Of a stretch of DNA of 64,000 bases, positions 1 to 64,000 are shown in pieces; positions within the stretch are counted from its first letter, which is position 1; each line of letters opens with the position of its first letter. The stretch is from Candidatus Uhrbacteria bacterium. GTDB taxonomy: Bacteria; Patescibacteriota; Patescibacteriia; UBA9934; GWF2-40-263. The stretch is from the NCBI GenBank assembly GCA_026395055.1, contig JAPLZK010000004.1, positions 82,805-146,804 of the forward strand. Direction: 5' to 3'. The translations under genes were made by a program, and so were the position numbers. The notes below the pieces were generated by a model that was not told the origin of the DNA, did no database searches, and saw nothing but the letters and a program-made list of their open reading frames with translations.

Positions 1-1
1 T

Positions 2-1888
2 TTTCTTTTAGTGAGTTTGTTTCTTGGGCTTTCCATTTGGTTGGTGTCTCATGAGGGAACAGATCGTATTATTCCGACGGGAACAAATGGAATTCTGACA
101 CGTGTCCTTATCTTTGTAATCTTGGTAACCACAATCATTTCTCTTGTCGCGGCGGATTATTGGGTCTTTTGGGTTTTGACAATCGTTGGAGTGCTCTTAC
201 TTACATCGTTCGGATTTCTTCAAACAAAAGAATTCCCAAGTCCACGTAAGTTTTTCTTCCCATTAGTCCTCCTTCTCTTTTCCTTGTTTTTTCTTTTTCT
301 CCCATCTCCGTTCTCGTTTAAACTTCCACTGCTTGTTTCTCCAAGTTTTGGAACAAGTTTGCAAATTGTAAAATCAACACTTACATCTAGAATCCCTTCA
401 CTGTTCTTTGGATCAGGTCCCGGAACATTTTCCTATCAATATTTATTATATAAACCAATTGGTGTAAATGCGTCCCCTCTTTGGTCGTTGGGACTTGATC
501 GCGCATCGTCTGTATTTTTGACACGTCTTTCGGATCTTGGATTATTCGGATCCCTGGTCTGGCTCCTTTGCATGGGGTGGATTGGTTTTCTTGCATTGAA
601 ACGTTTAGTGAATGTACGCAATCACCAAACCTGGAAAATGACGTATGTGTTATTTGTGGGATGGAGCTTATTAATCGTCTCTCAATTTCTTTCCTCTTCA
701 AACGTAACACTTGAGTTCTTGTTGTGGGCATTGAGCGGAATGTTAGTCGCACACCTTCTTTCTTCTGAATGGAAAACAGACTTTGCACGTTCTCCAAAAT
801 TGGGTTTACTCGCATCATTTGCATTCGTTTTTATCTTTACGGGAATGTTTGTCTCCGTCTTGTTGATGGGGGAAAAGTTTCTCGCAGAAAAAGCGTTTGT
901 AAAAGCCGTTGCCCTTGATGCAAAGCAAGCAGATATTCAGGTCGTCATCAAAAATCTTCTTACCGCAACACAATTTAATTCGTTGAGTGATACGTATGCA
1001 CGTAACTTGAGTTTTGCCTTATTGACCCAGGCTTCTCAAAAAATTCAAGCGACAAACGGTCAGAAGATGACCGCAGATCAAACAAAACAAATTTCTCAGA
1101 TCGTGACAGCTTCTGTTCAGGAGGGAACAAGAGCTGTGCAGATGGAACCGAATAAAGTGGGAAACTGGGAAGTGCTTGGATCGCTTTACCGTGAAGTGAT
1201 GCCGTATGCGCAAAACGCAGAGGATCTTTCTGCAAATGCCTTTACAAATGCGATTCATTTGGAACCAATCAATCCAGCGCATCCTGTGGATCTTGCGCGT
1301 GTGTATCTTGCTGTTTCAGAACGAGCAAAAGCGCTTAAGGCCTCAAAAGATGCGACGCAGGCTAAAGCAGCCGGAGATCAAGAGCAAAAATTACTTGCAT
1401 CTGCAGAAGACATGTTGAACCAAGCCATTAAATTGAAAGGGGATTATCTTCCGGCGCATTATTACCTTGCCGCAACGTATGAGCGTGAGGGAAAGATTGA
1501 TCAAGCAACAGCACGTTTGGTTGCGCTCACCAAAAACTCTCCAACAGATGTTGGTCTTGGATTTGAACTTGCACAGTTATATATCCGAACCAAAAACTTT
1601 GATGGGGCAAGACAAGAGTTGGAGCGATTGATCGTTGTGAATCCAAAATATGCGAATGCACTTTGGTATCTTGCAAGCGTTTACGAAATTCAAGGAAATC
1701 ATGACAAAGCAATTGAGCTCGTTAAGAAAGTGGTCGATTTAAATCCAGACAGTAAAGTTGCACAAGATCGTTTGCAGAAATTACAGGCCGGACAAACAAC
1801 AACGGCTATTCCAGAGCCGATTGCACAAGATGGTTCCGCAACGACAGATGCGGGAACTCCTGCTCCGCAGGATCCAAAAAAGAAATAA
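2..1888 (+). CDS. polytopic membrane protein with C-terminal TPR repeats; 5' end cut by window edge
   Basis: The reading frame is open back to position 2 with no upstream stop. The first ~280 aa are hydrophobic helices. The C-terminal part has TPR-like repeats (AHYYLAATYEREGKIDQA, ANALWYLASVYEIQGNHDKAIEL). Confidence 0.55.
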   Translation, partial: FLLVSLFLGLSIWLVSHEGTDRIIPTGTNGILTRVLIFVILVTTIISLVAADYWVFWVLTIVGVLLLTSFGFLQTKEFPSPRKFFFPLVLLLFSLFFLFLPSPFSFKLPLLVSPSFGTSLQIVKSTLTSRIPSLFFGSGPGTFSYQYLLYKPIGVNASPLWSLGLDRASSVFLTRLSDLGLFGSLVWLLCMGWIGFLALKRLVNVRNHQTWKMTYVLFVGWSLLIVSQFLSSSNVTLEFLLWALSGMLVAHLLSSEWKTDFARSPKLGLLASFAFVFIFTGMFVSVLLMGEKFLAEKAFVKAVALDAKQADIQVVIKNLLTATQFNSLSDTYARNLSFALLTQASQKIQATNGQKMTADQTKQISQIVTASVQEGTRAVQMEPNKVGNWEVLGSLYREVMPYAQNAEDLSANAFTNAIHLEPINPAHPVDLARVYLAVSERAKALKASKDATQAKAAGDQEQKLLASAEDMLNQAIKLKGDYLPAHYYLAATYEREGKIDQATARLVALTKNSPTDVGLGFELAQLYIRTKNFDGARQELERLIVVNPKYANALWYLASVYEIQGNHDKAIELVKKVVDLNPDSKVAQDRLQKLQAGQTTTAIPEPIAQDGSATTDAGTPAPQDPKKK

Positions 1889-1920
1889 CAAAAACCCCTC
1901 TGAATTTCAGAGGGATTTTT
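1889..1920. terminator. bidirectional rho-independent terminator between convergent genes
   Basis: AAAAACCCCTCTGAAATTCAGAGGGATTTTTT is a perfect hairpin flanked by A-run and T-run. Confidence 0.6.
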
Positions 1921-3131
1921 TATACAGGCATTGCGGTTGATTTTTTGAGGTGCTCAATAAGTTCATGTTCTGTTTGCGCGATGGTTTTATTTGGGAAGGT
2001 GAGTCGGGCTTCTTCGTGTGTTCCTGATGCGTGGAATGGAGCGCAGAGCGCGATGGCATCAAGGGGGCGCTCTGTTCGGACAATCGCTTTTATTTCGTGT
2101 TGTGCGGTCTCGAAAACAAGAACCGTGATACGCGCATTTGGGGAAGAAGAAAGAAGCTCGTCGATGACATCTGGAAGATCTTGTTCTTCTGCGCCTGCAT
2201 GCATGAAGTCTTGTGCAGAAAGCATGGTCCACACAATATGCGCGTGTTCATCTGTTTTAAGACGCGCAAGGGCACGTCCCCAAAGACGAAGAGTGGATAC
2301 AGATCGTGTGCGATACAAATGTTGAATAATGTGTTCGCGTTTTGCTCCACGTGCTATAAGCTTGCTTGCGGTTTGCAATGTTTTTGGGGTGACGTTTTTT
2401 GTCTTGAAACTTTTTGTTTTTGAAATCATGCCTGTTAAGAATGCGGTTGCAATCTCATCGTCCATAAGTCCGGGTTCGATTGCTTCGATGAGGTCATGAC
2501 AAACTTCACCACAGGCGGATGCGGTTAAATCAACGATGTTGATCTGACCGTAGTGTTCGTTTTCTGGTGTGTGATCAATGTTGATGATTGGAGTGCGGAA
2601 AAAGAAGTCTGTATTTTCTTGGTAAAGTTGCGCGCAAGATTCGTAATCAGGGGAGCCGATACAAATAATGAGATCGTGTTTGTATCCAGAGGCGGAAGTT
2701 TTAACGTCGGACGCATCCCAGAACCCTTTCTTTGGAGAAAGATAGACAAACAGCTTTTCGCCTTTCAATTCATACGTGAGTTCATCTACTTTTGTTTTGG
2801 ATGCATCGAGTTCGATAACGAACTGACGCAAGTTTTCCATGTTGTGCAGAATTTTTTCGTGTCCAGAAAGGAAATGAATATTTTTTGGAGCGGCGCCGTC
2901 GGCCGCAACGATGGTTGGGTGTTTTTCGAGTTTTTCGAGAACGCGTGCAAGTCCAATTGCTGACGCGTAATGATCTGCGCTCGCCCCTGACGGAACGCAA
3001 ATAAGCGGACGTGTACTCCGTTTAAAGGCTTCTAAAATTTGTTGGGATTGCGCGAGGGCCATGTTGTTTGTACAAGGGGAAAAAGAGAGAAAGGGTTCTT
3101 GGAAACCTTTCCCGACAAGCATGGGAATCAC
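1920..3131 (-). CDS. DHH-family phosphoesterase (NrnA-like), motifs partly degenerate
   Basis: Layout is DHH/DHHA1-like: SGASADH near the N-terminus, IINIDHTPENEHYG (DHH-like), and C-terminal FHASGTHEEA where GGGH is expected. The listed start is GTG at 3131; an ATG (MALAQ...) at 3062 is an alternative. Confidence 0.45.
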   Translation of the reverse strand: MIPMLVGKGFQEPFLSFSPCTNNMALAQSQQILEAFKRSTRPLICVPSGASADHYASAIGLARVLEKLEKHPTIVAADGAAPKNIHFLSGHEKILHNMENLRQFVIELDASKTKVDELTYELKGEKLFVYLSPKKGFWDASDVKTSASGYKHDLIICIGSPDYESCAQLYQENTDFFFRTPIINIDHTPENEHYGQINIVDLTASACGEVCHDLIEAIEPGLMDDEIATAFLTGMISKTKSFKTKNVTPKTLQTASKLIARGAKREHIIQHLYRTRSVSTLRLWGRALARLKTDEHAHIVWTMLSAQDFMHAGAEEQDLPDVIDELLSSSPNARITVLVFETAQHEIKAIVRTERPLDAIALCAPFHASGTHEEARLTFPNKTIAQTEHELIEHLKKSTAMPV

Positions 3132-3217
3132 GAACTTTAACCTGATAAATGAAATGCGTCAAGGGATATCAACAATCACATGAATAAATAAAAAAGCCCC
3201 ATTTTGTGGGGCGAGGA

Positions 3218-6200
3218 TTAGAAGCTGAGACTGTGAATGATGTAGATCATTCCGTCAGATGTTTTAGCGAAGCTGTGGTATGGAGCTGTGATAACGATAT
3301 CTTTATAACCATCATGGTTCGCATCTCCTCGCAATGTACAGCCACGTCCGAGTTGGTCGAGTTTTAATTCGCCACTCCATTTTGCGACCGTCGGATCCGT
3401 AAGGCTGCTCGTCAGTGCATTAGAGGATCCTGTAAGGAGATAGGAAGCACCGTGATTGCTTCCAATGTCGATGTTTCCAAGAGATGTAATCAGAATGTCA
3501 TCTTTTCCATCTCCATTTGTGTCACCAATAGCGCTACATAGTCCGACTTCGTCGTAATCTGTTTCCCCAATCCACTTTGTGTTTGCGCCGGAAAGAACCT
3601 TACTTACTGGGATGGGGGAGCCAAAGATGAGGTAAGCGGCTCCAGCATGGAGTCCAGCTTTATTTGTGTTACCAGGAGCGCCAATGAGGATGTCTGATTT
3701 TCCATCTCCATTTACGTCTCCTGTACTGATGCTGAAACCCGCTTGGTCGCTTTCGAATTCTCCTGTCCAAATGGCTGTTGATCCTGAGAGGCTTCCGCCA
3801 ACAGGGTTTGCAGAGCCGAGAATGAGACATACGGCTCCCGTTCCATTTGCGGCGTTGTCCGTTGTTTGAATCCAGATAAGCGGATCCTTTTTTCCGTCAC
3901 CATTGAAATCAGCGGTACAGTCTACGACCATTCCAGCCTGATCTTTTTTGGCGATGCCCGTCCATGTTGCTGACGCATCAGACAGGTTTCCGCTCACGGG
4001 ATTCTTTGTGCCGAGCACAAGAGAGACAGAACCGGCATTGTTGCCCGGTGCTCCAATAAGGACATCATCGAAGCCATCTCCGTTTACATCACCCGCGCTG
4101 ATATCGAAACCCGCCTGGTCTCCGAATGACGTTCCGATCCATTTCGCATCCGCGTTGGAAAGGCTTCCACCGACAGGATTTGCGGATCCCAAAATGAGAT
4201 AGACGCAGCCAGTGTTGTTGCAAAAGGGTGCGCTGGTAAGGATGTCGTCCTTTCCGTCCCCATTCACATCACCTGTGCTTACGCGAAAGCCTGCGTTGTC
4301 GTTTGCGGCTTCGCCCGTCCATTTTACGTTTGCGTCATCGAGTGAAAGATCACCAGATGGCACGGGTCCCCAAAAAAGATAGATCGCGCCTGCGTCTGCG
4401 CCTGTAGCTGAGTCGTGTTTGACGCCGATCACGAGATCATCTTTTCCATCCCCATTCACGTCGCCAAACGCGATCGTGTCCAGGTACAGTTTGCTCGCGT
4501 TTCCGTGAATTTTTGTTTGAGCTGCGGCAATGGATTGCGCGCCGCTCAGTTTGCACTGATTCACACCCCCGTCACAGTTGTCGTCCACACCATTATTGCA
4601 GATCTCGAGAGCTCCCGGATGAATGGAGGCGTTTGTGTCAGAACAATCGGTTGCGTTTTCAACATATCCCGGGGGTTGTGAACAATCTTGTTTGGATTGT
4701 TTTGCATCTCCAAAACCGTCTTTGTCGGCATCCAAGTACCACGTGACGATTTTTGTGTCTGTGTCTGTGATCCCATTGCAGTCATTGTCGATTCCGTCTT
4801 TGCAGATCTCGATCGCATTCGGATGAATGAGTGGATTTGCATCATCGCAATCAGCTTTGTTTGCTGTATATCCAGTTGGTGTTGCACAGGCGTAGATCGA
4901 GATGGCTGCATTCCCGTATCCGTCTTTGTCGGCATCGAGATACCAAAGTGATGCTTCGATCGCGTTATCTGTGATTCCGTCACAGTTTTCATCGATCTTG
5001 TTGTCGCACAGTTCAATGGCGTTTGGATGAATGGTTTTCTTTCCGTCGTTACAGTCCGCGCTGTTTGTCACGTATCCGATTGGGGCCGTGCATCCCGTGA
5101 CGTCTTTCGACAGATCTCCGTATCCATCTGTATCGCCGTCGAAGTAGTACGTGATGAGTTCACCTTCGTCCGTTTGTCCGTTGCAGTTGTCGTCAACGTT
5201 GTTACATTTCTCGAGCGCATTCGGATGAACGAGTTTATCGAGATCATTGCAGTCGTCACTGTTTTCTACGGTGCCACTTGGTGCGCTGCACGCTTTTTGT
5301 GTGACAAGTGGGTTACCGTAACCATCTTGATCTACATCCGTAAAGAAAACCGTTTGCACACCTTCGTCGGTTTGCCCATCGCAATTATCGTCGAGTTGAT
5401 TGCAAACTTCTTTGGCGTTCGGAGCAATGGAGTTTGAATCGTCATTGCAGTCAAGCTTGTTGCCAGCAAAACCAGGAGGTTTTGTGCAGGCAACTTTTGT
5501 GCTCAGGGCAAAGCCGAATCCATCTTGATCAGAATCTGCATACCATGTTTTTGCATCTACGGCGGTCGATTCGTCTGTTTTTCCGTTACAATCGTCGTCG
5601 ATTCCATTGCAGAATTCCGGCGCGTTTGGATAAACGGATGCATTCGTGTCATCGCAATCCAATGCATTTGTTACGTCATGTGGAAGTGGTGTACAGGTTA
5701 TTTTTTTTGTCCCCGCACCTCCAAATCCATCATGGTCTTCGTCTGCGTAGAACGTTGTCTTGATTCCTTCATCCGTCTGCCCATTGCAGTCGTTGTCGAG
5801 ATCATCACAAATTTCTGTGCTCTTGTTTCCGTCTGTCGAACAAACGGTGTTCAAGTGATCTGTCGAACACTGCATGGTTCCGCCGGAGCACGCTCCCGTT
5901 CCACAGCTCTCGCCGAGGTTTTGGAATGTTTCGTCGGTTTTCCCGTTGCAATCGTTGTCGAGCCCGTCACAAATTTCTGTGCTCTTGTTTCCGTCTGTCG
6001 AACAAACGGTGTTCAAGTGATCTGTCGAACACTGCATGGTTCCGCCGGAGCACGCTCCCGTTCCACAGCTTTCGCCGAGGTTTTGGAATGTTTCGTCGGT
6101 CTTCCCATTGCAGTCGTTGTCGAGCCCGTCACAAATTTCTGTTGCGCCTGAATGCACGCTCGTGCGCGTATCGTCGCAATCGTTGTTTGTGATGGTGGTT

Positions 6201-6442
6201 CCGGTTGGTTGATCGCAGGCGATGATTTTTTCGCCCGCACCAAGTCCGTCGTGGTCAAAGTCGTGATACCAGATGCGGATTCCAACCTTTGGATCGTGAT
6301 CATCACAATCGTTTGGGCGGGGGATTCCGTCGTGGTCAACATCCATTCGTTTGCTCCAAAGAGCGTCGGAAACGAACGGAGAGATTTTTTCGCACCCAAT
6401 CGACAAGATTGAGAGAAGGAGAATAAACAGTCGTGTATGCAC
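3218..6442 (-). CDS. large secreted lipoprotein with ~10 MopE-like cysteine-rich 'putative metal-binding' repeats followed by FG-GAP (integrin-alpha-like) repeats
   Basis: N-terminus MHTRLFILLLSILSIGCEK is a signal peptide with a lipobox. Repeats of the form CDDxDxxxxPxAxExCNGxDDDCNGxTDE recur. The C-terminal part has 7 or more FG-GAP units (GDVNGDGKDDxLIGAP). Confidence 0.6.
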   Translation of the reverse strand: MHTRLFILLLSILSIGCEKISPFVSDALWSKRMDVDHDGIPRPNDCDDHDPKVGIRIWYHDFDHDGLGAGEKIIACDQPTGTTITNNDCDDTRTSVHSGATEICDGLDNDCNGKTDETFQNLGESCGTGACSGGTMQCSTDHLNTVCSTDGNKSTEICDGLDNDCNGKTDETFQNLGESCGTGACSGGTMQCSTDHLNTVCSTDGNKSTEICDDLDNDCNGQTDEGIKTTFYADEDHDGFGGAGTKKITCTPLPHDVTNALDCDDTNASVYPNAPEFCNGIDDDCNGKTDESTAVDAKTWYADSDQDGFGFALSTKVACTKPPGFAGNKLDCNDDSNSIAPNAKEVCNQLDDNCDGQTDEGVQTVFFTDVDQDGYGNPLVTQKACSAPSGTVENSDDCNDLDKLVHPNALEKCNNVDDNCNGQTDEGELITYYFDGDTDGYGDLSKDVTGCTAPIGYVTNSADCNDGKKTIHPNAIELCDNKIDENCDGITDNAIEASLWYLDADKDGYGNAAISIYACATPTGYTANKADCDDANPLIHPNAIEICKDGIDNDCNGITDTDTKIVTWYLDADKDGFGDAKQSKQDCSQPPGYVENATDCSDTNASIHPGALEICNNGVDDNCDGGVNQCKLSGAQSIAAAQTKIHGNASKLYLDTIAFGDVNGDGKDDLVIGVKHDSATGADAGAIYLFWGPVPSGDLSLDDANVKWTGEAANDNAGFRVSTGDVNGDGKDDILTSAPFCNNTGCVYLILGSANPVGGSLSNADAKWIGTSFGDQAGFDISAGDVNGDGFDDVLIGAPGNNAGSVSLVLGTKNPVSGNLSDASATWTGIAKKDQAGMVVDCTADFNGDGKKDPLIWIQTTDNAANGTGAVCLILGSANPVGGSLSGSTAIWTGEFESDQAGFSISTGDVNGDGKSDILIGAPGNTNKAGLHAGAAYLIFGSPIPVSKVLSGANTKWIGETDYDEVGLCSAIGDTNGDGKDDILITSLGNIDIGSNHGASYLLTGSSNALTSSLTDPTVAKWSGELKLDQLGRGCTLRGDANHDGYKDIVITAPYHSFAKTSDGMIYIIHSLSF
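5811..6134 (-). repeat. near-identical tandem duplication, 2 x 162 bp (54 aa) inside the MopE/FG-GAP gene
   Basis: Copy 5811-5972 and copy 5973-6134 differ at about 4 of 162 positions. Both encode TEICDGLDNDCNGKTDETFQNLGESCGTGACSGGTMQCSTDHLNTVCSTDGNKS. Confidence 0.9.
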
Positions 6443-6553
6443 GCGACCTCCATTTGGTTGCTAAAGAACGTGCGTGCATATTCTCATAAAAATCGACGTT
6501 GTCAAGCGAGATGTGTTGCAATTCAAGCCATTTTTTCGTACACTTCGTTTACT

Positions 6554-9226
6554 ATGTCGAATACAGAAATGCCAAAAGCGTACGAATCAAAGCTGTACGA
6601 AGATGAAATTTACGCCGCCTGGGAGAAAAGCGGATTTTTTAATCCCGACAATCTGGTTGGGGAGCCTTATTCCATCATGATGCCACCCCCAAACGTGACG
6701 GGTGTTTTGCATTTGGGTCACGCGCTTGAAAACGCTTTGATGGATGCGATGGCGCGCTACCAACGTTTGAACGGAAAAAAAGTTTTGCTCGTGCCGGGAA
6801 CGGATCACGCTGCACTTCCAACGCAGGCAAAAGTTGAAAAGATGTTGATGGAAGGTGGAATGAAAAATCCTCGCCAAGAATTAGGACGTGAAAAACTGGT
6901 TGAAAAGATTCGTGAATTTGCGGAAAGCTCACGTGCAACCATTTTGGGACAAGTCAAAAAAATGGGAACGAGCTGTGATTGGTCGCGTCTCGCATATACA
7001 TTCGATGCACCTCGCAACATTGCCGTGAACGAATTGTTTCGCCAAATGTATAACGATGGACTCATCTATCGCGGGTATCGCGTCGTAAACTGGTCGACGA
7101 AGGGTCAGTCAACCTGTTCTGACGATGAAATTGAATACATCGAACGTGCGAGTGTTTTATATACCTTCAAATACAGTAAAGATTTTCCGATTACGATTGC
7201 AACAACACGACCAGAAACAAAATTAGGTGACACGGCTGTCGCGGTTCATCCGGGTGACGAGCGTTATCAGAAATACATCGGACAAATATTTACGGTGGAT
7301 GTTGGGGCAGAGAAACCGCTCGAGATTAAAGTTATTGCGGATGAAGGTGTTGATCCAACATTTGGAACGGGAGCCCTTGGTGTCACTCCCGCACATAGTC
7401 CTGTTGATTTTTTGATGTACGAAAAACAAAAAGCAAGTGGAAATCCAATCGGACTGATTCAAGTCATTGGGGTTGATGGTCACATGACAAAGGAAGCAGG
7501 GTCCTATGCAGGGCTCACGGTTGAGGATGCACGTGCGAAGTTTGTTGGCTGGCTTTCGGAGCAAGGGCTTCTCGAGAAGGAACCAGAAGAGATTGTCCAA
7601 AATGTTGGAACATCGGATCGTTTCAAAGATGTGATCGAATCTCTGCCCATGACGCAGTGGTGGCTTGATGTGCAGAAAATCATTCCTTCAAAAGGAAAGA
7701 GTTTGAAAGATCTCATGGCAGAAGCTCTGACGACCGGACTCAATGGAAACACAGAACAAAAAGTAACTATTACTCCAGAACGATTTACAAAATTATATTT
7801 GCATCGCGTTGAAAATTTGCGTGACTGGTGTTTGTCCCGCCAAACATGGTGGGGGCACAGAATTCCGGTTTGGTATCGCGGTAAAGAAACATTTGTCGGC
7901 AACGGAACTCCGGAAGGAGAGGGGTGGGAGCAAGATCCTGATACACTCGACACCTGGTTTTCCTCCGGTTCTTGGACATTCTCAACATTGGGCTGGCCAG
8001 AACAGACTGTCGATCTGAAATCATTTCATCCAACAAACTGGATGCAAATGGGATATGAGATTTTGTATTTGTGGCTCATGCGCATGGTGCTCATGAGTAC
8101 GTATGCGCTTGGCGAGATTCCATTTAAAGATGCGTACATTCATGGAATGCTTCGTAATGAAGCGGGAAAGAAATTCTCAAAGTCGGATGCGAATGGAATT
8201 GATCCGCTCGACATCATTGAAAAATATGGATGTGACGCGCTTCGTTTGTGTGTTCTCTCGGGGAACACACCAGGAAACGATTCTCGTTTCTCGGCGGAGA
8301 AAATCGAAAGCTCTCGCAACTTTGTAAACAAGATGTGGAACGTCTCTCGTTTTATTTTGATGTCTATCGGATCCGATGTTCTCCCTCCTTCACAAGGAGG
8401 GGGTGAGGGGGTGGTCGCGCCCGCAACGGTTGCGGATCACTGGATCCTCGGCCGCCTCGAAACGGTCACGAATCAAACAGGAAAGCTTATTGAACAATTT
8501 GATTTCTCTCTTGCGATCGAAACGCTTCGAGAGTTTATTTGGAATGATTTCGCGGACTGGTATCTCGAGATTGCAAAGATTCAACAGAAGGACGAGACGC
8601 TTCGAACTTCGACAAACGAAATTCTTTTGTATGTTTTGAAGCAAAGTCTTGTTTTGTGTCATCCATTCATGCCGTTTGTGACAGAAGCCATCTGGAAAGA
8701 ATTTGGAACAGGTTCGTTCGTCATGGTCTCGACGTGGCCAAAGGTCACAGGACTCTTTGATGAATCATCCGAGAAACAACTTGTCGCATTGCAAGAATTA
8801 ATTATCGCGATTCGCAACGTTCGTTCACAAAACAAAATCGAACCAAAGAAATTGATGGATGTGGTGTTTGTTGTGAATAACGCATCTCGAGAATTTATTG
8901 AATCAAACCGTGAGGTGATCAGTGCTCTTGCACGAGTGAATTCAGACTTTGCTCTCGTCGAGAAATACGAAGCGGCGACAACGGATGTGTCTGTTGTGAG
9001 GAAAGATGTTTCGGTATTTGTCAAAATGGAAACGGTCGTGGATCCGGTGAAAGAAAAAGCTCGTATTGAGAAAGAGGTGATTGAACTGACAACCTATCTT
9101 GTGTCCGTCGCGCAAAAACTTTCGAACGAAGAATTTCGTTCCAAGGCTCCGGAAAAGATTATTATGTCTATGGAAGAGAAACAACGGGAAGCACAAGCTA
9201 AATTGGATGCGCTTCGAAAATCATAA
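6554..9226 (+). CDS. valS: valine--tRNA ligase
   Basis: HIGH motif (PPPNVTGVLHLGHAL), KMSKS-like KFSKSDANGIDP, and the C-terminal coiled coil typical of ValRS. Start is taken at ATG 6554 (MSNTEMPKAYESKLYEDEIYAAWEKSGFF). Confidence 0.9.
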   Translation: MSNTEMPKAYESKLYEDEIYAAWEKSGFFNPDNLVGEPYSIMMPPPNVTGVLHLGHALENALMDAMARYQRLNGKKVLLVPGTDHAALPTQAKVEKMLMEGGMKNPRQELGREKLVEKIREFAESSRATILGQVKKMGTSCDWSRLAYTFDAPRNIAVNELFRQMYNDGLIYRGYRVVNWSTKGQSTCSDDEIEYIERASVLYTFKYSKDFPITIATTRPETKLGDTAVAVHPGDERYQKYIGQIFTVDVGAEKPLEIKVIADEGVDPTFGTGALGVTPAHSPVDFLMYEKQKASGNPIGLIQVIGVDGHMTKEAGSYAGLTVEDARAKFVGWLSEQGLLEKEPEEIVQNVGTSDRFKDVIESLPMTQWWLDVQKIIPSKGKSLKDLMAEALTTGLNGNTEQKVTITPERFTKLYLHRVENLRDWCLSRQTWWGHRIPVWYRGKETFVGNGTPEGEGWEQDPDTLDTWFSSGSWTFSTLGWPEQTVDLKSFHPTNWMQMGYEILYLWLMRMVLMSTYALGEIPFKDAYIHGMLRNEAGKKFSKSDANGIDPLDIIEKYGCDALRLCVLSGNTPGNDSRFSAEKIESSRNFVNKMWNVSRFILMSIGSDVLPPSQGGGEGVVAPATVADHWILGRLETVTNQTGKLIEQFDFSLAIETLREFIWNDFADWYLEIAKIQQKDETLRTSTNEILLYVLKQSLVLCHPFMPFVTEAIWKEFGTGSFVMVSTWPKVTGLFDESSEKQLVALQELIIAIRNVRSQNKIEPKKLMDVVFVVNNASREFIESNREVISALARVNSDFALVEKYEAATTDVSVVRKDVSVFVKMETVVDPVKEKARIEKEVIELTTYLVSVAQKLSNEEFRSKAPEKIIMSMEEKQREAQAKLDALRKS

Positions 9227-9287
9227 CCCTCTATAAACGCGAGATCCTTCGACTCGTCGATGACTCCTCGCTCAGGATGACACAATT

Positions 9288-10994
9288 ATGCACACGCTTC
9301 AAAAAGCAAAACAACAGATTCTCCAAGATTTGAAACGCGCCATTGGAGGCGGGTTTGTTCCGCATTTATCGGATTTATCTGCGCCACCGGACGCAAAAAT
9401 GGGTGACGTTGCCTTTGCGTGTTTTACGCTCGCAAAAAAAATGAAAAAGAATCCAGCAGAACTTGCACAAGAAATTGTGGCAAAGATTGGTGCGCGTGGA
9501 TATGTCGCGTCCTTACGCGCAACAGGTCCTTATGTGAACTTCACATTTGGAAACGAAGCGCTTGGAAAAGATGTGTTGAAAGAAGTTGCTTCTCTCGGTG
9601 AAACATACGGCACGTCTGATATTGGAACAGGAAAGCGCGTCATGATTGAGTACGCGAACTTGAATACGCATAAAGATGTTCACATCGGCCATTTGCGAAA
9701 CTTGTTTGTGGGACAAATGACTGTGAATGTTTTTCGTGCGAATGGGTATCATGTGATTCCAACCGCCTACATCAACGATCTTGGTGCACACGTTGCAAAG
9801 TCTGTTTGGGCCATCATGACACTTCATAAAGACGAAGAAGTGCCAAAAGAAAAACGCATTCCATTTTTGCGAGACGTGTATATTGAAGCAACGCGCCATC
9901 TGGAGGATCACCCAAATGCAAAAGAACAAGTTGCGGAAGTATTTCGTCATCTCGAAGATCAGAAAGGAGATGAGGTCGCGGTCTGGAAGAAAACTCGAAC
10001 GTGGTCCATTGACTATCTGAAAAAGGTTTATAAGGAATTGAACATTGGCATCGAAGAATGGTACTTCGAGAGTGATCTCATTAAGAAAACAAAAAAAGAA
10101 ATCGAGAAGCTGATCAAAAAGGGGATTGTGACACAGTCGGAAGGCGCGTGGATCGTTGATCTGCGTGATCAGAACCTTGGCGTCAACTTGTTTGTGAAGT
10201 CGGATGGAACGCTTCTTTATAACGCAAAGGATATCGGACTCGCTCTCAAGAAAGAAGAAGACTATCACGCCCTTCGATCTATCTACGTCGTTGACGCGCG
10301 ACAATCACATGCCATGCAACAGTTGTTTGCAACCCTCAAGTTGATGGGGTTTGAAAAAGAACTCACACACTTGTCTTACGACTTCGTGACACTCAAAGAT
10401 GGTGCGATGTCTTCCAGAAAAGGAAACGATATTCGTTTCGAAGAATTCCGAGATCAAATGATTGAACGTGCATCGGTCGAAACAAAAAAGAGACATGAGG
10501 ATTGGAAACCAAAACAGGTCGATCAAACGGCGCGAGCGATTACGAATGCGGCCATGCGATTCTCCATGTTGAAACAAGACATGGAAAAGCCCATTGTGTT
10601 TGATCTCGAAGAATCTCTTGTCTTTGAGGGTTACACAGGTCCGTACGTCCTTTATACGCTTGCTCGTATTGAAAGTCTTCTCAAAAAAGCACCAAAACGG
10701 GCGACTGGGCGGGTTGGGGAATATTTGAAGACTTCTCGTGAACATGAGTTGTTGGTCTTGATTGCTCAGTATCCAGATGTGGTCTTTGACTGTGTTCAGA
10801 CACTTGAGTTGAGTCGAATTGCCCAATTCCTGTTCGACCTTTCTCAGACATTCGCTTCGTTTTATTCGGATGCTCCCATCCTAAAAGCAGAACCGGAAGT
10901 GATGCACGCACGTCTTGCTCTTGCCGAGTCGGTCGCGCGCGTGTTAAAAAATGGATTAAGACTTATGGGGATTGAGCCTGTGGAGGAGATGTAA
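9288..10994 (+). CDS. argS: arginine--tRNA ligase
   Basis: HIGHLRN motif, a class I core, and a DALR-like anticodon-binding C-terminus ending in ...EEM. Confidence 0.85.
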   Translation: MHTLQKAKQQILQDLKRAIGGGFVPHLSDLSAPPDAKMGDVAFACFTLAKKMKKNPAELAQEIVAKIGARGYVASLRATGPYVNFTFGNEALGKDVLKEVASLGETYGTSDIGTGKRVMIEYANLNTHKDVHIGHLRNLFVGQMTVNVFRANGYHVIPTAYINDLGAHVAKSVWAIMTLHKDEEVPKEKRIPFLRDVYIEATRHLEDHPNAKEQVAEVFRHLEDQKGDEVAVWKKTRTWSIDYLKKVYKELNIGIEEWYFESDLIKKTKKEIEKLIKKGIVTQSEGAWIVDLRDQNLGVNLFVKSDGTLLYNAKDIGLALKKEEDYHALRSIYVVDARQSHAMQQLFATLKLMGFEKELTHLSYDFVTLKDGAMSSRKGNDIRFEEFRDQMIERASVETKKRHEDWKPKQVDQTARAITNAAMRFSMLKQDMEKPIVFDLEESLVFEGYTGPYVLYTLARIESLLKKAPKRATGRVGEYLKTSREHELLVLIAQYPDVVFDCVQTLELSRIAQFLFDLSQTFASFYSDAPILKAEPEVMHARLALAESVARVLKNGLRLMGIEPVEEM

Positions 10995-10997
10995 GAG

Positions 10998-11079
10998 AAA
11001 ATTCGAAATTCGAATATCGAAATTCGAAACAAAAGGAATGATTAAGTTTTCGGATTTCGTATTTCGAGATTCGTATTTT
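10998..11079. repeat. array of heptamer repeats (GAAATTC-like) followed by an inverted set (TTTCG-like); long imperfect hairpin
   Basis: aaattcgaaattcgaatatcgaaattcgaaac ... gttttcggatttcgtatttcgagattcgtatttt. It lies between the argS stop and the bactofilin start. Confidence 0.6.
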
Positions 11080-11087
11080 ATCTCGTT

Positions 11088-11450
11088 ATGTTTAAAAAAT
11101 CAGAACATCATATGGCACATGCACAATCAGGAAGCGAAACTATCATTGCTCAAGGGGTAAAGGTGGAGGGGGATTTCAGATCAAACGGAGACATTACCAT
11201 CGACGGTGAGCTCAACGGCTCACTCGCGACAGCAGCATCTCTTCATATTGGAGAAAGTGCGGTGATCCATGCAGAAGTCTCAGCAAAAAATGCGGTAATC
11301 GCGGGAACGATTGTGGGAAATCTTCAAGTGGAAGATGGATTGCAATTGCTTTCGAGTTCAAACGTGACCGGAGACATTGTCACAAATCGTTTGTCGATTG
11401 CAGAAGGGGCTGTTGTGAACGGACGCATCTCCATGAACTCCAAAGGATAA
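11088..11450 (+). CDS. bactofilin (polymer-forming cytoskeletal protein, DUF583/CcmA family)
   Basis: The repetitive beta-helix pattern ...GDITIDGELNGSL...AVIAGTIVGNLQVEDGLQLLSSSNVTGDIVTNRLSIAEGAVVNGRI is typical of bactofilins. Confidence 0.75.
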   Translation: MFKKSEHHMAHAQSGSETIIAQGVKVEGDFRSNGDITIDGELNGSLATAASLHIGESAVIHAEVSAKNAVIAGTIVGNLQVEDGLQLLSSSNVTGDIVTNRLSIAEGAVVNGRISMNSKG

Positions 11451-11455
11451 TTCGT

Positions 11456-12190
11456 GTGTACTGTTACCTGTACGATGATTTTATACAGGGCAACAAACGA
11501 TTCGAAAAAGAATTGGCGCTTATTGAAAATCGTTTGACTGACCTTGGGATTGCCGGCAAGATTTCTCGTCTTGCTTTGTTTCGTAATGCCGAGGAAATGA
11601 TTCGTGACGAGATCGACAAGGGGGTGACCACGGTTGTTGTGCTTGGAAATGATGATACCGTTCGAAAAGTTTTGAACGTGGTTGTGGAAAGTGGGGTGGT
11701 GTTTGGTATGATTCCCATTGGTCCAAAAAATAAGCTCGCACAACTTCTTGGAATTCCAGAAGGTGTTGCGGCGTGCGATGTGTTATCTGCGCGTCGTGTT
11801 GAAACGATTGATATTGGAAGTGTGAATGGTCGCAAGTTCATTAGTGAAGTTTCCGTACCTGAGTTTCGTGCAGAGATCACGTTCGAAGAAAAGTTTCGCG
11901 TGTTTCCAACTTCAACCGCAGAGCTTGAGGTGCGAAATTTATCTGGAGAATCAAATCCGTGTGACGGCATGTTGCAGGCGGTGATTCGCGCGGATGTGAA
12001 GAAAGGATTACTTCGACGCGCAACCAAAGAAGAAAGCATCTTGCCGTTACAATCCATGACGATTCGTTCCGAAAAGCCGATTCAAGTTTTCGCGGATGGG
12101 GAACTCATGGAAGGAACACGATTCGATATTTCCGTGGAATCTATGGGGATGAAGATTGTGACAGGCAAGGCTCGAACGTTTGAGACTTGA
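11456..12190 (+). CDS. diacylglycerol-kinase catalytic-domain-like lipid kinase (YegS/DgkA-like) with degenerate GGDGT motif
   Basis: VVVLGNDDTV stands in place of GGDGT, and GMIPIGPKNKLAQLLGIP in place of the GTGNDFAR motif. Start is a GTG, 6 nt after the bactofilin stop. Confidence 0.4.
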   Translation: MYCYLYDDFIQGNKRFEKELALIENRLTDLGIAGKISRLALFRNAEEMIRDEIDKGVTTVVVLGNDDTVRKVLNVVVESGVVFGMIPIGPKNKLAQLLGIPEGVAACDVLSARRVETIDIGSVNGRKFISEVSVPEFRAEITFEEKFRVFPTSTAELEVRNLSGESNPCDGMLQAVIRADVKKGLLRRATKEESILPLQSMTIRSEKPIQVFADGELMEGTRFDISVESMGMKIVTGKARTFET

Positions 12191-12238
12191 TCTTTTTTTC
12201 TAGATCGATTATTATCTCGACGCGTAGGAGTACCACGT

Positions 12239-12324
12239 GCAGACGTGGCGGAATGGTATACGCGCCAGCTTGAGGTGCTGGTTCTCGCAAGGGATTGGAG
12301 GTTCAAGTCCTCTCGTCTGCACCA
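12239..12324 (+). tRNA. tRNA-Leu (anticodon GAG)
   Basis: Cloverleaf with anticodon loop TTGAGGT, a long variable arm, a GGAGG/CCTCT T-arm, and an encoded CCA. Confidence 0.85.
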
Positions 12325-12327
12325 CAA

Positions 12328-12364
12328 AAGACCCGACAAACGTCGGGTCTTTTGTTTTGTTTTA
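12328..12364 (+). terminator. rho-independent terminator after tRNA-Leu
   Basis: GACCCGAC-AAAC-GTCGGGTC followed by TTTTGTTTTGTTTT. Confidence 0.8.
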
Positions 12365-12399
12365 TTTTTGATTCTTATGATGTTTGCTATGATGTATCC

Positions 12400-13353
12400 A
12401 TGCGCAAATATATTTCGGACATTTTCTTCCTTGTCATTCTTCTTGCTCTCGCCTTTTATTTCCGCGATCCGCTTTCGCGTCTCGAATCTCAGTTTTTGTC
12501 TCGAACCTTTCCATGTCAGCAGCCAATCGCCTACTCGATTGGAACGTTTGATTCCCGGTTTGGAATCTCGAAAGATGTATTTATTAAAGATATCCAAAAA
12601 GCAGAATCGGTTTGGGAGAAACCTATCGGGAAAGATTTGTTTGTGTATAAACCGGACCTGCCTGCCGGACAGGCAGGTGGTGCGCTCAAGATCAATCTTG
12701 TTTATGATGAGCGACAAATCGCTACGCAGAAGCTCGCAAAGTATGGAATTGCGATTCACGATGACCAGGCTACATATGATACGTTGAAAGGGAAGTACGA
12801 TGTGCTTCAGAAATCTATCAATACCTTGAAGGCTTTGTATCAAACACAATCGAATGCGTATGATGTTCAGCTTGCGGCGTACAACAAAGAAATCACGTAT
12901 TGGAATCAACATGATCATGTGACGCAAACGACGGTTGATCGACTGAACGTTGAGAAAGCGGATTTGGATCAGCAACAATTGATCTTGAAAGATTTGGAAA
13001 ATAAAGTGAATGCGAATGTGGATGAGTTGAACGCGCTCGTTGAGGTCGTGAATCGTCTTGCAAAGTCGTTGAACCTTGCGGCAATTCAATACAACACAAT
13101 TGGCGCAAGCCAAGGTTCTGAATTCGAAGAAGGGGAATACGTGAGTGACCCTACAGGCAATCACATAAATATTTATCAGTTCGATGATCAGGCAAAGTTG
13201 ATTCGTGTGCTTACCCATGAGATGGGGCACGCAATTGGACTCGGACATCTTGAGAATCCGAAGGCGATTATGTATCGACGAAACAATGGAGTGAATGCAA
13301 CGCTCACAGTAGATGATTTGGCAGCGATTAAGAAACAGTGCAGAATCAAGTAG
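12400..13353 (+). CDS. membrane-anchored metzincin-type zinc metalloprotease (matrixin-like)
   Basis: N-terminal TM helix (IFFLVILLALAFYF), a coiled-coil middle, and a C-terminal HEMGHAIGLGH motif (HExxHxxGxxH) with a Met-turn (AIMY). Confidence 0.65.
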   Translation: MRKYISDIFFLVILLALAFYFRDPLSRLESQFLSRTFPCQQPIAYSIGTFDSRFGISKDVFIKDIQKAESVWEKPIGKDLFVYKPDLPAGQAGGALKINLVYDERQIATQKLAKYGIAIHDDQATYDTLKGKYDVLQKSINTLKALYQTQSNAYDVQLAAYNKEITYWNQHDHVTQTTVDRLNVEKADLDQQQLILKDLENKVNANVDELNALVEVVNRLAKSLNLAAIQYNTIGASQGSEFEEGEYVSDPTGNHINIYQFDDQAKLIRVLTHEMGHAIGLGHLENPKAIMYRRNNGVNATLTVDDLAAIKKQCRIK

Positions 13354-13366
13354 CATAGAATGTAAT

Positions 13367-14608
13367 ATGTTGAAAACGCTCAAACACTACCTGCCGTTTT
13401 GGATCTTTATGATCCTCTTTAAGTTTGGTGCAGGATTGCACTATACGCTCATGGCTCCGCTTGGAGAGCGGATTTTCCCTATTTGGATTATTGGTTTCCT
13501 TGCGGGAGGCTGTTCACTGATTCAATTATTTTTTGACGTTCCGGCCGGGCATTTATTAGATCGATACGGATATTTACGCATGTTAAAAATTACTACCGTC
13601 ACGTTTTTGTTTGCGGCGGTCTGTTTCTTATTTGGCCTAACCCAGCTGACGTATTTTCTTACACTCTTTTTTAGCATTTTTGGTTGGTTGTTTTTTAGTT
13701 CTGGAATTAATGCCTATGTCTTGAGCCAGGCGCCAAAAGAACATACGGGAAAATTCATGTCGATGCGTGACGTTTCTGGTTCTATCGGAATTGTTCTTGC
13801 AAGTGCCTCTTTGCCATTCATCCTCTTGCTTTCTGTACAATGGATGGGGATTGTTTTATCCCTTCTTTTATTTGTCGCATGGATTCTTTTGTGGTTCTCT
13901 CCAAAAGAAACACAATCGGTGCACACAGAACAAACAGGGGAAACACGTCATCTCTCTATCAAGCGCCACGTGTTTGCGAATTCAATGCGTGCAATGAAGA
14001 AATTAAATCCGGCAAGCACGATGTTGCTCCTCACGGGGGTTGCCAGTGCATTATTTTATGCCGCGATTTGGTTTGTGATCCCTCTTGTGATTGTGGCACA
14101 ACAACGTGCAGGGCTGCTTGGAATTGGGCTTGGTATTTTCGATTTCGCCGTTGTTGTCTTGGGTTTTTTTCTTGGAACACTTGCGGACAAAATGAATAAA
14201 CGGACGCTAGTCTTTTTTGGACTGCTTCTATTTGCGGTCACAGGAGTCCTTGTTGGATTTCATTTCGATGTCTTATTTCTTTTATTTGGATTTCTTGCAA
14301 CAACCGGTGAAGAAATGGCTATGCTCTCGCTTTGGTCCTGGTTGCATATGCTTGATCGTGAACACGCTAACGATGGAGCGATTGCGGGGGTGGTAAGTTT
14401 GTTCGATGATCTTGGTTGGGCGCTTGGGCCTATGTTTGCTGGTGTTCTTTATGGATTTATTGGCCCGTCTTGGACGATTGCTATTGCGGCGATCCCGATT
14501 TTTGTTGCGTGGATTATTTATCAGTTCATGATGCGCAATCATCCCGTACACACGGTGTCGTTGAAAGACATTCCTCGTAAACCACATCGACCACGACACA
14601 AAACATAA
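13367..14608 (+). CDS. MFS transporter
   Basis: About 12 predicted TM helices with the characteristic MFS organisation. Confidence 0.6.
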   Translation: MLKTLKHYLPFWIFMILFKFGAGLHYTLMAPLGERIFPIWIIGFLAGGCSLIQLFFDVPAGHLLDRYGYLRMLKITTVTFLFAAVCFLFGLTQLTYFLTLFFSIFGWLFFSSGINAYVLSQAPKEHTGKFMSMRDVSGSIGIVLASASLPFILLLSVQWMGIVLSLLLFVAWILLWFSPKETQSVHTEQTGETRHLSIKRHVFANSMRAMKKLNPASTMLLLTGVASALFYAAIWFVIPLVIVAQQRAGLLGIGLGIFDFAVVVLGFFLGTLADKMNKRTLVFFGLLLFAVTGVLVGFHFDVLFLLFGFLATTGEEMAMLSLWSWLHMLDREHANDGAIAGVVSLFDDLGWALGPMFAGVLYGFIGPSWTIAIAAIPIFVAWIIYQFMMRNHPVHTVSLKDIPRKPHRPRHKT

Positions 14609-14614
14609 ATCGTC

Positions 14615-14638
14615 AAACAGTCCTATGGGGCTGTTTTT
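14615..14638 (+). terminator. rho-independent terminator
   Basis: AAACAGTCC-TATG-GGGCTGTTTTT. Confidence 0.6.
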
Positions 14639-14643
14639 GATGT

Positions 14644-14675
14644 AAATAAAAAATCGTCGAACGGGTTCGACGATT
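14644..14675 (-). terminator. rho-independent terminator for the minus-strand MFS gene
   Basis: Perfect palindrome AATCGTCGAAC-GG-GTTCGACGATT with a T-run on the minus strand. Confidence 0.7.
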
Positions 14676-15918
14676 AAGCGCCTTGGGTATCTACATGACG
14701 ACATTTGTACCAGGGGTAGATGACAAGGATAGAGCAGACGAGTCCGGTGAGGAATAATGTTTGATACCCGAAGGTATCAGCGATTTTTCCAGAACCGAGC
14801 TGAACGAATTTTCCCATCACCTCACAGCTTGCAAGGATGGTGTATTCCGTTGCACCTACACGTTTCGACACAAGAGACATCATGAATGCGAATGTTGCGG
14901 TTGTGAGCAAGCTGCCCGGCAAATGTTCGCTGAGAGCAATGATAGTCGCAAGATCAACGGTGACGTGATGTGTGCTCATGTAGTACTGGAGTCCAATTGG
15001 AAAGATTCGGAGCACAACCGCAAGTCCAAGTACGGTCCAGATGCGGAATTTCGTGAGCAGGAGTCCAGCAAGGACGGAACCGATCATTGCGGAGAACATA
15101 CCCCATTGGTTGATTCGGCTAATTGTATCGAGAGCGAATCCATGGTCACGCAAATAAACCGTGTAGAGTGATTGAACCATCTCCTCGCCGATTTTGTACG
15201 TCAGTAGAAAGATGATGACCCACTTGAGTTCACGATTGGTGATGAGTTGAATCGACGTGCGAAAGATTTCTTTCAACGTCGGCTTTGTTTTTGCCTCGCC
15301 AGATTCTGACACGCTCGGCTCAACAGGTTTTTCTTTGAAGAACAGGATCGGGATGAGTGGAAGAGCGACGATGACCGCCATGATTCCAAAATATCCATCC
15401 CATCCGATTGTGAGAACGAACGGAAGAAGAAATGCACCCGCGAGCAACATGCCCATGCGATACCCGATGACCTGAACAGCGTTTCCGAGTCCAAGTGCGT
15501 GTGGCTTCAGGGTATCGATCGCAAGTCCGTCGACGGACACATCTTGCGCCGAGGCGAACAAGCTCATGCCAAAGACCATGATGAGAAATGGCATGATGTT
15601 CGGAGCATCGATCAAGGTCGATGCGATCGCGACACAGAGGAGATATCCGATCTGAAGTGGAAAGATCCATGATCGCCTTCGACCGAATCGTTCGCTGTAG
15701 AATCGATCTGCGAACGGTGCCCAGATCGCCTTGAACATCCACGGCATCATGAGCATGCCCGTAAACGAGATCTGCGTGAGCGTGTATCCACGATCGCGCA
15801 AATAGGTTTGCAGGCCTGTTTTCACAAAGCCGTGCGGGAGTCCTTGGCTCATGTAGAGCAGACTCAAAAGGAAAAGCGCGAAAGGGGAATATCGTTCACG
15901 AAGTTTTTGAAAGAGCAT
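14674..15918 (-). CDS. MFS transporter, AmpG-like
   Basis: Polytopic; the [11 protein letters not shown] motif near the N-terminus is typical of the AmpG family. Start is taken at ATG 15918, which is preceded by AGGAGG. The ORF remains open to a TTG at 16050. Confidence 0.55.
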
Positions 15919-16324
15919 GACGCCTCCTAGGATCTGTCTGTCGAGGATCGAACGGTTCGATTTCAAAGACTGGTCAGAATGCCACGAAAAATCAATTTTG
16001 TCAATCATGGACGCATGGATGATTGACAAATGTTCTTTTTTCTGTTTCAATCATTCTTGAGCGGACAGAATCCTTATGAGTTCCATCAATTCTTCCAATC
16101 ATCTACACAGAACAACATCATGATTGTGGCACGTGCACCGTCATGACCCGCCAACTTAGCGTTATGCTGACCATGAGTGTGCTGTTCATCATCGTTAAGG
16201 AGTGAATGAACAGATTGTCGTGATTCGTCACAACTTCCTCATGCGAACGTATCGCTCCTACCCAATAACCTTCCGCTCACCTACGATTCTACCGCCTTCG
16301 ATATTCTCGGGCGGTTTTTCTTTT

Positions 16325-16353
16325 GGATAAAAAAATACGAACCGAGGTTCGTA
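16325..16353 (-). terminator. rho-independent terminator after the ligT-like gene
   Basis: ACGAACCTCGGTTCGT hairpin followed by T-run on the minus strand. Confidence 0.65.
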
Positions 16354-16359
16354 AGAGTG

Positions 16360-16884
16360 TTATCGTAGCGGAAAGGAGAAAACGGGAAACCACGTTCGTT
16401 CGTGTTCTGTGCGACACAACAGATTGATTTGTCGACACAGAAACTCTTCACGAACAGGTTCTTCGGACAATGCACGCCACGCGGCAGCTCGTCGTTCAAT
16501 AGGAAGGTGATCTGCAATCGTCATGTGCGGATGTTCGAGACGCGTGAATGTTCCAGCCGCCGAAGCGAACAGATCGCGCGTTGCATCTACAAGTTGTTGG
16601 TGACACGCAACGATTTCGGCTGAGCGCTCTGCACAGATGTGAATATTTTCTAGTTCATTGAATGATCCAATCCCAAGAAGACGAATCATGAATGGAGACA
16701 TGTTGTGTGTGGCGTTCAGGAGTTGCGTAATGAGCTCGTCTTCTGATCGATCGGGTAAACGTTCACGAGGACTCAGGAGCGTGAGGTGAGGCAAAGAGGC
16801 ACTTGGTCCTTGCCAGCGCGCTTCGAGCGCTTGCAGACGCTTTAGGAGCAGGGGAGGTGGGGACGCATTCAGATAATATCGCAT
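16360..16884 (-). CDS. 2H-phosphoesterase / RNA 2',3'-cyclic phosphodiesterase (LigT-like)
   Basis: Two H-x-T-x motifs (PHLTLL and PHMTIA). Start is ATG 16884 with a GGAGAAAAC SD. Confidence 0.6.
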   Translation of the reverse strand: MRYYLNASPPPLLLKRLQALEARWQGPSASLPHLTLLSPRERLPDRSEDELITQLLNATHNMSPFMIRLLGIGSFNELENIHICAERSAEIVACHQQLVDATRDLFASAAGTFTRLEHPHMTIADHLPIERRAAAWRALSEEPVREEFLCRQINLLCRTEHERTWFPVFSFPLR

Positions 16885-16990
16885 GGTTTTCTCCGTGTTT
16901 GCAGTGTGAGAGTGTACCAATAATCAACGGATTGTCAATGCTCTCTTTACAAGTTTCACCGTTTCGATTATTCTTCGGATACTTATGTTA

Positions 16991-17023
16991 GATGCTTAGC
17001 GGTCGGGTGCCGACCTAAGCATC
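16991..17023. other. perfect stem-loop that shares its first 11 nt with the 5' end of the downstream tRNA-Val
   Basis: GATGCTTAGCGGTCGG-GTG-CCGACCTAAGCATC. The tRNA-Val begins GGATGCTTAGC. Confidence 0.7.
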
Positions 17024-17067
17024 CTCATTCGGGAAAACCAAAGAGGAACTTTGTTTTCCATTCATTC

Positions 17068-17144
17068 GGATGCTTAGCTCAGCTGGTTAGAGCATCTCGT
17101 TTACACCGAGAGGGTCGAGGGTTCGAATCCCCCAGCATCCACCA
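17068..17144 (+). tRNA. tRNA-Val (anticodon TAC)
   Basis: GGATGCT acceptor stem, anticodon loop TTTACAC, T-loop GTTCGAATC, encoded CCA. Confidence 0.85.
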
Positions 17145-17146
17145 CA

Positions 17147-17179
17147 AAAGAGACGACTTCGGTCGTCTCTTTTGTTTTT
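17147..17179 (+). terminator. rho-independent terminator after tRNA-Val
   Basis: AGAGACGAC-TTCG-GTCGTCTCT followed by TTTTGTTTTT. Confidence 0.8.
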
Positions 17180-17228
17180 CATAAACAACATTCCATCTCT
17201 TTCTCACTTTCTGCTATACTTCGTGCAT

Positions 17229-17489
17229 ATGTCTCCATTTATCCGCATCCCCCTTGGTCTCTTTATCATGGTTGTTGGTTACTTTATGGTTTCTAAATCA
17301 GAAAAAGTTTTTGAGTGGTTTGGTCAAAATGAATTTGCAGAAAAATATTTAGGGTACGGCGGTTCCCGAACCTTTTATAAAATTCTCGGGATTATTGTTG
17401 TGTTTGCCGGTATCTTTACTGCCACAAATGTAATGTCTGATATTCTGGGAAGTACGGCACATATTCTCACGAATACGAAAGGAAGCTAA
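17229..17489 (+). CDS. small membrane protein, unknown function
   Basis: Two hydrophobic helices. The listed ORF start at 17172 lies inside the terminator, so the ATG at 17229 is preferred. Confidence 0.4.
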   Translation: MSPFIRIPLGLFIMVVGYFMVSKSEKVFEWFGQNEFAEKYLGYGGSRTFYKILGIIVVFAGIFTATNVMSDILGSTAHILTNTKGS

Positions 17490-17559
17490 ATTCGTTACAT
17501 GGCGTTTAAGGGATGTCTCTTGACGCGTCACGGTCATTTCGACTATTCTTCGATGTATT

Positions 17560-17964
17560 ATGAACATGCTCAATCCTCTTTTTTGGCTTTCGATCGCAGC
17601 GGCAAACGTAGACGGACTCCCTGGAAAACTGATCCTAGGATTTTTTCTCCTTCTTATTCTTATCGGTGTTGTATGCAGAATCGTTCTCATGCAATCTTCA
17701 AAAGATCGCTATCTTAAACTGATCGGAAAACGTTTGGTTACATGCAGTCTTACCATGGGAATCACGGGTGTTATTTTATATTTCTTCAGTTATGAAGGAA
17801 TTCAATTGTTTGGTGCCAGATTCTGGTATCTCATTTGGGTCGTCGCATTTATTGCGTGGGTTACAGTGCTTGTAAAATTTGTCATGAAGGAAGTTCCAGA
17901 GATGCGCAACAAGAATGTGAATCAACACGCAAAATCCAAATATATCCCAGGACGCAAAAAGTAA
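17560..17964 (+). CDS. membrane protein, unknown function
   Basis: Three predicted TM helices. Confidence 0.4.
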   Translation: MNMLNPLFWLSIAAANVDGLPGKLILGFFLLLILIGVVCRIVLMQSSKDRYLKLIGKRLVTCSLTMGITGVILYFFSYEGIQLFGARFWYLIWVVAFIAWVTVLVKFVMKEVPEMRNKNVNQHAKSKYIPGRKK

Positions 17965-17965
17965 T

Positions 17966-18325
17966 ATGATGGATCCTCGTAAACAATTTGGAAACGAGGG
18001 GGAAGACCTTGCAGCGGTTTATTTGCAAAAGAATGGATATCAAATTTTAGATCGACAATGGTCTTGTGTGTATGGGGAAGTAGATCTTGTCTGTAAGCAG
18101 AAAGAGGAATTCGTGTTTGTGGAAGTAAAATCGCGTCATGATGATTCGTATGGGTTTCCGGAAGATGCGGTTACGGCAACAAAACGCAGACACATTGCCG
18201 CGTGTGCGGATCAGTATCTCATCGAACATCATCAGGGAGATGTTCCGTGGCGTGTAGATGTGATTGCCATCGAGTTTGATCAGACACCACCAAACATTGT
18301 GCATATAGAAGCTATTGACATGTAA
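17966..18325 (+). CDS. YraN-family (UPF0102) endonuclease-like protein
   Basis: YGEVDLVCKQKEEFVFVEVKSR signature. Confidence 0.65.
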   Translation: MMDPRKQFGNEGEDLAAVYLQKNGYQILDRQWSCVYGEVDLVCKQKEEFVFVEVKSRHDDSYGFPEDAVTATKRRHIAACADQYLIEHHQGDVPWRVDVIAIEFDQTPPNIVHIEAIDM

Positions 18326-18353
18326 GGTGAAATTGAGTAGGATATTTATATCT

Positions 18354-18384
18354 GAAACCTGTCTGAATGACGGGTTTCTTTGTT
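18354..18384 (+). terminator. rho-independent terminator
   Basis: GAAACCTGTC-TGAAT-GACGGGTTTC followed by TTTGTT. Confidence 0.6.
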
Positions 18385-18438
18385 GAAAAGTTTCTAAGCA
18401 TTATTTCTCATTCCTATTTTTAATTACTTGCCTCACGT

Positions 18439-19737
18439 ATGTCTTCTCCTATCGAACAAGCTATTCGTCAAATCTGCGAAGAAAAAGGTCTTGCGTATGA
18501 ATCTGTTATTGATGCCATCCAAGCCGCGCTTGGTGCTGCCTACAGAAAAGACTTTGGTGATAAAAATCAAAACATTGATGTTGAGTTTAATCCGGAAACG
18601 GGTGAAGCAAAGGCTTATGACGTTAAGACTGTTGTAGAAGACATTGACCCAGAACAACTCGCAAAATTTGAAGAAGAGCGTCGTATTAAAGCAGAAGCAA
18701 TGGCCGCGCAATTTTCAGAAGGTCGCAAGCGCAGAGATGACCGTCGTGATGAACCCGCTGCATTCGTTCTCGAGGATGACGAAGGTCCACACTTTAATCC
18801 AAAAACAGAAGTCATGCTTTCAGATGCACGTGTCTTAAAGTTTAGCTCTAAGGTTGGAGATGTTTTGCGCACCCCTCTTCCAGAAGCGGGAGAATTCGGA
18901 CGTATGGCAGCCATGACCGCAAAACAAGTTATTACGCAAAAGCTTCGTGAAGCAGAGCGTGAGGTTGTTTTTAGTGAGTTCAAAGAGCATGAAGGTGAAA
19001 TGATGCAAGGAACCGTTCAACGTCGCGAAGGCCGTGTCGTTCTCGTCGATCTTGGTCGTACAACTGGAATTATGCGTCCAGAAGATCAAAATCCAAACGA
19101 ACGCTATAACACAGGAGACCGCATTAAAGTTTATGTTCGCCAAGTTGGACTCACAACAAAAGGACCTGAAATTTTATTGTCTCGTACGGCAGATGAAATG
19201 GTAAAGAAATTATTTGAAGTAGAAATTCCAGAAATTGAAGAAGGAACCGTTCAAATTAAAGCCATTGCACGTGAAGCAGGATCTCGTTCAAAAGTTGCGG
19301 TCGGAACAGATGACAACTCTATTGATCCAATCGGAGCTTGTATTGGTCAACGTGGAAGTCGTATCCAAACCATTATTGCAGAACTTGGCGGAGAAAAAGT
19401 GGATATCATTGAGTGGAGCAAAGATCCTGTGGCATTTATTACAAACGCGCTCTCTCCCGCAAAAATTTTTCATGTGGATGTTAATGAAGAAGCAAAAGTT
19501 GCTTCTGTCAGTGTAGCAACAGACCAACTTTCTCTTGCGATTGGAAAAGGCGGACAAAACGTACGTCTTGCAGCCAAGCTGACAGGATGGAAAATTAACA
19601 TTGTGGAAAAAGACAAAGAGGAAGTTGTGGAATCTGCAGAGCCTGTGGAAGCTACAGAGGCGATAAAGGTGACAGAAGCGTCAGAGGTTGTAGAAGGGAA
19701 GACAGATGAAGTTCCCGCTGAAGAAGCAAAGAACTAG
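18439..19737 (+). CDS. nusA: transcription termination/antitermination factor NusA
   Basis: N-terminal domain, an S1 domain, and two KH domains (IGACIGQRGSRIQTIIAELGGEKVDIIEWS and LAIGKGGQNVRLAAKLTGWKINIV). Confidence 0.9.
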   Translation: MSSPIEQAIRQICEEKGLAYESVIDAIQAALGAAYRKDFGDKNQNIDVEFNPETGEAKAYDVKTVVEDIDPEQLAKFEEERRIKAEAMAAQFSEGRKRRDDRRDEPAAFVLEDDEGPHFNPKTEVMLSDARVLKFSSKVGDVLRTPLPEAGEFGRMAAMTAKQVITQKLREAEREVVFSEFKEHEGEMMQGTVQRREGRVVLVDLGRTTGIMRPEDQNPNERYNTGDRIKVYVRQVGLTTKGPEILLSRTADEMVKKLFEVEIPEIEEGTVQIKAIAREAGSRSKVAVGTDDNSIDPIGACIGQRGSRIQTIIAELGGEKVDIIEWSKDPVAFITNALSPAKIFHVDVNEEAKVASVSVATDQLSLAIGKGGQNVRLAAKLTGWKINIVEKDKEEVVESAEPVEATEAIKVTEASEVVEGKTDEVPAEEAKN

Positions 19738-19792
19738 TCCCTGCCTGCCGGCAGGCAGGCCTAACCCTTCGTCCCTAATCCCTTTCAACATT

Positions 19793-20530
19793 ATGAACAT
19801 TTTTTACGTGTTCCTTTTTCAACCGATCTTCAACTTGCTTGTCTTCCTCTACAACATTGTTCCTGGTGGAGACATGGGAATTGCCATCATTTTGCTTACG
19901 GTTATCATCAAGCTTGCGCTTTGGCCTCTCATGAGTTCCAGTTTGAAATCGCAAAAGGCCATGCAGGAGTTACAGCCAAAGCTGGACGCGCTCAAGATTG
20001 AATATAAAGACGACAAAGAAGGACTCTCAAAAGCCATGATGGCGTTGTATCAAGAAGAAAAAGTGAATCCGCTCGCATCTTGTTTGCCGATCGTGATTCA
20101 ATTACCTGTTTTGATTGCCTTATACCGTGTGTTGTTTCATGGATTTGATGCAACCGCGCTGAATCAACTCTACCCGTTCATCCACAATCCTGGCAGTATT
20201 CACACCATGTTTTTAGGTTTCATTAATCTTGGGCAAAAAAACATTTGGCTTGCTATTTTGGCAGGAATCCTTCAGTTCTTCCAGACACGCATGATGATCA
20301 TGCGTCAGCCACCAAAACAAGTGGCTAAATCGGAAGGAGCAAAAGACGAATCTATGCTCGCAAGCATGAACAAGTCCATGATGTACATGATGCCAATCAT
20401 GACGGTTCTTATTGGAATCAAACTTCCAGGCGGACTCACACTTTACTGGGTGACGGTGACCGTCTTCTCTATTGTTCAACAATGGTGGGTGTTTAATCAG
20501 AAGCAGAAGAAAGAAGTAGTTAAGAAGTAA
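19793..20530 (+). CDS. yidC: membrane protein insertase YidC (short form)
   Basis: The segment GIAIILLTVIIKLALWPLM...MQELQPK...EKVNPLASCLPIVIQLPVLIALY is typical of YidC/Oxa1. Confidence 0.8.
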   Translation: MNIFYVFLFQPIFNLLVFLYNIVPGGDMGIAIILLTVIIKLALWPLMSSSLKSQKAMQELQPKLDALKIEYKDDKEGLSKAMMALYQEEKVNPLASCLPIVIQLPVLIALYRVLFHGFDATALNQLYPFIHNPGSIHTMFLGFINLGQKNIWLAILAGILQFFQTRMMIMRQPPKQVAKSEGAKDESMLASMNKSMMYMMPIMTVLIGIKLPGGLTLYWVTVTVFSIVQQWWVFNQKQKKEVVKK

Positions 20531-20555
20531 AGTGGTCGAGAAGTCGAGTAAAAGA

Positions 20556-20587
20556 AAAAGATTGGCCGAAAGGCCGATTTTTTTTGT
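20556..20587 (+). terminator. rho-independent terminator
   Basis: ATTGGCC-GAAA-GGCCGAT followed by TTTTTTTT. Confidence 0.6.
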
Positions 20588-20665
20588 CCACAGGGTTTTC
20601 GTTAGATTCTGCTATGATGCTTTCATGGAACGAACTTTACTCCTTGACTTCTTGACTACTTTTTC

Positions 20666-21574
20666 ATGTCTACCGACCTCGAACAATCTATTCTTCGTAC
20701 CCTTTGTTGGTTTGCTGTGTTTGATCGTCCAATCACGGGGTTTGAGATTTGGAAATGGCTGATCGAACCTGTTCGGGCTTACGATCTTTCCGAGGTGTAT
20801 CGTGTGCTTGAGGGAAGTGGATGGGTGAAGACGCGATTCTTGATCGATCGAGGATACTACAGATTAAGGGATGAACATTTAGGGGGAGTTGAAACACGTT
20901 CTCAAAATTATCTTGATTCCGTAAAAAAGTTTCGTAAATTGAAACGAGCATCACAGTACCTTCGCTTGTTTTCAAGTGCGCAATCCATTGCGGCCGTAAA
21001 TTCGATTGCCTGGATGAACACAAATGAACAGAGCGATATTGATTTGTTTGTCATCACAAAACCAAAATCTATTTGGTCTACACGTTTCTGGATGGTTGCG
21101 CCATTTATCGCCCTTGGAAAACGCCCAGGTGCATCTAATGAAGATCCATTTTGTTTTAGCTTCTTTGCAACGTCGAGTGCGCTTGCAATGAATCACCTTC
21201 GGTTAAAAGAAGGGGATCATTATTTTGCATTTTGGCTAAAATCCCTTGTGCCAATGGTTGATCATGATGGGTATCTTCAGAAACTTCAGGAGGAAAACGC
21301 TTGGGCAGATCATGTCTTACCAAACGCGTCATCTCGACGTATTCATCCGCATCACGCATCAAAACAAATTCCATCCATCATTCCGCATACAGGTTTTCTC
21401 GAGTCGTTTTATCGGTCCGTCTCGCACAAACGTTTTCCTCTTGCGATTCGAAATCTTGCGAACAAAGATTCACGCGTGGTGATCTCAGATGATATGTTGA
21501 AGTTTCATGAAACAGATCGTCGCGCAGAATTTGAACATTCTTATCGTGAACGCATTAAGCAAACCCTGATATGA
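20666..21574 (+). CDS. hypothetical protein, possible nucleotidyltransferase fold
   Basis: The SDIDLFVIT motif resembles a Pol-beta-type nucleotidyltransferase. No other motifs were recognised. Confidence 0.3.
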   Translation: MSTDLEQSILRTLCWFAVFDRPITGFEIWKWLIEPVRAYDLSEVYRVLEGSGWVKTRFLIDRGYYRLRDEHLGGVETRSQNYLDSVKKFRKLKRASQYLRLFSSAQSIAAVNSIAWMNTNEQSDIDLFVITKPKSIWSTRFWMVAPFIALGKRPGASNEDPFCFSFFATSSALAMNHLRLKEGDHYFAFWLKSLVPMVDHDGYLQKLQEENAWADHVLPNASSRRIHPHHASKQIPSIIPHTGFLESFYRSVSHKRFPLAIRNLANKDSRVVISDDMLKFHETDRRAEFEHSYRERIKQTLI

Positions 21575-22851
21575 CCAGACAAAAAATAGCGAACGGGTTT
21601 TTGATGGCAGCTTTGTTCTTGCTTCCGTGGCAAACCATTTTGCTTTATCGCCTGATTGCGTTGCCTGAGGGGGCAACGGTTTATGGAAATCTAGGTGTGT
21701 ATGTGACGGAGATTCTGATCGCTATAGCGTTTTTTGTTCGTGGACGTCCGCTTGCAAATCCTGTTTTTTTAAAAATCATTCGCGCATTGTTTGTTTTTTT
21801 TGCAGCCTGTTTTCTTTCGCTTACGTATTCACACACGTTTGCTGTCAGCTTAGGATGGCTCAGTCATTTCGTTGCAGGAGGAATGCTTTTTCTTCTCCTG
21901 TTGGATGATCGCACAAATATTCCACAAACAGTTCATGTGTTTCTTGCTGGTCTTATTTTGCCCTGCATCCTCGGTTGGATGCAATACATCACGGGATTTA
22001 GTCCTGCGCTGACGGTTCTTGGTCTCGCGCAAAAACATGTTGAGACGTCCGGGGTTGCGGTTGTTGCCACAGATGCATTTCGATCGCTCAGAGCGTACGG
22101 CCCATTTCCGCATCCGAATATTTTTGGCGGATACCTTGCGGTCGCGATATTGTTGAAAGGGTGGAAAGGTCGGACAGGTCTGAAGAGTTTGAAGGGTTGG
22201 CGGGGCTGGGTACAGATCGCCATGATCGCGCTTTTCACCTCGACGCTTATCCTGACATTCTCGCGCGGAGCCTGGCTCGCGCTTACGATCGGACTCGTTG
22301 TATTCCTCGGCCAAGCTCTTTTCTACAAAAAACTCGTCCCGCACCGCGCAATTCCTTTGTTGTCGATCGGTCTCCTCACGATTTTGCTTTCGATCGGCAT
22401 GCTGCAATCGCATGTACTTGCGAGATTTAATCCTGCACTTCATGTAGAAGCAATCTCGCTCGAAGAACGTGCGTCGCAATATCAAACATTCCCAAGCGTC
22501 TTCAAGATCGATCCACTCTTTGGTGTTGGTCCTGGTGCGTACGTGTTCGCTCTCGAGAGTTTGTCGAAAGGCGAGCCGGCCTGGAGTTATCAACCGATCC
22601 ATAACGCCTTTTTGTTACTGATCGCCGAACTCGGTGTTGTTGCATTTCTTGCATTTGGTTATTTCCTGTTTGAGATTGGACGATTGATGGCGAAGTATCG
22701 AAAGACAACGGGAGGAATATTTGCTGCAACGCTTCTTCTCGAACTTCTTGTTCTCTCTTTGTTCGATCATTATCTCTTTTCGATGTGGTCCGGGATTGCA
22801 CTCACGACGGTCGTGTTTGCGATCTCGTTGCGGCTGGCAATTGAATCTTAA
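21571..22851 (+). CDS. O-antigen ligase (WaaL/Wzy_C) family membrane protein
   Basis: Polytopic, with YGPFPHPNIFGGYLA and a FSRGAWLAL loop. Start overlaps the previous stop (ATGA). Confidence 0.6.
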   Translation: MTRQKIANGFLMAALFLLPWQTILLYRLIALPEGATVYGNLGVYVTEILIAIAFFVRGRPLANPVFLKIIRALFVFFAACFLSLTYSHTFAVSLGWLSHFVAGGMLFLLLLDDRTNIPQTVHVFLAGLILPCILGWMQYITGFSPALTVLGLAQKHVETSGVAVVATDAFRSLRAYGPFPHPNIFGGYLAVAILLKGWKGRTGLKSLKGWRGWVQIAMIALFTSTLILTFSRGAWLALTIGLVVFLGQALFYKKLVPHRAIPLLSIGLLTILLSIGMLQSHVLARFNPALHVEAISLEERASQYQTFPSVFKIDPLFGVGPGAYVFALESLSKGEPAWSYQPIHNAFLLLIAELGVVAFLAFGYFLFEIGRLMAKYRKTTGGIFAATLLLELLVLSLFDHYLFSMWSGIALTTVVFAISLRLAIES

Positions 22852-22860
22852 TTTCACGCT

Positions 22861-23517
22861 ATGAAAACAGTTTTTATTTCAGGAGCAAGCCGCGGAATTG
22901 GCAAGGCACTCGCGCAGCTCTTTATCAAAAATAACTTTTTCGTGATCGGTACCTCGACGAAAGGTGTTGTTGACTTCACACACGAGAATCTTTTGATGTT
23001 ACAACTTGATCAAACAGATTCGTCGAGTATAGAGCGTTGTGCGCGATCGGTTACTGATCTTGGAAAAAAGATTGATGTGCTTATCAACAATGCGGCGATG
23101 TGGATTGAAGGGGATTACGAAAAAGAAGTTGATGTGACGATTTTACGAAAAACGCTCGAGGCGAATTTGATCGGCGTGATTGATCTCACTGAGCGATTGA
23201 TTCCACTCATGAATCAAGGTGGTCACATGGTGAATGTTTCATCTCGCCAAGGCTCATTCGGTTACATTTCTACGATTCATACAACATCCTATTCGATCTC
23301 GAAAGCTGCATTGAATATGTACACACGAGCACTCGCATACCGACTAACTGATCACATAACCGTTTCCGCGATTCATCCTGGATACGTGAAGACAGATATG
23401 AATGAAGGGGAAGGAGACCTTGAGCCAGAAGAAGCTGCGAATGATATTTATGAACTTGCGCTTCGAGATGTGGAAACAGGAAAGTTCTGGTTTCAAGGAA
23501 AAGAGTTTCCTTGGTAA
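22861..23517 (+). CDS. short-chain dehydrogenase/reductase (SDR) family oxidoreductase
   Basis: ISGASRGIGKA (TGxxxGxG-like), a NNAA motif, and YSISKAAL (YxxxK). Confidence 0.75.
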   Translation: MKTVFISGASRGIGKALAQLFIKNNFFVIGTSTKGVVDFTHENLLMLQLDQTDSSSIERCARSVTDLGKKIDVLINNAAMWIEGDYEKEVDVTILRKTLEANLIGVIDLTERLIPLMNQGGHMVNVSSRQGSFGYISTIHTTSYSISKAALNMYTRALAYRLTDHITVSAIHPGYVKTDMNEGEGDLEPEEAANDIYELALRDVETGKFWFQGKEFPW

Positions 23518-23525
23518 TCGTTTTA

Positions 23526-23550
23526 AAAACAGCCTAATGGCTGTTTTATT
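23526..23550 (+). terminator. rho-independent terminator
   Basis: AACAGCC-TAAT-GGCTGTT followed by TTATT. Confidence 0.55.
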
Positions 23551-23593
23551 GTTCCCTTGACTCTACGCAAACTTTTCGCCAAAATGTCCCCCG

Positions 23594-23620
23594 TTAGCAC
23601 ATTCTTCTTTGGAGTGCTAA
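23594..23620 (+). promoter_or_regulatory. CIRCE operator (HrcA binding site) upstream of groES-groEL
   Basis: TTAGCACATTCTTCTTTGGAGTGCTAA matches the TTAGCACTC-N9-GAGTGCTAA consensus and sits about 30 nt upstream of groES. Confidence 0.85.
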
Positions 23621-23648
23621 GATCCAAATCACCTAACCTCTTTTTTGT

Positions 23649-25560
<1,912 letters not shown>

Positions 25561-25570
25561 AAGAGAGAAA

Positions 25571-25600
25571 GACGGGGAATAACTCCCTGTCTTTTGTTTT
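25571..25600 (+). terminator. rho-independent terminator after groEL
   Basis: GACGGGGA-ATAACT-TCCCTGTC followed by TTTTGTTTTT. Confidence 0.7.
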
Positions 25601-25630
25601 TCCTTTGTATTTTGCTATGATAATCCCACT

Positions 25631-26759
25631 ATGAAAGAGTTGTTGAAATTAATCCAAGCCCTCCGCGATCGAGCTTTTCGAACGTGGGGGTTACTTTGAC
25701 CTTGATACCGTGAAGACCGAAGTTGCCGCGCTTGAAGCGCAGATGGCGGCTCCGGATTTTTGGAATGATACGCAGAACGCAAAGACGGTAAGCAAACACG
25801 CAGCAGATCTTCGAAGCGAACTTCTGACTTGGGAATCGTTTATCGCAGAGATCGACGAGCTTCTTGAGCTCGCGAAGTTTGGTGATGAGAATAATGACAC
25901 GTCGATGCACGATGAGATCGCCACAAAACGCGAGGGACTCGAAGCGCGCTTTTCCAAAATGGAATTTGCCACGCTCTTCTCAGGAGAACATGATGACACA
26001 ACCGCAATCCTCGCCATTCATGCAGGGTCTGGTGGAACAGAAGCACAAGACTGGGCGCAGATGCTGCTTCGGATGTATTCAAGATTCTCGGAACAAAAAG
26101 GGTTTGAGATGACGATTCTTGATGAGTCCCGCGCAGAAGATGTTGGAATTAAAAGCATCATGGTTCGCGTGACAGGGCGATACGCGTACGGCTATTTGAA
26201 ATCCGAAGCAGGAGTCCACAGACTCGTCCGTATTTCGCCATTTGATGCCGAGAAGATGCGTCACACAACATTTGCTCTTGTCGAAGTGATTCCGGAACTC
26301 GACGAGATCGAAGATATTGAGATCGATCCAAAAGATTTACGTATTGATACGTATCTCTCGGGTGGAAAAGGTGGACAAAGTGTGAACACAACGTATTCGG
26401 CGGTGCGCATCGTTCACTTGCCAACAAAGATTGCCGTCGCGTGTCAGAACGAACGTTCGCAATTGCAAAACAAAGAGACAGCCATGAAGATTTTGAAATC
26501 CAAGTTGCATCAGTTGAAGGTTGAGGAACAAAAGAAACAGAAGTCGGATCTCCGTGGCGATTACCAATCCGCTGAATGGGGAAACCAGATTCGCAGTTAC
26601 GTACTTCACCCATACAAACTCGTAAAAGATCATCGAACGGATTACGAGACAACAGATGCAGAAGGCGTTCTCGAAGGCGCACTCGAACCGTTCATGGAAG
26701 CGTATCTTCGAATGGAACTCGGGAGGTCGGATCGATTCGCAAAAGAAAATAAAGAATAA
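25631..26759 (+). CDS. prfB: peptide chain release factor 2, with programmed +1 ribosomal frameshift at about 25694-25700
   Basis: The 0-frame ORF (MKELLKLIQALRDRAFRTWGLL) stops at TGA inside the sequence TGGGGGTTACTTTGAC, which has an SD-like GGGGG followed by CUU UGA C. The +1 frame continues DLDTVKTEVAALEAQMAAPDFWND... through SPF and GGQ motifs. Confidence 0.85.
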
Positions 26760-26767
26760 CCATCTGT

Positions 26768-26860
26768 GTCATTGCGAGGAGGAGTCATCGACGACGAAGC
26801 AATCTTGTAGATGCAGTCGTGTCAAAAAGATTGCTTTGTCGTCGAACTCCTCGCAATGAC
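26768..26860. repeat. 93-nt imperfect inverted repeat (stem about 34 bp) between prfB and the epimerase gene
   Basis: GTCATTGCGAGGAG..TCGACGACGAAGCAATCTT / AAGATTGCTTTGTCGTCGA..CTCCTCGCAATGAC. Confidence 0.7.
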
Positions 26861-26870
26861 ACGATAAACT

Positions 26871-27800
26871 ATGAAATTCAAAACAGCTCTTGTTACGGGT
26901 GGTGCCGGTTTTATCGGCTCACATCTTGTTGATGCTCTTGTGACCAAGCGTATCAAAGTTTATGTTGTCGATGATTTGTCGAGCGGACAAAAATCGAACG
27001 TGAATCCGAATGCGAACTTCACAAAACTTTCCGTGAATGCTCCGGCGTTTATCGATTATCTCAAAAAAATAAAACCAGACGTCATTTTTCATTTGGCGGC
27101 TCAGATCAACGTGCGAAAGTCTGTTCTGAATCCAATCGAGGATGCAAAGACAAACATCATGGGTTTGCTTGCCATTTTAAGTGTGGCAAAAGAAATCGGG
27201 GTGAAGAAGATTGTGTTCTCCTCGAGTGGTGGAGTGATGTATCCGGATACCGCAAAAATGCCGTATGCCGAAACAATTCCAGCACAGCCTATTTCTCCGT
27301 ATGGAATCTCAAAGCGCGCGTCTGAAATGTATCTTGCATTTGCGCACCAACTCCATGGCGTGCCATACGTGGCGCTCCGATACGCGAACGTCTTTGGTCC
27401 GCGACAAAATGCGAAAGGCGAAGCGGGAGTGATCTCCATGTTTGCGACCGCCATGCTTGCCGGAAAGCCAACCATGATTAATGGAACGGGCAAACAAACA
27501 CGCGATTTCGTTTATGTGGGTGACATTGTTCGTGCCAATCTTCTCGCGGCACAGAAAAATGTGGTTGGTGAATTTAATATTGGAACGGGACGCGAGACGG
27601 ATATTAATACGCTTTTTAAAAAACTCGTAAAACTCACAGGGTACAAATTACCAGAACAACACGCAAAGGCGGCGGTCGGAGAGGTGATGCGTTCCGTGCT
27701 CGATGCACGTAAGGCGCGCGAGATTCTTGATTGGGAACCAAAGATGAAGTTTGATGACGGACTCGCGAAAACGGTTGAATGGTTTCGCAAAAAGAACTAA
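26871..27800 (+). CDS. NAD-dependent epimerase/dehydratase (UDP-glucose 4-epimerase-like)
   Basis: TGGAGFIGSHLV Rossmann motif and a catalytic YGISK (YxxxK). Confidence 0.75.
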   Translation: MKFKTALVTGGAGFIGSHLVDALVTKRIKVYVVDDLSSGQKSNVNPNANFTKLSVNAPAFIDYLKKIKPDVIFHLAAQINVRKSVLNPIEDAKTNIMGLLAILSVAKEIGVKKIVFSSSGGVMYPDTAKMPYAETIPAQPISPYGISKRASEMYLAFAHQLHGVPYVALRYANVFGPRQNAKGEAGVISMFATAMLAGKPTMINGTGKQTRDFVYVGDIVRANLLAAQKNVVGEFNIGTGRETDINTLFKKLVKLTGYKLPEQHAKAAVGEVMRSVLDARKAREILDWEPKMKFDDGLAKTVEWFRKKN

Positions 27801-27805
27801 TTTTT

Positions 27806-28402
27806 ATGGATGTTTCGCATGATGAGTTATCGGATCGGGCAATCGTTGTTTTAAAAACCGGAGGAGTCATCGTTCTTCCAACAGAAACGGCGTATGGGTT
27901 GGCAGCGGATGCAACAAACGCTGAGGCTCTCGATCGGGTGATTGCCATTAAAGGGCGTGATGCAGGAAAGACACCGCCGCTTATTGTGGCAACCATCGAA
28001 ATGGCGGAGTATTACATGGTTTTGCCGCCACTCTTGCGTGCACTTGCCGATAGATATTGGCCAGGACCTCTGACAATTGTTGGAAAGGCAAAAGGGACAG
28101 GACTTTCAAAACAAGTGATTCATGAAGATGGAACAATTGCCGTGCGTGTTTCCTCACATCCAATCGCAAGGCAACTTTCTTTGCAGTTAGGTCTCCCAAT
28201 TGTGGCAACCTCTGCAAATTTATCTGGAGAAAGCGCATGTTATTCTGCAGAAGACGTTCGAAAGCAATTCGAACATCAGCGCATTCAACCAGATTTTTAT
28301 GTCGATATGGGTATAATCCCATTCGAACTTCCTTCAACCTTGGTCAAGGAAGAAGAAGGAAAAATTGTGGTCTTACGACAAGGATCGATTCACCTTGAAT
28401 AA
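27806..28402 (+). CDS. tsaC: L-threonylcarbamoyladenylate synthase (TsaC/YrdC/Sua5 family)
   Basis: ...GGVIVLPTETAYGLAADATNAEALDRVIAIKGRDAGKTPPLIVA... A GTG/ATG at 27779 is an alternative start. Confidence 0.75.
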   Translation: MDVSHDELSDRAIVVLKTGGVIVLPTETAYGLAADATNAEALDRVIAIKGRDAGKTPPLIVATIEMAEYYMVLPPLLRALADRYWPGPLTIVGKAKGTGLSKQVIHEDGTIAVRVSSHPIARQLSLQLGLPIVATSANLSGESACYSAEDVRKQFEHQRIQPDFYVDMGIIPFELPSTLVKEEEGKIVVLRQGSIHLE

Positions 28403-28407
28403 ATAAC

Positions 28408-29193
28408 ATGCTTCCTCGCGCCAAAAAATCCTATGGCCAGAATTTCCTGATCGACCAATCTGTGGTCGATAAAATTTTGGTTGCGGCAGAGATCACAAAA
28501 GGGGAGAGTATTCTTGAGATTGGTCCTGGAACGGGACTGCTTACGCAAGCACTGGTTGGTTCGAAAGCTCGCGTTGTTGCCGTTGAGCTCGACCATGACC
28601 TCATCGAGCCGCTCGTAAATCACTTTGGCGATAAGATCGAGCTCATTGAAGGCGATATTTTGCGTCTTGAAACGTTACCGGTTGAAGATCGTGCCTATAA
28701 ACTGATTGCGAACATTCCGTACAACATCACTTCGCCCATTATTGAAAAGTTTTTGACACAGGCTCCGCGACCAAGTCGAATGATCCTTATGGTGCAACGA
28801 GAGGTCGCTGACCGGATTGTGGCAAAACCTCCGCAGATGAGTCTGTTGTCTGTTGTCTGTCAGCTGTATGCGAATTGCTCTCGAGTAGTTAATGTAAGGG
28901 CAGGGTCATTTCGACCAATTCCCAAGGTGGATTCTGCGGTTGTGCAATTCGATCTGAAACATTCATCAGATCCATTGGCAGAACGTATTATCCATCTTGC
29001 AAAAATGGGATTTATTTCTAAGCGCAAGCAACTTCATCACAATTTATTGCCGTACTTACGCGTACGGAAGCCTGAGGCAACAAGCGAGGATGTCAAAGCG
29101 ATGCTTGTCTCGATCGGGCACGACCCAAGGGTCCGTGCCGAGAATCTGACGATTGAAGATTGGGTTAAACTCGAAAAAAGAATGAACGCATAA
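28408..29193 (+). CDS. rsmA: 16S rRNA (adenine1518/1519-N6)-dimethyltransferase RsmA/KsgA
   Basis: KKSYGQNFL, ILEIGPGTGLLT, NIPYNITSPII. Confidence 0.85.
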   Translation: MLPRAKKSYGQNFLIDQSVVDKILVAAEITKGESILEIGPGTGLLTQALVGSKARVVAVELDHDLIEPLVNHFGDKIELIEGDILRLETLPVEDRAYKLIANIPYNITSPIIEKFLTQAPRPSRMILMVQREVADRIVAKPPQMSLLSVVCQLYANCSRVVNVRAGSFRPIPKVDSAVVQFDLKHSSDPLAERIIHLAKMGFISKRKQLHHNLLPYLRVRKPEATSEDVKAMLVSIGHDPRVRAENLTIEDWVKLEKRMNA

Positions 29194-29218
29194 ACAGGAA
29201 CTTGTTCCTGTTTTTTTG
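29193..29218 (+). terminator. rho-independent terminator
   Basis: AACAGGAAC-TTG-TTCCTGTT followed by TTTTTTG. Confidence 0.75.
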
Positions 29219-29275
29219 TCCCCAACTTCTTGCTTCTAGCTTCTTCGTTCTCCTGCTATAATATCCTTACAAATT

Positions 29276-30004
29276 ATGGCGACACGGAGAATTCAAAATC
29301 GCCCACCATCAGTGTTGCAAGCGGAGCAGAAAATTGCTTTTGCTCTTTTGGTTTTTTTGGGAGTTGGTGGAATTATTTTTGGATTTCGTTCTTTTGGCGC
29401 AAACCTTTATCGTCCAATTCAACAACAGTTTGCAAAGTATTACACCGGAGAAGACGTTGTGAACGCAAACTCACAAGACTCCGCCGCTATTGAGGAACAA
29501 AAAAAGAAAGACACAGACGGAGATGGTCTTTCGGATTACGACGAATTGTATGTGTATAAGACCAGTCCGTATTTGAAAGATTCAGATTCAGATGGCATTG
29601 ATGATAAAACAGAGGTCTTTGGTGGAACAGATCCAAACTGTCCCGTAGGGAAGGATTGTGGTGCGGGTGCTGTGGAAACAGCGAATACAGCCGCAACAAC
29701 TCCACAAGAAGTTCTTGGTTCAACACCTGGTAATGAGGGAATCTTAAAATCTGGTCAACTCAAGTTTCAAAGTACAGAAGATGTTCAAAAGTTTTTCAAG
29801 TCTGCAACGTCACAAGAAATCCGTTCAGCGCTTGTGCAATCAGGAATGAAACAAGCAGATGTTGATAAAATTAGTGACGCCGACTTACAAACATTATTTG
29901 ATCAAGCGATTGGAAAAGCGTCTGCAAGCGGACAATTTGATTCGTTAACAACCGGTGGTGCGTCAGGTTCTGTAAGCGCAACGACGGAAACTCCCAAGCA
30001 ATAG
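29276..30004 (+). CDS. membrane-anchored protein with thrombospondin-type-3-like Ca-binding repeats
   Basis: N-terminal TM (IAFALLVFLGVGGIIFGF), then DTDGDGLSDYDE and DSDSDGIDDKTE. Immediately upstream of the giant gene and preceded by an extended -10 TGCTATAAT. Confidence 0.45.
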   Translation: MATRRIQNRPPSVLQAEQKIAFALLVFLGVGGIIFGFRSFGANLYRPIQQQFAKYYTGEDVVNANSQDSAAIEEQKKKDTDGDGLSDYDELYVYKTSPYLKDSDSDGIDDKTEVFGGTDPNCPVGKDCGAGAVETANTAATTPQEVLGSTPGNEGILKSGQLKFQSTEDVQKFFKSATSQEIRSALVQSGMKQADVDKISDADLQTLFDQAIGKASASGQFDSLTTGGASGSVSATTETPKQ

Positions 30005-30010
30005 AATCTT

Positions 30011-33000
30011 ATGATGCATTCTTTCAAGAAAAAACGACAATGGATCGGCCGTGGGCTTGTCTTTGTTTTTTTGATCGGCATCGTTTCAAGTGGATTGATT
30101 CTTTCCGGACCAACGCCTGTATTTGCGGTTGATCCAGCGGGTGTGACACAGGTTGTTGCAGGAGCTGCACAAGGAGCTTGTCCAACAACGGGAGCTGTTC
30201 CAACGGTTTGTCCCGCAAAAGGAGTTTCAGAAACTTCTAAGTCTCTTTGGGATAAAATCATTACACCATCGTTAAAAATGGTTGCGGTTAAAGCGTTGAT
30301 TGATTTTGTTTCGTTCGCAAGTAACCGTATTGCTTATGAAGCAGCCGTTTATGTGGCAAACGGTGGTCCCGGGGAAGGATCCATGTTTTACAATAAGAGC
30401 GCATCAGATGCGTTCTTGGGGTTTGGAAAAGACATGGGAGGACAAGCGTTTGCCGATTTGAGTGATATCACAAAGTCTAGTTTCGGATTAGATTTGTGTG
30501 TGCCACCAGATCCATTTATTCGTTTGAACCTTCAGCTGAGCATTAAGCAAAACTATACTCCAACCAAGCCACGTTGTGATTTTGATTCTGTCACAACAAA
30601 ATGGGGCCAAATTGTATCGGACGCATCCTCATTGCTCTCAAACGACAAAGACGCACGTGATAAATTTTTGTTCAACAAACTTTCAGAAGGATTAAGACCA
30701 GGAAATAACCAACTCGGTGCCTCTATTGGGTTCTTACAGTTGACGAATGAGACGGCACAACGAAATTCTCAAACAAAAACAGCAGAACAAATCGGCTCTA
30801 TTCCAATCGGAGGATTTACAAACGTTCATGATTTAGTGACAGGAAAAACAACAACTCCTGCCGCGATTGTGTCTAAACAATTTGATGATCAATTGAAAGC
30901 AGCAAAAGGGGATCAAAATCAAATTAAACCTGCAGATGTTCTTGCAAACCCGGATGTTTGGTATGGTCTTTTAAACATGTCTGTTTCTACGTTTACAAAC
31001 ACGCTTACATCTCAATTATTTAACCGCGTTTACAAAGGATTGTTTTCTCCAAAACCAGATGCGGCCGATCCTTTTAATACAGAACTCGCAGGAGGATCTG
31101 GAAGTGATGCGGAAGCAAATAAGGCAGACCTTGGTGGAATTTTTACGGCAACACCTGTTGCAAACCCACAATATGATTTGTTGGGGGAGTTTGCACAGTG
31201 TCCACCAGACGGAACAGGAAACAGAAGTTTGAATTCCTGTGTCATTGATGCGGGCGTTGTTGCGGTTATTAGTCGTGGAGGAAGTTCGGCAGCACTTACG
31301 GTACAAGAAGCGATTGATCAAAAAATCTTGAATGGAGATTGGCCACTTATTTCTTCAAAAAATGCTTCTGCAAACCAGGATCGTCTTTGTTATACATATG
31401 GATTCTGTTACGGAAACTTAGTGAAATTGCGTAAGGCTCGTATTATTCCGATTGGTTGGGAACTTGCGGCAGACAAAAACTCTTTGAATAGTCCAAAATC
31501 TTTGAAAGATATCGTGGCAGGATTTAATGACTGTAACGGACAAAACCAAATGGATGCGAGTCATCCATGGTGTCACTTGATTGATCCAAACTGGGTCTTG
31601 AAGGCACCAGAATCACAATGTCGTGCGGCGGTAAACGGAGAAATTCGTGTAAGTGACCAAGCGGCGGGACGCCAAAACGTTTGTGCAGATTCTCCAACAT
31701 GTATCGGAGAAGACAATACGGGAAAGTGTACACAAGGATTCGGATACTGTGTGGAAGAAAAAAATATTTGGCGCGTAAAAGGTGACGAATGTCCATCTCA
31801 GTACGCAACGTGTTTAACCATGAAAAATACAACAACAGGGAAAGCGAATTCTCTTTTGTTAAATACCGTTGATAACGCAAACTGTACAAAACAAAATGCG
31901 GGATGTTCTTGGAATAAGACAATAAAGACTCCAGACGCAAAGGGGGTGTTCCAATGGTACACGGGTGCGGCAGCTTATAGTGTTGCAGCCACTTCGAGCG
32001 TATTTCGTTACGCGGGGTCAAACGCTCCAAGCTATTCTTACGAAGACCGTTTGTACGTAACACACAACGCAAAACAGTGTGACCAAGCGCAAGCGGGTTG
32101 TACGGAATTAAACGTGAAAGACGGTAAGCTCGCATTGAACTTGGTTCAAAACGGAAGTTTTGAAAAGGATGAGGATAAAAATGGGATGCCGGATAACTGG
32201 GCAAATTCTAACGTAAATCCTGTTAAATTTATTTTAGATGGTAACGCTGTTGATGGTTCAAAGAGTGTTCAAGCAAATGGAGGATATTTTTATCAATACG
32301 TTCCAGTCACTTCAGGAAGTTTTTATACATTCAGTTTCTATGCATCAAGTGCTCAAGTAAACCAGGCAGTCAGTGTCGCAATTTTTCCAGAATTGGCAAA
32401 CAACAACAAGATTTCTCTTGTCGGATTGTCTTACGGTGGTGATTGTACATTAGCGCCAGGTAACCAGAATTATGATATTTCCAAAACGCTTTTAAGTGCG
32501 AATGAATGGAAACGGTTTGTTTGTACGTTTACATTGCCTGAAACAGCTGTAAAAGTTGAGATTGGTTTACATGATTCGAATGGTGGATCTCCATCCATTC
32601 AATACGACGCTGTTCAGCTCGAATCTGGTGAAATCGCTTCAAACTTTGGGGACGGGTACAACATTGCAAGCCCAACAAAAGCTTATTTGAAAATTGCTCC
32701 AGCGTATCTTGGATGCAAAGGACTCGCATCAGATCCAAAAGAATGTGATGCATACGCACAGGTTTGTTCCGTCCAAGATGTTGGATGTAATTTATTTACT
32801 CCAAAAGAAACGGGTCCGGCTGTTCCTGCGATCGCTTCTGCGCTCGATGCATGTCCAAACGAATGTGTTGGATACGATTCTTATAGACAAGAGGGAACCA
32901 AATACGAACCAGCTAAATTTCCTGTGTACTTTATTGCAGATAAAGCCGGTGTTTGTTCTGCAAACGCGGTTGGTTGTGATGGATTCACAAAATTGGGTGC

Positions 33001-36000
33001 ACAAGGTGGAGAAACACAAGAATACTACACAAATTTGCGTGCATGTTTGACGCCAGAAATGACCACAGACAAAACAACGCAAACAAACCCAACTTCTGCT
33101 ACGTATTTCACCTGGGAAGGATCTGACAAATCTGGATTCCAGTTGAGAACATGGCAATTGCTGCAATCAAATGCTGCTGCAGGTGCGCTTGTATATACAT
33201 CTACACCATCTGCGTTTACAGCATCCCCAAGTGTTGGGCCAGCACACACAACGGAAACAAATCCAAACCTTGCTCCGTGTACAAAGGTTCATGTTACCGC
33301 AAATGATGCGGCAGCTTGTGATGATCTTGCTGCTTCACACATGGCGACGGTTGCAGCTGATGCATCTTGTGACGAGCATGCAGATATTTTCACAAACCCA
33401 GACTGTCGTGAATTCTTTGATTCAACGGGTCTTGTTCATTACAGAAACTATTCCGACACGGTTTCTGTGGATGCGGCTTGTGTGTCTTACAGAAAAAATA
33501 CTTCAACAGAACCTGACTGTACGGCTTCTGGCGGATTCTGGACCAGTCAAGGATTCTGTCGATACTTTGGATTACAAAGTGAATCTAAAGCATGTGCGGC
33601 ATCAGAAAATGGATGTCGTGAATATACGGGTGGAGCAGGACGTAATGCAACAACAATTTTGAATGACACGTTTGAAAATGGTGCAACCGGATCATTTGCC
33701 TCTTATGCAGGAACGGCTGCACCAAGTAATGATTCTGTTTCTTCTGGAGGACACTCATTACATATTATTGGTGGAGGAGTCCGAACAAATCAGATGTATC
33801 TTGGAACAACATATGATCCCGCCGTCGCAACAACGTGTACGAATACACCGGGTGCAACCGTTGTTTCTGGTGGATGCCAACTCGCTCCTGGATGTATTGT
33901 TGCATCTGGAAAAGCAAGTTGTGGTGCACTTGTCGATTCACTGGCACGTGGAAAAGTTTACACGTTAGACGTGTGGGCAAAAGGAACAGGAAATCTTTAT
34001 GCAGGATTTTCAGATGATGGCGGATTAAATGCTGGCAACATGCACGTTCATGATTTGGTGAATACTTCGAATCACTCAACCGCGATTGCATCCCTTACAC
34101 CAAAAGCTTTAGATCCGTCTTGGAAGGTGTACCACTTTGGTCCAATCAATACGACGGCATCTGAATTTAGTACGTTCGGACCAAATTCTGTCTTAGCGTT
34201 TGCAACGGATGCAGGAAAAGAAATTTTTATCGATAACGTTCAGCTTGTTCAAACGGAAGAAAACATCGATCGCATTAAGGATTCATGGGTAACTCCATCT
34301 GTTTGTGATCAGTCTCCAGATGGTGCGGTTTCTCCACAGTACTACTTAGGATGTAAAGGATATACAGATCGTAAAGGAGTAGATGGAAGTTATTATCAGT
34401 TCTCACACATTTGTTCAGAGAAGGCGATCGGATGTTCTGCGTATTACAATACGTATAATGCAGATTCTGCATCTGGACAGACAACAAATGCTCGCTGTGT
34501 TCACGGTACTGCTCCAAATGGGACGGCAGATCCTATAACAGAAGCGTGTATTGTAAATGGGACAACATACTGCACCATCAGTGCTGGTCAGAATTATTGT
34601 GTGTTCTCAACAAAACAAGTGTTCGCAGATCCTCTTCCAAGTTCTGGAGGGTTCGCGATTGTTTATGGTCCGGAAGCGGTCGTGACTCCACAAGATCAAT
34701 CTGTTTACCTTGTAGATAACGGAAACGCACAATGTTCCGTTGAGTTTAAAGGATGTCGTGAGGTTGGTGCGCCAACATACGCACAAGATTTGAAGACCGT
34801 AACCAAGTTTACGTCTCAGTACATCATGGACACACCAGACGATTACGGAAATATTTTGTGTGAAAATCAAGCGTTGTTCTGTGATGAATTCGCTTCTACA
34901 AAAGATGGTAACTTCTATTTCAAGGATCCAATCAATAAGACGTGTGAATATAAGACATCTGTAACAATTGCGCAAAAATCTTTTAGCGGTTGGTTCCGTT
35001 CTGGAACATCTGAGCCATGTTATTGGACAGATACAAACGCAAACAAGACGTTTGATCCAGGTGTAGACAGTGCCTATCTTGTTTCAGGTGATCAAGCGCA
35101 AATTTGGAAAAATGGGGATACGTCTTACGACGGTTGGGTTGGTGCGTGTGATTCTAGTGCAAATCGTTGTACCGAATTGATTGATTCAACAGACACAAGT
35201 CCAGAGAATCATGGAAAAGGAAAGTCTTATTACGTGATTAATAATGATAAGTTGTCGGAGAATTCTGTTGCGGTTACAGAAAAGTGTGATGGAAAAGTTG
35301 GCCAAAAGGCCGGATGTGCATTATTCAACAACACAACCATTTCACAATTGAAGTATAGTTCTAGCGCAAGTTACGCATTGTCCCTTCACGCAGACTTGTT
35401 GTTGAATAAACCACAAAATAGTTTGGTGGATCCAATTAGCTGTACGCAAAATGGGGGAGTGTTCAAAATTTCACTTGAGACCGCGAAGAAATTGGCAGAC
35501 GATGATGCAAAAGTTTCTGCGGCTCCACATAGTGCATCGGATGTTTCTGTAGATTTGTGTAGTCGTCGTTGTCATTATGAGTTGAATAAAACAGGGGATA
35601 CATTAGTCTCACCATCTGCAAATCAACCAACGGCAGGTGTAGATTGGAACGAACGTTCTTGTCTCTATAATTCTGATTGTCCTGTTTTGGATTCAAAATT
35701 AGAAAAAGGAATTAAAGGAACCTGTCGTGATACCTCTTTGCCATTGAAAGATGATTCAAACACGGTCCTCAAAGTAAATCGCGACCGTACCTGTGCAGCT
35801 TGGCTTGCGTGTGACAGTGCGCGCACAACATGGGATGCGGGTTCAAACAAATACATTCAGATCTGTGACTCTGTGAATTTGTGTACCCAAACAGGTTCAC
35901 AAGGAGACCAAGCGCAATGCGCATCTTGGACCGCGCGTACACCTGTTGTTATGACAGAGCAGTTGTATGCATCACGTGATGTCAGTTGGGCTGGAGTGGA

Positions 36001-39000
36001 TTATTCCGGTTATGAAATTCCACATCAGTTACCAACGGAAAGATTCAGTCAGTTCAATTTGAATCCAAAGAAGTGGTGTGTGGATGGGAATGGAAATGTG
36101 GGAGGAAACAAAAATTCTTGTGAAAAAGATTCAGAATGTGCCCAAGGATGGACCTGCGGAGCCGCCCCACTCGATTATCGCATTGTTTATAATGCAGGTC
36201 CTTGTACGGGAAGCAGTTCCTGCCAAGTTGGATTCTGTAAAAATACAAAAACAGCCTGTGCATCCAATGCGAATTGTGGAACAGATGTAGATGCAACCAA
36301 CTTCTGTGTGTTCGGATACTGTCAGGCAAAGGGAGCAAACTGTTCAAAGGCAGACAACACAGAGTGTGCGGGAACCGCAACGCCAATTTGTGACACGGTT
36401 CAAGGAGTTTGTGTAAACCATCTTGTCGACCATCCATCCCTCACAGACGCGTGTTCAAGTGAAAATGCGTGTGCGGGAGGACAAACCTGTGTCGCAGCTG
36501 CCACAACAGCCTTTGGTTCGTGTTATCAAAATCGTTGTCTCACAGACATTCGTGATACAGACGGAGACGGATTCTCACAGCCATTAGATAAAGACCAAGC
36601 AGACGATTCACAATCCTGCCGTGGATATCCAGAGTTTGATTCGCCGTTTCCACAGAAGGTTGTGGCGCAGTGGAAAGTACCACCATTTGATCCATCTGCT
36701 GTGAATGCCGTTACGGGATATCAGTCGGTTAGCGGGCTATCTATTATTCAGTTACCTTCAGATCTAGCATCTCCATCTCAATTTGTTTCCGGTTACAACG
36801 CATCTAAGGTTTGTACGCCAATTAAATCAAAAGATGTTGATGGAAAAGATGTTTGGATTGCAAATGATAATTGTATTTGTAGCTATACAAAAGCTACGTA
36901 TGCAAAGGGTGCAGAGGATCTTTATTTTCCTACAGACACATCCATGCTTGAGTCGGGAAGAGTTCCTGAAGGAATTTGTACAGGAGGATTATTAGCAGGA
37001 AGAACTTGTAAAACGGATAAAAGTTGTACGATCCCAGAAGTAAAAGATGGTGCTGGTAATGTCACAACAAAAGAAATTCCGGGAACGTGTCAACTTCTCA
37101 CTTCATCAAATACGATGTTTGGTTGGCAGGGATATTGTTTGGAAAAAGATTCCTCCATTCAATTAAACGGAAGTACAGCAGCAAAAGACCAAGCATGTCT
37201 TACGTGGTTGCCAGTCGATCAACTCTCAGGTGCAACGGATCTTTATGGAAAGGAGACAAGTGCTGGATATCAAGTCGCATCAAATACCTATTATTGCGCA
37301 CAACCTGGAGTCGCATGGAATTTACAAGTCTCTGGTGTTGCTTGTGCGGAAACAGATGATGGATCATGTGACGATGGTGGCAATTCTCTTTTGGATGACA
37401 TGAATGATGACAAACCATATCTCAATGCATTTTGTCCAAAGGGATATTTTGCTATTCTTGGTCCGTGCGGTTCAAATGACCCAGGAAATGATAAGGATGG
37501 AAATGGATATTGTAATCAACATAGTGGTGATGATGATTATCCATATTACTGTGTTCCAACACATGCATATCACGCAGATGGAATCACAGAATGTAAAGCA
37601 CCTTATACAGTAGGAGGTTCGGCAGGAATTCCAAAACCAGGAGGTGGACTTTACTTCAACTTAATTTCTGATTTAGCGAGCGCAACCAAAACAATTGTTG
37701 GTGGCGGAAGCGGATACTTCACTTCCGTATCAGATTTTAAAGCCGCTGTTGATTATTACAAAGATTGTCAGGTAAGAGGTGTTATTCAATCCTCAACGAT
37801 TAATACCTATTTTGGTGATAAGACGCCGGGAGCAGTTCCTTCATCTGATTCAGGACATGATGGTTCAAATAGTTATTACAATTTAACCATGCATGATAAC
37901 TCGTATGCAGCTTGTAAAAGTGTTGCACAAGTAGGAAGTACTGGTTCTTCTGGTGATTTAAATGCAGCTTGGACGGATCGTGTATGGCAAGGCAAAAAAC
38001 CACTCTATACAATTTCAACAGGGTTTAATGATAATTTTGCGGGATACAAATTAGATGCGGAACCAAAGATTTTTGGACAAGCAAAAGATATTGTAGATAT
38101 CTCATTAGATCCTGCACCAGATAAAATTTTGATGTGTGACAATGAAATGTCACTTGCGGACACGGCTGGCAAATGTACGGATCCAAAAGGGGTACTTAGT
38201 ACTCCAAATGAAGGACGTGCTTTTTCAAAAGTTTCCCTTGTTGCACAAAATGGAGGAGTAGATTCAAATTGGTGTTCAAGTAAGGCGTGTACATGTAATC
38301 CATCTCAAGGCGTTGCTGACTGTAATAATTTTTTGCAGAATGTAGCACATCCTTGTTCCTTTAAGAGTATTTTGTGTGTAGGGACCTGGAATTGTGTGAA
38401 TAACAAGTGTGACGGAGGACCGTCAAAGGGTGGTGCGTGCGGAGATTCCTCGGACTGTAGTTTGTCGGCTTGTTCGGATGCGGCAAAATCTACGGCTTGT
38501 AATAAAGCTGGAGGAAAGTGTCAGGGAACAGGTACGTGTTCTAATACAGGTGGTCCAACAGGTACAGATAAAACCCAAACAACGAGTTGTAATTCTGATT
38601 TTGATTGTCAGGTAAACAAGTGTGTTCCAAATCCAAATCACAGTAATGGAACGGGTTGGGATGATGCAAATGTTTGTATCAATAAAGACAGTTCTTATGG
38701 TGCATATACAGTTAGTCAAGATTTTAGTGTCACGGAAGCAAAAAATCGCTTAAAACAAATTTTTGCAGAAGCTTATAGTCTGCAAACATTTGATGATGTT
38801 TTAAACACAAAAGGCAAATATAAACTGGCACCTGCAAATGATCCAGATGTTATAGGTTGGAAAGACCAGGGTGTTGCAACAGGAATCTGGGATTCACGTG
38901 CAACCGCAAACGGAACACACCCACCAATCATTACATCACTTGGAAGTTGTATTGGAACATCGTGTATTGAAAAAACGCCAGGTAAGTTCAATGTGAACGG

Positions 39001-39676
39001 AGAAGACTCTGGCGTTGTGGAGGGGTTAGGAAGCAAACATGTAAGTGTAACGTTCTACGTGAATGCCGACACAAACCAAATGCCATTACGTAATGTTGTG
39101 ATTGACTGGGGAGACGACATGCAAGGGGTGTCTGGTGGTGGAAATCCGTGGCCAAATGGAAGTGAGAGTGGTTCTACGGTGCCAAGCAACTTCTATAAAA
39201 ACCATCGTGGATTAAGCAAAACAAATCCGCCAAAGGAATTGTGTGACGGGTCCACATTTGGACAAGCGCCAGAAGCATGTAGTTCAAGTTACATTTTATT
39301 TACACACGATTACGTGTGTTCAAGTACAGATGTCGCTGCCTTGCAAAAAGCAGGTCGTACATGCGGAACGGTTGATCCAAAAACAAAGAGCATCATTACC
39401 TCACCATGTGTGACTGTTGATCCAAAAGGGGTTGCGTCATGTGAATTTCAACCTCGTATCCATGCAAAGGATAACTGGGGATGGTGTACTGGGTATTGCG
39501 ATGCCAATCCATCAGATGGAACAACGTCCTGTTTTGGAGGGGAGTGTGCGATTGATCTTTATCCATCAAGTGGTGTCAATTTACAAAATGCTCCGTTGGA
39601 TAAAAAGAGTTCCGGTAAAATTGTTAATCCATGGATATATTTTGAAGGTTCAATTAACATCATGCCGGTACAGTAA
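30011..39676 (+). CDS. giant (3221 aa) cysteine-rich extracellular/cell-surface protein with at least two CBM4_9-like carbohydrate-binding-type modules
   Basis: Single uninterrupted ORF. N-terminal signal/TM (LVFVFLIGIVSSGLILSG). Cys content is high throughout. An NGSFEKDEDKNGMPDNWANSN...VQLESGE block and a second NDTFENGATGSF...IDNVQLVQTEE block resemble CBM_4_9. Flanked by strong terminators. Confidence 0.7.
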   Translation: MMHSFKKKRQWIGRGLVFVFLIGIVSSGLILSGPTPVFAVDPAGVTQVVAGAAQGACPTTGAVPTVCPAKGVSETSKSLWDKIITPSLKMVAVKALIDFVSFASNRIAYEAAVYVANGGPGEGSMFYNKSASDAFLGFGKDMGGQAFADLSDITKSSFGLDLCVPPDPFIRLNLQLSIKQNYTPTKPRCDFDSVTTKWGQIVSDASSLLSNDKDARDKFLFNKLSEGLRPGNNQLGASIGFLQLTNETAQRNSQTKTAEQIGSIPIGGFTNVHDLVTGKTTTPAAIVSKQFDDQLKAAKGDQNQIKPADVLANPDVWYGLLNMSVSTFTNTLTSQLFNRVYKGLFSPKPDAADPFNTELAGGSGSDAEANKADLGGIFTATPVANPQYDLLGEFAQCPPDGTGNRSLNSCVIDAGVVAVISRGGSSAALTVQEAIDQKILNGDWPLISSKNASANQDRLCYTYGFCYGNLVKLRKARIIPIGWELAADKNSLNSPKSLKDIVAGFNDCNGQNQMDASHPWCHLIDPNWVLKAPESQCRAAVNGEIRVSDQAAGRQNVCADSPTCIGEDNTGKCTQGFGYCVEEKNIWRVKGDECPSQYATCLTMKNTTTGKANSLLLNTVDNANCTKQNAGCSWNKTIKTPDAKGVFQWYTGAAAYSVAATSSVFRYAGSNAPSYSYEDRLYVTHNAKQCDQAQAGCTELNVKDGKLALNLVQNGSFEKDEDKNGMPDNWANSNVNPVKFILDGNAVDGSKSVQANGGYFYQYVPVTSGSFYTFSFYASSAQVNQAVSVAIFPELANNNKISLVGLSYGGDCTLAPGNQNYDISKTLLSANEWKRFVCTFTLPETAVKVEIGLHDSNGGSPSIQYDAVQLESGEIASNFGDGYNIASPTKAYLKIAPAYLGCKGLASDPKECDAYAQVCSVQDVGCNLFTPKETGPAVPAIASALDACPNECVGYDSYRQEGTKYEPAKFPVYFIADKAGVCSANAVGCDGFTKLGAQGGETQEYYTNLRACLTPEMTTDKTTQTNPTSATYFTWEGSDKSGFQLRTWQLLQSNAAAGALVYTSTPSAFTASPSVGPAHTTETNPNLAPCTKVHVTANDAAACDDLAASHMATVAADASCDEHADIFTNPDCREFFDSTGLVHYRNYSDTVSVDAACVSYRKNTSTEPDCTASGGFWTSQGFCRYFGLQSESKACAASENGCREYTGGAGRNATTILNDTFENGATGSFASYAGTAAPSNDSVSSGGHSLHIIGGGVRTNQMYLGTTYDPAVATTCTNTPGATVVSGGCQLAPGCIVASGKASCGALVDSLARGKVYTLDVWAKGTGNLYAGFSDDGGLNAGNMHVHDLVNTSNHSTAIASLTPKALDPSWKVYHFGPINTTASEFSTFGPNSVLAFATDAGKEIFIDNVQLVQTEENIDRIKDSWVTPSVCDQSPDGAVSPQYYLGCKGYTDRKGVDGSYYQFSHICSEKAIGCSAYYNTYNADSASGQTTNARCVHGTAPNGTADPITEACIVNGTTYCTISAGQNYCVFSTKQVFADPLPSSGGFAIVYGPEAVVTPQDQSVYLVDNGNAQCSVEFKGCREVGAPTYAQDLKTVTKFTSQYIMDTPDDYGNILCENQALFCDEFASTKDGNFYFKDPINKTCEYKTSVTIAQKSFSGWFRSGTSEPCYWTDTNANKTFDPGVDSAYLVSGDQAQIWKNGDTSYDGWVGACDSSANRCTELIDSTDTSPENHGKGKSYYVINNDKLSENSVAVTEKCDGKVGQKAGCALFNNTTISQLKYSSSASYALSLHADLLLNKPQNSLVDPISCTQNGGVFKISLETAKKLADDDAKVSAAPHSASDVSVDLCSRRCHYELNKTGDTLVSPSANQPTAGVDWNERSCLYNSDCPVLDSKLEKGIKGTCRDTSLPLKDDSNTVLKVNRDRTCAAWLACDSARTTWDAGSNKYIQICDSVNLCTQTGSQGDQAQCASWTARTPVVMTEQLYASRDVSWAGVDYSGYEIPHQLPTERFSQFNLNPKKWCVDGNGNVGGNKNSCEKDSECAQGWTCGAAPLDYRIVYNAGPCTGSSSCQVGFCKNTKTACASNANCGTDVDATNFCVFGYCQAKGANCSKADNTECAGTATPICDTVQGVCVNHLVDHPSLTDACSSENACAGGQTCVAAATTAFGSCYQNRCLTDIRDTDGDGFSQPLDKDQADDSQSCRGYPEFDSPFPQKVVAQWKVPPFDPSAVNAVTGYQSVSGLSIIQLPSDLASPSQFVSGYNASKVCTPIKSKDVDGKDVWIANDNCICSYTKATYAKGAEDLYFPTDTSMLESGRVPEGICTGGLLAGRTCKTDKSCTIPEVKDGAGNVTTKEIPGTCQLLTSSNTMFGWQGYCLEKDSSIQLNGSTAAKDQACLTWLPVDQLSGATDLYGKETSAGYQVASNTYYCAQPGVAWNLQVSGVACAETDDGSCDDGGNSLLDDMNDDKPYLNAFCPKGYFAILGPCGSNDPGNDKDGNGYCNQHSGDDDYPYYCVPTHAYHADGITECKAPYTVGGSAGIPKPGGGLYFNLISDLASATKTIVGGGSGYFTSVSDFKAAVDYYKDCQVRGVIQSSTINTYFGDKTPGAVPSSDSGHDGSNSYYNLTMHDNSYAACKSVAQVGSTGSSGDLNAAWTDRVWQGKKPLYTISTGFNDNFAGYKLDAEPKIFGQAKDIVDISLDPAPDKILMCDNEMSLADTAGKCTDPKGVLSTPNEGRAFSKVSLVAQNGGVDSNWCSSKACTCNPSQGVADCNNFLQNVAHPCSFKSILCVGTWNCVNNKCDGGPSKGGACGDSSDCSLSACSDAAKSTACNKAGGKCQGTGTCSNTGGPTGTDKTQTTSCNSDFDCQVNKCVPNPNHSNGTGWDDANVCINKDSSYGAYTVSQDFSVTEAKNRLKQIFAEAYSLQTFDDVLNTKGKYKLAPANDPDVIGWKDQGVATGIWDSRATANGTHPPIITSLGSCIGTSCIEKTPGKFNVNGEDSGVVEGLGSKHVSVTFYVNADTNQMPLRNVVIDWGDDMQGVSGGGNPWPNGSESGSTVPSNFYKNHRGLSKTNPPKELCDGSTFGQAPEACSSSYILFTHDYVCSSTDVAALQKAGRTCGTVDPKTKSIITSPCVTVDPKGVASCEFQPRIHAKDNWGWCTGYCDANPSDGTTSCFGGECAIDLYPSSGVNLQNAPLDKKSSGKIVNPWIYFEGSINIMPVQ

Positions 39677-39681
39677 GAAAC

Positions 39682-39712
39682 TAAAAACAGAACCTTTCTG
39701 GTTCTGTTTTTA
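39682..39712 (+). terminator. rho-independent terminator after the giant gene
   Basis: AAAAACAGAACC-TTTCT-GGTTCTGTTTTT. Confidence 0.8.
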
Positions 39713-39724
39713 GTTTAATGACAA

Positions 39725-39751
39725 TAAAAAACCCTGACTATTGTCAGGGTG
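39725..39751 (-). terminator. rho-independent terminator for the minus-strand lipoprotein gene
   Basis: ACCCTGAC-AATA-GTCAGGGT followed by TTTTTT on the minus strand. Confidence 0.75.
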
Positions 39752-39757
39752 AGCGAT

Positions 39758-40537
39758 CTATTGTTTCGTAAGAATACCGTCTTGAGAATCGGTACCGTCT
39801 GTCGTGTGAATACTGATTTTCAGAAGATCGGGTTGGATAACACCACTTACTTTCAGACCAAGACTGGACATGCTGTCCGATTCGATGAGCTGATCGCCGG
39901 TAATATAGGCCAAGCCAGATTTTCCAACAGTCAAGACAATTTTGTCGTTCACAACATTCGTTGCGACGCTTTTTTTCTTATTATCAGATGAATCTTGATA
40001 TGTCCCATTCGGCGCCAATCCCCAAGATCCTACATCCGTCCACTCATGGGTGTACCCAGATGCAAACTGCTTGTCAGGGTTGCCTTTTGCGGTGAAGTTC
40101 CAGTCCACGAACAGGTGGTCGGGGCGCATGACGCGAACACCGAATGTGTTGCCGAATTTGATATTCGCCGCTGTCTGAACTTTGATGCTGTCTACATTTT
40201 TGAAGATGTAGGTCGGGTTTGTGGGAACGATAGAAGGATCTCCAAAGCTCGTACAAGACGAAACTTCATCGCATACATAGAAATCGGCGGGCTTTCCGTC
40301 TGGAGTCTTTGCGTTGATGGTGATGTAGCCCTCCGTGGAGGTGACTTTGACGTCTTCCCAACCACCTGACGAACCATCTGTCGACCCAGCATCACTGCCG
40401 TTGTCAGTCGACCCACCATCCGGCGAATACCCGTCCGTTTGGACGGTAGACGAATCGTGCGACCCGATGGGGTCGCTCGGGCATCCCGTGCACAAAAGGG
40501 CGAGCGGCGCGATCACGAGGATCTTGTGAAAGAACAT
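39758..40537 (-). CDS. secreted lipoprotein, unknown function
   Basis: Start is ATG 40537 with a GGAGAG SD. MFFHKILVIAPLALLCTGC is a signal peptide with a lipobox-like Cys, followed by a Ser/Gly/Asp-rich linker. The ORF is open further upstream to 40606. Confidence 0.5.
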   Translation of the reverse strand: MFFHKILVIAPLALLCTGCPSDPIGSHDSSTVQTDGYSPDGGSTDNGSDAGSTDGSSGGWEDVKVTSTEGYITINAKTPDGKPADFYVCDEVSSCTSFGDPSIVPTNPTYIFKNVDSIKVQTAANIKFGNTFGVRVMRPDHLFVDWNFTAKGNPDKQFASGYTHEWTDVGSWGLAPNGTYQDSSDNKKKSVATNVVNDKIVLTVGKSGLAYITGDQLIESDSMSSLGLKVSGVIQPDLLKISIHTTDGTDSQDGILTKQ

Positions 40538-40819
40538 GGGGCTCTCCTCATAATGGTCTCGCTGACGTGAGTCTGTGCGGGAACCGTTGGTGTTTGGGTC
40601 ATCCACCTTGGAATCACCTGCTTCTAGTATAGCAAATCTTGCTCCAGAAGACTCTCTATTAAGCCAGAAAAATGAGGATTTGTCAAGCGTCAGGGTTTTT
40701 TGACAGTTGAAAAATGGAAATTAAATATCCAGGCTTATTTAAGCGATTATTTAAGATTTTGAAATTGTTTATAAGAGCAAACAAAGTGCATTTTTTGGCT
40801 AAAATTAGGTATAAAATGC

Positions 40820-40872
40820 TTGACATAGATCAAAATATCTGTTATCTTAATGTGTTGCAAATGGTTTGCAAC
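40820..40872 (+). promoter_or_regulatory. sigma70-like promoter (TTGACA-17-TATCTT) with a perfect 8-3-8 inverted-repeat operator at the predicted TSS
   Basis: TTGACA at 40820-40825 and TATCTT at 40843-40848. GTTGCAAA-TGG-TTTGCAAC lies at 40854-40872, directly upstream of the HExxH protein gene. Confidence 0.45.
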
Positions 40873-40903
40873 AAGGTTCCTTCAATTGAAAAAGGAAAAA
40901 GCC

Positions 40904-41563
40904 ATGAAAAAGGTTGTGTGTATTTTGGTCTTTCTCGCCTCTTTCATTTCTTTCGTGGTCTGCTGTCACTCAAAAGCAACGAATACGAATAGTCTCGTGA
41001 AAGAGTCGTCAAAAGAGATTTCCAAGTATTTTGCGCTGAATGCTCGGCTCTATCGAGTGCTGTCGATGCATCCAGTCATTGAAATTCGTCAGAATTTTTT
41101 GCCGAAAATCATGACGGGGGAGGTTTTCGTTGTTTATGAATCCGAAGAGGGGCGGGGTACTTTTTTCTCCGCAACTCTTACGGATGGTGTCCAGATTCAT
41201 GTTGCCGAAGAATTGCTCATGCGTCCATTGCGTCTGCAGCAACTCGTTCTTTTTCATGAGTTTGTTCATTATCAACAGTACATCGGTGGTCACGCGTTTC
41301 CCGAGATGTTTAACCCTTCATTTGCCGATGCATATCCAGAAAAACGTGAGTCGTTCTGCAAACAAAAATGGCACACCGAGTTCGAGGCGTACCAGAAGGA
41401 GTGTGAGTTGTCAGATCGTTTGAAGGGAGGGCCCGATTTTTGTCGGGGGTTTCAAGCGAGTGACTTTGTGGAAAAACTAGCGGCTTGGGTTGCTGTGAAT
41501 GACTCGAGTGCGAGTATTTGCAAAGAGACATATTTGCAGATGGTGCAATCGAAACAGTTCTAA
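40904..41563 (+). CDS. secreted protein with HExxH zinc-peptidase-like motif
   Basis: Signal peptide MKKVVCILVFLASFISFVVCC and the motif LFHEFVHYQQY. RBS AAAGGAAAAA. Confidence 0.45.
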   Translation: MKKVVCILVFLASFISFVVCCHSKATNTNSLVKESSKEISKYFALNARLYRVLSMHPVIEIRQNFLPKIMTGEVFVVYESEEGRGTFFSATLTDGVQIHVAEELLMRPLRLQQLVLFHEFVHYQQYIGGHAFPEMFNPSFADAYPEKRESFCKQKWHTEFEAYQKECELSDRLKGGPDFCRGFQASDFVEKLAAWVAVNDSSASICKETYLQMVQSKQF

Positions 41564-41585
41564 GTCGAGACATACTCGACTTTTT

Positions 41586-41888
41586 TTATTTTGTCAGCGC
41601 ATCAAAGTCGACATCCTCAGTAAGCGGATGGTTGCACATAAACGGATTCCGCTTTGTGTGTGCGACTTGATAGGGGATAGACTCTCCGTTCTGTTTGGAG
41701 TTTAGGAAGCCTCGTGAACATCCCCAAAAGAGATTTGGATCTGAAGGATCCAAATCGATGTGGACGTAGTGTCCAAACGGTTTGGATGCCGCTTCCGATG
41801 CAGGTTCCATTTGATTCGTTTTTTCAAGAACCAATCCGAGTGTGCAAAGCACAAGACTTCCAATCAAAATGTAAAAAGAACGACGCAT
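41586..41888 (-). CDS. small secreted protein, unknown function
   Basis: Start is ATG 41888 with an AAGGAGAAAG SD. Signal peptide MRRSFYILIGSLVLCTLGLV. Confidence 0.45.
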   Translation of the reverse strand: MRRSFYILIGSLVLCTLGLVLEKTNQMEPASEAASKPFGHYVHIDLDPSDPNLFWGCSRGFLNSKQNGESIPYQVAHTKRNPFMCNHPLTEDVDFDALTK

Positions 41889-42080
41889 GACTTTCTCCTT
41901 GCTAGTTAAAACAAAAACTCCCCAGGCATTTACCAAAGGAGTTCATAAAAATAGTTTAGCAGTTTTTGATGAAATGTCAAACGTGGTTTTTCACAGCAGA
42001 TTTGTTTCAGCTGCGTCTGTTGACTTTCCCCTCATTTCCGTGCTAAAAAGCTCCCTCGTTCTTTCCAATTGGAGGTAGGT

Positions 42081-43028
42081 ATGAAAATTCATTCGATTCA
42101 GATCTTTCTTGTTTTTTCTTTGTTTTTGAACGCAGCGACCGTGCTTGCGGCTTGTGAAAAGGGAACAACCATCGCCGAACTTGCCAAGATTGGGCAAGAC
42201 GGGGAAAAAGCGTTCATGGACCCGGAAGGTGTTGCACATTTGCACGCCTTTGCGCTTCGTGCGCGAGAACTCGTGTTGCCCTGTCTTCAGGACAAGATTA
42301 CTCCGCGTGATGCGGCAGCGTTTCATCGGCTGATGGCGCTTTCTGCATTTACGCAAAAAGATTTGTCTCGTGTGAGTGCGGAATTTCATGCGGCGCGCAA
42401 ATTCGAACCGGGATATGAATTTCCGGTTGATGTTGTGCCAGAAGGGCACCGTTTGCGTAAGCTGTATGAACAGGCGGCTTCGCTTGAGGACGGCAAGCTT
42501 GAACCTGTGTTTTCTCCGGAAGGTGGCTATGTCACCGTTGGTGGGGTGCGAGGTGCTCCACGTCCAGAAAAAACGCCGGTCATCATTCAGGTGTTTGATG
42601 CCTATGATCCGATTTCAAAGAAACAAGCGCTGATCGAAACGCGATATCTTCAACCGGGCGAGAAATTGCCTGTGTGGGGAAAAAATCCGTTTGGGATTAC
42701 TGCAAAGGATCTTGGAATCGACAATAAGTCTGCGTGGGTGACTCCAAAGACTTGGTATATCACTGCGGCAGTTGCTGCGGTGATCACGGGATCTTTGTAT
42801 GGAATAGCGTTGTACAATAAATCGCAATTCCAAAATACATCTGGGATCGACTCAGCGGATTCAGATCGCAGACTGCAAGGTTATTCGGATCGTGCAAATG
42901 CGTTTGGGACCGCTTCGGTTGTGACAGGTATTACCACGCTTGCGTTTGCGGGGCTTGGTGCAGGATTTCGATTTATTCAAGAAGAAAAACCAAGTCATGC
43001 CGATCAGCAGGCGGGGAGTCGTGAATAA
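42081..43028 (+). CDS. secreted protein with C-terminal membrane anchor, unknown function; translationally coupled to the kinase
   Basis: GGAGGT RBS and signal peptide MKIHSIQIFLVFSLFLNAATVLAAC. A TM helix lies near the C-terminus (WYITAAVAAVITGSLYGIALY). Stop overlaps the kinase start (TAATG). Confidence 0.5.
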   Translation: MKIHSIQIFLVFSLFLNAATVLAACEKGTTIAELAKIGQDGEKAFMDPEGVAHLHAFALRARELVLPCLQDKITPRDAAAFHRLMALSAFTQKDLSRVSAEFHAARKFEPGYEFPVDVVPEGHRLRKLYEQAASLEDGKLEPVFSPEGGYVTVGGVRGAPRPEKTPVIIQVFDAYDPISKKQALIETRYLQPGEKLPVWGKNPFGITAKDLGIDNKSAWVTPKTWYITAAVAAVITGSLYGIALYNKSQFQNTSGIDSADSDRRLQGYSDRANAFGTASVVTGITTLAFAGLGAGFRFIQEEKPSHADQQAGSRE

Positions 43029-44911
43029 TGAAAGAAGAAGAGATTCAAGAACTTTTCCGCCATCATCAAGGCGGACGATTCGAAATTCGAAAAATTCTTG
43101 GGATTGGAGGAATGGGTGTTGTTGTGCAGGCATTCGACAAGAAGTTGAAAGTGCTGCGCGCGATCAAAATCTTCAATCCGGAACTGCTCGCAAATGAATC
43201 CTTGGTGCGTCGCTTTGAAAATGAAGCATCCATCATGGCGGGAATCGAACACCCGAACATTGTGAAAGTGTATGACATTGGAGAAATTCAATCGCATCAT
43301 TTCATTGTACTTGAGTGGATCGATGGGGGAAGACTCGGAAATTTGATCTGTAAGGATAATCAAGACGGAACACAGACATTGAGTCCGATGCATCCACGCG
43401 TCGCTCTCCTCATGATCTATTATGTCTGCGATGCGCTTTCTGTTGCGCACAAGCGCGGTATTATTCATCGAGACATCAAACCGGACAATATCCTCATCAC
43501 AAATGACGGTATGCCGAAGGTTGCGGATTTCGGGATCGCGCACATGGATGGAGATGACAAGAATCCTCTGACGGGTGTTGGAGAAGGTCTTGCAACTCCT
43601 CGGATTGGAGCGCCGGAACAATTCGCAAACGCGGCGTCTGTGGATGCTCGGGCGGATGTGTATGCAACCGCGGTAACATTCTGGATGCTCATGACAGCCA
43701 TGCGTCCGCCGGGGTTACTGTTTTTGCATGACATGGAACAAGATCCGGAATTGCTCGCAAAGATTCCTGTGTGTCTGCATCGTATTCTGAAAAAAGCCGT
43801 CGCGTATTATCCCGCGGGGCGATACGCTTCGATGGAAGAATTCGCGCAGGCACTGCGAAATGTGGAAGATCAATTTCCCCCACTTGGTGAAGACGTCTCT
43901 GTCTCTTCGGGTGAAGAACAACAGGTGAGTGTGTGGGGCCTGACGCAAGTTGGCGCAACACGCATTGGGTCTAAGCCGGCAATAAGTCTCGTGATTGATC
44001 CGACAACCATCTCGAAGCGACCCTTGCCTCTTGAGGCAGATGTTCCACGAGAGCCCGTTGAAGAGTCTGTTATTGAACCAACGCGTTTCTCGAAACCGAC
44101 ACCAATCCCTGATCGCGATGGAAATACGCTTGCGTATCGCCCGAGTGGGGAAGTGATTCAGGAAATCCCATTACAGGTCGATTCGGACCGTAGTGCAGAT
44201 GGCGACCCGCCACCTCATACACCGCCCGCACCAAATCATCGGTCTTTGTTGATTGGCGCATCCGTTTTCTGTGTTGTTGGTCTTGTGACGGCATTCATTG
44301 CATCATCTCGACCGACAAAAACGACTGTGCAGCAACCTGTTGTCATCGAACAAAAACAACGTGTAGTAGAGGAACCGGATTCAAAGCAAGGATCCGTTGA
44401 TGTGCTCGTTGCTCCCAATGATATCTCGATTGCATCGGATGTGAGCACATCCGATGTGGAAGTGAAGCTCGAACCGGACATTCCGACAGTGGTCGTTCAA
44501 GTTCCTGTTGAACATCCGGTCGAGAAGCAACAAGAAAAGAAAGATCGTAAGGCAGAAAAGTCTTCACGGTCGATTGAAGTGAAAGCTGGGGAAACGCTCG
44601 TGTTGAAACCAGTAGAGAAACACGAAGTTCCAAAACCTCCGATCCTTGAATCTCCGCAACCAAAATTGGAAACAGTAAAGGTGCAAGTGGGTTTGAAGTT
44701 TCCGAGTGATGATGCGGTTCGTGTGTGGCTTGTGGGACCAGGCGGTAAACACAAGTTGCCAGGATCGGTTGCGCCCGGAACATATAAAGTTGTCGCGATC
44801 TTCAAAGATCAAGACACAGAAACCGTGATCTTTCCCAAATATGAAGTTTTGGAAGGAACAACCCCGCGTCTCTCCTGCGATTCCGCACGAGAAGTCTGTC
44901 AAAAGCTCTAA
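43028..44911 (+). CDS. Hanks-type serine/threonine protein kinase with TM segment and extracytoplasmic C-terminal region
   Basis: GIGGMGVV...AIK, HRDIKPDNILI, DFGIA, and GAPEQ kinase motifs. TM helix (LLIGASVFCVVGLVTAFIA), then a roughly 200-aa extracytoplasmic tail. Confidence 0.8.
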   Translation: MKEEEIQELFRHHQGGRFEIRKILGIGGMGVVVQAFDKKLKVLRAIKIFNPELLANESLVRRFENEASIMAGIEHPNIVKVYDIGEIQSHHFIVLEWIDGGRLGNLICKDNQDGTQTLSPMHPRVALLMIYYVCDALSVAHKRGIIHRDIKPDNILITNDGMPKVADFGIAHMDGDDKNPLTGVGEGLATPRIGAPEQFANAASVDARADVYATAVTFWMLMTAMRPPGLLFLHDMEQDPELLAKIPVCLHRILKKAVAYYPAGRYASMEEFAQALRNVEDQFPPLGEDVSVSSGEEQQVSVWGLTQVGATRIGSKPAISLVIDPTTISKRPLPLEADVPREPVEESVIEPTRFSKPTPIPDRDGNTLAYRPSGEVIQEIPLQVDSDRSADGDPPPHTPPAPNHRSLLIGASVFCVVGLVTAFIASSRPTKTTVQQPVVIEQKQRVVEEPDSKQGSVDVLVAPNDISIASDVSTSDVEVKLEPDIPTVVVQVPVEHPVEKQQEKKDRKAEKSSRSIEVKAGETLVLKPVEKHEVPKPPILESPQPKLETVKVQVGLKFPSDDAVRVWLVGPGGKHKLPGSVAPGTYKVVAIFKDQDTETVIFPKYEVLEGTTPRLSCDSAREVCQKL

Positions 44912-44937
44912 CGAGAACCTTGCGTTCTCGTTTTTTA
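44911..44937 (+). terminator. rho-independent terminator after the kinase
   Basis: ACGAGAAC-CTTGC-GTTCTCGT followed by TTTTTT. Confidence 0.8.
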
Positions 44938-44940
44938 ATT

Positions 44941-45067
44941 GGGGAAGGGGTAAGGGGCTAGGGATGAGGGTTTAAATGGGGTGAGGTTAAATTTTTTGAT
45001 TAGATATGCTAGTGTATCGACAAAGGATTATAGCTAACCTCTAGTCCCTTGTCCCTAACCCCTCCCT
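44941..45067 (+). repeat. G-tract arm / C-tract arm inverted-repeat leader element (copy 1), ending at the serS ATG
   Basis: GGGGAAGGGGTAAGGGGCTAGGGATGAGGGTTTAAATGGGGTGAGGTTA ... TAACCTCTAGTCCCTTGTCCCTAACCCCTCCCT-ATG. It shares CTAGGGAyGAGGG and CCCTAACCCCTC blocks with the copy at 53446-53530. Confidence 0.7.
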
Positions 45068-46327
45068 ATGATTGATATCAAAATGATTTTGGAACAACCA
45101 GAACTGGTTGCTAAAAATAACGTAAATCGTGGAAAAACGATTGATATTGCGGTTGCAACCGGACTCGCAGCCAAGCGCCTTGAACTTGTAGATGCTGTTC
45201 AGGTTTCTCGTACACGAGGGAACCAAATTGCGGAATTGATCCCGAAGGCTTCTGCGGAGGAGCGCGCAGGTCTGATCGAAGAAGGTAAGCGCATGAAAGA
45301 AGAAGCAAAGGCGAAGGAAGCCGAGCTGAATCGCGTAGAAGCTGAACTTGAAACAGAATTACATAAATACCCAAACCTTTTGCGTGAAGACGTTCCGGTT
45401 GGAAAAGACGAAGCTTCAAATGAAGTTGTTCGTGTGTTCATGGAACCAACCGCGTTCTCTTTCGAACCAAAGGATCACCTCACTCTTGGAGAAGACTTGG
45501 GAATGATTGATGTGGAACGTGCAACGAAAGTTGCCGGAACACGATTTGTTTATTTGAAAGGGGATTTGGTGTTGATGGAATTTGCCTTGATCCAATACGC
45601 ATTCTCCCTGCTCGGAAAAAATGGATTCGTACCGGTCATGCCTCCGCATATTATCTCAACGTCCGCCATGTCGAAGATGGGTTACCTCGATCACGGCGGA
45701 GAAGAAGAGGTTTATCACTTGAAGAATGACGACGCGGTTTTGATTGGAACATCTGAGCAAGCCATCGGCCCCATGCTCATGGACGAAATGCTCGATGAAA
45801 CAAAATTACCACTTCGCTACATGGGATTTTCTCCGTGTTATCGTCGTGAAGCCGGAAGTTATGGACGCGATGTTCGTGGAATTTTGCGCATGCACCAGTT
45901 CGATAAAATTGAAATGTTCAGTTTCACCGCGCCAGAAGAATCGGATCAAGAGCATCAGCTTTTGCTGTCGATGGAAGAACAGCTCATGCAAGGATTAAAG
46001 TTGCCACACCAAGTCATGAAGCTTTGCTCGGGTGACATTGGTGCACCATCTGCGCGAACGTATGACATTAATACATGGGTGCCATCTCAAAAGATGTATC
46101 GTGAAACACATTCAACGTCAAACACAACAGATTTTCAAACACGTCGATTAAATATTCGTGTGAAGCGTGAGGGAAAAAATGTTCTCGCACACGCATTGAA
46201 TGGAACCGCGTTCGCAATTGGTCGCACGCTTATCGCCATCATAGAAAATTATCAACAAGAAGACGGAAGCATTCTGGTGCCAGATGTGTTGAGAGCATAC
46301 GTAGGGAAAGAAAGAATTACAAAGTAA
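45068..46327 (+). CDS. serS: serine--tRNA ligase
   Basis: N-terminal coiled-coil arm and class II motifs (FSPCYRREAGSYGRDVRGILRMHQFDKIEMF, GTAFAIGRTLIAIIENYQ). Confidence 0.9.
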   Translation: MIDIKMILEQPELVAKNNVNRGKTIDIAVATGLAAKRLELVDAVQVSRTRGNQIAELIPKASAEERAGLIEEGKRMKEEAKAKEAELNRVEAELETELHKYPNLLREDVPVGKDEASNEVVRVFMEPTAFSFEPKDHLTLGEDLGMIDVERATKVAGTRFVYLKGDLVLMEFALIQYAFSLLGKNGFVPVMPPHIISTSAMSKMGYLDHGGEEEVYHLKNDDAVLIGTSEQAIGPMLMDEMLDETKLPLRYMGFSPCYRREAGSYGRDVRGILRMHQFDKIEMFSFTAPEESDQEHQLLLSMEEQLMQGLKLPHQVMKLCSGDIGAPSARTYDINTWVPSQKMYRETHSTSNTTDFQTRRLNIRVKREGKNVLAHALNGTAFAIGRTLIAIIENYQQEDGSILVPDVLRAYVGKERITK

Positions 46328-46333
46328 ATATTA

Positions 46334-46364
46334 AAACAAACTTCTTAGGAAGTTTGTTTTTTTG
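46334..46364 (+). terminator. rho-independent terminator after serS
   Basis: AAACAAACTTC-TTAG-GAAGTTTGTTT followed by TTTTTG. Confidence 0.85.
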
Positions 46365-46485
46365 TATTTTAAAAATGTTATACACATTCGAACAGATTTT
46401 TTTTCGATTTGGATTTTTGATTCTTATTTTAGCGATGAAATGATGGTTTCATTTTGTTCTGTCAAACAAACATATCAAAAATTAT

Positions 46486-46816
46486 TGCTAAATTTAGCAT
46501 AAAATGGCTTGACGGAACGGTTTTTTCTTGATGGAATGAACGCAGGTCACGATCCTCACCACACAACACTCTGTCTGAATCGATCGCAAGGGATTTCCTG
46601 ATGAATACGACGATTCTTTGCACCGATCACATGGACTGTTGTGTGTTTCTTGACCCGTTGATCACGGGAAACCTACGGAGTTCACCGGGATTCAATCAGT
46701 CTTTCTTGTCGACCACCTCGCACTTGCGCGTGCAGATCTCATGCGCCAAGCGAGGATGTTGACACAGGGTCAACTTCCTCATGCTGAGACCAAGTGTCTC
46801 AACTGGGAGAAGTGTC
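46486..46816 (+). promoter_or_regulatory. promoter region plus a long (about 280 nt) GC-richer structured 5' leader of the M23 peptidase gene; candidate cis-regulatory RNA
   Basis: 14-bp perfect palindrome TGCTAAATTTAGCA at 46486-46499. Candidate promoter TTGACG-17-TGGAAT. No ORF of 60 aa or more on either strand. Multiple hairpins (CCCGTTGATCACGGG, GTTGACACAGGGTCAAC, GAGACcaagtGTCTC) and long-range complementarity (CACACAACA / TGTTGTGTG). Confidence 0.4.
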
Positions 46817-48112
46817 ATGCGAAAAGATCAGTTTGTTACACGTGATGCGTTCGATACAGTGCTTCGGACCTTTTGCTGGTCCATGCTGGTCGCGATTTTC
46901 GCCTCCATGCTTGTGAGTTGCGCATCAGTCGAACCGTTTGATGCGCAGTCGAGCGTGTCTTCACCTCAAGATACAAATGAATCGTCTGGCATTTCGTTTG
47001 ACGAAGGTGGAACGGTGCCGATCATTCAAATGCCGTTTGCGGCAGGGCATGTAAGTCAGTGCACGCAGGGTGCGTATGGTCAATCGAGTCACCACAGCAC
47101 ATCCACGATGTATGACATTGATTTCGATACGTCGAACACCTCGAAAGAAGAATTGCGCGCGCCGGTTTCCGGCGTTGCGTATGTACACACGGAAGATGCG
47201 TCGAAAAATTTCGGCTATCACGTGAATATCGATCTCGGAAACGGAACGTACGTGATCTTGGGACACATGGCAGACATTGCCGCGAAGAACGGTGAGCCTG
47301 TTGTTGCCGGTCAATTTGTTGGCCATGAAGGCTGTACGGGTTATTGTAGCGGTGATCATGTTCATGTTGGTCTTCATATGGGGGACGCTCGCAAGATGGG
47401 TGAATTTGGCGCCTCCATTCCTGTTCGCTACATGCTTGCGGATAAAAATCTGAAGTCGAGAGCGGAAGCGATTGATTGCACGTCGCTTGTGTGCGGAATT
47501 AAATCGCTGGGGGATCCGGTGAACGGGCATATGTATATTTCCGCGCTCCCGTCTGTGAACGCACAGACGGTGAGTTCCGCACCTTCAGCTTCTTCATCGA
47601 GCGCACCTTCGCAACCTCCTCAACAAACGGATCCGCCCTTGATCAATCCAAAAACCTCGACAGATGATGTTTGGGTGAATGATTTGAATCTTGATGGAAT
47701 GCAAGAAACGCTCATGCTGAGCGCGGCACGTTGGGCAGATCCAATCTTGTCTGCACACGATGCGTTTGTCTGGGGAACGGGTGGGTGTTTTGATGGTTTG
47801 CTTCTACAAGCAGACCGCGTTTCCCCACAAAACGGCTATTATCAGATTGATTTTTCCAAGCTTGGAAAGCCTTGTCTTGGAGATCTCACGCTCATTTCCG
47901 CGTTAGGTTCAGACGGCAGTCTTCCAAATCTGCTCATGTCCAATTGGAACTGGTGGCAAAACGCCTCTGTGTGTTCAAAAGGATCTCCGTTTTGTCAGCT
48001 ACAAAAAAATGGTCACTCCTGGGAAGAGTGGATGATTCGTGTCTCGTGGGATCCTTATGAAGGACTCATTGCATTCGGCAATGGCTACACAAAAAATTCA
48101 CAACTTCCATAA
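46817..48112 (+). CDS. M23-family (LytM-like) zinc metallopeptidase lipoprotein with long C-terminal extension
   Basis: RBS GGGAGAAG and lipobox MLVSCAS. HSTSTMYDIDFD (HxxxD), a GYHVNIDLGNGTYVILGHM block, and GDHVHVGLHM (HxH). Confidence 0.7.
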   Translation: MRKDQFVTRDAFDTVLRTFCWSMLVAIFASMLVSCASVEPFDAQSSVSSPQDTNESSGISFDEGGTVPIIQMPFAAGHVSQCTQGAYGQSSHHSTSTMYDIDFDTSNTSKEELRAPVSGVAYVHTEDASKNFGYHVNIDLGNGTYVILGHMADIAAKNGEPVVAGQFVGHEGCTGYCSGDHVHVGLHMGDARKMGEFGASIPVRYMLADKNLKSRAEAIDCTSLVCGIKSLGDPVNGHMYISALPSVNAQTVSSAPSASSSSAPSQPPQQTDPPLINPKTSTDDVWVNDLNLDGMQETLMLSAARWADPILSAHDAFVWGTGGCFDGLLLQADRVSPQNGYYQIDFSKLGKPCLGDLTLISALGSDGSLPNLLMSNWNWWQNASVCSKGSPFCQLQKNGHSWEEWMIRVSWDPYEGLIAFGNGYTKNSQLP

Positions 48113-48120
48113 TCTTCTTG

Positions 48121-48157
48121 CTCTCGAGGTTCTCTCGAGAGTTTTTCTTTTTTTATC
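48121..48157 (+). terminator. rho-independent terminator
   Basis: CTCTCGAG-GTTCT-CTCGAGAG followed by TTTTTCTTTTTTT. Confidence 0.8.
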
Positions 48158-48210
48158 CCATTCTCATTCCTACTTTCTGCGTTCCACTTGTGCTATAATT
48201 ATTTTGAAAT

Positions 48211-51200
48211 ATGCACAAGATCTTTGCCCGAATCATCGCGGCGCTTTTGTGGCTAGAGAAACGTCTCGAACCGATCGCAAAACATCCACTTGGACGCGTG
48301 GGACTTGTTGTTTTTGTTTCTCTCCTTACGCTTTTAAATCCAAATCCTGTTCATGCAGATGGAACAAAAGCAGGTCCTGGATTTTTGGAAACAGCATTGT
48401 TGTACATTGCAAACATCGCGCTTTCTGTTGCGGTTGTTTTGTCAAAACTCGTGATCGTGATCATTCAGGTGTTGATTCCGGTCATGTTGTACAACAAGTT
48501 TTCCGAATCTCCGGTTGTGATTTCTGGTTGGGCCATTGTGCGTGACACGGTCAACATGTTTTTCGTTATTGTTCTTATCGCCATCGCCTTTGGAACCATT
48601 TTTGGAAACTCCCGATTCAAATGGCAGCAACAAATGACGCGCCTCATGATTTTCGCGATCGTCATCAACTTTTCAAAAACACTCTGCGGACTCATGATCG
48701 ACTTCGGACAAGTGGTCATGCTTACATTTGCAAACGCGATCCGTGAAATCGCGGCGGGAAACTTTGTCCAAATGCTTGGAATGGGAGATGTTTACTCGCT
48801 CAGTTCTTCAAACAAAATTTTTCAAACAGCGGCAACAGACTCAAGCGCAACAGGTGCGCAAGCCTTTGACTGGTTTGCATCCTCCATGGCGAGTGTGTTC
48901 ATGATGTTCATTGTGCTCACAACCATGATCATGCTTCTTGCGATTCTCATGTATCGCGTGGTCATGCTTTGGATTTTGATCGTTATCTCTCCGCTCGCGT
49001 GGTTTGTTGGAGGAGCAGGGGATCTCATTAAGAGTGGAGCGTATGCGGATTGGTGGAAGAAATTTATTTGTTTAGTAGCTATCGGTCCTGTTCTTACGTT
49101 TTTTCTTTGGTTGACACTCGTGGTCGCTGGAGCAGGAAATATTTCTGACACTGCTGGATTTGTTGCCTCTGGAAGCACAGACACAGCCGGAGGATTCTTA
49201 ACGCAAATTTTCGAGTTAAATCGTTTAATTAGTTTCGTGATCGCCATCGCCATGCTTTTTGCTGGGTTTGATGCCGCAAACAGTACGTGTAGTGGAGCAG
49301 GACTCGGAATGATCTCTGATCAATTAAAAGGCGGACCGGCAGGAAGCGGAGGGGTGCGCGCAGCAAAAGCGGTTGCCGGACTCGGAGCACGTCTTGGAGC
49401 AAAAGGTGGTCGAGTTGGTGCAAGTGCGGCACGTTACGGGTATAACAAAGGTGTTGTGCCGCTTGCAGAATATACGGGAGGAAAAATTGATCAATCCGCT
49501 CTTGCACAAAAGACCCCGCTTAAATATGCCACCTCTAAAGGACGTGAAGATTTGTATAGAGGTGTCGCCGCAAAGTCTGGTACGGGTATTATTGGTCAAG
49601 CTGTGAGTCGTCGTGCGACGGCACGCGCGGATAAATTGGGTTCTGAGCGCGCGGAAAAAATGGGAGCTGGCTTAGAAGCTTACAAAGCAGACTCTGGAGA
49701 ATCAAAGAATGAAACACTTAAACGCATGGCAGCAAGTGCCTCTATGACTCCCGCTGGAAAGCGTGAAGAACAGGCACTTATGTTGGACGCCATGGGTGAT
49801 GACAAACGCATGAAAGAACTCCGTGCAAGCGGTGCATGGGACACCATGTGGAAGCGTCATGGAAAAGATCTTGAAACAAATGCAAAGGGCGATAAGACCA
49901 TGAAAGCAAAGGTTGACGCGTTCAAGAAAGCGAACGCAGACGTAACAGGTGAGTGGCCAGATCCAAAGGGAGATCCAAAAGAAGCAACAAAACAAGCAGC
50001 CGCATTAAGTGCGTTCGCTCTTTCATCAAAAGACGCGCGTGGAAAATTGACGGGCATTTCCTCTGGAATCAAGAAACCAAAGAAAGAAGGTGGAGGAGAA
50101 TATACGTATGCGGAAGCCTTGGAAAAGAAATTGGTTGGAAACAAAGAACAACAAGATGCGTTTAATAGCGGTCGTGGCTCCATTTATGAAGGCATGAAAC
50201 CAGAAGAGTTGGGTCGTTTGCCAGCGCAGGCGTTGGCAGAGAATTTGACTGCAGACTTGTTGAGCAAAAAGATCAATTCAGCAGACGGACCAACGGTGTC
50301 AGCACAACTTCTTGGAAATAAAGATGCAGAAGTTCAGAAAGCTCTCCATGAACGTTTGAAAGATCCTGTAACGGGTTCCGCGTTGCGTGAAGGGTTGTTG
50401 TCTGGAGCGGGAGTTGAAAAGGGTAAGGTCACAAATTCTGAAAAGTTTGCCGCAGCTCTCACAACAAATCCTGGCTCATTAAGTTATCTGGACGATTCAA
50501 CGTTTGCGGGGCTTAGCGATAATGACATGACAGAACTTGGAAGTGGATTTGCAGACACGGATGTCTTGAAATCTGCGATTGCAAATTATCGCAAAGATCC
50601 AAAGGCGGAATCTTCTCAATTGGCTATGACACGTATTCAGGCGATTTTGGAAAAAGACCCAACTCCTGAAATGATTGCGGCACAAGGATATTTGAATGCA
50701 CAAAAGAAGACGATTGACGAAGGAACACGCATGCAAAAAATTGGTTCTGCATTGAAATCGGTTCCAGGTCAGGTTCGTGGAAGCATCAACGCTTCCATCG
50801 ATTCATCCGCGATTGATACGACAATCGAAACCACTTCACAAATTCCTGAACTTGAAAGTCAAGTTGCAGAATTGGATGCAACGGTAAATACGGCAGAAGC
50901 AGGTTCAAGTGAAATGAGAGCGGCAATGGACAAGCTTGCTTCTGTACATCAACAACTTGATGCTGCTCAACAAGCGTCCACCCAATATATTGAAAATATT
51001 GCAAGCTCAGATGATTTGTCTGCGAGGTTAGACGCAGAATTAGCAGCGCAAATGGATGAGTTGAGTAATGTACAAGGTCAGATTGCCGTAGATAGAAGCG
51101 AAAATAGACATGTAAAACAGACAGATGATCAGGCTGTTGCATTACAGAAAAAGATTGATCAAATAAATGCTGTTAAGACCAGTGTTGAAGCAGCAAAAGC

Positions 51201-51234
51201 AAAAGCAGCAGCCAAAGCTTCTAAAACTCCATAG
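48211..51234 (+). CDS. VirB6/PrgH/TrbL-like polytopic membrane protein with long Lys/Ala/Glu-rich coiled-coil C-terminal tail (T4SS-like channel candidate)
   Basis: Signal-like N-terminus, then 6 or more TM helices within the first ~370 aa and a ~630-aa hydrophilic tail. Preceded by an extended -10 TGCTATAAT. It is the first gene of the cluster that contains VirB3- and VirB4-like genes. Confidence 0.45.
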   Translation: MHKIFARIIAALLWLEKRLEPIAKHPLGRVGLVVFVSLLTLLNPNPVHADGTKAGPGFLETALLYIANIALSVAVVLSKLVIVIIQVLIPVMLYNKFSESPVVISGWAIVRDTVNMFFVIVLIAIAFGTIFGNSRFKWQQQMTRLMIFAIVINFSKTLCGLMIDFGQVVMLTFANAIREIAAGNFVQMLGMGDVYSLSSSNKIFQTAATDSSATGAQAFDWFASSMASVFMMFIVLTTMIMLLAILMYRVVMLWILIVISPLAWFVGGAGDLIKSGAYADWWKKFICLVAIGPVLTFFLWLTLVVAGAGNISDTAGFVASGSTDTAGGFLTQIFELNRLISFVIAIAMLFAGFDAANSTCSGAGLGMISDQLKGGPAGSGGVRAAKAVAGLGARLGAKGGRVGASAARYGYNKGVVPLAEYTGGKIDQSALAQKTPLKYATSKGREDLYRGVAAKSGTGIIGQAVSRRATARADKLGSERAEKMGAGLEAYKADSGESKNETLKRMAASASMTPAGKREEQALMLDAMGDDKRMKELRASGAWDTMWKRHGKDLETNAKGDKTMKAKVDAFKKANADVTGEWPDPKGDPKEATKQAAALSAFALSSKDARGKLTGISSGIKKPKKEGGGEYTYAEALEKKLVGNKEQQDAFNSGRGSIYEGMKPEELGRLPAQALAENLTADLLSKKINSADGPTVSAQLLGNKDAEVQKALHERLKDPVTGSALREGLLSGAGVEKGKVTNSEKFAAALTTNPGSLSYLDDSTFAGLSDNDMTELGSGFADTDVLKSAIANYRKDPKAESSQLAMTRIQAILEKDPTPEMIAAQGYLNAQKKTIDEGTRMQKIGSALKSVPGQVRGSINASIDSSAIDTTIETTSQIPELESQVAELDATVNTAEAGSSEMRAAMDKLASVHQQLDAAQQASTQYIENIASSDDLSARLDAELAAQMDELSNVQGQIAVDRSENRHVKQTDDQAVALQKKIDQINAVKTSVEAAKAKAAAKASKTP

Positions 51235-51242
51235 ACGAACTT

Positions 51243-53000
51243 ATGTCGGAGGAAACACAAACCGTATTGCCAGACCGCGTCCTCGATTTCCTCAGTGATT
51301 TCGATGCGGTTAAGTTCGCGCAAGGGTTTGTGAAGACGTATGGATTGAAAGATGATGACGTGTCACGTGTTATGAACTTGGCAGAAGATGTTGTCTACGG
51401 TGAAGTCGCCGTAGACACGCTTCCTGCAGAGATGGTTTCTCGATTTAGTATCGACCAAACAAAATCCAAACAGGCCGCGCTTGAACTTGCAGAAGCTCGT
51501 TTGCTTCCTGTTCAAGAGGTTTTACCTGGCGTTGTACAGCAAATTCGTGCATGGGGTGGAGAGGTGGCGTTAAGTACAAAACCAGAAGCTGCGGCAATGA
51601 CGCCAGAGGTGTTTGTGCAAACATCCTTGCAGGATGTCATTAAGGAAATGCCTTCACATCTTCAGGGTCGCCTTGCGCACATTCTCGGACTTTACGTTTC
51701 AAAGCATTCCGACAAAGCTCTTGTCATGGATATGCTTACGCGATCTGAGAAAGTTGGTGGGGTTGAGTTTGGGGCAGAAGATGCGGAAGGGTTGTTATCG
51801 TTTGTGGATGAGAAGATGAAAGGAAAAAATATTGCGGTTGAACAGAGTGTTTTGGAAGAAAAGAAAATCGAAGCGCCAAAAAAGATCGAACTCATGGAAA
51901 CACCAAAAGTTGTTGTTGCTCCAAAGATTGTTGAGTCCGTTCCTGTTGTGAAAGAAGTTCCTGTAGCGATTGCGCCAAAAGATGTTCCCCCTGTTCGTAA
52001 TGAGGTAGAAGACGCACATGAAGTCGCGCAAGTTGCTTCTGCAAAGCAGACTGCCATGGAAACGCCTAAGCATGAACCCATGACCATTGAAGAAATGGTC
52101 GGACAGGTTTGCGCGCTCGAACCCATGAAGTTGCCAGACGGAACTCTTGTGGACAGATGCAAACAGATTGTTGAATCTCGATTACGAGAAGTACGTAATG
52201 CATCCGACACGCAAAAACAAATTGAACGTTCGATTGAAGCCGGTGGACTTGGTGTTTCTGGAAGAAAGTTGGCGGACATGATGCAAAGCATTGAGCACGC
52301 GTTTGATGCATTGCAACAACATGCATCCGAGAAAGTTGCACAGGAAAAATCTGTGTATCTTGAAAAGCAACAGTCACAAGAAATAGAAAAACAAACACTC
52401 GCGGAAAAAGAAGAAAAGATGATGACGAAGCGTTACGTTGAACTGACAGGGAAGATGCCAGACGCGCACGTATCACCCGCAGCACCTTCAAATGCGCGTG
52501 TAAGTGGATCTGTTTCAAAAGACGCAGCAATGGAACAACGTGCACAGAATATTGATACCGCGAAAGTTCGAAGTGTTATTGAGGCAACAAAAAAAGCAAA
52601 AGACCACCCCCAGCCCCTCCTTGTGAAGGAGGGGGGCTTGCAGCGGCCATCTGTTCAAGATGTGAAGTTTGTAAAGCGATTATCTGGGCCGATTGATGAA
52701 TTGCGTTCTGTGTCGCTTGTAGATTTTCGTCGTATGGCAAAGAGTCCGGGGCTTGCAACAGAAAAGATGATGAGTTTGGTTCAGTTGGTAGAAGATCAAG
52801 GATACGATAAACGTGTGGAGGCTATTCGCGCGTGGCAATCATCCCCACTTTATCAACAGTATCTCGCGATCGCGCGCAGTGCCATGCAAGAAGGAAAGCC
52901 TCTTGAAGACATGCGTGCACAACTCGCGAAACTCGGAGACACACTGACAAAAGAAGAGCTTGCGGCCATTTTACAATTGAACGGAGAGCTCAGATTCTGA
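51243..53000 (+). CDS. hypothetical soluble protein (585 aa) inside the T4SS-like cluster
   Basis: No TM helices and no recognisable motif. Acidic with coiled-coil-like segments. Tightly packed in the operon. Confidence 0.45.
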   Translation: MSEETQTVLPDRVLDFLSDFDAVKFAQGFVKTYGLKDDDVSRVMNLAEDVVYGEVAVDTLPAEMVSRFSIDQTKSKQAALELAEARLLPVQEVLPGVVQQIRAWGGEVALSTKPEAAAMTPEVFVQTSLQDVIKEMPSHLQGRLAHILGLYVSKHSDKALVMDMLTRSEKVGGVEFGAEDAEGLLSFVDEKMKGKNIAVEQSVLEEKKIEAPKKIELMETPKVVVAPKIVESVPVVKEVPVAIAPKDVPPVRNEVEDAHEVAQVASAKQTAMETPKHEPMTIEEMVGQVCALEPMKLPDGTLVDRCKQIVESRLREVRNASDTQKQIERSIEAGGLGVSGRKLADMMQSIEHAFDALQQHASEKVAQEKSVYLEKQQSQEIEKQTLAEKEEKMMTKRYVELTGKMPDAHVSPAAPSNARVSGSVSKDAAMEQRAQNIDTAKVRSVIEATKKAKDHPQPLLVKEGGLQRPSVQDVKFVKRLSGPIDELRSVSLVDFRRMAKSPGLATEKMMSLVQLVEDQGYDKRVEAIRAWQSSPLYQQYLAIARSAMQEGKPLEDMRAQLAKLGDTLTKEELAAILQLNGELRF

Positions 53001-53012
53001 TAGAATAAGCAT

Positions 53013-53444
53013 ATGCCAGAGCAATACGTGGTTCCACAATTTATTGATTCGGAAGATAAAATTTTCGGGCCGGTTACGGCACGACAGTTTATTATTTTGA
53101 TGGTAGTTGGACTCGTGGAATTTCTGTTGTTCAAATTATTATCGTTTGTTTTGTTTTTGGTGATTGGTGTGCCATTTTTGGCCATCGGAGGAATGATTGC
53201 ATTTACAAAGATCAATGGTCAGCCATTTCATTTTTTTATCTTGAACCTTGTTCAGACGATGAAGAAACCAAGACTACGTGTGTGGGATAAGACAGTAACA
53301 GATGCACAGTTACGCGATTACATCATCAAACCCCCACCTCTTGTCTTAACGCGTTTTGTTCATAAGGCATCCATTGGAACCTCTCGTATTGAAGAACTCA
53401 CGCTTGTGGTGAATACGGGGGGAGTTTATAAACCAGAAGAGTAA
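53013..53444 (+). CDS. PrgI/VirB3-like small two-TM protein
   Basis: N-terminal FIDSEDKIFGPVTARQFIILMVVGL followed by a second TM helix, the pattern seen in Gram-positive VirB3 analogues. Lies directly upstream of the VirB4 region. Confidence 0.45.
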   Translation: MPEQYVVPQFIDSEDKIFGPVTARQFIILMVVGLVEFLLFKLLSFVLFLVIGVPFLAIGGMIAFTKINGQPFHFFILNLVQTMKKPRLRVWDKTVTDAQLRDYIIKPPPLVLTRFVHKASIGTSRIEELTLVVNTGGVYKPEE

Positions 53445-53445
53445 A

Positions 53446-53530
53446 AAGGGACTAGGGACGAGGGATAAGGGGTTCGTGGCGAATTAGCTACGAACCCCTC
53501 GCCCCTAACCCCTCGCCCCTCCAGATCCTT
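53446..53530 (+). repeat. G-tract arm / C-tract arm inverted-repeat leader element (copy 2), ending at the ATG of the 53531 gene
   Basis: AAAGGGACTAGGGACGAGGGATAAGGGGTTCGTGGCGAATTAGCTACGAACCCCTCGCCCCTAACCCCTCGCCCCTCC. It has a 10-bp core stem (AGGGGTTCGT/ACGAACCCCT) with G-tract and C-tract extensions. Confidence 0.7.
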
Positions 53531-54217
53531 ATGCCTGAAATGCAATCTAAACAACTTGCGAAACCAAAACCTGGACCTGCAACCCAGCAGTATTTGGATA
53601 TCGCAGAAATTCGGGATGACATGGTTATTTTGAAAGACGGAACCGTTCGTTCGGTCTTGCTTGTGTCAAGCATTAATTTCGCGTTGAAATCTGGAGATGA
53701 ACAAGAAGCCATCATTCAGGGATACATGACGTTTTTGAACGGACTAGAATATCCTATTCAAATTGTGATTCAATCGCGCAAAATGAACATTGATGCGTAC
53801 ATGGGGCATTTGGCAGAGCAGCAAAAAAAGACCACGAACGACTTGTTGCGCGCACAGATCGTGGATTATCGCACGTTCGTGAATGAGCTCGTTGAACTTG
53901 GACAAATCATGCAGAAACGATTTTATCTTGTGCTTCCGTATGATCCTATTACAAACAAAGGAAAGAATTTCTTTGCACGCTTAGGAGACGCGTTGTCCCC
54001 AACAGCGGCCGCAAAGTTGAATCAAAAACAGATCGCGGATCGCATTGAGCAGCTCTCAAGACGTTCAGAACTCATTGCGGGAGAGTTAAGTAGCATGGGA
54101 CTTTCATCTGTCAGACTTGATACACAGGCACTGATCCAAATGTATTACGAGGTTTACAACCCAGATTTGTTTGACACAGAACGCATGGTAGATCTGAATC
54201 AGATTCTTCACGAATAA
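53531..54217 (+). CDS. T4SS-associated protein resembling the N-terminal domain of VirB4/TrbE-type ATPases (separate gene or 5' portion of a split virB4)
   Basis: YLDIAEIRDDMVILKDGTVRSVLLVSSINFALKSGDEQEAIIQGYMTFLNGLEYPIQIVIQS follows the pattern of VirB4 N-terminal regions. Its stop is 2 nt before the next ATG, in a different frame. Confidence 0.4.
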   Translation: MPEMQSKQLAKPKPGPATQQYLDIAEIRDDMVILKDGTVRSVLLVSSINFALKSGDEQEAIIQGYMTFLNGLEYPIQIVIQSRKMNIDAYMGHLAEQQKKTTNDLLRAQIVDYRTFVNELVELGQIMQKRFYLVLPYDPITNKGKNFFARLGDALSPTAAAKLNQKQIADRIEQLSRRSELIAGELSSMGLSSVRLDTQALIQMYYEVYNPDLFDTERMVDLNQILHE

Positions 54218-54219
54218 AT

Positions 54220-56319
54220 ATGGCAATTGATATTGGGCAAATTAAATTGAACACCCCATCTGCTCCGCCACCAAAACCGGTTGCGCAAAAAGCGGCAGAT
54301 GTTCAGCTCGCGTCAGAACGCACGGTTTTGGAAGAAGAGCGTATCTATCGCCGAGGTGTTGTGACGGTTCGGGATTTGATTTCTCCGGCCGCGTTTGAGG
54401 TTACCCCAAAATATTTGCGTCTGTCTGGACTTTATGTCCGTACACTTTTTATCGTGACGTATCCACGTCACATTGGTCTTGGGTGGTCAAGTCCGATTAT
54501 CAATCTCAACAAGACATTTGATGTTGCCATGTTTTTTTACCCGCTTAAAGCGGAAATCATTTTGAAGCAACTTCAAAAAAAGGTAGGTATTTTTCAAGCA
54601 AAAATTTTAGGAGATGCAGACAAAGGCGCGCCACGTGATCCTCTTGCAGAAACGGCCCTTCGAGACATTGAAGATTTGCGTGATGCGCTGACGCAGGGGA
54701 TTGAACACTTTTTTCAATTCGCGTTTTATCTCACCATCTACGGAAAAGACATGGATGAACTGGATAAATTTTCTCAACAAGTCGAATCACTTTTTGGAAG
54801 CAAGTTGATTTACTCCAAAAGTGGATTCTATCAAACAGAACAAGGATTCAATTCAACGATTCCACTCGGAAACGACGAGCTCATGATTACGTACAACATG
54901 AACACGTCGCCGATTGCGGCTTCATTTCCGTTCATCAGTTCTGATTTGACATCCGACAACGGAATTTTGTATGGCGTGAACCGTCACAACAACTCGCTGA
55001 TTATTTTTGATCGATTTAGTTTGCAAAACGCAAACTCGGTTGTGTTTGCCACGTCTGGTGCAGGAAAGTCTTACACCATCAAGCTCGAGATTTTGCGTTC
55101 CCTCATGATGGGGGTGGATGTGATTGTTATCGACCCTGAAATGGAATACAACCATTTGTCTGATGCGGTGGGTGGAACATACATCAATGTGTCGCTCGCA
55201 TCAGATGCAAAGGTGAATCCGTTCGATTTGCCGCGCGCTATTGGAGAGGGAACAAAAGTGGAAGACATTATTCGAAGCGCGGTTATTACCCTGAAAGGAT
55301 TATTGCGTCTCATGATTGGCGTTCCGATTGGGGAACAGGGAAAGCTTGGATTTACTCCAGAAGAAGATTCTATTCTAGACCGAGCGTTGATCGAAACATA
55401 TGCGAAGAAAGACATTACGCCAGATACAAAGTCTTTGGCAGATGTTGAAACTCCCGTGATGAACGACTTCAAAGATGTTTTGGATGGAATGGAAGGTGCA
55501 GAAAATATTGTGGCACGTTTGAAAAAATATACGGACGGAACATTCTCGGGATTGTTGAATTCACCAACCACGGTCGCCATGAACAACCAGTTTGTGGTTT
55601 TCTCCGTGCGTGATTTGGAAGACGAACTTCGAGCTGTTTCCATTTACTCGATCGTGAACTACATCTGGAACGTTGTGCGTTCAGAACGCAAGAAACGCAT
55701 TCTCGTTATCGATGAAGCTTGGTGGCTCATGCAACAAGAAGAATCCGCAAAGTTTATTTTCGCTCTCGTGAAGCGCGCACGTAAATATTTCTTGGGAGTG
55801 ACAACGATTACACAGGACGTTGCAGACTTCCTTGGTTCACCCTATGGTCAGGCAATTGTGACAAACTCGTCCATTCAATTGTTGATGAAGCAATCTCCGT
55901 CTGGAGTTGAACGTGTGGTAAATACATTTAACCTCACGGATGGCGAAAAATTCTTGTTGCTTGAGTCTGGAGTCGGAGAAGGAATTTTCTTTGCTGGGCA
56001 AAAACATGCGGCCATTAAAGTGGTTGCGTCTTATGCAGAAGATCAGATTGTGACCACAAACCCACAACAACTTCTTGAAATGGAAAAGGCTCGTAAAGCT
56101 ATTGAAGCACAGGTTGCTGTAGAAGAAGAACCTCCGGAAGCACCTGTCGAAGCTCCTGTTGCGGTAGAAGAAAAAGAATTGGCGGGAGATGTAGACGCTG
56201 CTGCAAAAACACGTGAAGAACAAAACCTTGCTGCGTCTGGTGCGGCGCAAGACTTACTTGCACAAGAAGCAACAGGGCAAGCAGAAGCAGATCGGATTCG
56301 AAATTCGTTAACGTCGTAA
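54220..56319 (+). CDS. VirB4/TrbE/PrgJ-like conjugative-type ATPase
   Basis: Walker A VVFATSGAGKSYT and Walker B RILVIDEAWWLM. A Gram-positive VirB4-like N-terminal block (YVRTLFIVTYPRHIGLGWSSPIIN). Acidic C-terminal tail. Confidence 0.7.
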   Translation: MAIDIGQIKLNTPSAPPPKPVAQKAADVQLASERTVLEEERIYRRGVVTVRDLISPAAFEVTPKYLRLSGLYVRTLFIVTYPRHIGLGWSSPIINLNKTFDVAMFFYPLKAEIILKQLQKKVGIFQAKILGDADKGAPRDPLAETALRDIEDLRDALTQGIEHFFQFAFYLTIYGKDMDELDKFSQQVESLFGSKLIYSKSGFYQTEQGFNSTIPLGNDELMITYNMNTSPIAASFPFISSDLTSDNGILYGVNRHNNSLIIFDRFSLQNANSVVFATSGAGKSYTIKLEILRSLMMGVDVIVIDPEMEYNHLSDAVGGTYINVSLASDAKVNPFDLPRAIGEGTKVEDIIRSAVITLKGLLRLMIGVPIGEQGKLGFTPEEDSILDRALIETYAKKDITPDTKSLADVETPVMNDFKDVLDGMEGAENIVARLKKYTDGTFSGLLNSPTTVAMNNQFVVFSVRDLEDELRAVSIYSIVNYIWNVVRSERKKRILVIDEAWWLMQQEESAKFIFALVKRARKYFLGVTTITQDVADFLGSPYGQAIVTNSSIQLLMKQSPSGVERVVNTFNLTDGEKFLLLESGVGEGIFFAGQKHAAIKVVASYAEDQIVTTNPQQLLEMEKARKAIEAQVAVEEEPPEAPVEAPVAVEEKELAGDVDAAAKTREEQNLAASGAAQDLLAQEATGQAEADRIRNSLTS

Positions 56320-56320
56320 T

Positions 56321-56890
56321 ATGATGAGTCCGAAACAACGTCGAAACACGATTGTGATCCTAAGCATTCTTTTGCTTTTGATTTTTCTTTGGTTGCTCTC
56401 GTTCTTGATTCCAAAATCAAAACCAAAAACAGAAGTGCCTGCTTCACAAACTTCCGCATCTACTCCGTCACAAACACCATTCACGACACAGCAATTAGAA
56501 CAAGAAAAAGTGGTGCGCACGCAAGCTTCTGGAATGACCACCACCGCAAAATTATTTGCGGAACGTTATGGAAGTTATTCAAATGAAGCAAACTTTCAAA
56601 ATATTCGTGACGTGATTCCACTCATGTCTGCAAAATTTGGTGCAGCAACAACAACAGCGCTTGCAACAAAAAAAGTGCCAATCGGATTTTACGGGATCAC
56701 CACACGTGTGATTACCGTGAAGGTTGTCTCACAAGATGAGAAAAAAGGAACAGCCGTGATCGACATGTCCACGCAGCGTGTAGAAGAAAACGGATCCGCA
56801 CAAAATACAACAACCAAGTATCAAGATATCGAACTTTCTTTTGTGAAAGAGTCTGGTGTATGGGTGGTGGATTCTGCAAAATGGTTATAG
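56321..56890 (+). CDS. membrane-anchored protein, VirB8/PrgL-like candidate (N-terminal TM plus a ~120-aa periplasmic domain)
   Basis: Single TM (IVILSILLLLIFLWLLSFLIP), then a Ser/Thr-rich linker and a small globular domain. Position is immediately after virB4. Assignment is by architecture only. Confidence 0.3.
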   Translation: MMSPKQRRNTIVILSILLLLIFLWLLSFLIPKSKPKTEVPASQTSASTPSQTPFTTQQLEQEKVVRTQASGMTTTAKLFAERYGSYSNEANFQNIRDVIPLMSAKFGAATTTALATKKVPIGFYGITTRVITVKVVSQDEKKGTAVIDMSTQRVEENGSAQNTTTKYQDIELSFVKESGVWVVDSAKWL

Positions 56891-57567
56891 ACGCATTGTT
56901 CCCAAGATTTTGTCTTTCGTGTAAACGCGAAGGGCAAATTTTTTGTTTAGACTGCGCATCGAATTGGATTGCAAGACCAGAACCGGTCGCGTGTCCGTTT
57001 TGTGGTATCCGAGGGTCAGCGCGAACATGTCTTCGTTGCCGAAAAGAGAATTATCTTGATGGACTCGTTTCGTATTTGCCATACGGAAACCCAATTGTTC
57101 GAGGGGTCATCGGGTATTGGAAATATGATGGGGATCGATCGGTTGAGCGAACACTGAAACAATGGATCGAACAATCACGCGGTCGACTTCGACCTGTTTT
57201 CGAAGAATTTGTTGTCACACACGTGCCAATCCATTCCTCGAGAAAGCGACTGCGAGGATTCGATCAGGCGGAGGTTTTGTCGAACTGGGTTGGTGAGATT
57301 TTCGATGCGCCTATCGAGATGTTACTCGTTCGATCGCGCAAAACAAAGCCGCAAGCAAAGACACATCATGATAAACGTCGTGTGGGATCCCTCGACGGGA
57401 TCTTTGAGATTCATCCGCAAGTCATTGAGCTTCCCGCACGCGTTTTGCTGTGCGACGACGTATTTACGAGCGGGGCAACCATGGATGCAGCTGCTAAATG
57501 CCTAAAAGACGCAGGGGTTGAAGAAGTATGGGGGTTTGTAATGGCAAAAGGATCTCATGAAGCTTGA
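56881..57567 (+). CDS. comFC: competence protein ComFC (phosphoribosyltransferase-type)
   Basis: N-terminal zinc-finger cysteines (CLSCKREGQIFCLDC ... CPFCG...CLRC). C-terminal PRTase motif VLLCDDVFTSGATMDAAAKCLKDAG. An upstream ATG at 56860 is an alternative start. Confidence 0.75.
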   Translation: MVIDALFPRFCLSCKREGQIFCLDCASNWIARPEPVACPFCGIRGSARTCLRCRKENYLDGLVSYLPYGNPIVRGVIGYWKYDGDRSVERTLKQWIEQSRGRLRPVFEEFVVTHVPIHSSRKRLRGFDQAEVLSNWVGEIFDAPIEMLLVRSRKTKPQAKTHHDKRRVGSLDGIFEIHPQVIELPARVLLCDDVFTSGATMDAAAKCLKDAGVEEVWGFVMAKGSHEA

Positions 57568-57608
57568 CATTTTCGCCAAAAACAGGTAGGTTTATCAGCC
57601 TTTGGACT

Positions 57609-57631
57609 ACCGGCGCAGTGCCGGTTTTTTG
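57609..57631 (+). terminator. rho-independent terminator after comFC
   Basis: ACCGGC-GCAGTG-CCGGT followed by TTTTTT. Confidence 0.75.
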
Positions 57632-57660
57632 AAGGGGTTTCCCCAAGGAGGGATAGGAAA

Positions 57661-58737
57661 ATGCTGAAGTTCCGTCAAAGCGTTTCGGTGGCCGTATTGG
57701 CTGCCTTTTTCCTGAGCACGACCGCGTGCCAGGAACGTGTTGTCTACACGTCGCCCGCCATGTCGGGTGGTGGTCAGACTGTTTCGGGGGCAGCTCCGGG
57801 CATCAGTCAGGAGCAGTTTGATCTGCAAGCCGCGATCGGTCTTCTGCGTACCAACAAGGTGCGTGATGCCGCGTCGCTCGAAGCGGTCATCAACGACCAG
57901 AGTTCTGGCATCAACAACATCGACCTCGATGGTGACGGCCAGATCGACTACATCGGCATTCAGGAATCGGTTTCCGGCAACGAGCGGCACATGGCTTTCA
58001 TGTCGTGTCCGTCCTCGAAGGTTGGCGAGCCGACCAAGATTGCGGACGTGACCATTCGCGACGACGGCCAACAAGTCTTCGTTGGTGGTGGGTACTCGAG
58101 CGTCTTTCAGGGTTATAACAGTTCGTACTATCAGTATTACGTCCCTCGGGCATCGTTTGGTGATGCGCTGTTCTTGGCCTGGATGCTGACGCCCTCGCGT
58201 CCGTATTATGCGTATCATCCGTACGGCTACGGTTGGGCCCCGCGTCGCGTTTACGCGCCGTCGGTTCTGACTTCCACGCGTACGTCGTCGACCATTACGC
58301 GCGAAGTGCGCATGGCTCCGGTCCAGAAGGCTGCTCCTCCGGCAAACTATGCCAAGGCCGCCGCGGTCAAGATGCCGCCGAGTCTCGCGAGCAAGCCGAC
58401 GGGACAGGGACTTTCCGGAACGGCCGGTCAGATGCGTGATTACAAGGTGAACAATAAGCCGGCTCAGGCTGGCACCGCGTTCGGTGCGACGAAGCCCGCG
58501 GCTCTGCCTGCGCCTTCCTCGCCCAAGCCCGCTTCGAGCGGTTGGGGAGGCGGTGGTTCTGCTGTGAAAGCTCCGTCGAGTGGCGGTGGCTGGGGTGGCG
58601 GTTCTTCCTCTGCGAAGCCTTCGGGTGGAAGCGGTTGGGGAGGTGGATCTTCTGCGTCGAAGCCCGCGAGCAGTGGCTGGGGTGGCGGCGGAAGTCGGAT
58701 GGGTGGCGGGTCTTCTGGCGGCGGTCGTCGGAAGTAA
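57661..58737 (+). CDS. lipoprotein with DxDxDG Ca-binding-like motif and C-terminal (S/A)SGWGGGxS repeats; lies in the high-GC island
   Basis: RBS AAGGAGGG. Signal peptide and lipobox MLKFRQSVSVAVLAAFFLSTTAC. Motif DLDGDGQIDYIG. Five repeats of xSGWGGGGS. Local GC is about 60% against about 45% for the background. Confidence 0.55.
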   Translation: MLKFRQSVSVAVLAAFFLSTTACQERVVYTSPAMSGGGQTVSGAAPGISQEQFDLQAAIGLLRTNKVRDAASLEAVINDQSSGINNIDLDGDGQIDYIGIQESVSGNERHMAFMSCPSSKVGEPTKIADVTIRDDGQQVFVGGGYSSVFQGYNSSYYQYYVPRASFGDALFLAWMLTPSRPYYAYHPYGYGWAPRRVYAPSVLTSTRTSSTITREVRMAPVQKAAPPANYAKAAAVKMPPSLASKPTGQGLSGTAGQMRDYKVNNKPAQAGTAFGATKPAALPAPSSPKPASSGWGGGGSAVKAPSSGGGWGGGSSSAKPSGGSGWGGGSSASKPASSGWGGGGSRMGGGSSGGGRRK

Positions 58738-58767
58738 TCAACCAACCAACACAAGGAGGAAGAGACC

Positions 58768-59931
58768 ATGAGTACACAGCTTGCGGCGCCCAGTGTGCAA
58801 AAGAAACGTCCGGATTGGCAGACGGAATCCATCTATCTGACGGTTCTGTACTTGCTTATCGAATGTCGGCAGAAGTTGCCGGTCATGTCGGACAATACAA
58901 CCGATGTCGGTTTCATCGAAAACGAACTCGGGGAAATGTACGCGAAGGGTCTCATCAAGATCAACGGCCCCTACTGGGAAGCGACGGACAAAAACGATCG
59001 CGACGTCAGTGGGAAGTTGGTTGGTGCGGCAAATGGCATTGCCTTCTTGGGTAAAGCGGTCGCCATGTGTGACCAGCTCATGAAGTTCGAGATTTTCGGC
59101 GGAGTTCGCCTGCAACAGGAGCTCAAGCCGCATGAACGTCTCGACGAAGATCCGTATCAGGTTCGTGATCACATCTGGGATCCGCGCTTCGTGGGTCCAA
59201 AGGAAGAAGATCCGGATGCGACCGATATGCGCATTGCGCAGATGATGTTCTTTTCGGAAATGATGTCGGATCAGATTGACGGCGTCGTCGATCCTCACCG
59301 CATCGTGTTTCTGCAAAAGCTCGCGTCGGGCCGACTCAAGGGGAAGGACTTCTGGTTCGACCTCAGGCTCGGTACGTTCTTCAAGGAAGTGGAAGCGATC
59401 GTCGCTTCTGCGTATGAGTGGCGTCAGATTGTTCCGGACGACGAGGCTCAGGCCATCGAAGTCATGAAGACCCTGTACGCCGCCGGCATGATCGAGAATC
59501 GCAAGCGCGCTCTCGACGCTGGCGAATGTTCCAACTGTCACATTCCGCTCGCGCTGTTCGAAGAAGAAGCCCGTAAAAACGGTGGTACGCTTCACGAGTG
59601 TCCGAATCCGGAATGCGGCGCAAGCTTTGATCCTCCGGCACCGCAAGGTTCGTCGGAAGCGTGTGCGTGCTGTGGCGAAGACATTTGGCCCGGCCAACGT
59701 CAGTGCTCTGGCTGCGGCGCAATCGTGGATCGTCGCTACACGCCCGGCAAGGTTGTGGAAACAGAACGTGTCACCACCTCGACGACCGTCGGCACGGTGT
59801 ATGATCCGTACTACGACACCTGGGGCTACGGCTACGGGTACTACGGTTATGCGCCGTACGGCTACTACGATCCCTGGAATCCGGTTGCCGACGTCGTCGC
59901 CTTCGGAATTCTCTGCGCAGTTCTTCTGTAG
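58768..59931 (+). CDS. hypothetical protein with zinc-ribbon-like CxxC pairs and Tyr/Gly-rich C-terminus plus C-terminal TM; lies in the high-GC island
   Basis: Strong RBS AAGGAGGAAGAG. CSNCH...CPNPEC...CACCGE...CSGCG. GYGYGYYGYAPYGYYDPWNP. Terminal hydrophobic segment VAFGILCAVLL. Confidence 0.5.
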   Translation: MSTQLAAPSVQKKRPDWQTESIYLTVLYLLIECRQKLPVMSDNTTDVGFIENELGEMYAKGLIKINGPYWEATDKNDRDVSGKLVGAANGIAFLGKAVAMCDQLMKFEIFGGVRLQQELKPHERLDEDPYQVRDHIWDPRFVGPKEEDPDATDMRIAQMMFFSEMMSDQIDGVVDPHRIVFLQKLASGRLKGKDFWFDLRLGTFFKEVEAIVASAYEWRQIVPDDEAQAIEVMKTLYAAGMIENRKRALDAGECSNCHIPLALFEEEARKNGGTLHECPNPECGASFDPPAPQGSSEACACCGEDIWPGQRQCSGCGAIVDRRYTPGKVVETERVTTSTTVGTVYDPYYDTWGYGYGYYGYAPYGYYDPWNPVADVVAFGILCAVLL

Positions 59932-59989
59932 GAACTCATTCTCGCGATCTCTCACAAAGAGGTCGTTTTTTTCTTTCTTGTTTCGAGAT

Positions 59990-60019
59990 ATTAAAAATCC
60001 CCACGCGAGCGAGGGGATT
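59990..60019 (-). terminator. rho-independent terminator for the minus-strand coiled-coil gene
   Basis: AATCCCC-TCGCTCGCGT-GGGGATT followed by TTTTTAAT on the minus strand; overlaps the stop codon. Confidence 0.65.
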
Positions 60020-60548
60020 AAATGGCGAATTTGAGGAATTTTTTATCTGCCGCTCGAATTCCTTGTATAATTTCGTGCTTAAGGTCTGCGAACTTGGCGT
60101 CGAATCTGTCTGTGAAGTGGAGAAGATCCGCTTTTGTGGCAAAACGATTCAGATCTTCTTTTGTGGCAAAACGATTTAAATCTGTGGCTATTTTTGTCTC
60201 AAGTTTTGCGATAGCCTGTTCCAATTCTATTTTTGTTGCGGCAGTTTCAATGATCCATTCGAATTTTTCTTCTGTTTCTGTTTTAAATTCGTGCATCTCA
60301 GATTTAAATTCGTTCATTTCTGATTTAAACTCATGCATCTCGGATTTAAACTCGTGCATTTCTTGGCGAAAGGATTTGTTTTCCGATTTGGATTCTGTGA
60401 GTTCTGTTTTAACGTATGCTAAAACTTCTAAAATTTTCTTGTTTGTTTCATCTATGTTATTTAATCGAACATCAATACCACCCAATCGTGTTTCTACGCG
60501 ATCAAAACGATGTTCGATATTTGATGTTTGATCAAGTTTGCTTGTCAT
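60018..60548 (-). CDS. coiled-coil protein with internal tandem repeats (4 x EMHEFKS-like, 2 x DLNRFATK)
   Basis: SFRQEMHEFKSEMHEFKSEMNEFKSEMHEFKTE, encoded by 21-nt tandem DNA repeats at about 60285-60370. No TM helices. Confidence 0.5.
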   Translation of the reverse strand: MTSKLDQTSNIEHRFDRVETRLGGIDVRLNNIDETNKKILEVLAYVKTELTESKSENKSFRQEMHEFKSEMHEFKSEMNEFKSEMHEFKTETEEKFEWIIETAATKIELEQAIAKLETKIATDLNRFATKEDLNRFATKADLLHFTDRFDAKFADLKHEIIQGIRAADKKFLKFAI

Positions 60549-60648
60549 AAGATCTTGGTTTTAAAACTCTCGAATATTTTTTATTCAAGAGTTTTACTGC
60601 TTTTATTTCACCAAAAAATTTTACGTTTGTCAATGCATCGTCTGTGGA

Positions 60649-61194
60649 TTAATGGTGATGATGAACAAAAGGTTCTGCGTTTGTTTTGTATGTCAGAGTT
60701 ACAATTCCATTCTCACGTTCTTGTTTCGAGATGAACTTCAGTTTCTCAAGAAAATTATCCTCCGCGAACACACGCTTTCCTTCGCCCACGAGAACAGGTT
60801 CGATATTTAAAATGATTTCGTTCACGAGACGTGTCTTGAGGAATGCTGTGTTCACCATCGAACCTCCGCACACAAATGCGTGATCAAATCCAGACTCGGC
60901 AAGAAAGTGCATGGCTTCGTCAGGGGAGGGGAGAACTACAAATTCAGGACCGACTTCCATGTTTACATCGCTCGAGAGAATGATTTTTGTGACACCGGCA
61001 ATATCCTGAAATCCAATCTCTTCATTCCAGCTTTTAATCGCCTCATACGTTTTTCTTCCAATGATCACATTGCCATATTCATGACAAAATCGAACATAAT
61101 CCGCCCAGTGTGCGTTTGAGATAAAGTCTTCCTCGCCATTTTCGCGCGCAATGAATCCGTTGACCGACATGGCCATGAAGAGGGTGGTGTGCAT
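60649..61194 (-). CDS. dihydrofolate-reductase-like (RibD C-terminal domain family) protein
   Basis: MAMSVNGFIARENGEED...HWADYVRF...IIGRKTYE...VCGGSMVNTAFL pattern. Ends in a natural HHHH. Confidence 0.6.
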   Translation of the reverse strand: MHTTLFMAMSVNGFIARENGEEDFISNAHWADYVRFCHEYGNVIIGRKTYEAIKSWNEEIGFQDIAGVTKIILSSDVNMEVGPEFVVLPSPDEAMHFLAESGFDHAFVCGGSMVNTAFLKTRLVNEIILNIEPVLVGEGKRVFAEDNFLEKLKFISKQERENGIVTLTYKTNAEPFVHHHH

Positions 61195-61286
61195 AATGAT
61201 TGGATTATAACAAAAAACCAGGGTTTTTGTCTTTAAAGAAGGGTTGATTATTTTTTACGAATCCCGTAAGCTATCGGCACCTTCAT

Positions 61287-61381
61287 GGAGAGATACCCAA
61301 GAGGCTGAAGGGGGGAGATTGCTAATCTCCTAGGTCGGTTTTAAACCCGGCGCGAGGGTTCAAATCCCTCTCTCTCCGCCA
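61287..61381 (+). tRNA. tRNA-Ser (anticodon GCT)
   Basis: GGAGAGA acceptor stem, anticodon loop TTGCTAA, long variable arm, encoded CCA. Confidence 0.85.
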
Positions 61382-61480
61382 TTCGACTCGCTTCGCTCGC
61401 TCATGGTCGTTGACCATGCAAGAGCGCATGTGAGTCGAATGTCCTGAGCCTGTCGAAGGGCTTACTACAATTTCAACCAA

Positions 61481-61569
61481 GGAGAGGTGGCCGAGTGGTT
61501 GATGGCAACAGTCTTGAAAACTGTCGAAGTTAATAGCTTCCGCGAGTTCGAATCTCGCCCTCTCCGCCA
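61481..61569 (+). tRNA. tRNA-Ser (anticodon TGA)
   Basis: GGAGAGG acceptor stem, anticodon loop CTTGAAA, long variable arm, T-loop TTCGAAT, encoded CCA. Confidence 0.85.
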
Positions 61570-61571
61570 GA

Positions 61572-61606
61572 CAAAAATACCGAGTATAAACTATTCGGTA
61601 TTTTTG
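61572..61606 (+). terminator. rho-independent terminator after the tRNA-Ser pair
   Basis: ATACCGAGTA-TAAAC-TATTCGGTAT followed by TTTTTGTTT. Confidence 0.8.
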
Positions 61607-61690
61607 TTTGGCGGAGCCAAACCGAAGGTTTGGAAAACTTGCGAAGCAAGTTTCAGGGCGAGACCTCCCATCTCGCCCTCTTCACTAGAA

Positions 61691-61748
61691 TCCAAGCGTG
61701 AGCTTATGTTTCGCCCTCCCCACCAAACTCCAAGCGTAAGCTTACGTT
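61691..61748 (+). promoter_or_regulatory. two direct 20-bp repeats, each containing a palindrome, upstream of the pirin gene (candidate operator pair)
   Basis: TCCAAGCGTGAGCTTATGTT at 61691-61710 and TCCAAGCGTAAGCTTACGTT at 61729-61748. The second contains the perfect 12-bp palindrome CGTAAGCTTACG. Confidence 0.45.
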
Positions 61749-61768
61749 CTCTGATAGAATCAGTTTAT

Positions 61769-62485
61769 ATGTCCACACGTTTTTATCCCAACAATGAGCG
61801 AGGAACTTCCGACATTGGCTGGCTTTCCTCAAAGTTTAGTTTTAGCTTTGCAGATTTTTATGATCCAGATTTGGAAGAATTCGGTACGCTTCGTGTTTTG
61901 AATGACGACACAATCACGCCAAACGCAGGTTTTCCTCCGCACTCGCATCGTGATATGGAAATTATCACCATTCCAATTCGTGGAGCATTGAAACATGAAG
62001 ATAGTATGGGACACTCCGAGGTTGTATCGGCGGGGGAGGTTCAAGTGATGTCTGCTGGATCTGGGGTGATGCATTCCGAGTTTAATGCGAGTGCAACAGA
62101 ACCTGTTTCTCTTTTTCAAATTTGGATTCAGACGGCTGTTCGAGGGGTGACTCCTCGATATGATCAGAAGCGATTCGACTGGCAGAGCGCACCGCATAAT
62201 CAACTTCAGTTGATTGTCTCGAACGATGCACGTGATGAATCACTTATGATTCATCAGAACGCATTCTTCTCGATTGGAATATATGATGCAGCACAAAAGG
62301 GAACGTATAAATTACAGAATGCATCGAACGGCATTTATCTATTTGTGATCGATGGCCGCATTCATGTTGGTGATCAGGAGCTCACATCTCGAGATGCGCT
62401 TGGAGTGACAGACGCATCGCAAATAGATTTCGAGACAATCGCTTTGGACACGCAAATTTTACTGATCGAAGTTCCGATGACATAG
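61769..62485 (+). CDS. pirin-family cupin protein
   Basis: GFPPHSHRDMEIITIPIRGALKHEDSMG...VMHSE is the pirin signature. The listed ORF start at 61487 lies inside tRNA-Ser, so the ATG at 61769 is preferred. Confidence 0.75.
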   Translation: MSTRFYPNNERGTSDIGWLSSKFSFSFADFYDPDLEEFGTLRVLNDDTITPNAGFPPHSHRDMEIITIPIRGALKHEDSMGHSEVVSAGEVQVMSAGSGVMHSEFNASATEPVSLFQIWIQTAVRGVTPRYDQKRFDWQSAPHNQLQLIVSNDARDESLMIHQNAFFSIGIYDAAQKGTYKLQNASNGIYLFVIDGRIHVGDQELTSRDALGVTDASQIDFETIALDTQILLIEVPMT

Positions 62486-62524
62486 TTTTTGTTTTCCCTT
62501 CATTCACGATAGAATGGGTGTGTT

Positions 62525-62779
62525 ATGAAAAAACTTTGGTTTAAGGCAAAGCAATACGGTTGGGGATGGTATCCGGCAACCTGGCAAGGTTGGCTCGTGC
62601 TACTTGGGTTTCTTGTACTCGATTTCGGAAATGTGTTTCGGTTGGATGTGAAACACGGAAGTTCGCCAGCTGTTGCTAGAGAATTTTTTATTGAGACAAT
62701 CATTCTCGTCATCGTGTTGATTTGGATTTGTTATCGAACGGGTGAGAAACCACGTTGGAGCTGGGGAGTTAAAAAATAA
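62525..62779 (+). CDS. small membrane protein, unknown function
   Basis: Two hydrophobic helices, Trp-rich. Compact spacing before uppP. Confidence 0.35.
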   Translation: MKKLWFKAKQYGWGWYPATWQGWLVLLGFLVLDFGNVFRLDVKHGSSPAVAREFFIETIILVIVLIWICYRTGEKPRWSWGVKK

Positions 62780-62787
62780 TTATTTCT

Positions 62788-63579
62788 ATGTTTCTATTTT
62801 TGAAAGCCATTATTCTTGGAGTCGTTGAGGGGATCACAGAATTTCTCCCTATCTCATCCACAGGTCACCTCATTATCGTAAACCAATGGGTTGCATTTGA
62901 TCCGGCGTTCACAAAGTTGTTTGATGTTGTGATCCAACTCGGAGCAATTCTCGCGGTCGTTGTGTATTTTCGAAAAGAAATTTGTCCGTGCACAGCGAGC
63001 AAAGAAAAACGTCCAGAGATTTTTGCGCTTTGGAAAAAACTCATCATCGGCGTGATCCCCGCGATTATTCTTGGAGTGCTCTTTGCAAGTAAGATCGAAG
63101 AGAAGCTCTTTAATCCCATCACGGTTGCAATCGCCCTTATTCTTGGTGGAATCATTTTGATTCTCGTCGAAAAACGAACGCACAAAGAAGTATTTACCAC
63201 CATCAAGCAACTCGATGTCAAAACCGTTTTGTTGATTGGACTCTTTCAGTGTCTCGCCATGATTCCGGGAACATCCCGCAGTGCGGCAACAATCGTTGGG
63301 GCACTTTTACTCGGGGCATCTCGCGTCGTTGCGGTTGAATTTTCATTCTTTCTCGCAATTCCAACCATGATCGCCGCATCTGCATACGATCTCCTTAAAC
63401 ATTGGCACGCAATGTCGAGCATGGACCTCGCTGTTCTTGCAGTCGGATTCCTCACAACATTCTTTGTGGCACTGCTTGTCATCTCAAAGTTAATGCAATT
63501 CATTCGAAAACATTCTCTCACGGCATTTGGGCATTATCGTATCGTGCTTGGATTATTGATTCTGCTATTTTTGAAATAG
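62788..63579 (+). CDS. uppP: undecaprenyl-diphosphate phosphatase (UppP/BacA)
   Basis: AIILGVVEGITEFLPISSTGHLII, PGTSRSAATI. Confidence 0.85.
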   Translation: MFLFLKAIILGVVEGITEFLPISSTGHLIIVNQWVAFDPAFTKLFDVVIQLGAILAVVVYFRKEICPCTASKEKRPEIFALWKKLIIGVIPAIILGVLFASKIEEKLFNPITVAIALILGGIILILVEKRTHKEVFTTIKQLDVKTVLLIGLFQCLAMIPGTSRSAATIVGALLLGASRVVAVEFSFFLAIPTMIAASAYDLLKHWHAMSSMDLAVLAVGFLTTFFVALLVISKLMQFIRKHSLTAFGHYRIVLGLLILLFLK

Positions 63580-63580
63580 T

Positions 63581-64000
63581 ATGAATAGAAGATTTGTTCC
63601 TTGGGTTTTATCGATCGCGATTGTCAGTTGTTTATGTTTGATTATTGCTGTCACGGTTCAACAGTCTTACAGACAAAGTGCGAATGATCCGCAGATTCAA
63701 CTCGCGGAAGATATGTCTGCCGCATTTTCAAACAATCAATTTACGGACGAGACTATTAAGTCTAGTTTTGAATCGTTTGTTCCAGGTAAGATGCAAGTGG
63801 ATATCGGTTCGAGCTTGTTACCTTGGATTCAAGTGTATGATGAATCGGGTGAGGTTCTGTATTCATCTGTAAGTATCTCGGATGTACAATCTACGCCGCG
63901 CGTTCCAAGAGGAATCCTTGAGTGGGTTACAAAACACGGTGAAGATCGCGTGACATGGCAACCACAAAAAGATCTTCGCCAAGCAATTGTTGTGACGAAG
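63581..64000 (+). CDS. membrane-anchored protein, unknown function; 3' end beyond window
   Basis: ATG at 63581. The frame stays open to the window end (MNRRFVPWVLSIAIVSCLCLIIAVTVQQSY...). It is absent from the supplied track because no stop occurs inside the window. Confidence 0.4.
   Translation, partial: MNRRFVPWVLSIAIVSCLCLIIAVTVQQSYRQSANDPQIQLAEDMSAAFSNNQFTDETIKSSFESFVPGKMQVDIGSSLLPWIQVYDESGEVLYSSVSISDVQSTPRVPRGILEWVTKHGEDRVTWQPQKDLRQAIVVTK

Follow-up and report, generated by a model that had tools for sequence, protein, structure and literature searches.

A relaxase-free T4SS gene cluster next to comF in a Candidatus Uhrbacteria chromosome

Patescibacteria T4SSs, their lack of a relaxase and the comF neighbourhood that they have in class ABY1 came into print in 2023-2025 (PMC12102498; PMC10633639; PMC12857230). 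Their VirB4 proteins form a clade nested inside MPF-FATA, genes for TrsD, PrgI, and VirB6 are found near virB4, M23 or lysozyme genes also occur in the loci, and VirB8-like proteins are almost confined to ABY1 (PMC12102498), the class in which the supplement of that paper places Uhrbacteria. In ABY1, the T4SS is adjoined by comF, radA, and recG (Quinonero-Coronel et al. 2025, PMC12102498). S. epibionticum cannot grow as an epibiont without its T4SS (Wang et al., PMC10633639).

Here we describe a cluster of seven genes in a 64-kb housekeeping stretch of a Candidatus Uhrbacteria chromosome (Patescibacteria, class ABY1), the whole of which is called the window below. Very probably, the cluster is a chromosomal, relaxase-free T4SS of the type found in the ultrasmall Patescibacteria, which was reported by Wang et al. 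in 2023 and by Quinonero-Coronel et al. in 2025. An earlier note on this DNA had taken it for a poorly characterised system. As Patescibacteria T4SSs, the absence of relaxases and the co-location with comF had already been published, the finding is correct but known, and that description has to be dropped.

The gene cluster and its surroundings

The seven genes are tightly packed on the + strand at 48211-57567, where the earlier note had placed a co-directional set, and have terminator-like hairpins on both flanks. The features are:

46781..48112, + strand: membrane-anchored M23 peptidoglycan metallopeptidase (Peptidase_M23, 7.7e-11; one TM helix, residues 27-45)
48120-48142: terminator-like hairpin with a T-run, 3' of the M23 peptidase gene
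48191-48199, + strand: extended -10-like box TGCTATAAT, read from the sequence, 11 nt before the first ATG
48211..51234, + strand: extended VirB6/TrbL-like polytopic membrane protein, 1007 aa (TM prediction; transitive TrbL matches)
51243..53000, + strand: conserved soluble all-alpha protein, 585 aa (no TM helix predicted; AF2 model)
53013..53444, + strand: PrgI/VirB3-like protein, 143 aa (PF12666, E 3.9e-10, 40.6 bits)
53447..53520, + strand: long hairpin between prgI and trsD, without a U-tract (37-nt arms; MFE -46.6 kcal/mol, z -5.4)
53531..54217, + strand: TrsD-like protein, 228 aa (NCBIfam VirB4_plasma N-terminal region, 6.4e-10; TrsD/TraD, 1.2e-4)
54220..56319, + strand: VirB4 ATPase, MPF-FATA / CD1110-like, 699 aa (conju_CD1110, 2e-95; P-loop_TraG, 1.6e-27)
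56321..56890, + strand: VirB8-like bitopic protein, 189 aa (N-terminal TM helix, linker, NTF2-like domain)
56860..57567, + strand: ComFC (ComF family), 235 aa (TIGR00201 comF, 3.5e-20; GntX, 7.6e-15; Pribosyltran, DZR_2)
56909..56948, + strand: terminator-like hairpin with a T-run, 13 pairs (top-listed site of the terminator scan)
57609..57634, + strand: terminator-like hairpin with a T-run, 3' of comF (terminator scan)

The intergenic gaps are 8, 12, 86, 2, and 1 nt, and the last pair of genes overlaps by 10-31 nt, depending on the start codon chosen for comF. The surroundings include aaRS, NusA, YidC, GroEL, and RF1 genes. All genes in the 48 kb before the cluster and the 14.6 kb after it, the latter including 8.2 kb of the same contig past the 3' end of the window, are housekeeping and envelope ones. 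No sizeable ORF of the window matches relaxase, VirD4, or integrase families, and the 8.2-kb extension carries no relaxase, T4CP, or integrase. As this stretch has no relaxase, no integrase, and no coupling protein beside the cluster, we take it not to be a conjugation apparatus, in agreement with the earlier note, which had argued against a conjugative element.

The order of the VirB4, PrgI, and VirB6 genes is that of conjugative Gram-positive plasmids such as pCDC3875, and many Patescibacteria genomes have VirD4-like genes elsewhere (PMC12102498), which would suit an ICE, or the decayed remnant of one, with its relaxase, coupling protein, and integrase beyond the window. However, this reading is already largely refuted, and we regard it as very improbable, given the housekeeping and envelope genes on both sides, the unremarkable GC content and skew across the cluster, and the rarity of relaxases, found in 103 of 3035 Patescibacteria genomes (PMC12102498). 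In related Uhrbacteria, the cluster is flanked by the same chromosomal genes (serS upstream; ribD and bacA downstream). Moreover, purifying selection acts on all genes of the cluster, with dN/dS of 0.03-0.27 against orthologues at dS near saturation.

A comparison of gene order, which the earlier note had suggested, found the arrangement VirB6-585aa-PrgI-TrsD-VirB4-VirB8 again in ∼65-74 of 75 related ABY1 loci; it is common to Uhr-, Falkow-, and Magasanikbacteria. The closest sequences include the VirB4 proteins of loci L001 and L002, both 92% identical to that of the window, and NCBI NTX72_05260 of Candidatus Uhrbacteria, 100% identical to the 585-aa protein. The M23 gene is directly upstream of the VirB6-like gene in ∼15 Uhrbacteria loci, and its product may serve the T4SS as a cell-wall hydrolase of the VirB1 type.

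Proteins of the cluster

The VirB4, PrgI/VirB3, VirB6, VirB8-like, and ComFC assignments of the earlier note all hold. VirB4 carries Walker A (SGAGKS) and Walker B (ILVIDEAW) motifs, and is 45-92% identical to Patescibacteria homologues and at most 35% to the best plasmid-borne ones. It spans positions 176-730 of 752 in the conju_CD1110 profile, lacking the N-terminal domain, which is carried by TrsD. The TrsD-like protein matches positions 3-105 of the same profile and is the counterpart of a detached VirB4 N-terminal domain. It has an ORF of its own in 74 of the 75 loci, and its dN/dS is 0.03. This 228-aa ORF had been left unnamed in the earlier note.

The PrgI protein scores above the gathering cut-off of PF12666 (27 bits) and has two TM helices (17-35 and 45-63). 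The 189-aa protein has the VirB8 fold, and ComFC consists of an N-terminal double zinc ribbon followed by a phosphoribosyltransferase-like domain with the PRT motif.

The 1007-aa protein has a signal-like N-terminus, ∼6-7 predicted TM helices at residues 70-350, and a hydrophilic C-terminal tail of roughly 600 aa, part of it coiled-coil. The window protein has no direct match in Pfam or NCBIfam, and its direct profile comparison with CD1112-type VirB6 and PDB sequences was not significant. Among its 41 aligned homologues, five match PF04610 TrbL (best E 1.4e-5), one of them spanning positions 2-196 of the 215 in the profile, and the family has weak matches to the NCBIfam CD3337/EF1877 and MMCAP2_0566 conjugal membrane proteins. 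The VirB6 identity of the family is thus reached transitively, through sub-threshold sequence matches; the gene holds its place upstream of prgI in 42 loci.

No function had been assigned to the 585-aa protein, and it has no known relatives. Its AF2 model (mean pLDDT 77.7) consists of four small helical domains on disordered linkers, and a structural search with it gave no significant match. Domains 2 and 3 are paralogous (118-198 versus 278-345, hhalign probability 95%), and there is a weak profile match to the SRP54/Ffh M domain (E 0.009). The gene is present in 67 of the 75 loci, each time just upstream of prgI, and the family comprises 2862 representative clusters at E<=1e-3.

Hairpins and transcription

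Transcription from one promoter to the terminator after comF, as proposed in the earlier note, is upheld in part. The TGCTATAAT box and the flanking hairpins are present; the box was missed by the consensus scan because it has no -35 hexamer match, and a transcript starting from this candidate -10 box would be nearly leaderless. Still, transcription probably does not run from promoter to terminator as one simple unit, because the cluster contains the strong prgI-trsD hairpin and, within the first part of comF, a conserved hairpin resembling a terminator.

The prgI-trsD hairpin is the longest inverted repeat of the window. Each of the five closest relatives has a long-stemmed hairpin at the same spot (∼27-45 pairs, z from -6.6 to -11.5); three of these hairpins have sequence in common, and the versions in the window, L001, and L004 are each distinct. 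We consider it a candidate element of RNA processing, stability, or insulation.

The second hairpin begins 19 nt past the virB8-like stop codon, within comF codons 17-30. Its nucleotides are nearly identical in the window, L001, L003, L004, and L006, even though dS exceeds 1: of 11 conserved degenerate codons at the hairpin, eight are identical, compared with 24 of 113 gene-wide. At the same virB8-comF junction, L022, L033, and L041 have intergenic terminator-like hairpins. The comF-start hairpin is a candidate for an attenuator that separates comF from the T4SS genes, and with terminator-like hairpins at this junction, co-transcription is at best attenuated.

Neither the 585-aa protein nor the two hairpins are described in the available portions of two papers on Patescibacteria T4SSs (PMC12102498, PMC10633639). 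The large unannotated 585-aa family may be new, and so may the cluster's two internal hairpins, which are structured RNA/DNA elements.

Possible function and known systems

By analogy with the established T4SS architecture, VirB4 hexamers would dock on VirB3, VirB6, and VirB8, forming an ATP-driven channel across a single membrane, and the M23 hydrolase would open the wall locally. It is only moderately likely that the T4SS supports epibiotic life by connecting the cell to its host through a contact-dependent conduit. The version that we tentatively favour, with confidence somewhat below even, is uptake rather than export; in ABY1, the cargo with the best support is host nucleic acid. On entry, single-stranded DNA would be handed to ComFC, as well as to RadA and RecG, encoded nearby in sister lineages, and the 585-aa protein could act as a cytoplasmic adaptor. 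DNA import without need of a relaxase or coupling protein is known from archaeal Ced and Helicobacter pylori ComB, which have VirB4-family ATPases and polytopic membrane partners; in H. pylori, ComFC is also needed downstream of T4SS-mediated uptake. In the loci studied here, comF is the next gene past the virB8-like one in 27 of the 58 with enough sequence to judge, and radA and recG are within 10 kb of the cluster in 37 and 29 of the 75 loci, respectively. A review has speculated that the T4SS and pilus draw in host molecules (PMC12857230).

The same machine could have another job towards the host, protein or effector export or a VirB2-type pilus or adhesive structure, with comF, radA, and recG as mere inherited neighbours; this is a serious possibility, if short of an even one. 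S. epibionticum can do without ComEC, ComF, and DprA but not without the T4SS, so the essential role of the T4SS there is not via ComF, and Wang et al. lean to protein export or another T4SS role (PMC10633639). The terminator-like hairpins before comF and the DsbA-like gene that replaces it in about half of related loci point the same way, and the DsbA-like and T4SS_pilin genes that adjoin the cluster elsewhere in ABY1 would suit a role in extracytoplasmic assembly. The absence of radA and recG from the window and its 8.2-kb extension also counts against uptake. However, no VirB2-like pilin gene was found in the window, and its cluster and the adjoining genes yielded no candidate effector or pilin, while the three DNA-processing genes recur nearby over several ABY1 orders, more than expected if they were unrelated (PMC12102498).

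The strongest form of the earlier idea, a new competence machine with a VirB4/VirB6 channel in place of ComEC, is unlikely. Although comFC adjoins the cluster and neither comEC nor comEA is among the window genes, Wang et al. (PMC10633639) describe ComEC, DprA, and ComFC as conserved throughout the CPR phyla, with ComEC serving as the channel for transformation in S. epibionticum. Moreover, comF would be insulated by the terminator-like element.

The cluster has distant and close counterparts. The window VirB4 matches archaeal CedB weakly (4.6e-13, ATPase core only), far below the conjugative VirB4 (2e-95), and no partners of the CedA or ComB type were recognised for the cluster. Among the best non-Patescibacteria matches is a relaxase-free VirB4 cluster on the megaplasmid of Pontibacillus sp. 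ALD_SL1 (NZ_CP062975), a replicon typed non-mobilizable. It comprises a pilin-like gene, a 779-aa hypothetical, small hypotheticals, VirB4 (34% identical), and then a large M23 peptidase. It has no comF, and homologues of the 585-aa and 189-aa proteins were not detected in it.

Conjugative MPF-FATA T4SSs of Gram-positive bacteria (the CD1110/CTn2 type, e.g. pCDC3875; pCF10 Prg/Pcf; pGO1/pSK41 Trs with TrsD-TrsE) have the same order of VirB6-like gene, PrgI, extra gene, and VirB4. In pGO1, TrsD precedes VirB4 as in the window, and the window VirB8-fold protein resembles PrgL, TraM, and TcpC. By contrast, the window cluster is chromosomal, not mobile, lacks VirD4, a relaxase, SSB, and an SLT/CHAP hydrolase, and its VirB4 shares no more than 35% identity with theirs; HMMs of the VirB6-like, 585-aa, and 189-aa proteins found no match in the two Gram-positive loci examined.

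The Patescibacteria-clade T4SSs (S. epibionticum SEML1_0006-0019; the 3035-genome survey of Quinonero-Coronel et al. 2025) are, like that of the window, chromosomal and relaxase-free. The Saccharibacteria locus has six pilin genes, whereas the window cluster has no VirB2-like pilin array in or beside it. The Patescibacteria-clade systems likewise combine an MPF-FATA-type VirB4 with a neighbouring TrsD, PrgI/VirB3, a VirB6-like protein, and a nearby peptidoglycan hydrolase, and in class ABY1 they have VirB8-like proteins and an adjoining comF, as in the window.

Gene content and genomic setting of the cluster

The co-directional cluster described in the earlier note was borne out, with seven genes. 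Its ORFs, all on the + strand of 48211-57567, are 1-12 nt apart, except where a spacer measures 86 nt and where two ORFs overlap briefly; the bracketing hairpins and the upstream box were located as well. The main features are as follows.

46781-48112: membrane-anchored M23 peptidase with its own terminator
48120-48142 and 57609-57625: terminator-like hairpins with T-runs, bracketing the cluster
48191-48199: box TGCTATAAT, 11 nt 5' of the first ATG
48211-51234, + strand: putative VirB6-like protein (1007 aa) with a signal-like N-terminus, TM helices and a hydrophilic tail
51243-53000, + strand: 585-aa protein without a TM helix
53013-53444, + strand: PrgI/VirB3
53531-54217, + strand: TrsD-like protein (228 aa), corresponding to the VirB4 N-terminal domain and to pGO1-type TrsD
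54220-56319, + strand: VirB4, with family matches and Walker A and B motifs
56860-57567, + strand: ComFC, with a zinc ribbon and a PRT-type domain

The VirB4 assignment was confirmed by matches to the profiles conju_CD1110 (2e-95), TraC (2.3e-56), P-loop_TraG (1.6e-27) and VirB4_CagE (1.4e-25), and by the presence of both Walker motifs in the translation. The top NCBIfam model is of the Gram-positive CD1110 type. The protein is 45-92% identical to its counterparts in 75 Patescibacteria loci, the 92% being reached in loci of Candidatus Uhrbacteria metagenome-assembled genomes, versus at most 35% for the best of 3165 plasmid records. The PrgI/VirB3 analogue beside virB4 was likewise verified, as it matches PF12666 at 40.6 bits against a cut-off of 27 and has two TM helices. 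The 228-aa ORF had been left unnamed; by profile it is TrsD-like, with matches to the N-terminal regions of VirB4 profiles (6.4e-10) and to TrsD/TraD (1.2e-4, under the curated cut-off). On the CD1110 VirB4 profile this ORF covers positions 3-105, and the next ORF positions 176-730. A frameshift or pseudogene as the cause of this split was ruled out, since TrsD and VirB4 are separate ORFs in 74 of the 75 loci and TrsD has a dN/dS of 0.03.

The 1007-aa protein is likely, but not proven, to be VirB6-like. Its architecture agrees with the earlier description, with approximately 6-7 TM helices inside residues 70-350 and a hydrophilic, partly coiled-coil tail of ∼600 aa, but direct Pfam and NCBIfam searches returned no family match for the protein itself. 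The link to TrbL/VirB6 comes through homologues: 5 of the 41 aligned match this Pfam family, all under the gathering score (best E 1.4e-5). In particular, the homologue in one related locus (L043) aligns with the TrbL profile from position 2 to position 196 (of 215); its 23 bits are just short of that score, and a few others weakly match NCBIfam models of conjugal membrane proteins. The family profile had no match among PDB sequences, and hhalign comparisons with the clostridial CD1112-type VirB6 and with a 779-aa protein of Pontibacillus were not significant. The VirB8-like protein has the expected bitopic fold, with an NTF2-like domain after one TM helix. The locus serves as a clean example for ABY1 in which the VirB8 component has structural support.

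All 75 related loci found in a species-level genome collection belong to Patescibacteria (Uhr-, Falkow- and Magasanikbacteria, "Parcubacteria group" and similar), and the order VirB6-like, 585-aa, PrgI, TrsD, VirB4, VirB8-like is repeated across ABY1-type loci, ABY1 being the class in which Uhrbacteria are placed (Quinonero-Coronel et al., 2025, supplement; PMC12102498). For all cluster genes, dN/dS against close orthologues is 0.03-0.27. The M23 peptidase gene adjoins the cluster upstream, is kept there in Uhrbacteria, and plausibly encodes a VirB1 substitute.

The flanks consist of housekeeping genes syntenic with related genomes, and neither GC content nor skew breaks at the cluster. The remainder of the window encodes ValRS, ArgRS, SerRS, NusA, YidC, GroEL, RF1, KsgA, a Ser/Thr kinase, transporters, tRNAs and large secreted proteins. 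One of the latter is a giant Cys-rich protein of 3221 aa (30011-39676) with a weak CBM_4_9 match alone, whose gene is followed by a perfect hairpin with 17-nt arms (39678-39716). A 1074-aa protein on the - strand (3218-6442) has nine metal-binding motifs of the MopE type as well as FG-GAP repeats. Between comF and ribD lies a two-gene insert (57661-59931) common only to the window and one relative (L002), with a GC content of 58% vs ∼45%. The product of one gene is lipoprotein-like and has GWGGG repeats; that of the other has Cys-rich, zinc-ribbon-like CxxC/CxxxxC motifs and, at its C-terminus, an anchor rich in Tyr and Gly. Pfam gave no match to either. We rejected this pair as a part of the cluster, as it is a variable insert outside the conserved genes. 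The + strand ORF at 60022-60531 looks non-coding.

A Logan contig that is identical to the window over the latter's last 2.46 kb provided an extension of 8.2 kb, in which all ORFs are unannotated except those of a MacB/FtsX-ABC-HlyD-type transporter. The absence of relaxase, coupling protein and integrase held within the window and this extension. No MOB relaxase family was matched among the ORFs scanned in the window, and none is recorded for the genes of the extension. A VirD4/TcpA coupling protein had no Pfam or NCBIfam match in the window, and tblastn with VirD4 of pCDC3875, a Gram-positive conjugative plasmid of the CD1110/CTn2 type, was negative in both sequences. The window also had no match to an integrase or recombinase and no mobile-element gene. 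Because these components are absent and the context is housekeeping, we infer that the machine is not conjugative; an ICE remnant was ruled out by the flanks, synteny and composition.

The 585-aa protein and the genes around comF

The 585-aa protein is predicted to consist of helices only, arranged in four small domains with disordered linkers between them. No significant structural relative was found, and the sequence had no usable match when scanned directly against Pfam and NCBIfam. Still, its gene lies directly 5' of prgI in 67 of the 75 loci, and a family profile retrieved 2862 representative clusters at E<=1e-3 from 1.84 billion proteins. This very large unannotated family behaves like a core part of the cluster. 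Residues 118-198 and 278-345 form two paralogous domains (hhalign probability 95%, E 3.8e-8). For domain 2 there is a weak match (E 0.009) to the SRP54/Ffh M domain, in its RNA-binding core, which we treat as a lead only. The protein is 100% identical to NTX72_05260 of Candidatus Uhrbacteria at NCBI.

The last gene of the cluster was correctly read as comFC. Its product matches TIGR00201 (3.5e-20; 72.8 bits, under the equivalog-level cut-off of 233.55), GntX (7.6e-15), DZR_2 and Pribosyltran, and contains four CxxC pairs and the PRPP-loop motif VLLCDDVFTSGAT. Of the 58 loci whose downstream sequence is long enough to tell, 27 have comF directly after the virB8-like gene; in loci without comF at that position, genes for a DsbA-like thioredoxin and RadA come next, with recG close. 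Within 10 kb of the cluster, radA is found in 37 and recG in 29 of the 75 loci. The window and its 8.2-kb extension contain no radA, recG, DsbA-like, pilin or VirD4 gene.

In one ABY1 lineage, the position of comF directly after the virB8-like gene is taken by a T4SS_pilin (PF18895) gene (12622-13740 in locus L030). Tblastn of the window with this protein was negative, and the small ORFs inspected had no VirB2-like pilin match. Other Uhrbacteria loci do have pilin-like genes, 6-10 kb downstream; in several Uhrbacteria, PF18895 genes lie beyond recG and radA (L010, L013 and L015, at ∼18-22 kb).

Hairpins and transcription units

Two hairpins lie inside the cluster.

53447-53520: hairpin in the 86-nt prgI-trsD spacer, longer than any other inverted repeat in the window, with no U-tract
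56909-56948: terminator-like hairpin within the start of comF, 13 pairs followed by TTTTTTGTTT, 19 nt 3' of the virB8-like stop

The prgI-trsD hairpin has a folding energy of -46.6 kcal/mol (z -5.4). The five closest relatives have a long-stemmed hairpin of ∼27-45 pairs at the same spot, with z from -6.6 to -11.5 (L001, 9174-9312; L002, 3768-3884; L003, 1592-1728; L004, 9207-9312; L005, 9190-9302). Its sequence is common to L002, L003 and L005, while the versions in the window, L001 and L004 are each distinct; in several of the hairpins the 5' arm is purine-rich and the 3' arm pyrimidine-rich. In more distant Uhrbacteria the spacer is just 8-31 nt long and the hairpin is missing. We ruled out a repeated mobile element, as the window's hairpin occurs only once there and in none of the fetched loci. 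This Uhrbacteria genome has a further intergenic hairpin of unusual length, the nested inverted repeat after the RF1 gene (26766-26862), with perfect outer arms of 16 nt and inner arms of 24 nt.

The second hairpin falls inside comF codons 17-30, which encode a part of the zinc ribbon. Despite dS >1, it is nearly invariant in nucleotides across the window and four relatives: of the conserved degenerate codons, 8 of the 11 at the hairpin are the same in these five genomes vs 24 of 113 across comF. At the same junction, three other lineages have intergenic terminator-like hairpins. Therefore, comF seems to be insulated, at least in part, from the channel genes, and such RNA-level elements temper the published suggestion of coordination between comF and the T4SS. 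With these two internal hairpins, the cluster is probably not the one simple promoter-to-terminator unit that had been proposed.

Function and comparison with known systems

The analysis shows directly the list of parts and its conservation. By analogy with general T4SS architecture, TrsD and VirB4 would energise a membrane channel of the PrgI, VirB6-like and VirB8-like proteins, and the M23 enzyme would open the cell wall. We lean slightly, and tentatively, towards a machine that takes up host material, with nucleic acid as the best-supported cargo in ABY1 because of the neighbourhood of comF, radA and recG; the case for DNA import via the VirB4 machine is one of genomic association. A role in protein export, as a pilus or in adhesion, with comF a mere neighbour, has about the same chance of being correct as uptake, and is favoured by Saccharibacteria genetics and by the terminator-like element ahead of comF. 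A more specific version of nucleic acid uptake seems rather improbable. In it, the 585-aa protein, which is soluble, has duplicated helical modules with a faint likeness to the SRP54 M domain and is encoded between virB6 and prgI, would be an overlooked core subunit of the ABY1-type T4SS, a cytoplasmic receptor or adaptor replacing the coupling protein, the imported host nucleic acid would pass to ComFC, RadA and RecG, and the stoichiometry among three expression units of the locus would be governed by the two hairpins.

A cluster on a megaplasmid of Pontibacillus sp. ALD_SL1 (NZ_CP062975, 351-361 kb; 34% identity) has one of the best VirB4 matches found beyond Patescibacteria. It also lacks a relaxase, lies on a non-mobilizable replicon of 898 kb, and adjoins flagellar genes. 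The gene products are a pilin-like protein, hypothetical proteins (one of 779 aa and some small ones), VirB4 and an M23 peptidase of 1050 aa.

Patescibacteria account for a large part of bacterial diversity and, to our knowledge, their T4SS is the only one known to be essential for the growth of its owner. The reading of the cluster as a T4SS was correct, and the further view of it as a poorly characterised system was not borne out, the system having been published. A relaxase-free Gram-positive-like T4SS is essential to growth as an epibiont in Southlakia epibionticum, in which ComEC, ComF and DprA are dispensable (Wang et al., 2023; PMC10633639). Among 3035 Patescibacteria genomes, VirB4 forms a monophyletic clade nested in MPF-FATA, with TrsD, PrgI/VirB3 and VirB6 nearby and relaxases rare; VirB8-like proteins are almost confined to ABY1, where comF, recG and radA are commonly part of the T4SS loci (Quinonero-Coronel et al., 2025; PMC12102498). 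A 2025 review repeats these findings and speculates on the uptake of host molecules (PMC12857230). The present finding is therefore a correct rediscovery of a published system and no new kind of system; what it adds to the published one is the 585-aa protein family, very large and unannotated, together with the conserved hairpins.

Follow-up and report, generated by a model that had tools for sequence, protein, structure and literature searches.

A GC-rich two-gene islet in Candidatus Uhrbacteria, probably acquired by horizontal transfer and encoding a predicted lipoprotein and a zinc-ribbon protein

A two-gene islet in Candidatus Uhrbacteria was probably acquired horizontally from a GC-rich donor, and its two genes, here termed A and B, appear to encode a membrane-spanning pair of proteins. 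The islet lies at positions 57609-59940 of the window, the 64,000-nt stretch of DNA that was analysed as a whole. Its GC content is 58.4%, compared with 45.0% for the remainder of the window; the highest value among all 2332-nt windows is found at start 57601 (0.584), while non-overlapping windows of that length outside the island have a mean of 0.452 (sd 0.020) and a maximum of 0.505. The original prediction of a GC-rich island of about 2.3 kb is therefore borne out, and a 200-nt profile, which rises above 0.5 from 57600 and comes back down at about 59900, shows the step to be abrupt at both ends. The tetranucleotide L1 distance of the island to the rest is 0.533, where other 2.3-kb pieces give 0.227 ± 0.037 (maximum 0.339), a deviation of about 8 sd that makes it the most deviant 2.3 kb of the window. 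The GC content at third codon positions (GC3) of A and B is 0.66-0.67, where 0.40 is expected from their amino acids under the codon usage of the window (z 10.6-10.8). The compositional discontinuity proposed earlier is thus seen both in tetranucleotides and at synonymous sites, and horizontal acquisition from a high-GC donor, the first of the two causes suggested for it, is further supported by sites in relatives that lack the genes and by a homologous pair native to a 62% GC genome, as described below. Donor-like codon usage is confined to the two coding regions; the promoter-like site, the leader hairpin and terminator, the Shine-Dalgarno sites and the downstream terminator are all AT-rich.

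The two open reading frames of the island, A (57661-58737, 358 aa) and B (58768-59931, 387 aa), are on the plus strand, and they occupy the gap between the convergent genes comFC and that for a RibD_C-type reductase. The upstream gene does encode a ComF-family protein, as first stated, and is the last gene of a conserved PrgI/TraC/VirB4-like operon. A promoter-like site read from the sequence at 57564-57592 (plus strand) comprises a -35 hexamer TTGACA (57564-57569), which overlaps the comFC stop codon TGA (57565-57567), a 17-nt spacer and a -10 hexamer TAGGTT (57587-57592). In the window and in loci L001, L002, L013 and L014 of relatives, the -35 hexamer is kept together with a TAnnTT hexamer at the 17-nt spacing; the site, which scored under the threshold of a generic promoter scan, may function as the promoter of the pair. 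The terminator scan placed a hairpin and T-run on the plus strand at 57609-57631 (hairpin 57609-57625); this terminator of the comFC operon presumably sits inside the 5' leader of the A-B transcript. All five cassette-bearing loci keep the hairpin, whose outer stem pair shows a compensatory change from C-G to T-A, and it is missing at the A-B-free sites L010 and L012, where different terminators are found. Ribosome-binding sites, also read from the sequence of the plus strand, lie 8 nt before the ATG of gene A (AAGGAGGG, 57645-57652) and of gene B (AAGGAGG, 58753-58759). The same scan found an intrinsic terminator downstream of B, GCGATCTC...GAGGTCGT followed by T7, at 59944-59973 on the plus strand (hairpin 59944-59966); it is kept in all five cassette loci, and complete sequence divergence beyond it marks the right end of the conserved insert. 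Of the terminators originally taken to bound the island, that on the left is real, but the hairpin named on the right (59990-60019) belongs to a convergent minus-strand gene (60018-60548), and the right boundary is instead set by the terminator of gene B. No further copy of the promoter and hairpin leader, sought as a repeated element, was found in the window or the loci. No credible direct or inverted repeats flank the island, and no integrase, transposase or adjacent tRNA gene was found at it, the nearest being a tRNA-Ser at 61287, past the conserved RibD_C gene. The island thus carries no mobility signature, and this lack of an integrase, transposase, direct repeat or adjacent tRNA to account for its insertion counts against the preferred explanation.

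The order comFC / A-B / RibD_C recurs in five independent assemblies of related Uhrbacteria (L001, L002, L006, L013 and L014), which stem from separate projects, groups and assemblers (Logan, ENA, GenBank RIFOXY). The GC3 of the cassette is 0.54-0.65 in L001, L002, L013 and L014, against 0.25-0.47 in the flanking genes there; in L006 it is 0.57 for B and 0.47 for A, a less clear signal owing to a run of N across the A/B junction. Three other relatives have the site free of the pair: in L012 and in JGI contig 3300059473 the gap between comFC and RibD_C is only 62 bp and 28 bp, respectively, and in L010 other genes lie between them. The flanking genes of lineages that share the cassette differ by dS 1.2-2.2. 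The acquisition is old, neither recent nor strain-specific, and is common to a sub-clade of Uhrbacteria.

Outside Uhrbacteria the taxonomic check of both proteins led to a groundwater 'Deltaproteobacteria' MAG of 62% GC (GCA_016192705.1), in which A and B lie side by side. This pair is the closest found, and its GC3 of 0.74 is the same as that of its neighbour genes, so that it is compositionally native there. B is also carried by a 61% GC contig (L018, GC3 0.80), from a run numbered similarly to those of L001, L010 and L014. By neighbour joining, the B sequences of Uhrbacteria form a clade whose sister is the deltaproteobacterial one, within a wider and more diverse family. Because the nearest outside relatives are found in 61-62% GC DNA, acquisition from a GC-rich donor is indicated. 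A self-contained two-gene operon would have passed by horizontal transfer to the ancestor of a Candidatus Uhrbacteria sub-clade from a GC-rich bacterium, most like the groundwater 'Deltaproteobacteria' lineage, and would have landed in the permissive gap between convergent comFC and RibD_C-type reductase genes. No regulatory DNA is common to the island and the deltaproteobacterial locus, where the elements described above have no counterpart. Two further observations count against the preferred explanation: the identification of the donor relies on a pair 52% identical and on sparse sampling (B is present in only 4 of 185,579 species genomes); and in the tree the A protein of L013 does not group with the deltaproteobacterial A and those of the other Uhrbacteria, but lies outside them. 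A 2240-nt contig considered as a fusion of a window-like A to a deltaproteobacterial-like B proved to be a plain 61% GC contig.

The transfer event itself is an ordinary one, the gain of a small islet. In common with known genomic islets, A-B shows a sharp break in GC, codon usage and tetranucleotides, a fixed site, between conserved genes, that is occupied in some relatives and not in others, homologues of donor type elsewhere, and accessory surface-protein cargo. It differs from them in lacking an integrase, direct repeats and a junction tRNA, in being old (dS >1 between sharers) yet compositionally distinct, and in having a member of the CPR/Patescibacteria as its recipient. A search of the literature on Uhrbacteria and horizontal gene transfer found nothing relevant. 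The locus offers a clean, well-bounded case of CPR gene gain from a GC-rich neighbour, with A-B-free sites for comparison, and the fact that sequencing runs with similar numbers also contain the lineage of the candidate donor bears on the companions of these episymbionts. It is tempting to go further, and to see in A-B an undescribed two-protein module with two unmatched folds that travels between distant bacteria and large phages and that in Uhrbacteria became a fast-diverging, recombining surface locus derived from a co-occurring deltaproteobacterium; this extended reading is itself rather doubtful. If it were true, the GC-rich deltaproteobacterium could be the host of the episymbiont, and the island would then mark host-to-symbiont transfer.

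Gene A (NTX72_05295, plus strand; 57661-58737) is defined here from its open reading frame, homologues and invariant columns; the deposited record is truncated, at 248 aa. Its signal peptide and lipobox (57661-57729) end at Cys23, which is invariant in all ten A sequences, the lipoboxes of homologues reading L-[AVS]-[AG]-C; residues 1-27 form the sole strong hydrophobic peak, with a hydrophobic N-terminal helix at 2-20. On these predicted features A qualifies as a putative bacterial lipoprotein and substrate of signal peptidase II, and it is probably exported and held by its lipid to the outer side of the cytoplasmic membrane. The AlphaFold2 (AF2) model is folded over residues 50-176 and is otherwise disordered, with low confidence outside that range. 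Within the confidently modelled domain lies a DxDxDGxxD calcium-loop motif (57922-57948; D88, D90, D92, G93, D96), of which the four aspartates are invariant and the pLDDT is 82-86. The DxDxDG motif first described in the predicted lipoprotein is thus confirmed; of the five SGWGGGxS repeats, four are clear GWGGG units and the fifth is degenerate, and their number differs among homologues. These units belong to a basic Gly/Ser/Trp-rich disordered tail with a terminal RRK (58531-58734), residues 291-358 being 41% Gly and 26% Ser with a net charge of +7 and pLDDT <45. Overall A appears to combine an acidic, beta-rich domain, bearing a single calcium loop, with a long tail that is basic and disordered, rich first in Pro/Ala and then in Gly/Ser/Trp. 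An EF-hand, which calls for a 12-residue loop ending in Glu between two helices, was considered: the residues at loop positions 1, 3, 5, 6 and 9 agree with it, but position 12 holds Gly99 in place of Glu, a beta-strand comes after the loop, and Pfam gives no hit. The DxDxDGxxD type, as in the calcium sites of integrin/FG-GAP proteins, fits better.

Gene B (NTX72_05300, plus strand; 58768-59931) encodes an acidic protein identical to the deposited MCX6715199.1. From an alignment of 30 family members and an AF2 model (pLDDT 78.7, pTM 0.71), its architecture comprises a winged helix, a helical domain, a double zinc ribbon, a Tyr/Gly segment and a C-terminal hydrophobic helix. The ribbons (C254/C257/C278/C283 and C299/C302/C313/C316; 59527-59715) are formed by eight Cys in four pairs, whose columns are invariant or nearly so, and the earlier description of a CxxC-rich protein holds, as does that of its tail, WGYGYGYYGYAPYGYY. 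The ribbons may be of the consecutive four-Cys kind described by the Pfam models DZR (PF12773) and Zn_ribbon_3 (PF13248), which are matched below threshold by 12-14 of the 30 members (best E 6.8e-07) and not at all by the window protein. Ribbons of this kind and FG-GAP loops are generic building blocks; the A and B of the window reach no Pfam threshold and their surrounding domains match nothing known. The Tyr/Gly-rich segment (residues 351-371), which includes a conserved PYGYYDPW motif, and the hydrophobic helix (372-387) span 59818-59928; the helix is modelled at 372-386, and the Kyte-Doolittle value over 15 residues peaks there at 2.6 (residue 373). B would accordingly be cytoplasmic, very acidic, and held to the membrane by its C-terminal helix.

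Wherever a locus includes upstream DNA, L009, L015, L016 and L017 among them, A adjoins B or sits within 2 kb of it. Next to the membrane each protein has a Tyr-rich segment, YYAYHPYGYGW in A and the similar YYGYAPYGYYDPW in B. That the two genes strictly co-occur and are tightly spaced, and that these segments are alike, suggests that A and B form one membrane-spanning complex. Such a complex would probably serve the cell envelope, through surface interaction or the exclusion of phages or partners, rather than work as a DNA-binding regulator. A two-component phage spanin (Rz/Rz1) likewise pairs a lipoprotein with a membrane protein, but its lipoprotein is tiny and the other protein is anchored at the N-terminus and has a coiled coil in the periplasm, whereas A has 358 aa, B is almost wholly cytoplasmic with a C-terminal anchor and its bulk carries zinc ribbons, and no lysis genes are adjacent. 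The spanin and EF-hand readings, and the ToxR-like one considered below, were dropped on grounds of topology, charge and motif.

The gene pair is uncharacterised, in that no family, fold or function is assigned to it in the libraries searched. The A and B of the window found no match in Pfam, NCBIfam, PADLOC (no family at E ≤0.1) or PHROGs; a sequence-profile search of the PDB gave only generic zinc ribbons for B and nothing for A; Foldseek against the PDB and BFVD gave nothing below E 0.3 for either; and a domain scan of distant B relatives gave a lone weak match to MC4 (E 0.005). The B family comprises only about 80 clusters (E ≤1e-30) out of 1.84 billion representatives, and the pair is hosted by bacteria of 30-64% GC and by phage-like contigs; the two cargo genes are strictly paired and scattered widely.

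Such contigs raise the question of whether A-B is cargo delivered by phage, a 'moron' serving as an envelope module, for example in superinfection exclusion; such a route does not conflict with the origin proposed above, and we regard it as unlikely. Like the Rz/Rz1 spanins and the T5 Llp or Cor-type lipoproteins, A-B would be a set of mobile accessory envelope genes that includes a lipoprotein, with the difference that it has no homology to these modules. The pair does occur in an IMG/VR viral contig (L017), beside genes for RNA ligase, polynucleotide kinase, an HNH endonuclease and phosphoesterases, and in contigs of 355 kb and 424 kb with short co-directional open reading frames and phage-type genes (L015, L016). 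These viral-context copies are, however, the most distant, at 31-44% identity; prophage genes flank the island in no Uhrbacteria locus examined; and nothing was found in PHROGs or, by tblastn with B and an A homologue, in 50,697 GenBank phage records. A tblastn search of 72,556 plasmids with B was likewise without a match.

The pair is under purifying selection (dN/dS 0.12-0.14; about 0.12 for gene A against L001), and it has continued to move among Uhrbacteria lineages. Window B differs from that of L001 by dS 0.48 and matches it at 91-95% of nucleotides between 58761 and 59060, against dS 1.35-1.7 for the flanks; in L014, A is 79-84% identical and B merely 57-60%. For P0033 (a window-like A) and for P0003 (an L013-like B) alike the longest record is a 4834-nt Logan contig, and from this equal size the two probably share a single contig. 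Continued exchange is thus visible in mosaic A/B combinations and in a stretch of B far closer than the flanks. The high GC3 of the island, at near-saturation of flanking synonymous sites, is unexpected under a single old acquisition followed by simple amelioration, and this too counts against the preferred explanation; on the doubtful extended reading above, its persistence would reflect ongoing exchange or GC-biased conversion and not recent arrival. A pair that stays GC-rich through deep divergence while being shuffled thus offers a natural test of amelioration against recombination-driven maintenance of GC.

The same observations could be turned to support a local origin, in which the pair is old in Uhrbacteria or came from a source that was not GC-rich, frequent recombination between lineages at the locus with GC-biased gene conversion sustains the GC3, and the deltaproteobacterial copies are recipients or cousins. 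Mosaic alleles, a recently exchanged stretch of B, GC3 persisting past dS >1, and family members in 30-45% GC genomes all speak for it. We nonetheless judge it improbable: the pair is missing at the site in more distant Uhrbacteria, the B sequences of Uhrbacteria fall into a single derived clade that is sister to 61-62% GC sequences, and neither the recombining flanks nor neighbouring variable genes are enriched in GC.

Hardly more improbable is that B is a membrane-tethered transcription regulator with A as its lipoprotein co-sensor. ToxR-ToxS and VtrA-VtrC likewise are specified by two adjacent co-transcribed genes, for a cytoplasmic winged-helix protein on one membrane helix and an extracytoplasmic partner. 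A winged helix is predicted at residues 16-72 of B, with weak HTH_45 matches in 10 of the 30 members; one member is named 'predicted transcriptional regulator' by JGI; and VtrC is among the weak fold matches of A. The charge, however, contradicts a basic recognition surface: the winged helix, which is not of the OmpR type, carries a net negative charge in every one of the 30 members (-1 to -9), as does the cytoplasmic part as a whole (-8 to -39). Moreover B has two zinc ribbons and ends at its hydrophobic helix, where the regulators have a periplasmic domain to bind the barrel of the partner; A is a predicted lipoprotein with a basic disordered tail; and the Foldseek matches are non-significant (E >2 for B, 0.8-1.3 for VtrC).

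That A and B are native genes, their GC raised only by a composition rich in Gly, Ala, Pro, Arg and Trp or by expression-linked codon bias, is very improbable. Amino-acid bias does make a partial contribution, in gene A only, which has a GC of 0.614, a GC2 of 0.59 and a GC3 of 0.660, and whose amino-acid content alone predicts 52.5% GC where 61.6% is observed in that comparison. Gene B, however, has a GC3 of 0.668 despite a background-like GC2 of 0.412, and each gene stands at z of about 10.7 above its amino-acid-conditioned expectation, an excess at synonymous sites that amino-acid bias does not explain. Likely highly expressed genes have low GC3 (NusA 0.29, GroEL 0.39), so that expression-linked bias would push the opposite way, and closely related genomes lack A-B at the site.

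Lastly, a chimeric assembly, in which the Uhrbacteria contig wrongly took in a fragment from some GC-rich organism, could account for the abrupt GC step at both ends and for GC-rich relatives in similarly numbered sequencing runs, but this other cause first suggested for the discontinuity is refuted by identical junctions in the five other assemblies of different groups and assemblers, by the divergence of island and flanks in step (for example A 77-81% and comFC 72-80%), by the conservation of host-type regulatory sequence at the junctions, and by the record of the exact B protein of the window in a Logan assembly too, and can be set aside with near certainty.

The GC-rich island predicted at 57609-59940 was borne out by both sliding GC and tetranucleotide statistics. 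The segment is 58.4% GC, against 45.0% in the remainder of the window; among all windows of 2332 nt the GC maximum (0.584) belongs to the one starting at 57601, whereas non-overlapping windows of this size elsewhere have a mean of 0.452 (sd 0.020) and a ceiling of 0.505. The tetranucleotide distance between the island and the rest is 0.533, compared with 0.227 ± 0.037 (maximum 0.339) for equal-sized pieces, and a 200-nt GC profile rises abruptly at 57600 and falls again at about 59900. The two genes expected there are both present as open reading frames, with the motifs named for them conserved in homologues: a lipoprotein gene, A (NTX72_05295; 57661-58737, plus strand), and a zinc-ribbon protein gene, B (NTX72_05300; 58768-59931, plus strand), on a 339-kb contig of a Candidatus Uhrbacteria MAG. 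The gene directly upstream does encode a ComF-family protein (comFC).

GC content by codon position allows amino-acid bias to be separated from foreign codon usage in each gene. Gene A is high at all three positions (0.59, 0.59 and 0.66), while in gene B GC2 is an ordinary 0.41 and the excess is due to a GC3 of 0.67; background genes in the window have GC3 values of 0.29-0.57. When each protein was re-encoded 1000 times with the window's own codon frequencies, a GC3 of 0.40 ± 0.025 was expected against the observed 0.66-0.67 (z = 10.6 for A and 10.8 for B). The alternative that amino-acid bias alone accounts for the island fails for B, whose GC2 is background-like, and holds in part for A, where it still falls short: amino-acid content alone gives 52.5% GC for A against 61.6% observed, and 47.0% for B against 56.3%. 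There is a wholesale switch of codons from window to island, GGA falling from 0.49 to 0.11 and CCA from 0.45 to 0.02 as GGC rises from 0.12 to 0.41, CCG from 0.25 to 0.60 and TCG from 0.16 to 0.43. The low GC3 of NusA (0.29) and GroEL (0.39) in the window shows that expression-linked bias does not run towards GC. The codon usage of A and B is foreign.

Three other genes of the window, all on the minus strand, also exceed the amino-acid-conditioned expectation (GC3 0.50-0.57; z 6.5-7.7) and may be older or weaker foreign acquisitions: those for a 1074-aa protein with seven MopE-type copper motifs and FG-GAP repeats (3218-6442), an MFS transporter (14674-16050) and a 282-aa protein without a Pfam match (39758-40606). 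The opposite compositional outlier of the window is a single 3221-aa ORF at 30011-39676, with an unusually low GC3 of 0.30 (z = -12).

A mis-joined contig, the other origin considered in the original prediction, is excluded because the junctions of comFC, the A-B pair and RibD_C, a convergent minus-strand reductase-type gene on the far side of B, recur identically in five independent assemblies. These are Logan SRR22387963 (L001), ENA ERZ27254807 (L002), GenBank MGFD01000030 from Uhrbacteria RIFOXYB2_FULL_45_11 (L006), ENA ERZ909572 from groundwater (L013) and Logan SRR22388219 (L014), in all of which the order is VirB4/TraG-like ATPase, 189-aa gene, comFC, A, B and then RibD_C on the opposite strand; identity is 56-88% for the B homologues and 50-81% for the A homologues. 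GC3 of the pair is 0.54-0.65 against 0.25-0.47 in flanking genes in L001, L002, L013 and L014; in L006, where a run of Ns spans the A/B junction, B alone stands out clearly (0.57, against 0.47 for A). That run, at about 7830-8000 of the 2016 scaffold, falls exactly on the Gly/Ser/Trp repeat tail of A and the start of B, which suggests that the GC-rich repeat region is hard to assemble.

The pair occupies a fixed insertion site between comFC and RibD_C, and alleles free of it exist. Without A-B, only 62 bp separate the two flanking genes in the Uhrbacteria locus L012 and 28 bp in a JGI contig, and in a further locus, L010, a coiled-coil gene and an M15 peptidase occupy the site instead. The ATPase of L010 is 88% identical to that of the window, as close as that of cassette-bearing L001, so presence or absence of the pair varies among fairly close relatives. 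Between B and RibD_C there is, depending on the locus, nothing, a coiled-coil gene or a 221-aa gene, and this variable content marks the convergent gap as an insertion hot spot. L001 and L010 align to about 25 nt beyond the comFC stop codon and diverge thereafter, and the cassette loci all match through the T-run of B's terminator and diverge thereafter, which places the conserved insert at about 57590-59973. The terminator named for the right boundary needs correction: the hairpin at 59990-60019 belongs to the convergent gene on the minus strand (60018-60548), and B has its own terminator at 59944-59966, followed by a T7 run.

The operon ending at this site (51243-57567) encodes a 585-aa protein, a PrgI-like protein, a protein with a TraC-like N-terminus, the VirB4/TraG-like ATPase, the 189-aa membrane protein and ComFC. 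Its products form an apparatus for DNA uptake or one resembling type IV secretion, and the insertion hot spot lies at the operon's 3' end. The gene order, from the ATPase or PrgI-like gene through ComFC, is kept in related Uhrbacteria loci as far as the contigs reach. On the other side, the gene at 60018-60548 (35.8% GC) encodes a 176-aa coiled-coil protein and has internal tandem repeats (21 nt x 4 and 27 nt x 2); copies 39-51% identical occur in L010, L013 and L014, and it is absent in L002, L006 and L012. An exact 15-nt direct repeat, TTCTTGTTTCGAGAT, brackets it in the window (59975-59989 and 60718-60732), the second copy lying within the RibD_C reading frame. The RibD_C/DHFR-like protein itself (60649-61194, minus strand) ends in a natural histidine run, ...EPFVHHHH, kept in all seven Uhrbacteria loci examined.

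Strong Shine-Dalgarno sites lie 8 nt 5' of both A (358 aa) and B (387 aa) on the same strand. The comFC-A spacer is conserved in cassette loci, with a TTGACA overlapping the comFC stop codon, a 17-nt spacer and a TAnnTT hexamer, and then a hairpin and T-run in which the outer stem pair shows a compensatory C-G / T-A change. Neither these elements nor the terminator of B has a counterpart around the adjacent A-B pair of a deltaproteobacterial MAG (GCA_016192705.1), which is preceded by a tRNA gene and a 600-bp GC-rich spacer; the coding regions of the two genes therefore make up the donor-like, GC-rich part, and the control elements appear to have been made in the host. At 57564-57631 the promoter-like site stands directly 5' of the terminator hairpin, an arrangement kept in five loci, and RNA begun there would reach the terminator after about 10 nt; attenuation, 5' stabilisation or expression by read-through only are candidate roles. 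The deposited annotation apparently starts A at Met111 (248 aa, not 358; region 57661-57990), so that the conserved lipobox and signal peptide are missing, and cuts comFC to 163 aa (region 56860-57080); homologue alignments favour the longer forms of both.

With each of 185,579 species represented by one genome, only four carried B: two uncultured Gammaproteobacteria, an Uhrbacteria and a 'Deltaproteobacteria' (NC_groundwater_736, 62% GC). The deltaproteobacterial A and B adjoin (HYY84_16470 and HYY84_16475) and match the genes around them in GC3 (0.74). A 61% GC contig (L018) from run SRR22387924, whose accession number is close to those of the L001, L010 and L014 runs, includes the end of A together with a B whose GC3 is 0.80 and which is a close relative of the deltaproteobacterial one. 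In a neighbour-joining tree the Uhrbacteria B proteins form one clade, sister to a deltaproteobacterial clade that includes the B of L018, and both are nested within a larger, more diverse family. Together these findings fit a putative transfer into Uhrbacteria from a GC-rich lineage of deltaproteobacterial type. Acquisition from a high-GC donor, as first proposed, is thus upheld by codon usage, by sites free of A-B and by a GC-rich sister lineage; the event is an ordinary one, the gain of a small islet by horizontal transfer.

Between the window and the cassette-bearing genomes, flanking genes show dS values of 1.2-2.2, near saturation, so these genomes represent deep lineages. Purifying selection acts on both A and B (dN/dS about 0.12-0.14 against L001), and their divergence is out of step with that of the flanks. 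A of L014 is 79-84% identical to the window and L002 types, with B at only 57-60%; A of L013 is 50-55% identical to all others, the deltaproteobacterial A being closer at 60-63%. P0033, an A of the window's type, and P0003, a B resembling that of L013, each have a 4834-nt Logan contig as the longest on record, and from this equal length probably share one contig. Between the window and L001, dS for B is 0.48, and over 58761-59060 nucleotide identity is 91-95%, exceeding the 77-88% of the highly conserved ATPase gene. The discordant divergence of A and B and this highly similar stretch indicate that lineages have exchanged the locus, with breakpoints falling between the two genes. It is mildly puzzling that the GC signature has lasted, GC3 being still 0.54-0.67 despite deep divergence; recombination during later spread, gene conversion biased towards GC, or selection could each explain it.

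A has a signal peptide and a lipobox with an invariant Cys23. Its residues 50-176 (pLDDT 70-86; acidic, net -8) are modelled as two short helices, a loop in which DxDxDGxxD is invariant, five strands and a helix; residues 179-358 are predicted to be disordered and are basic (+20), running from Tyr/Pro-rich through Ala/Pro-rich sequence to Gly/Ser/Trp units with a terminal RRK. For B, strongly acidic and without a signal peptide, the model (pLDDT 78.7, pTM 0.71) places a winged helix at residues 16-72 and a long helix at 90-111; these are followed by an extended segment in which D-P-R-F is invariant, a bundle of helices (155-246) and two four-Cys zinc ribbons (254-316). A disordered Thr/Val linker then leads into a Tyr/Gly segment, and the C-terminal helix (372-386) is hydrophobic. 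The winged-helix region is net negative in 30 of 30 members, which argues against DNA binding despite weak HTH_45 matches and one 'predicted transcriptional regulator' label. Profile searching of 1.84 billion representatives yielded 308 B relatives, 82 of them at E up to 1e-30; distant ones retain the first 230 residues and an aromatic C-terminus of YYDPFY type, and lack both the zinc ribbons and any Pfam domain. Neither A nor B matched Pfam, NCBIfam, PADLOC or PHROGs, Foldseek of both models against PDB and BFVD gave nothing below E = 0.3, and PDB sequence profiles returned generic zinc ribbons only. The readings as an EF-hand (for A), a ToxR-like regulator and a spanin were rejected on grounds of motif, charge and topology. 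What the islet carries is an uncharacterised pair of genes with a widely scattered distribution.

Pairing is strict: in every locus whose sequence extends upstream of B, a homologue of A adjoins B or sits 2 kb upstream. Pairs occur in six Uhrbacteria loci, the deltaproteobacterial MAG, a gammaproteobacterial locus (L009, 45% GC), L016 (30% GC), L015 (39% GC) and an IMG/VR contig (L017), where the neighbours are an RNA ligase, a polynucleotide kinase, an HNH endonuclease, phosphoesterases and a clamp-loader-like ATPase. L015 and L016 lie on contigs of 355 and 424 kb made up of short co-directional ORFs, including an RNA ligase, SNF2 helicase, dCMP deaminase, chaperonins and HNH endonuclease, and these contigs resemble the genomes of large phages. 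No homologue was found among GenBank phages or PLSDB plasmids. The predicted topologies of the two proteins are complementary: A would lie on the outer side of the membrane and B, tail-anchored, on the inner side, and they may touch through similar Tyr-rich segments beside hydrophobic helices. These segments also show as a DNA repeat (58203-58230 and 59838-59865). Such a module would act at the envelope. The likeliest role, proposed with low confidence, would be in interaction with phages or partner cells, as suggested by fast mosaic evolution, surface exposure and phage carriage.

Elsewhere in related Uhrbacteria, a Band_7 (SPFH) gene at 7234-9123 of L002 has 57% GC and a GC3 of 0.63 in a 45% GC contig. 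The JGI contig without A-B holds a Band_7 gene of the same length (629 aa), and in both contigs a YqiJ_N-domain gene precedes it.
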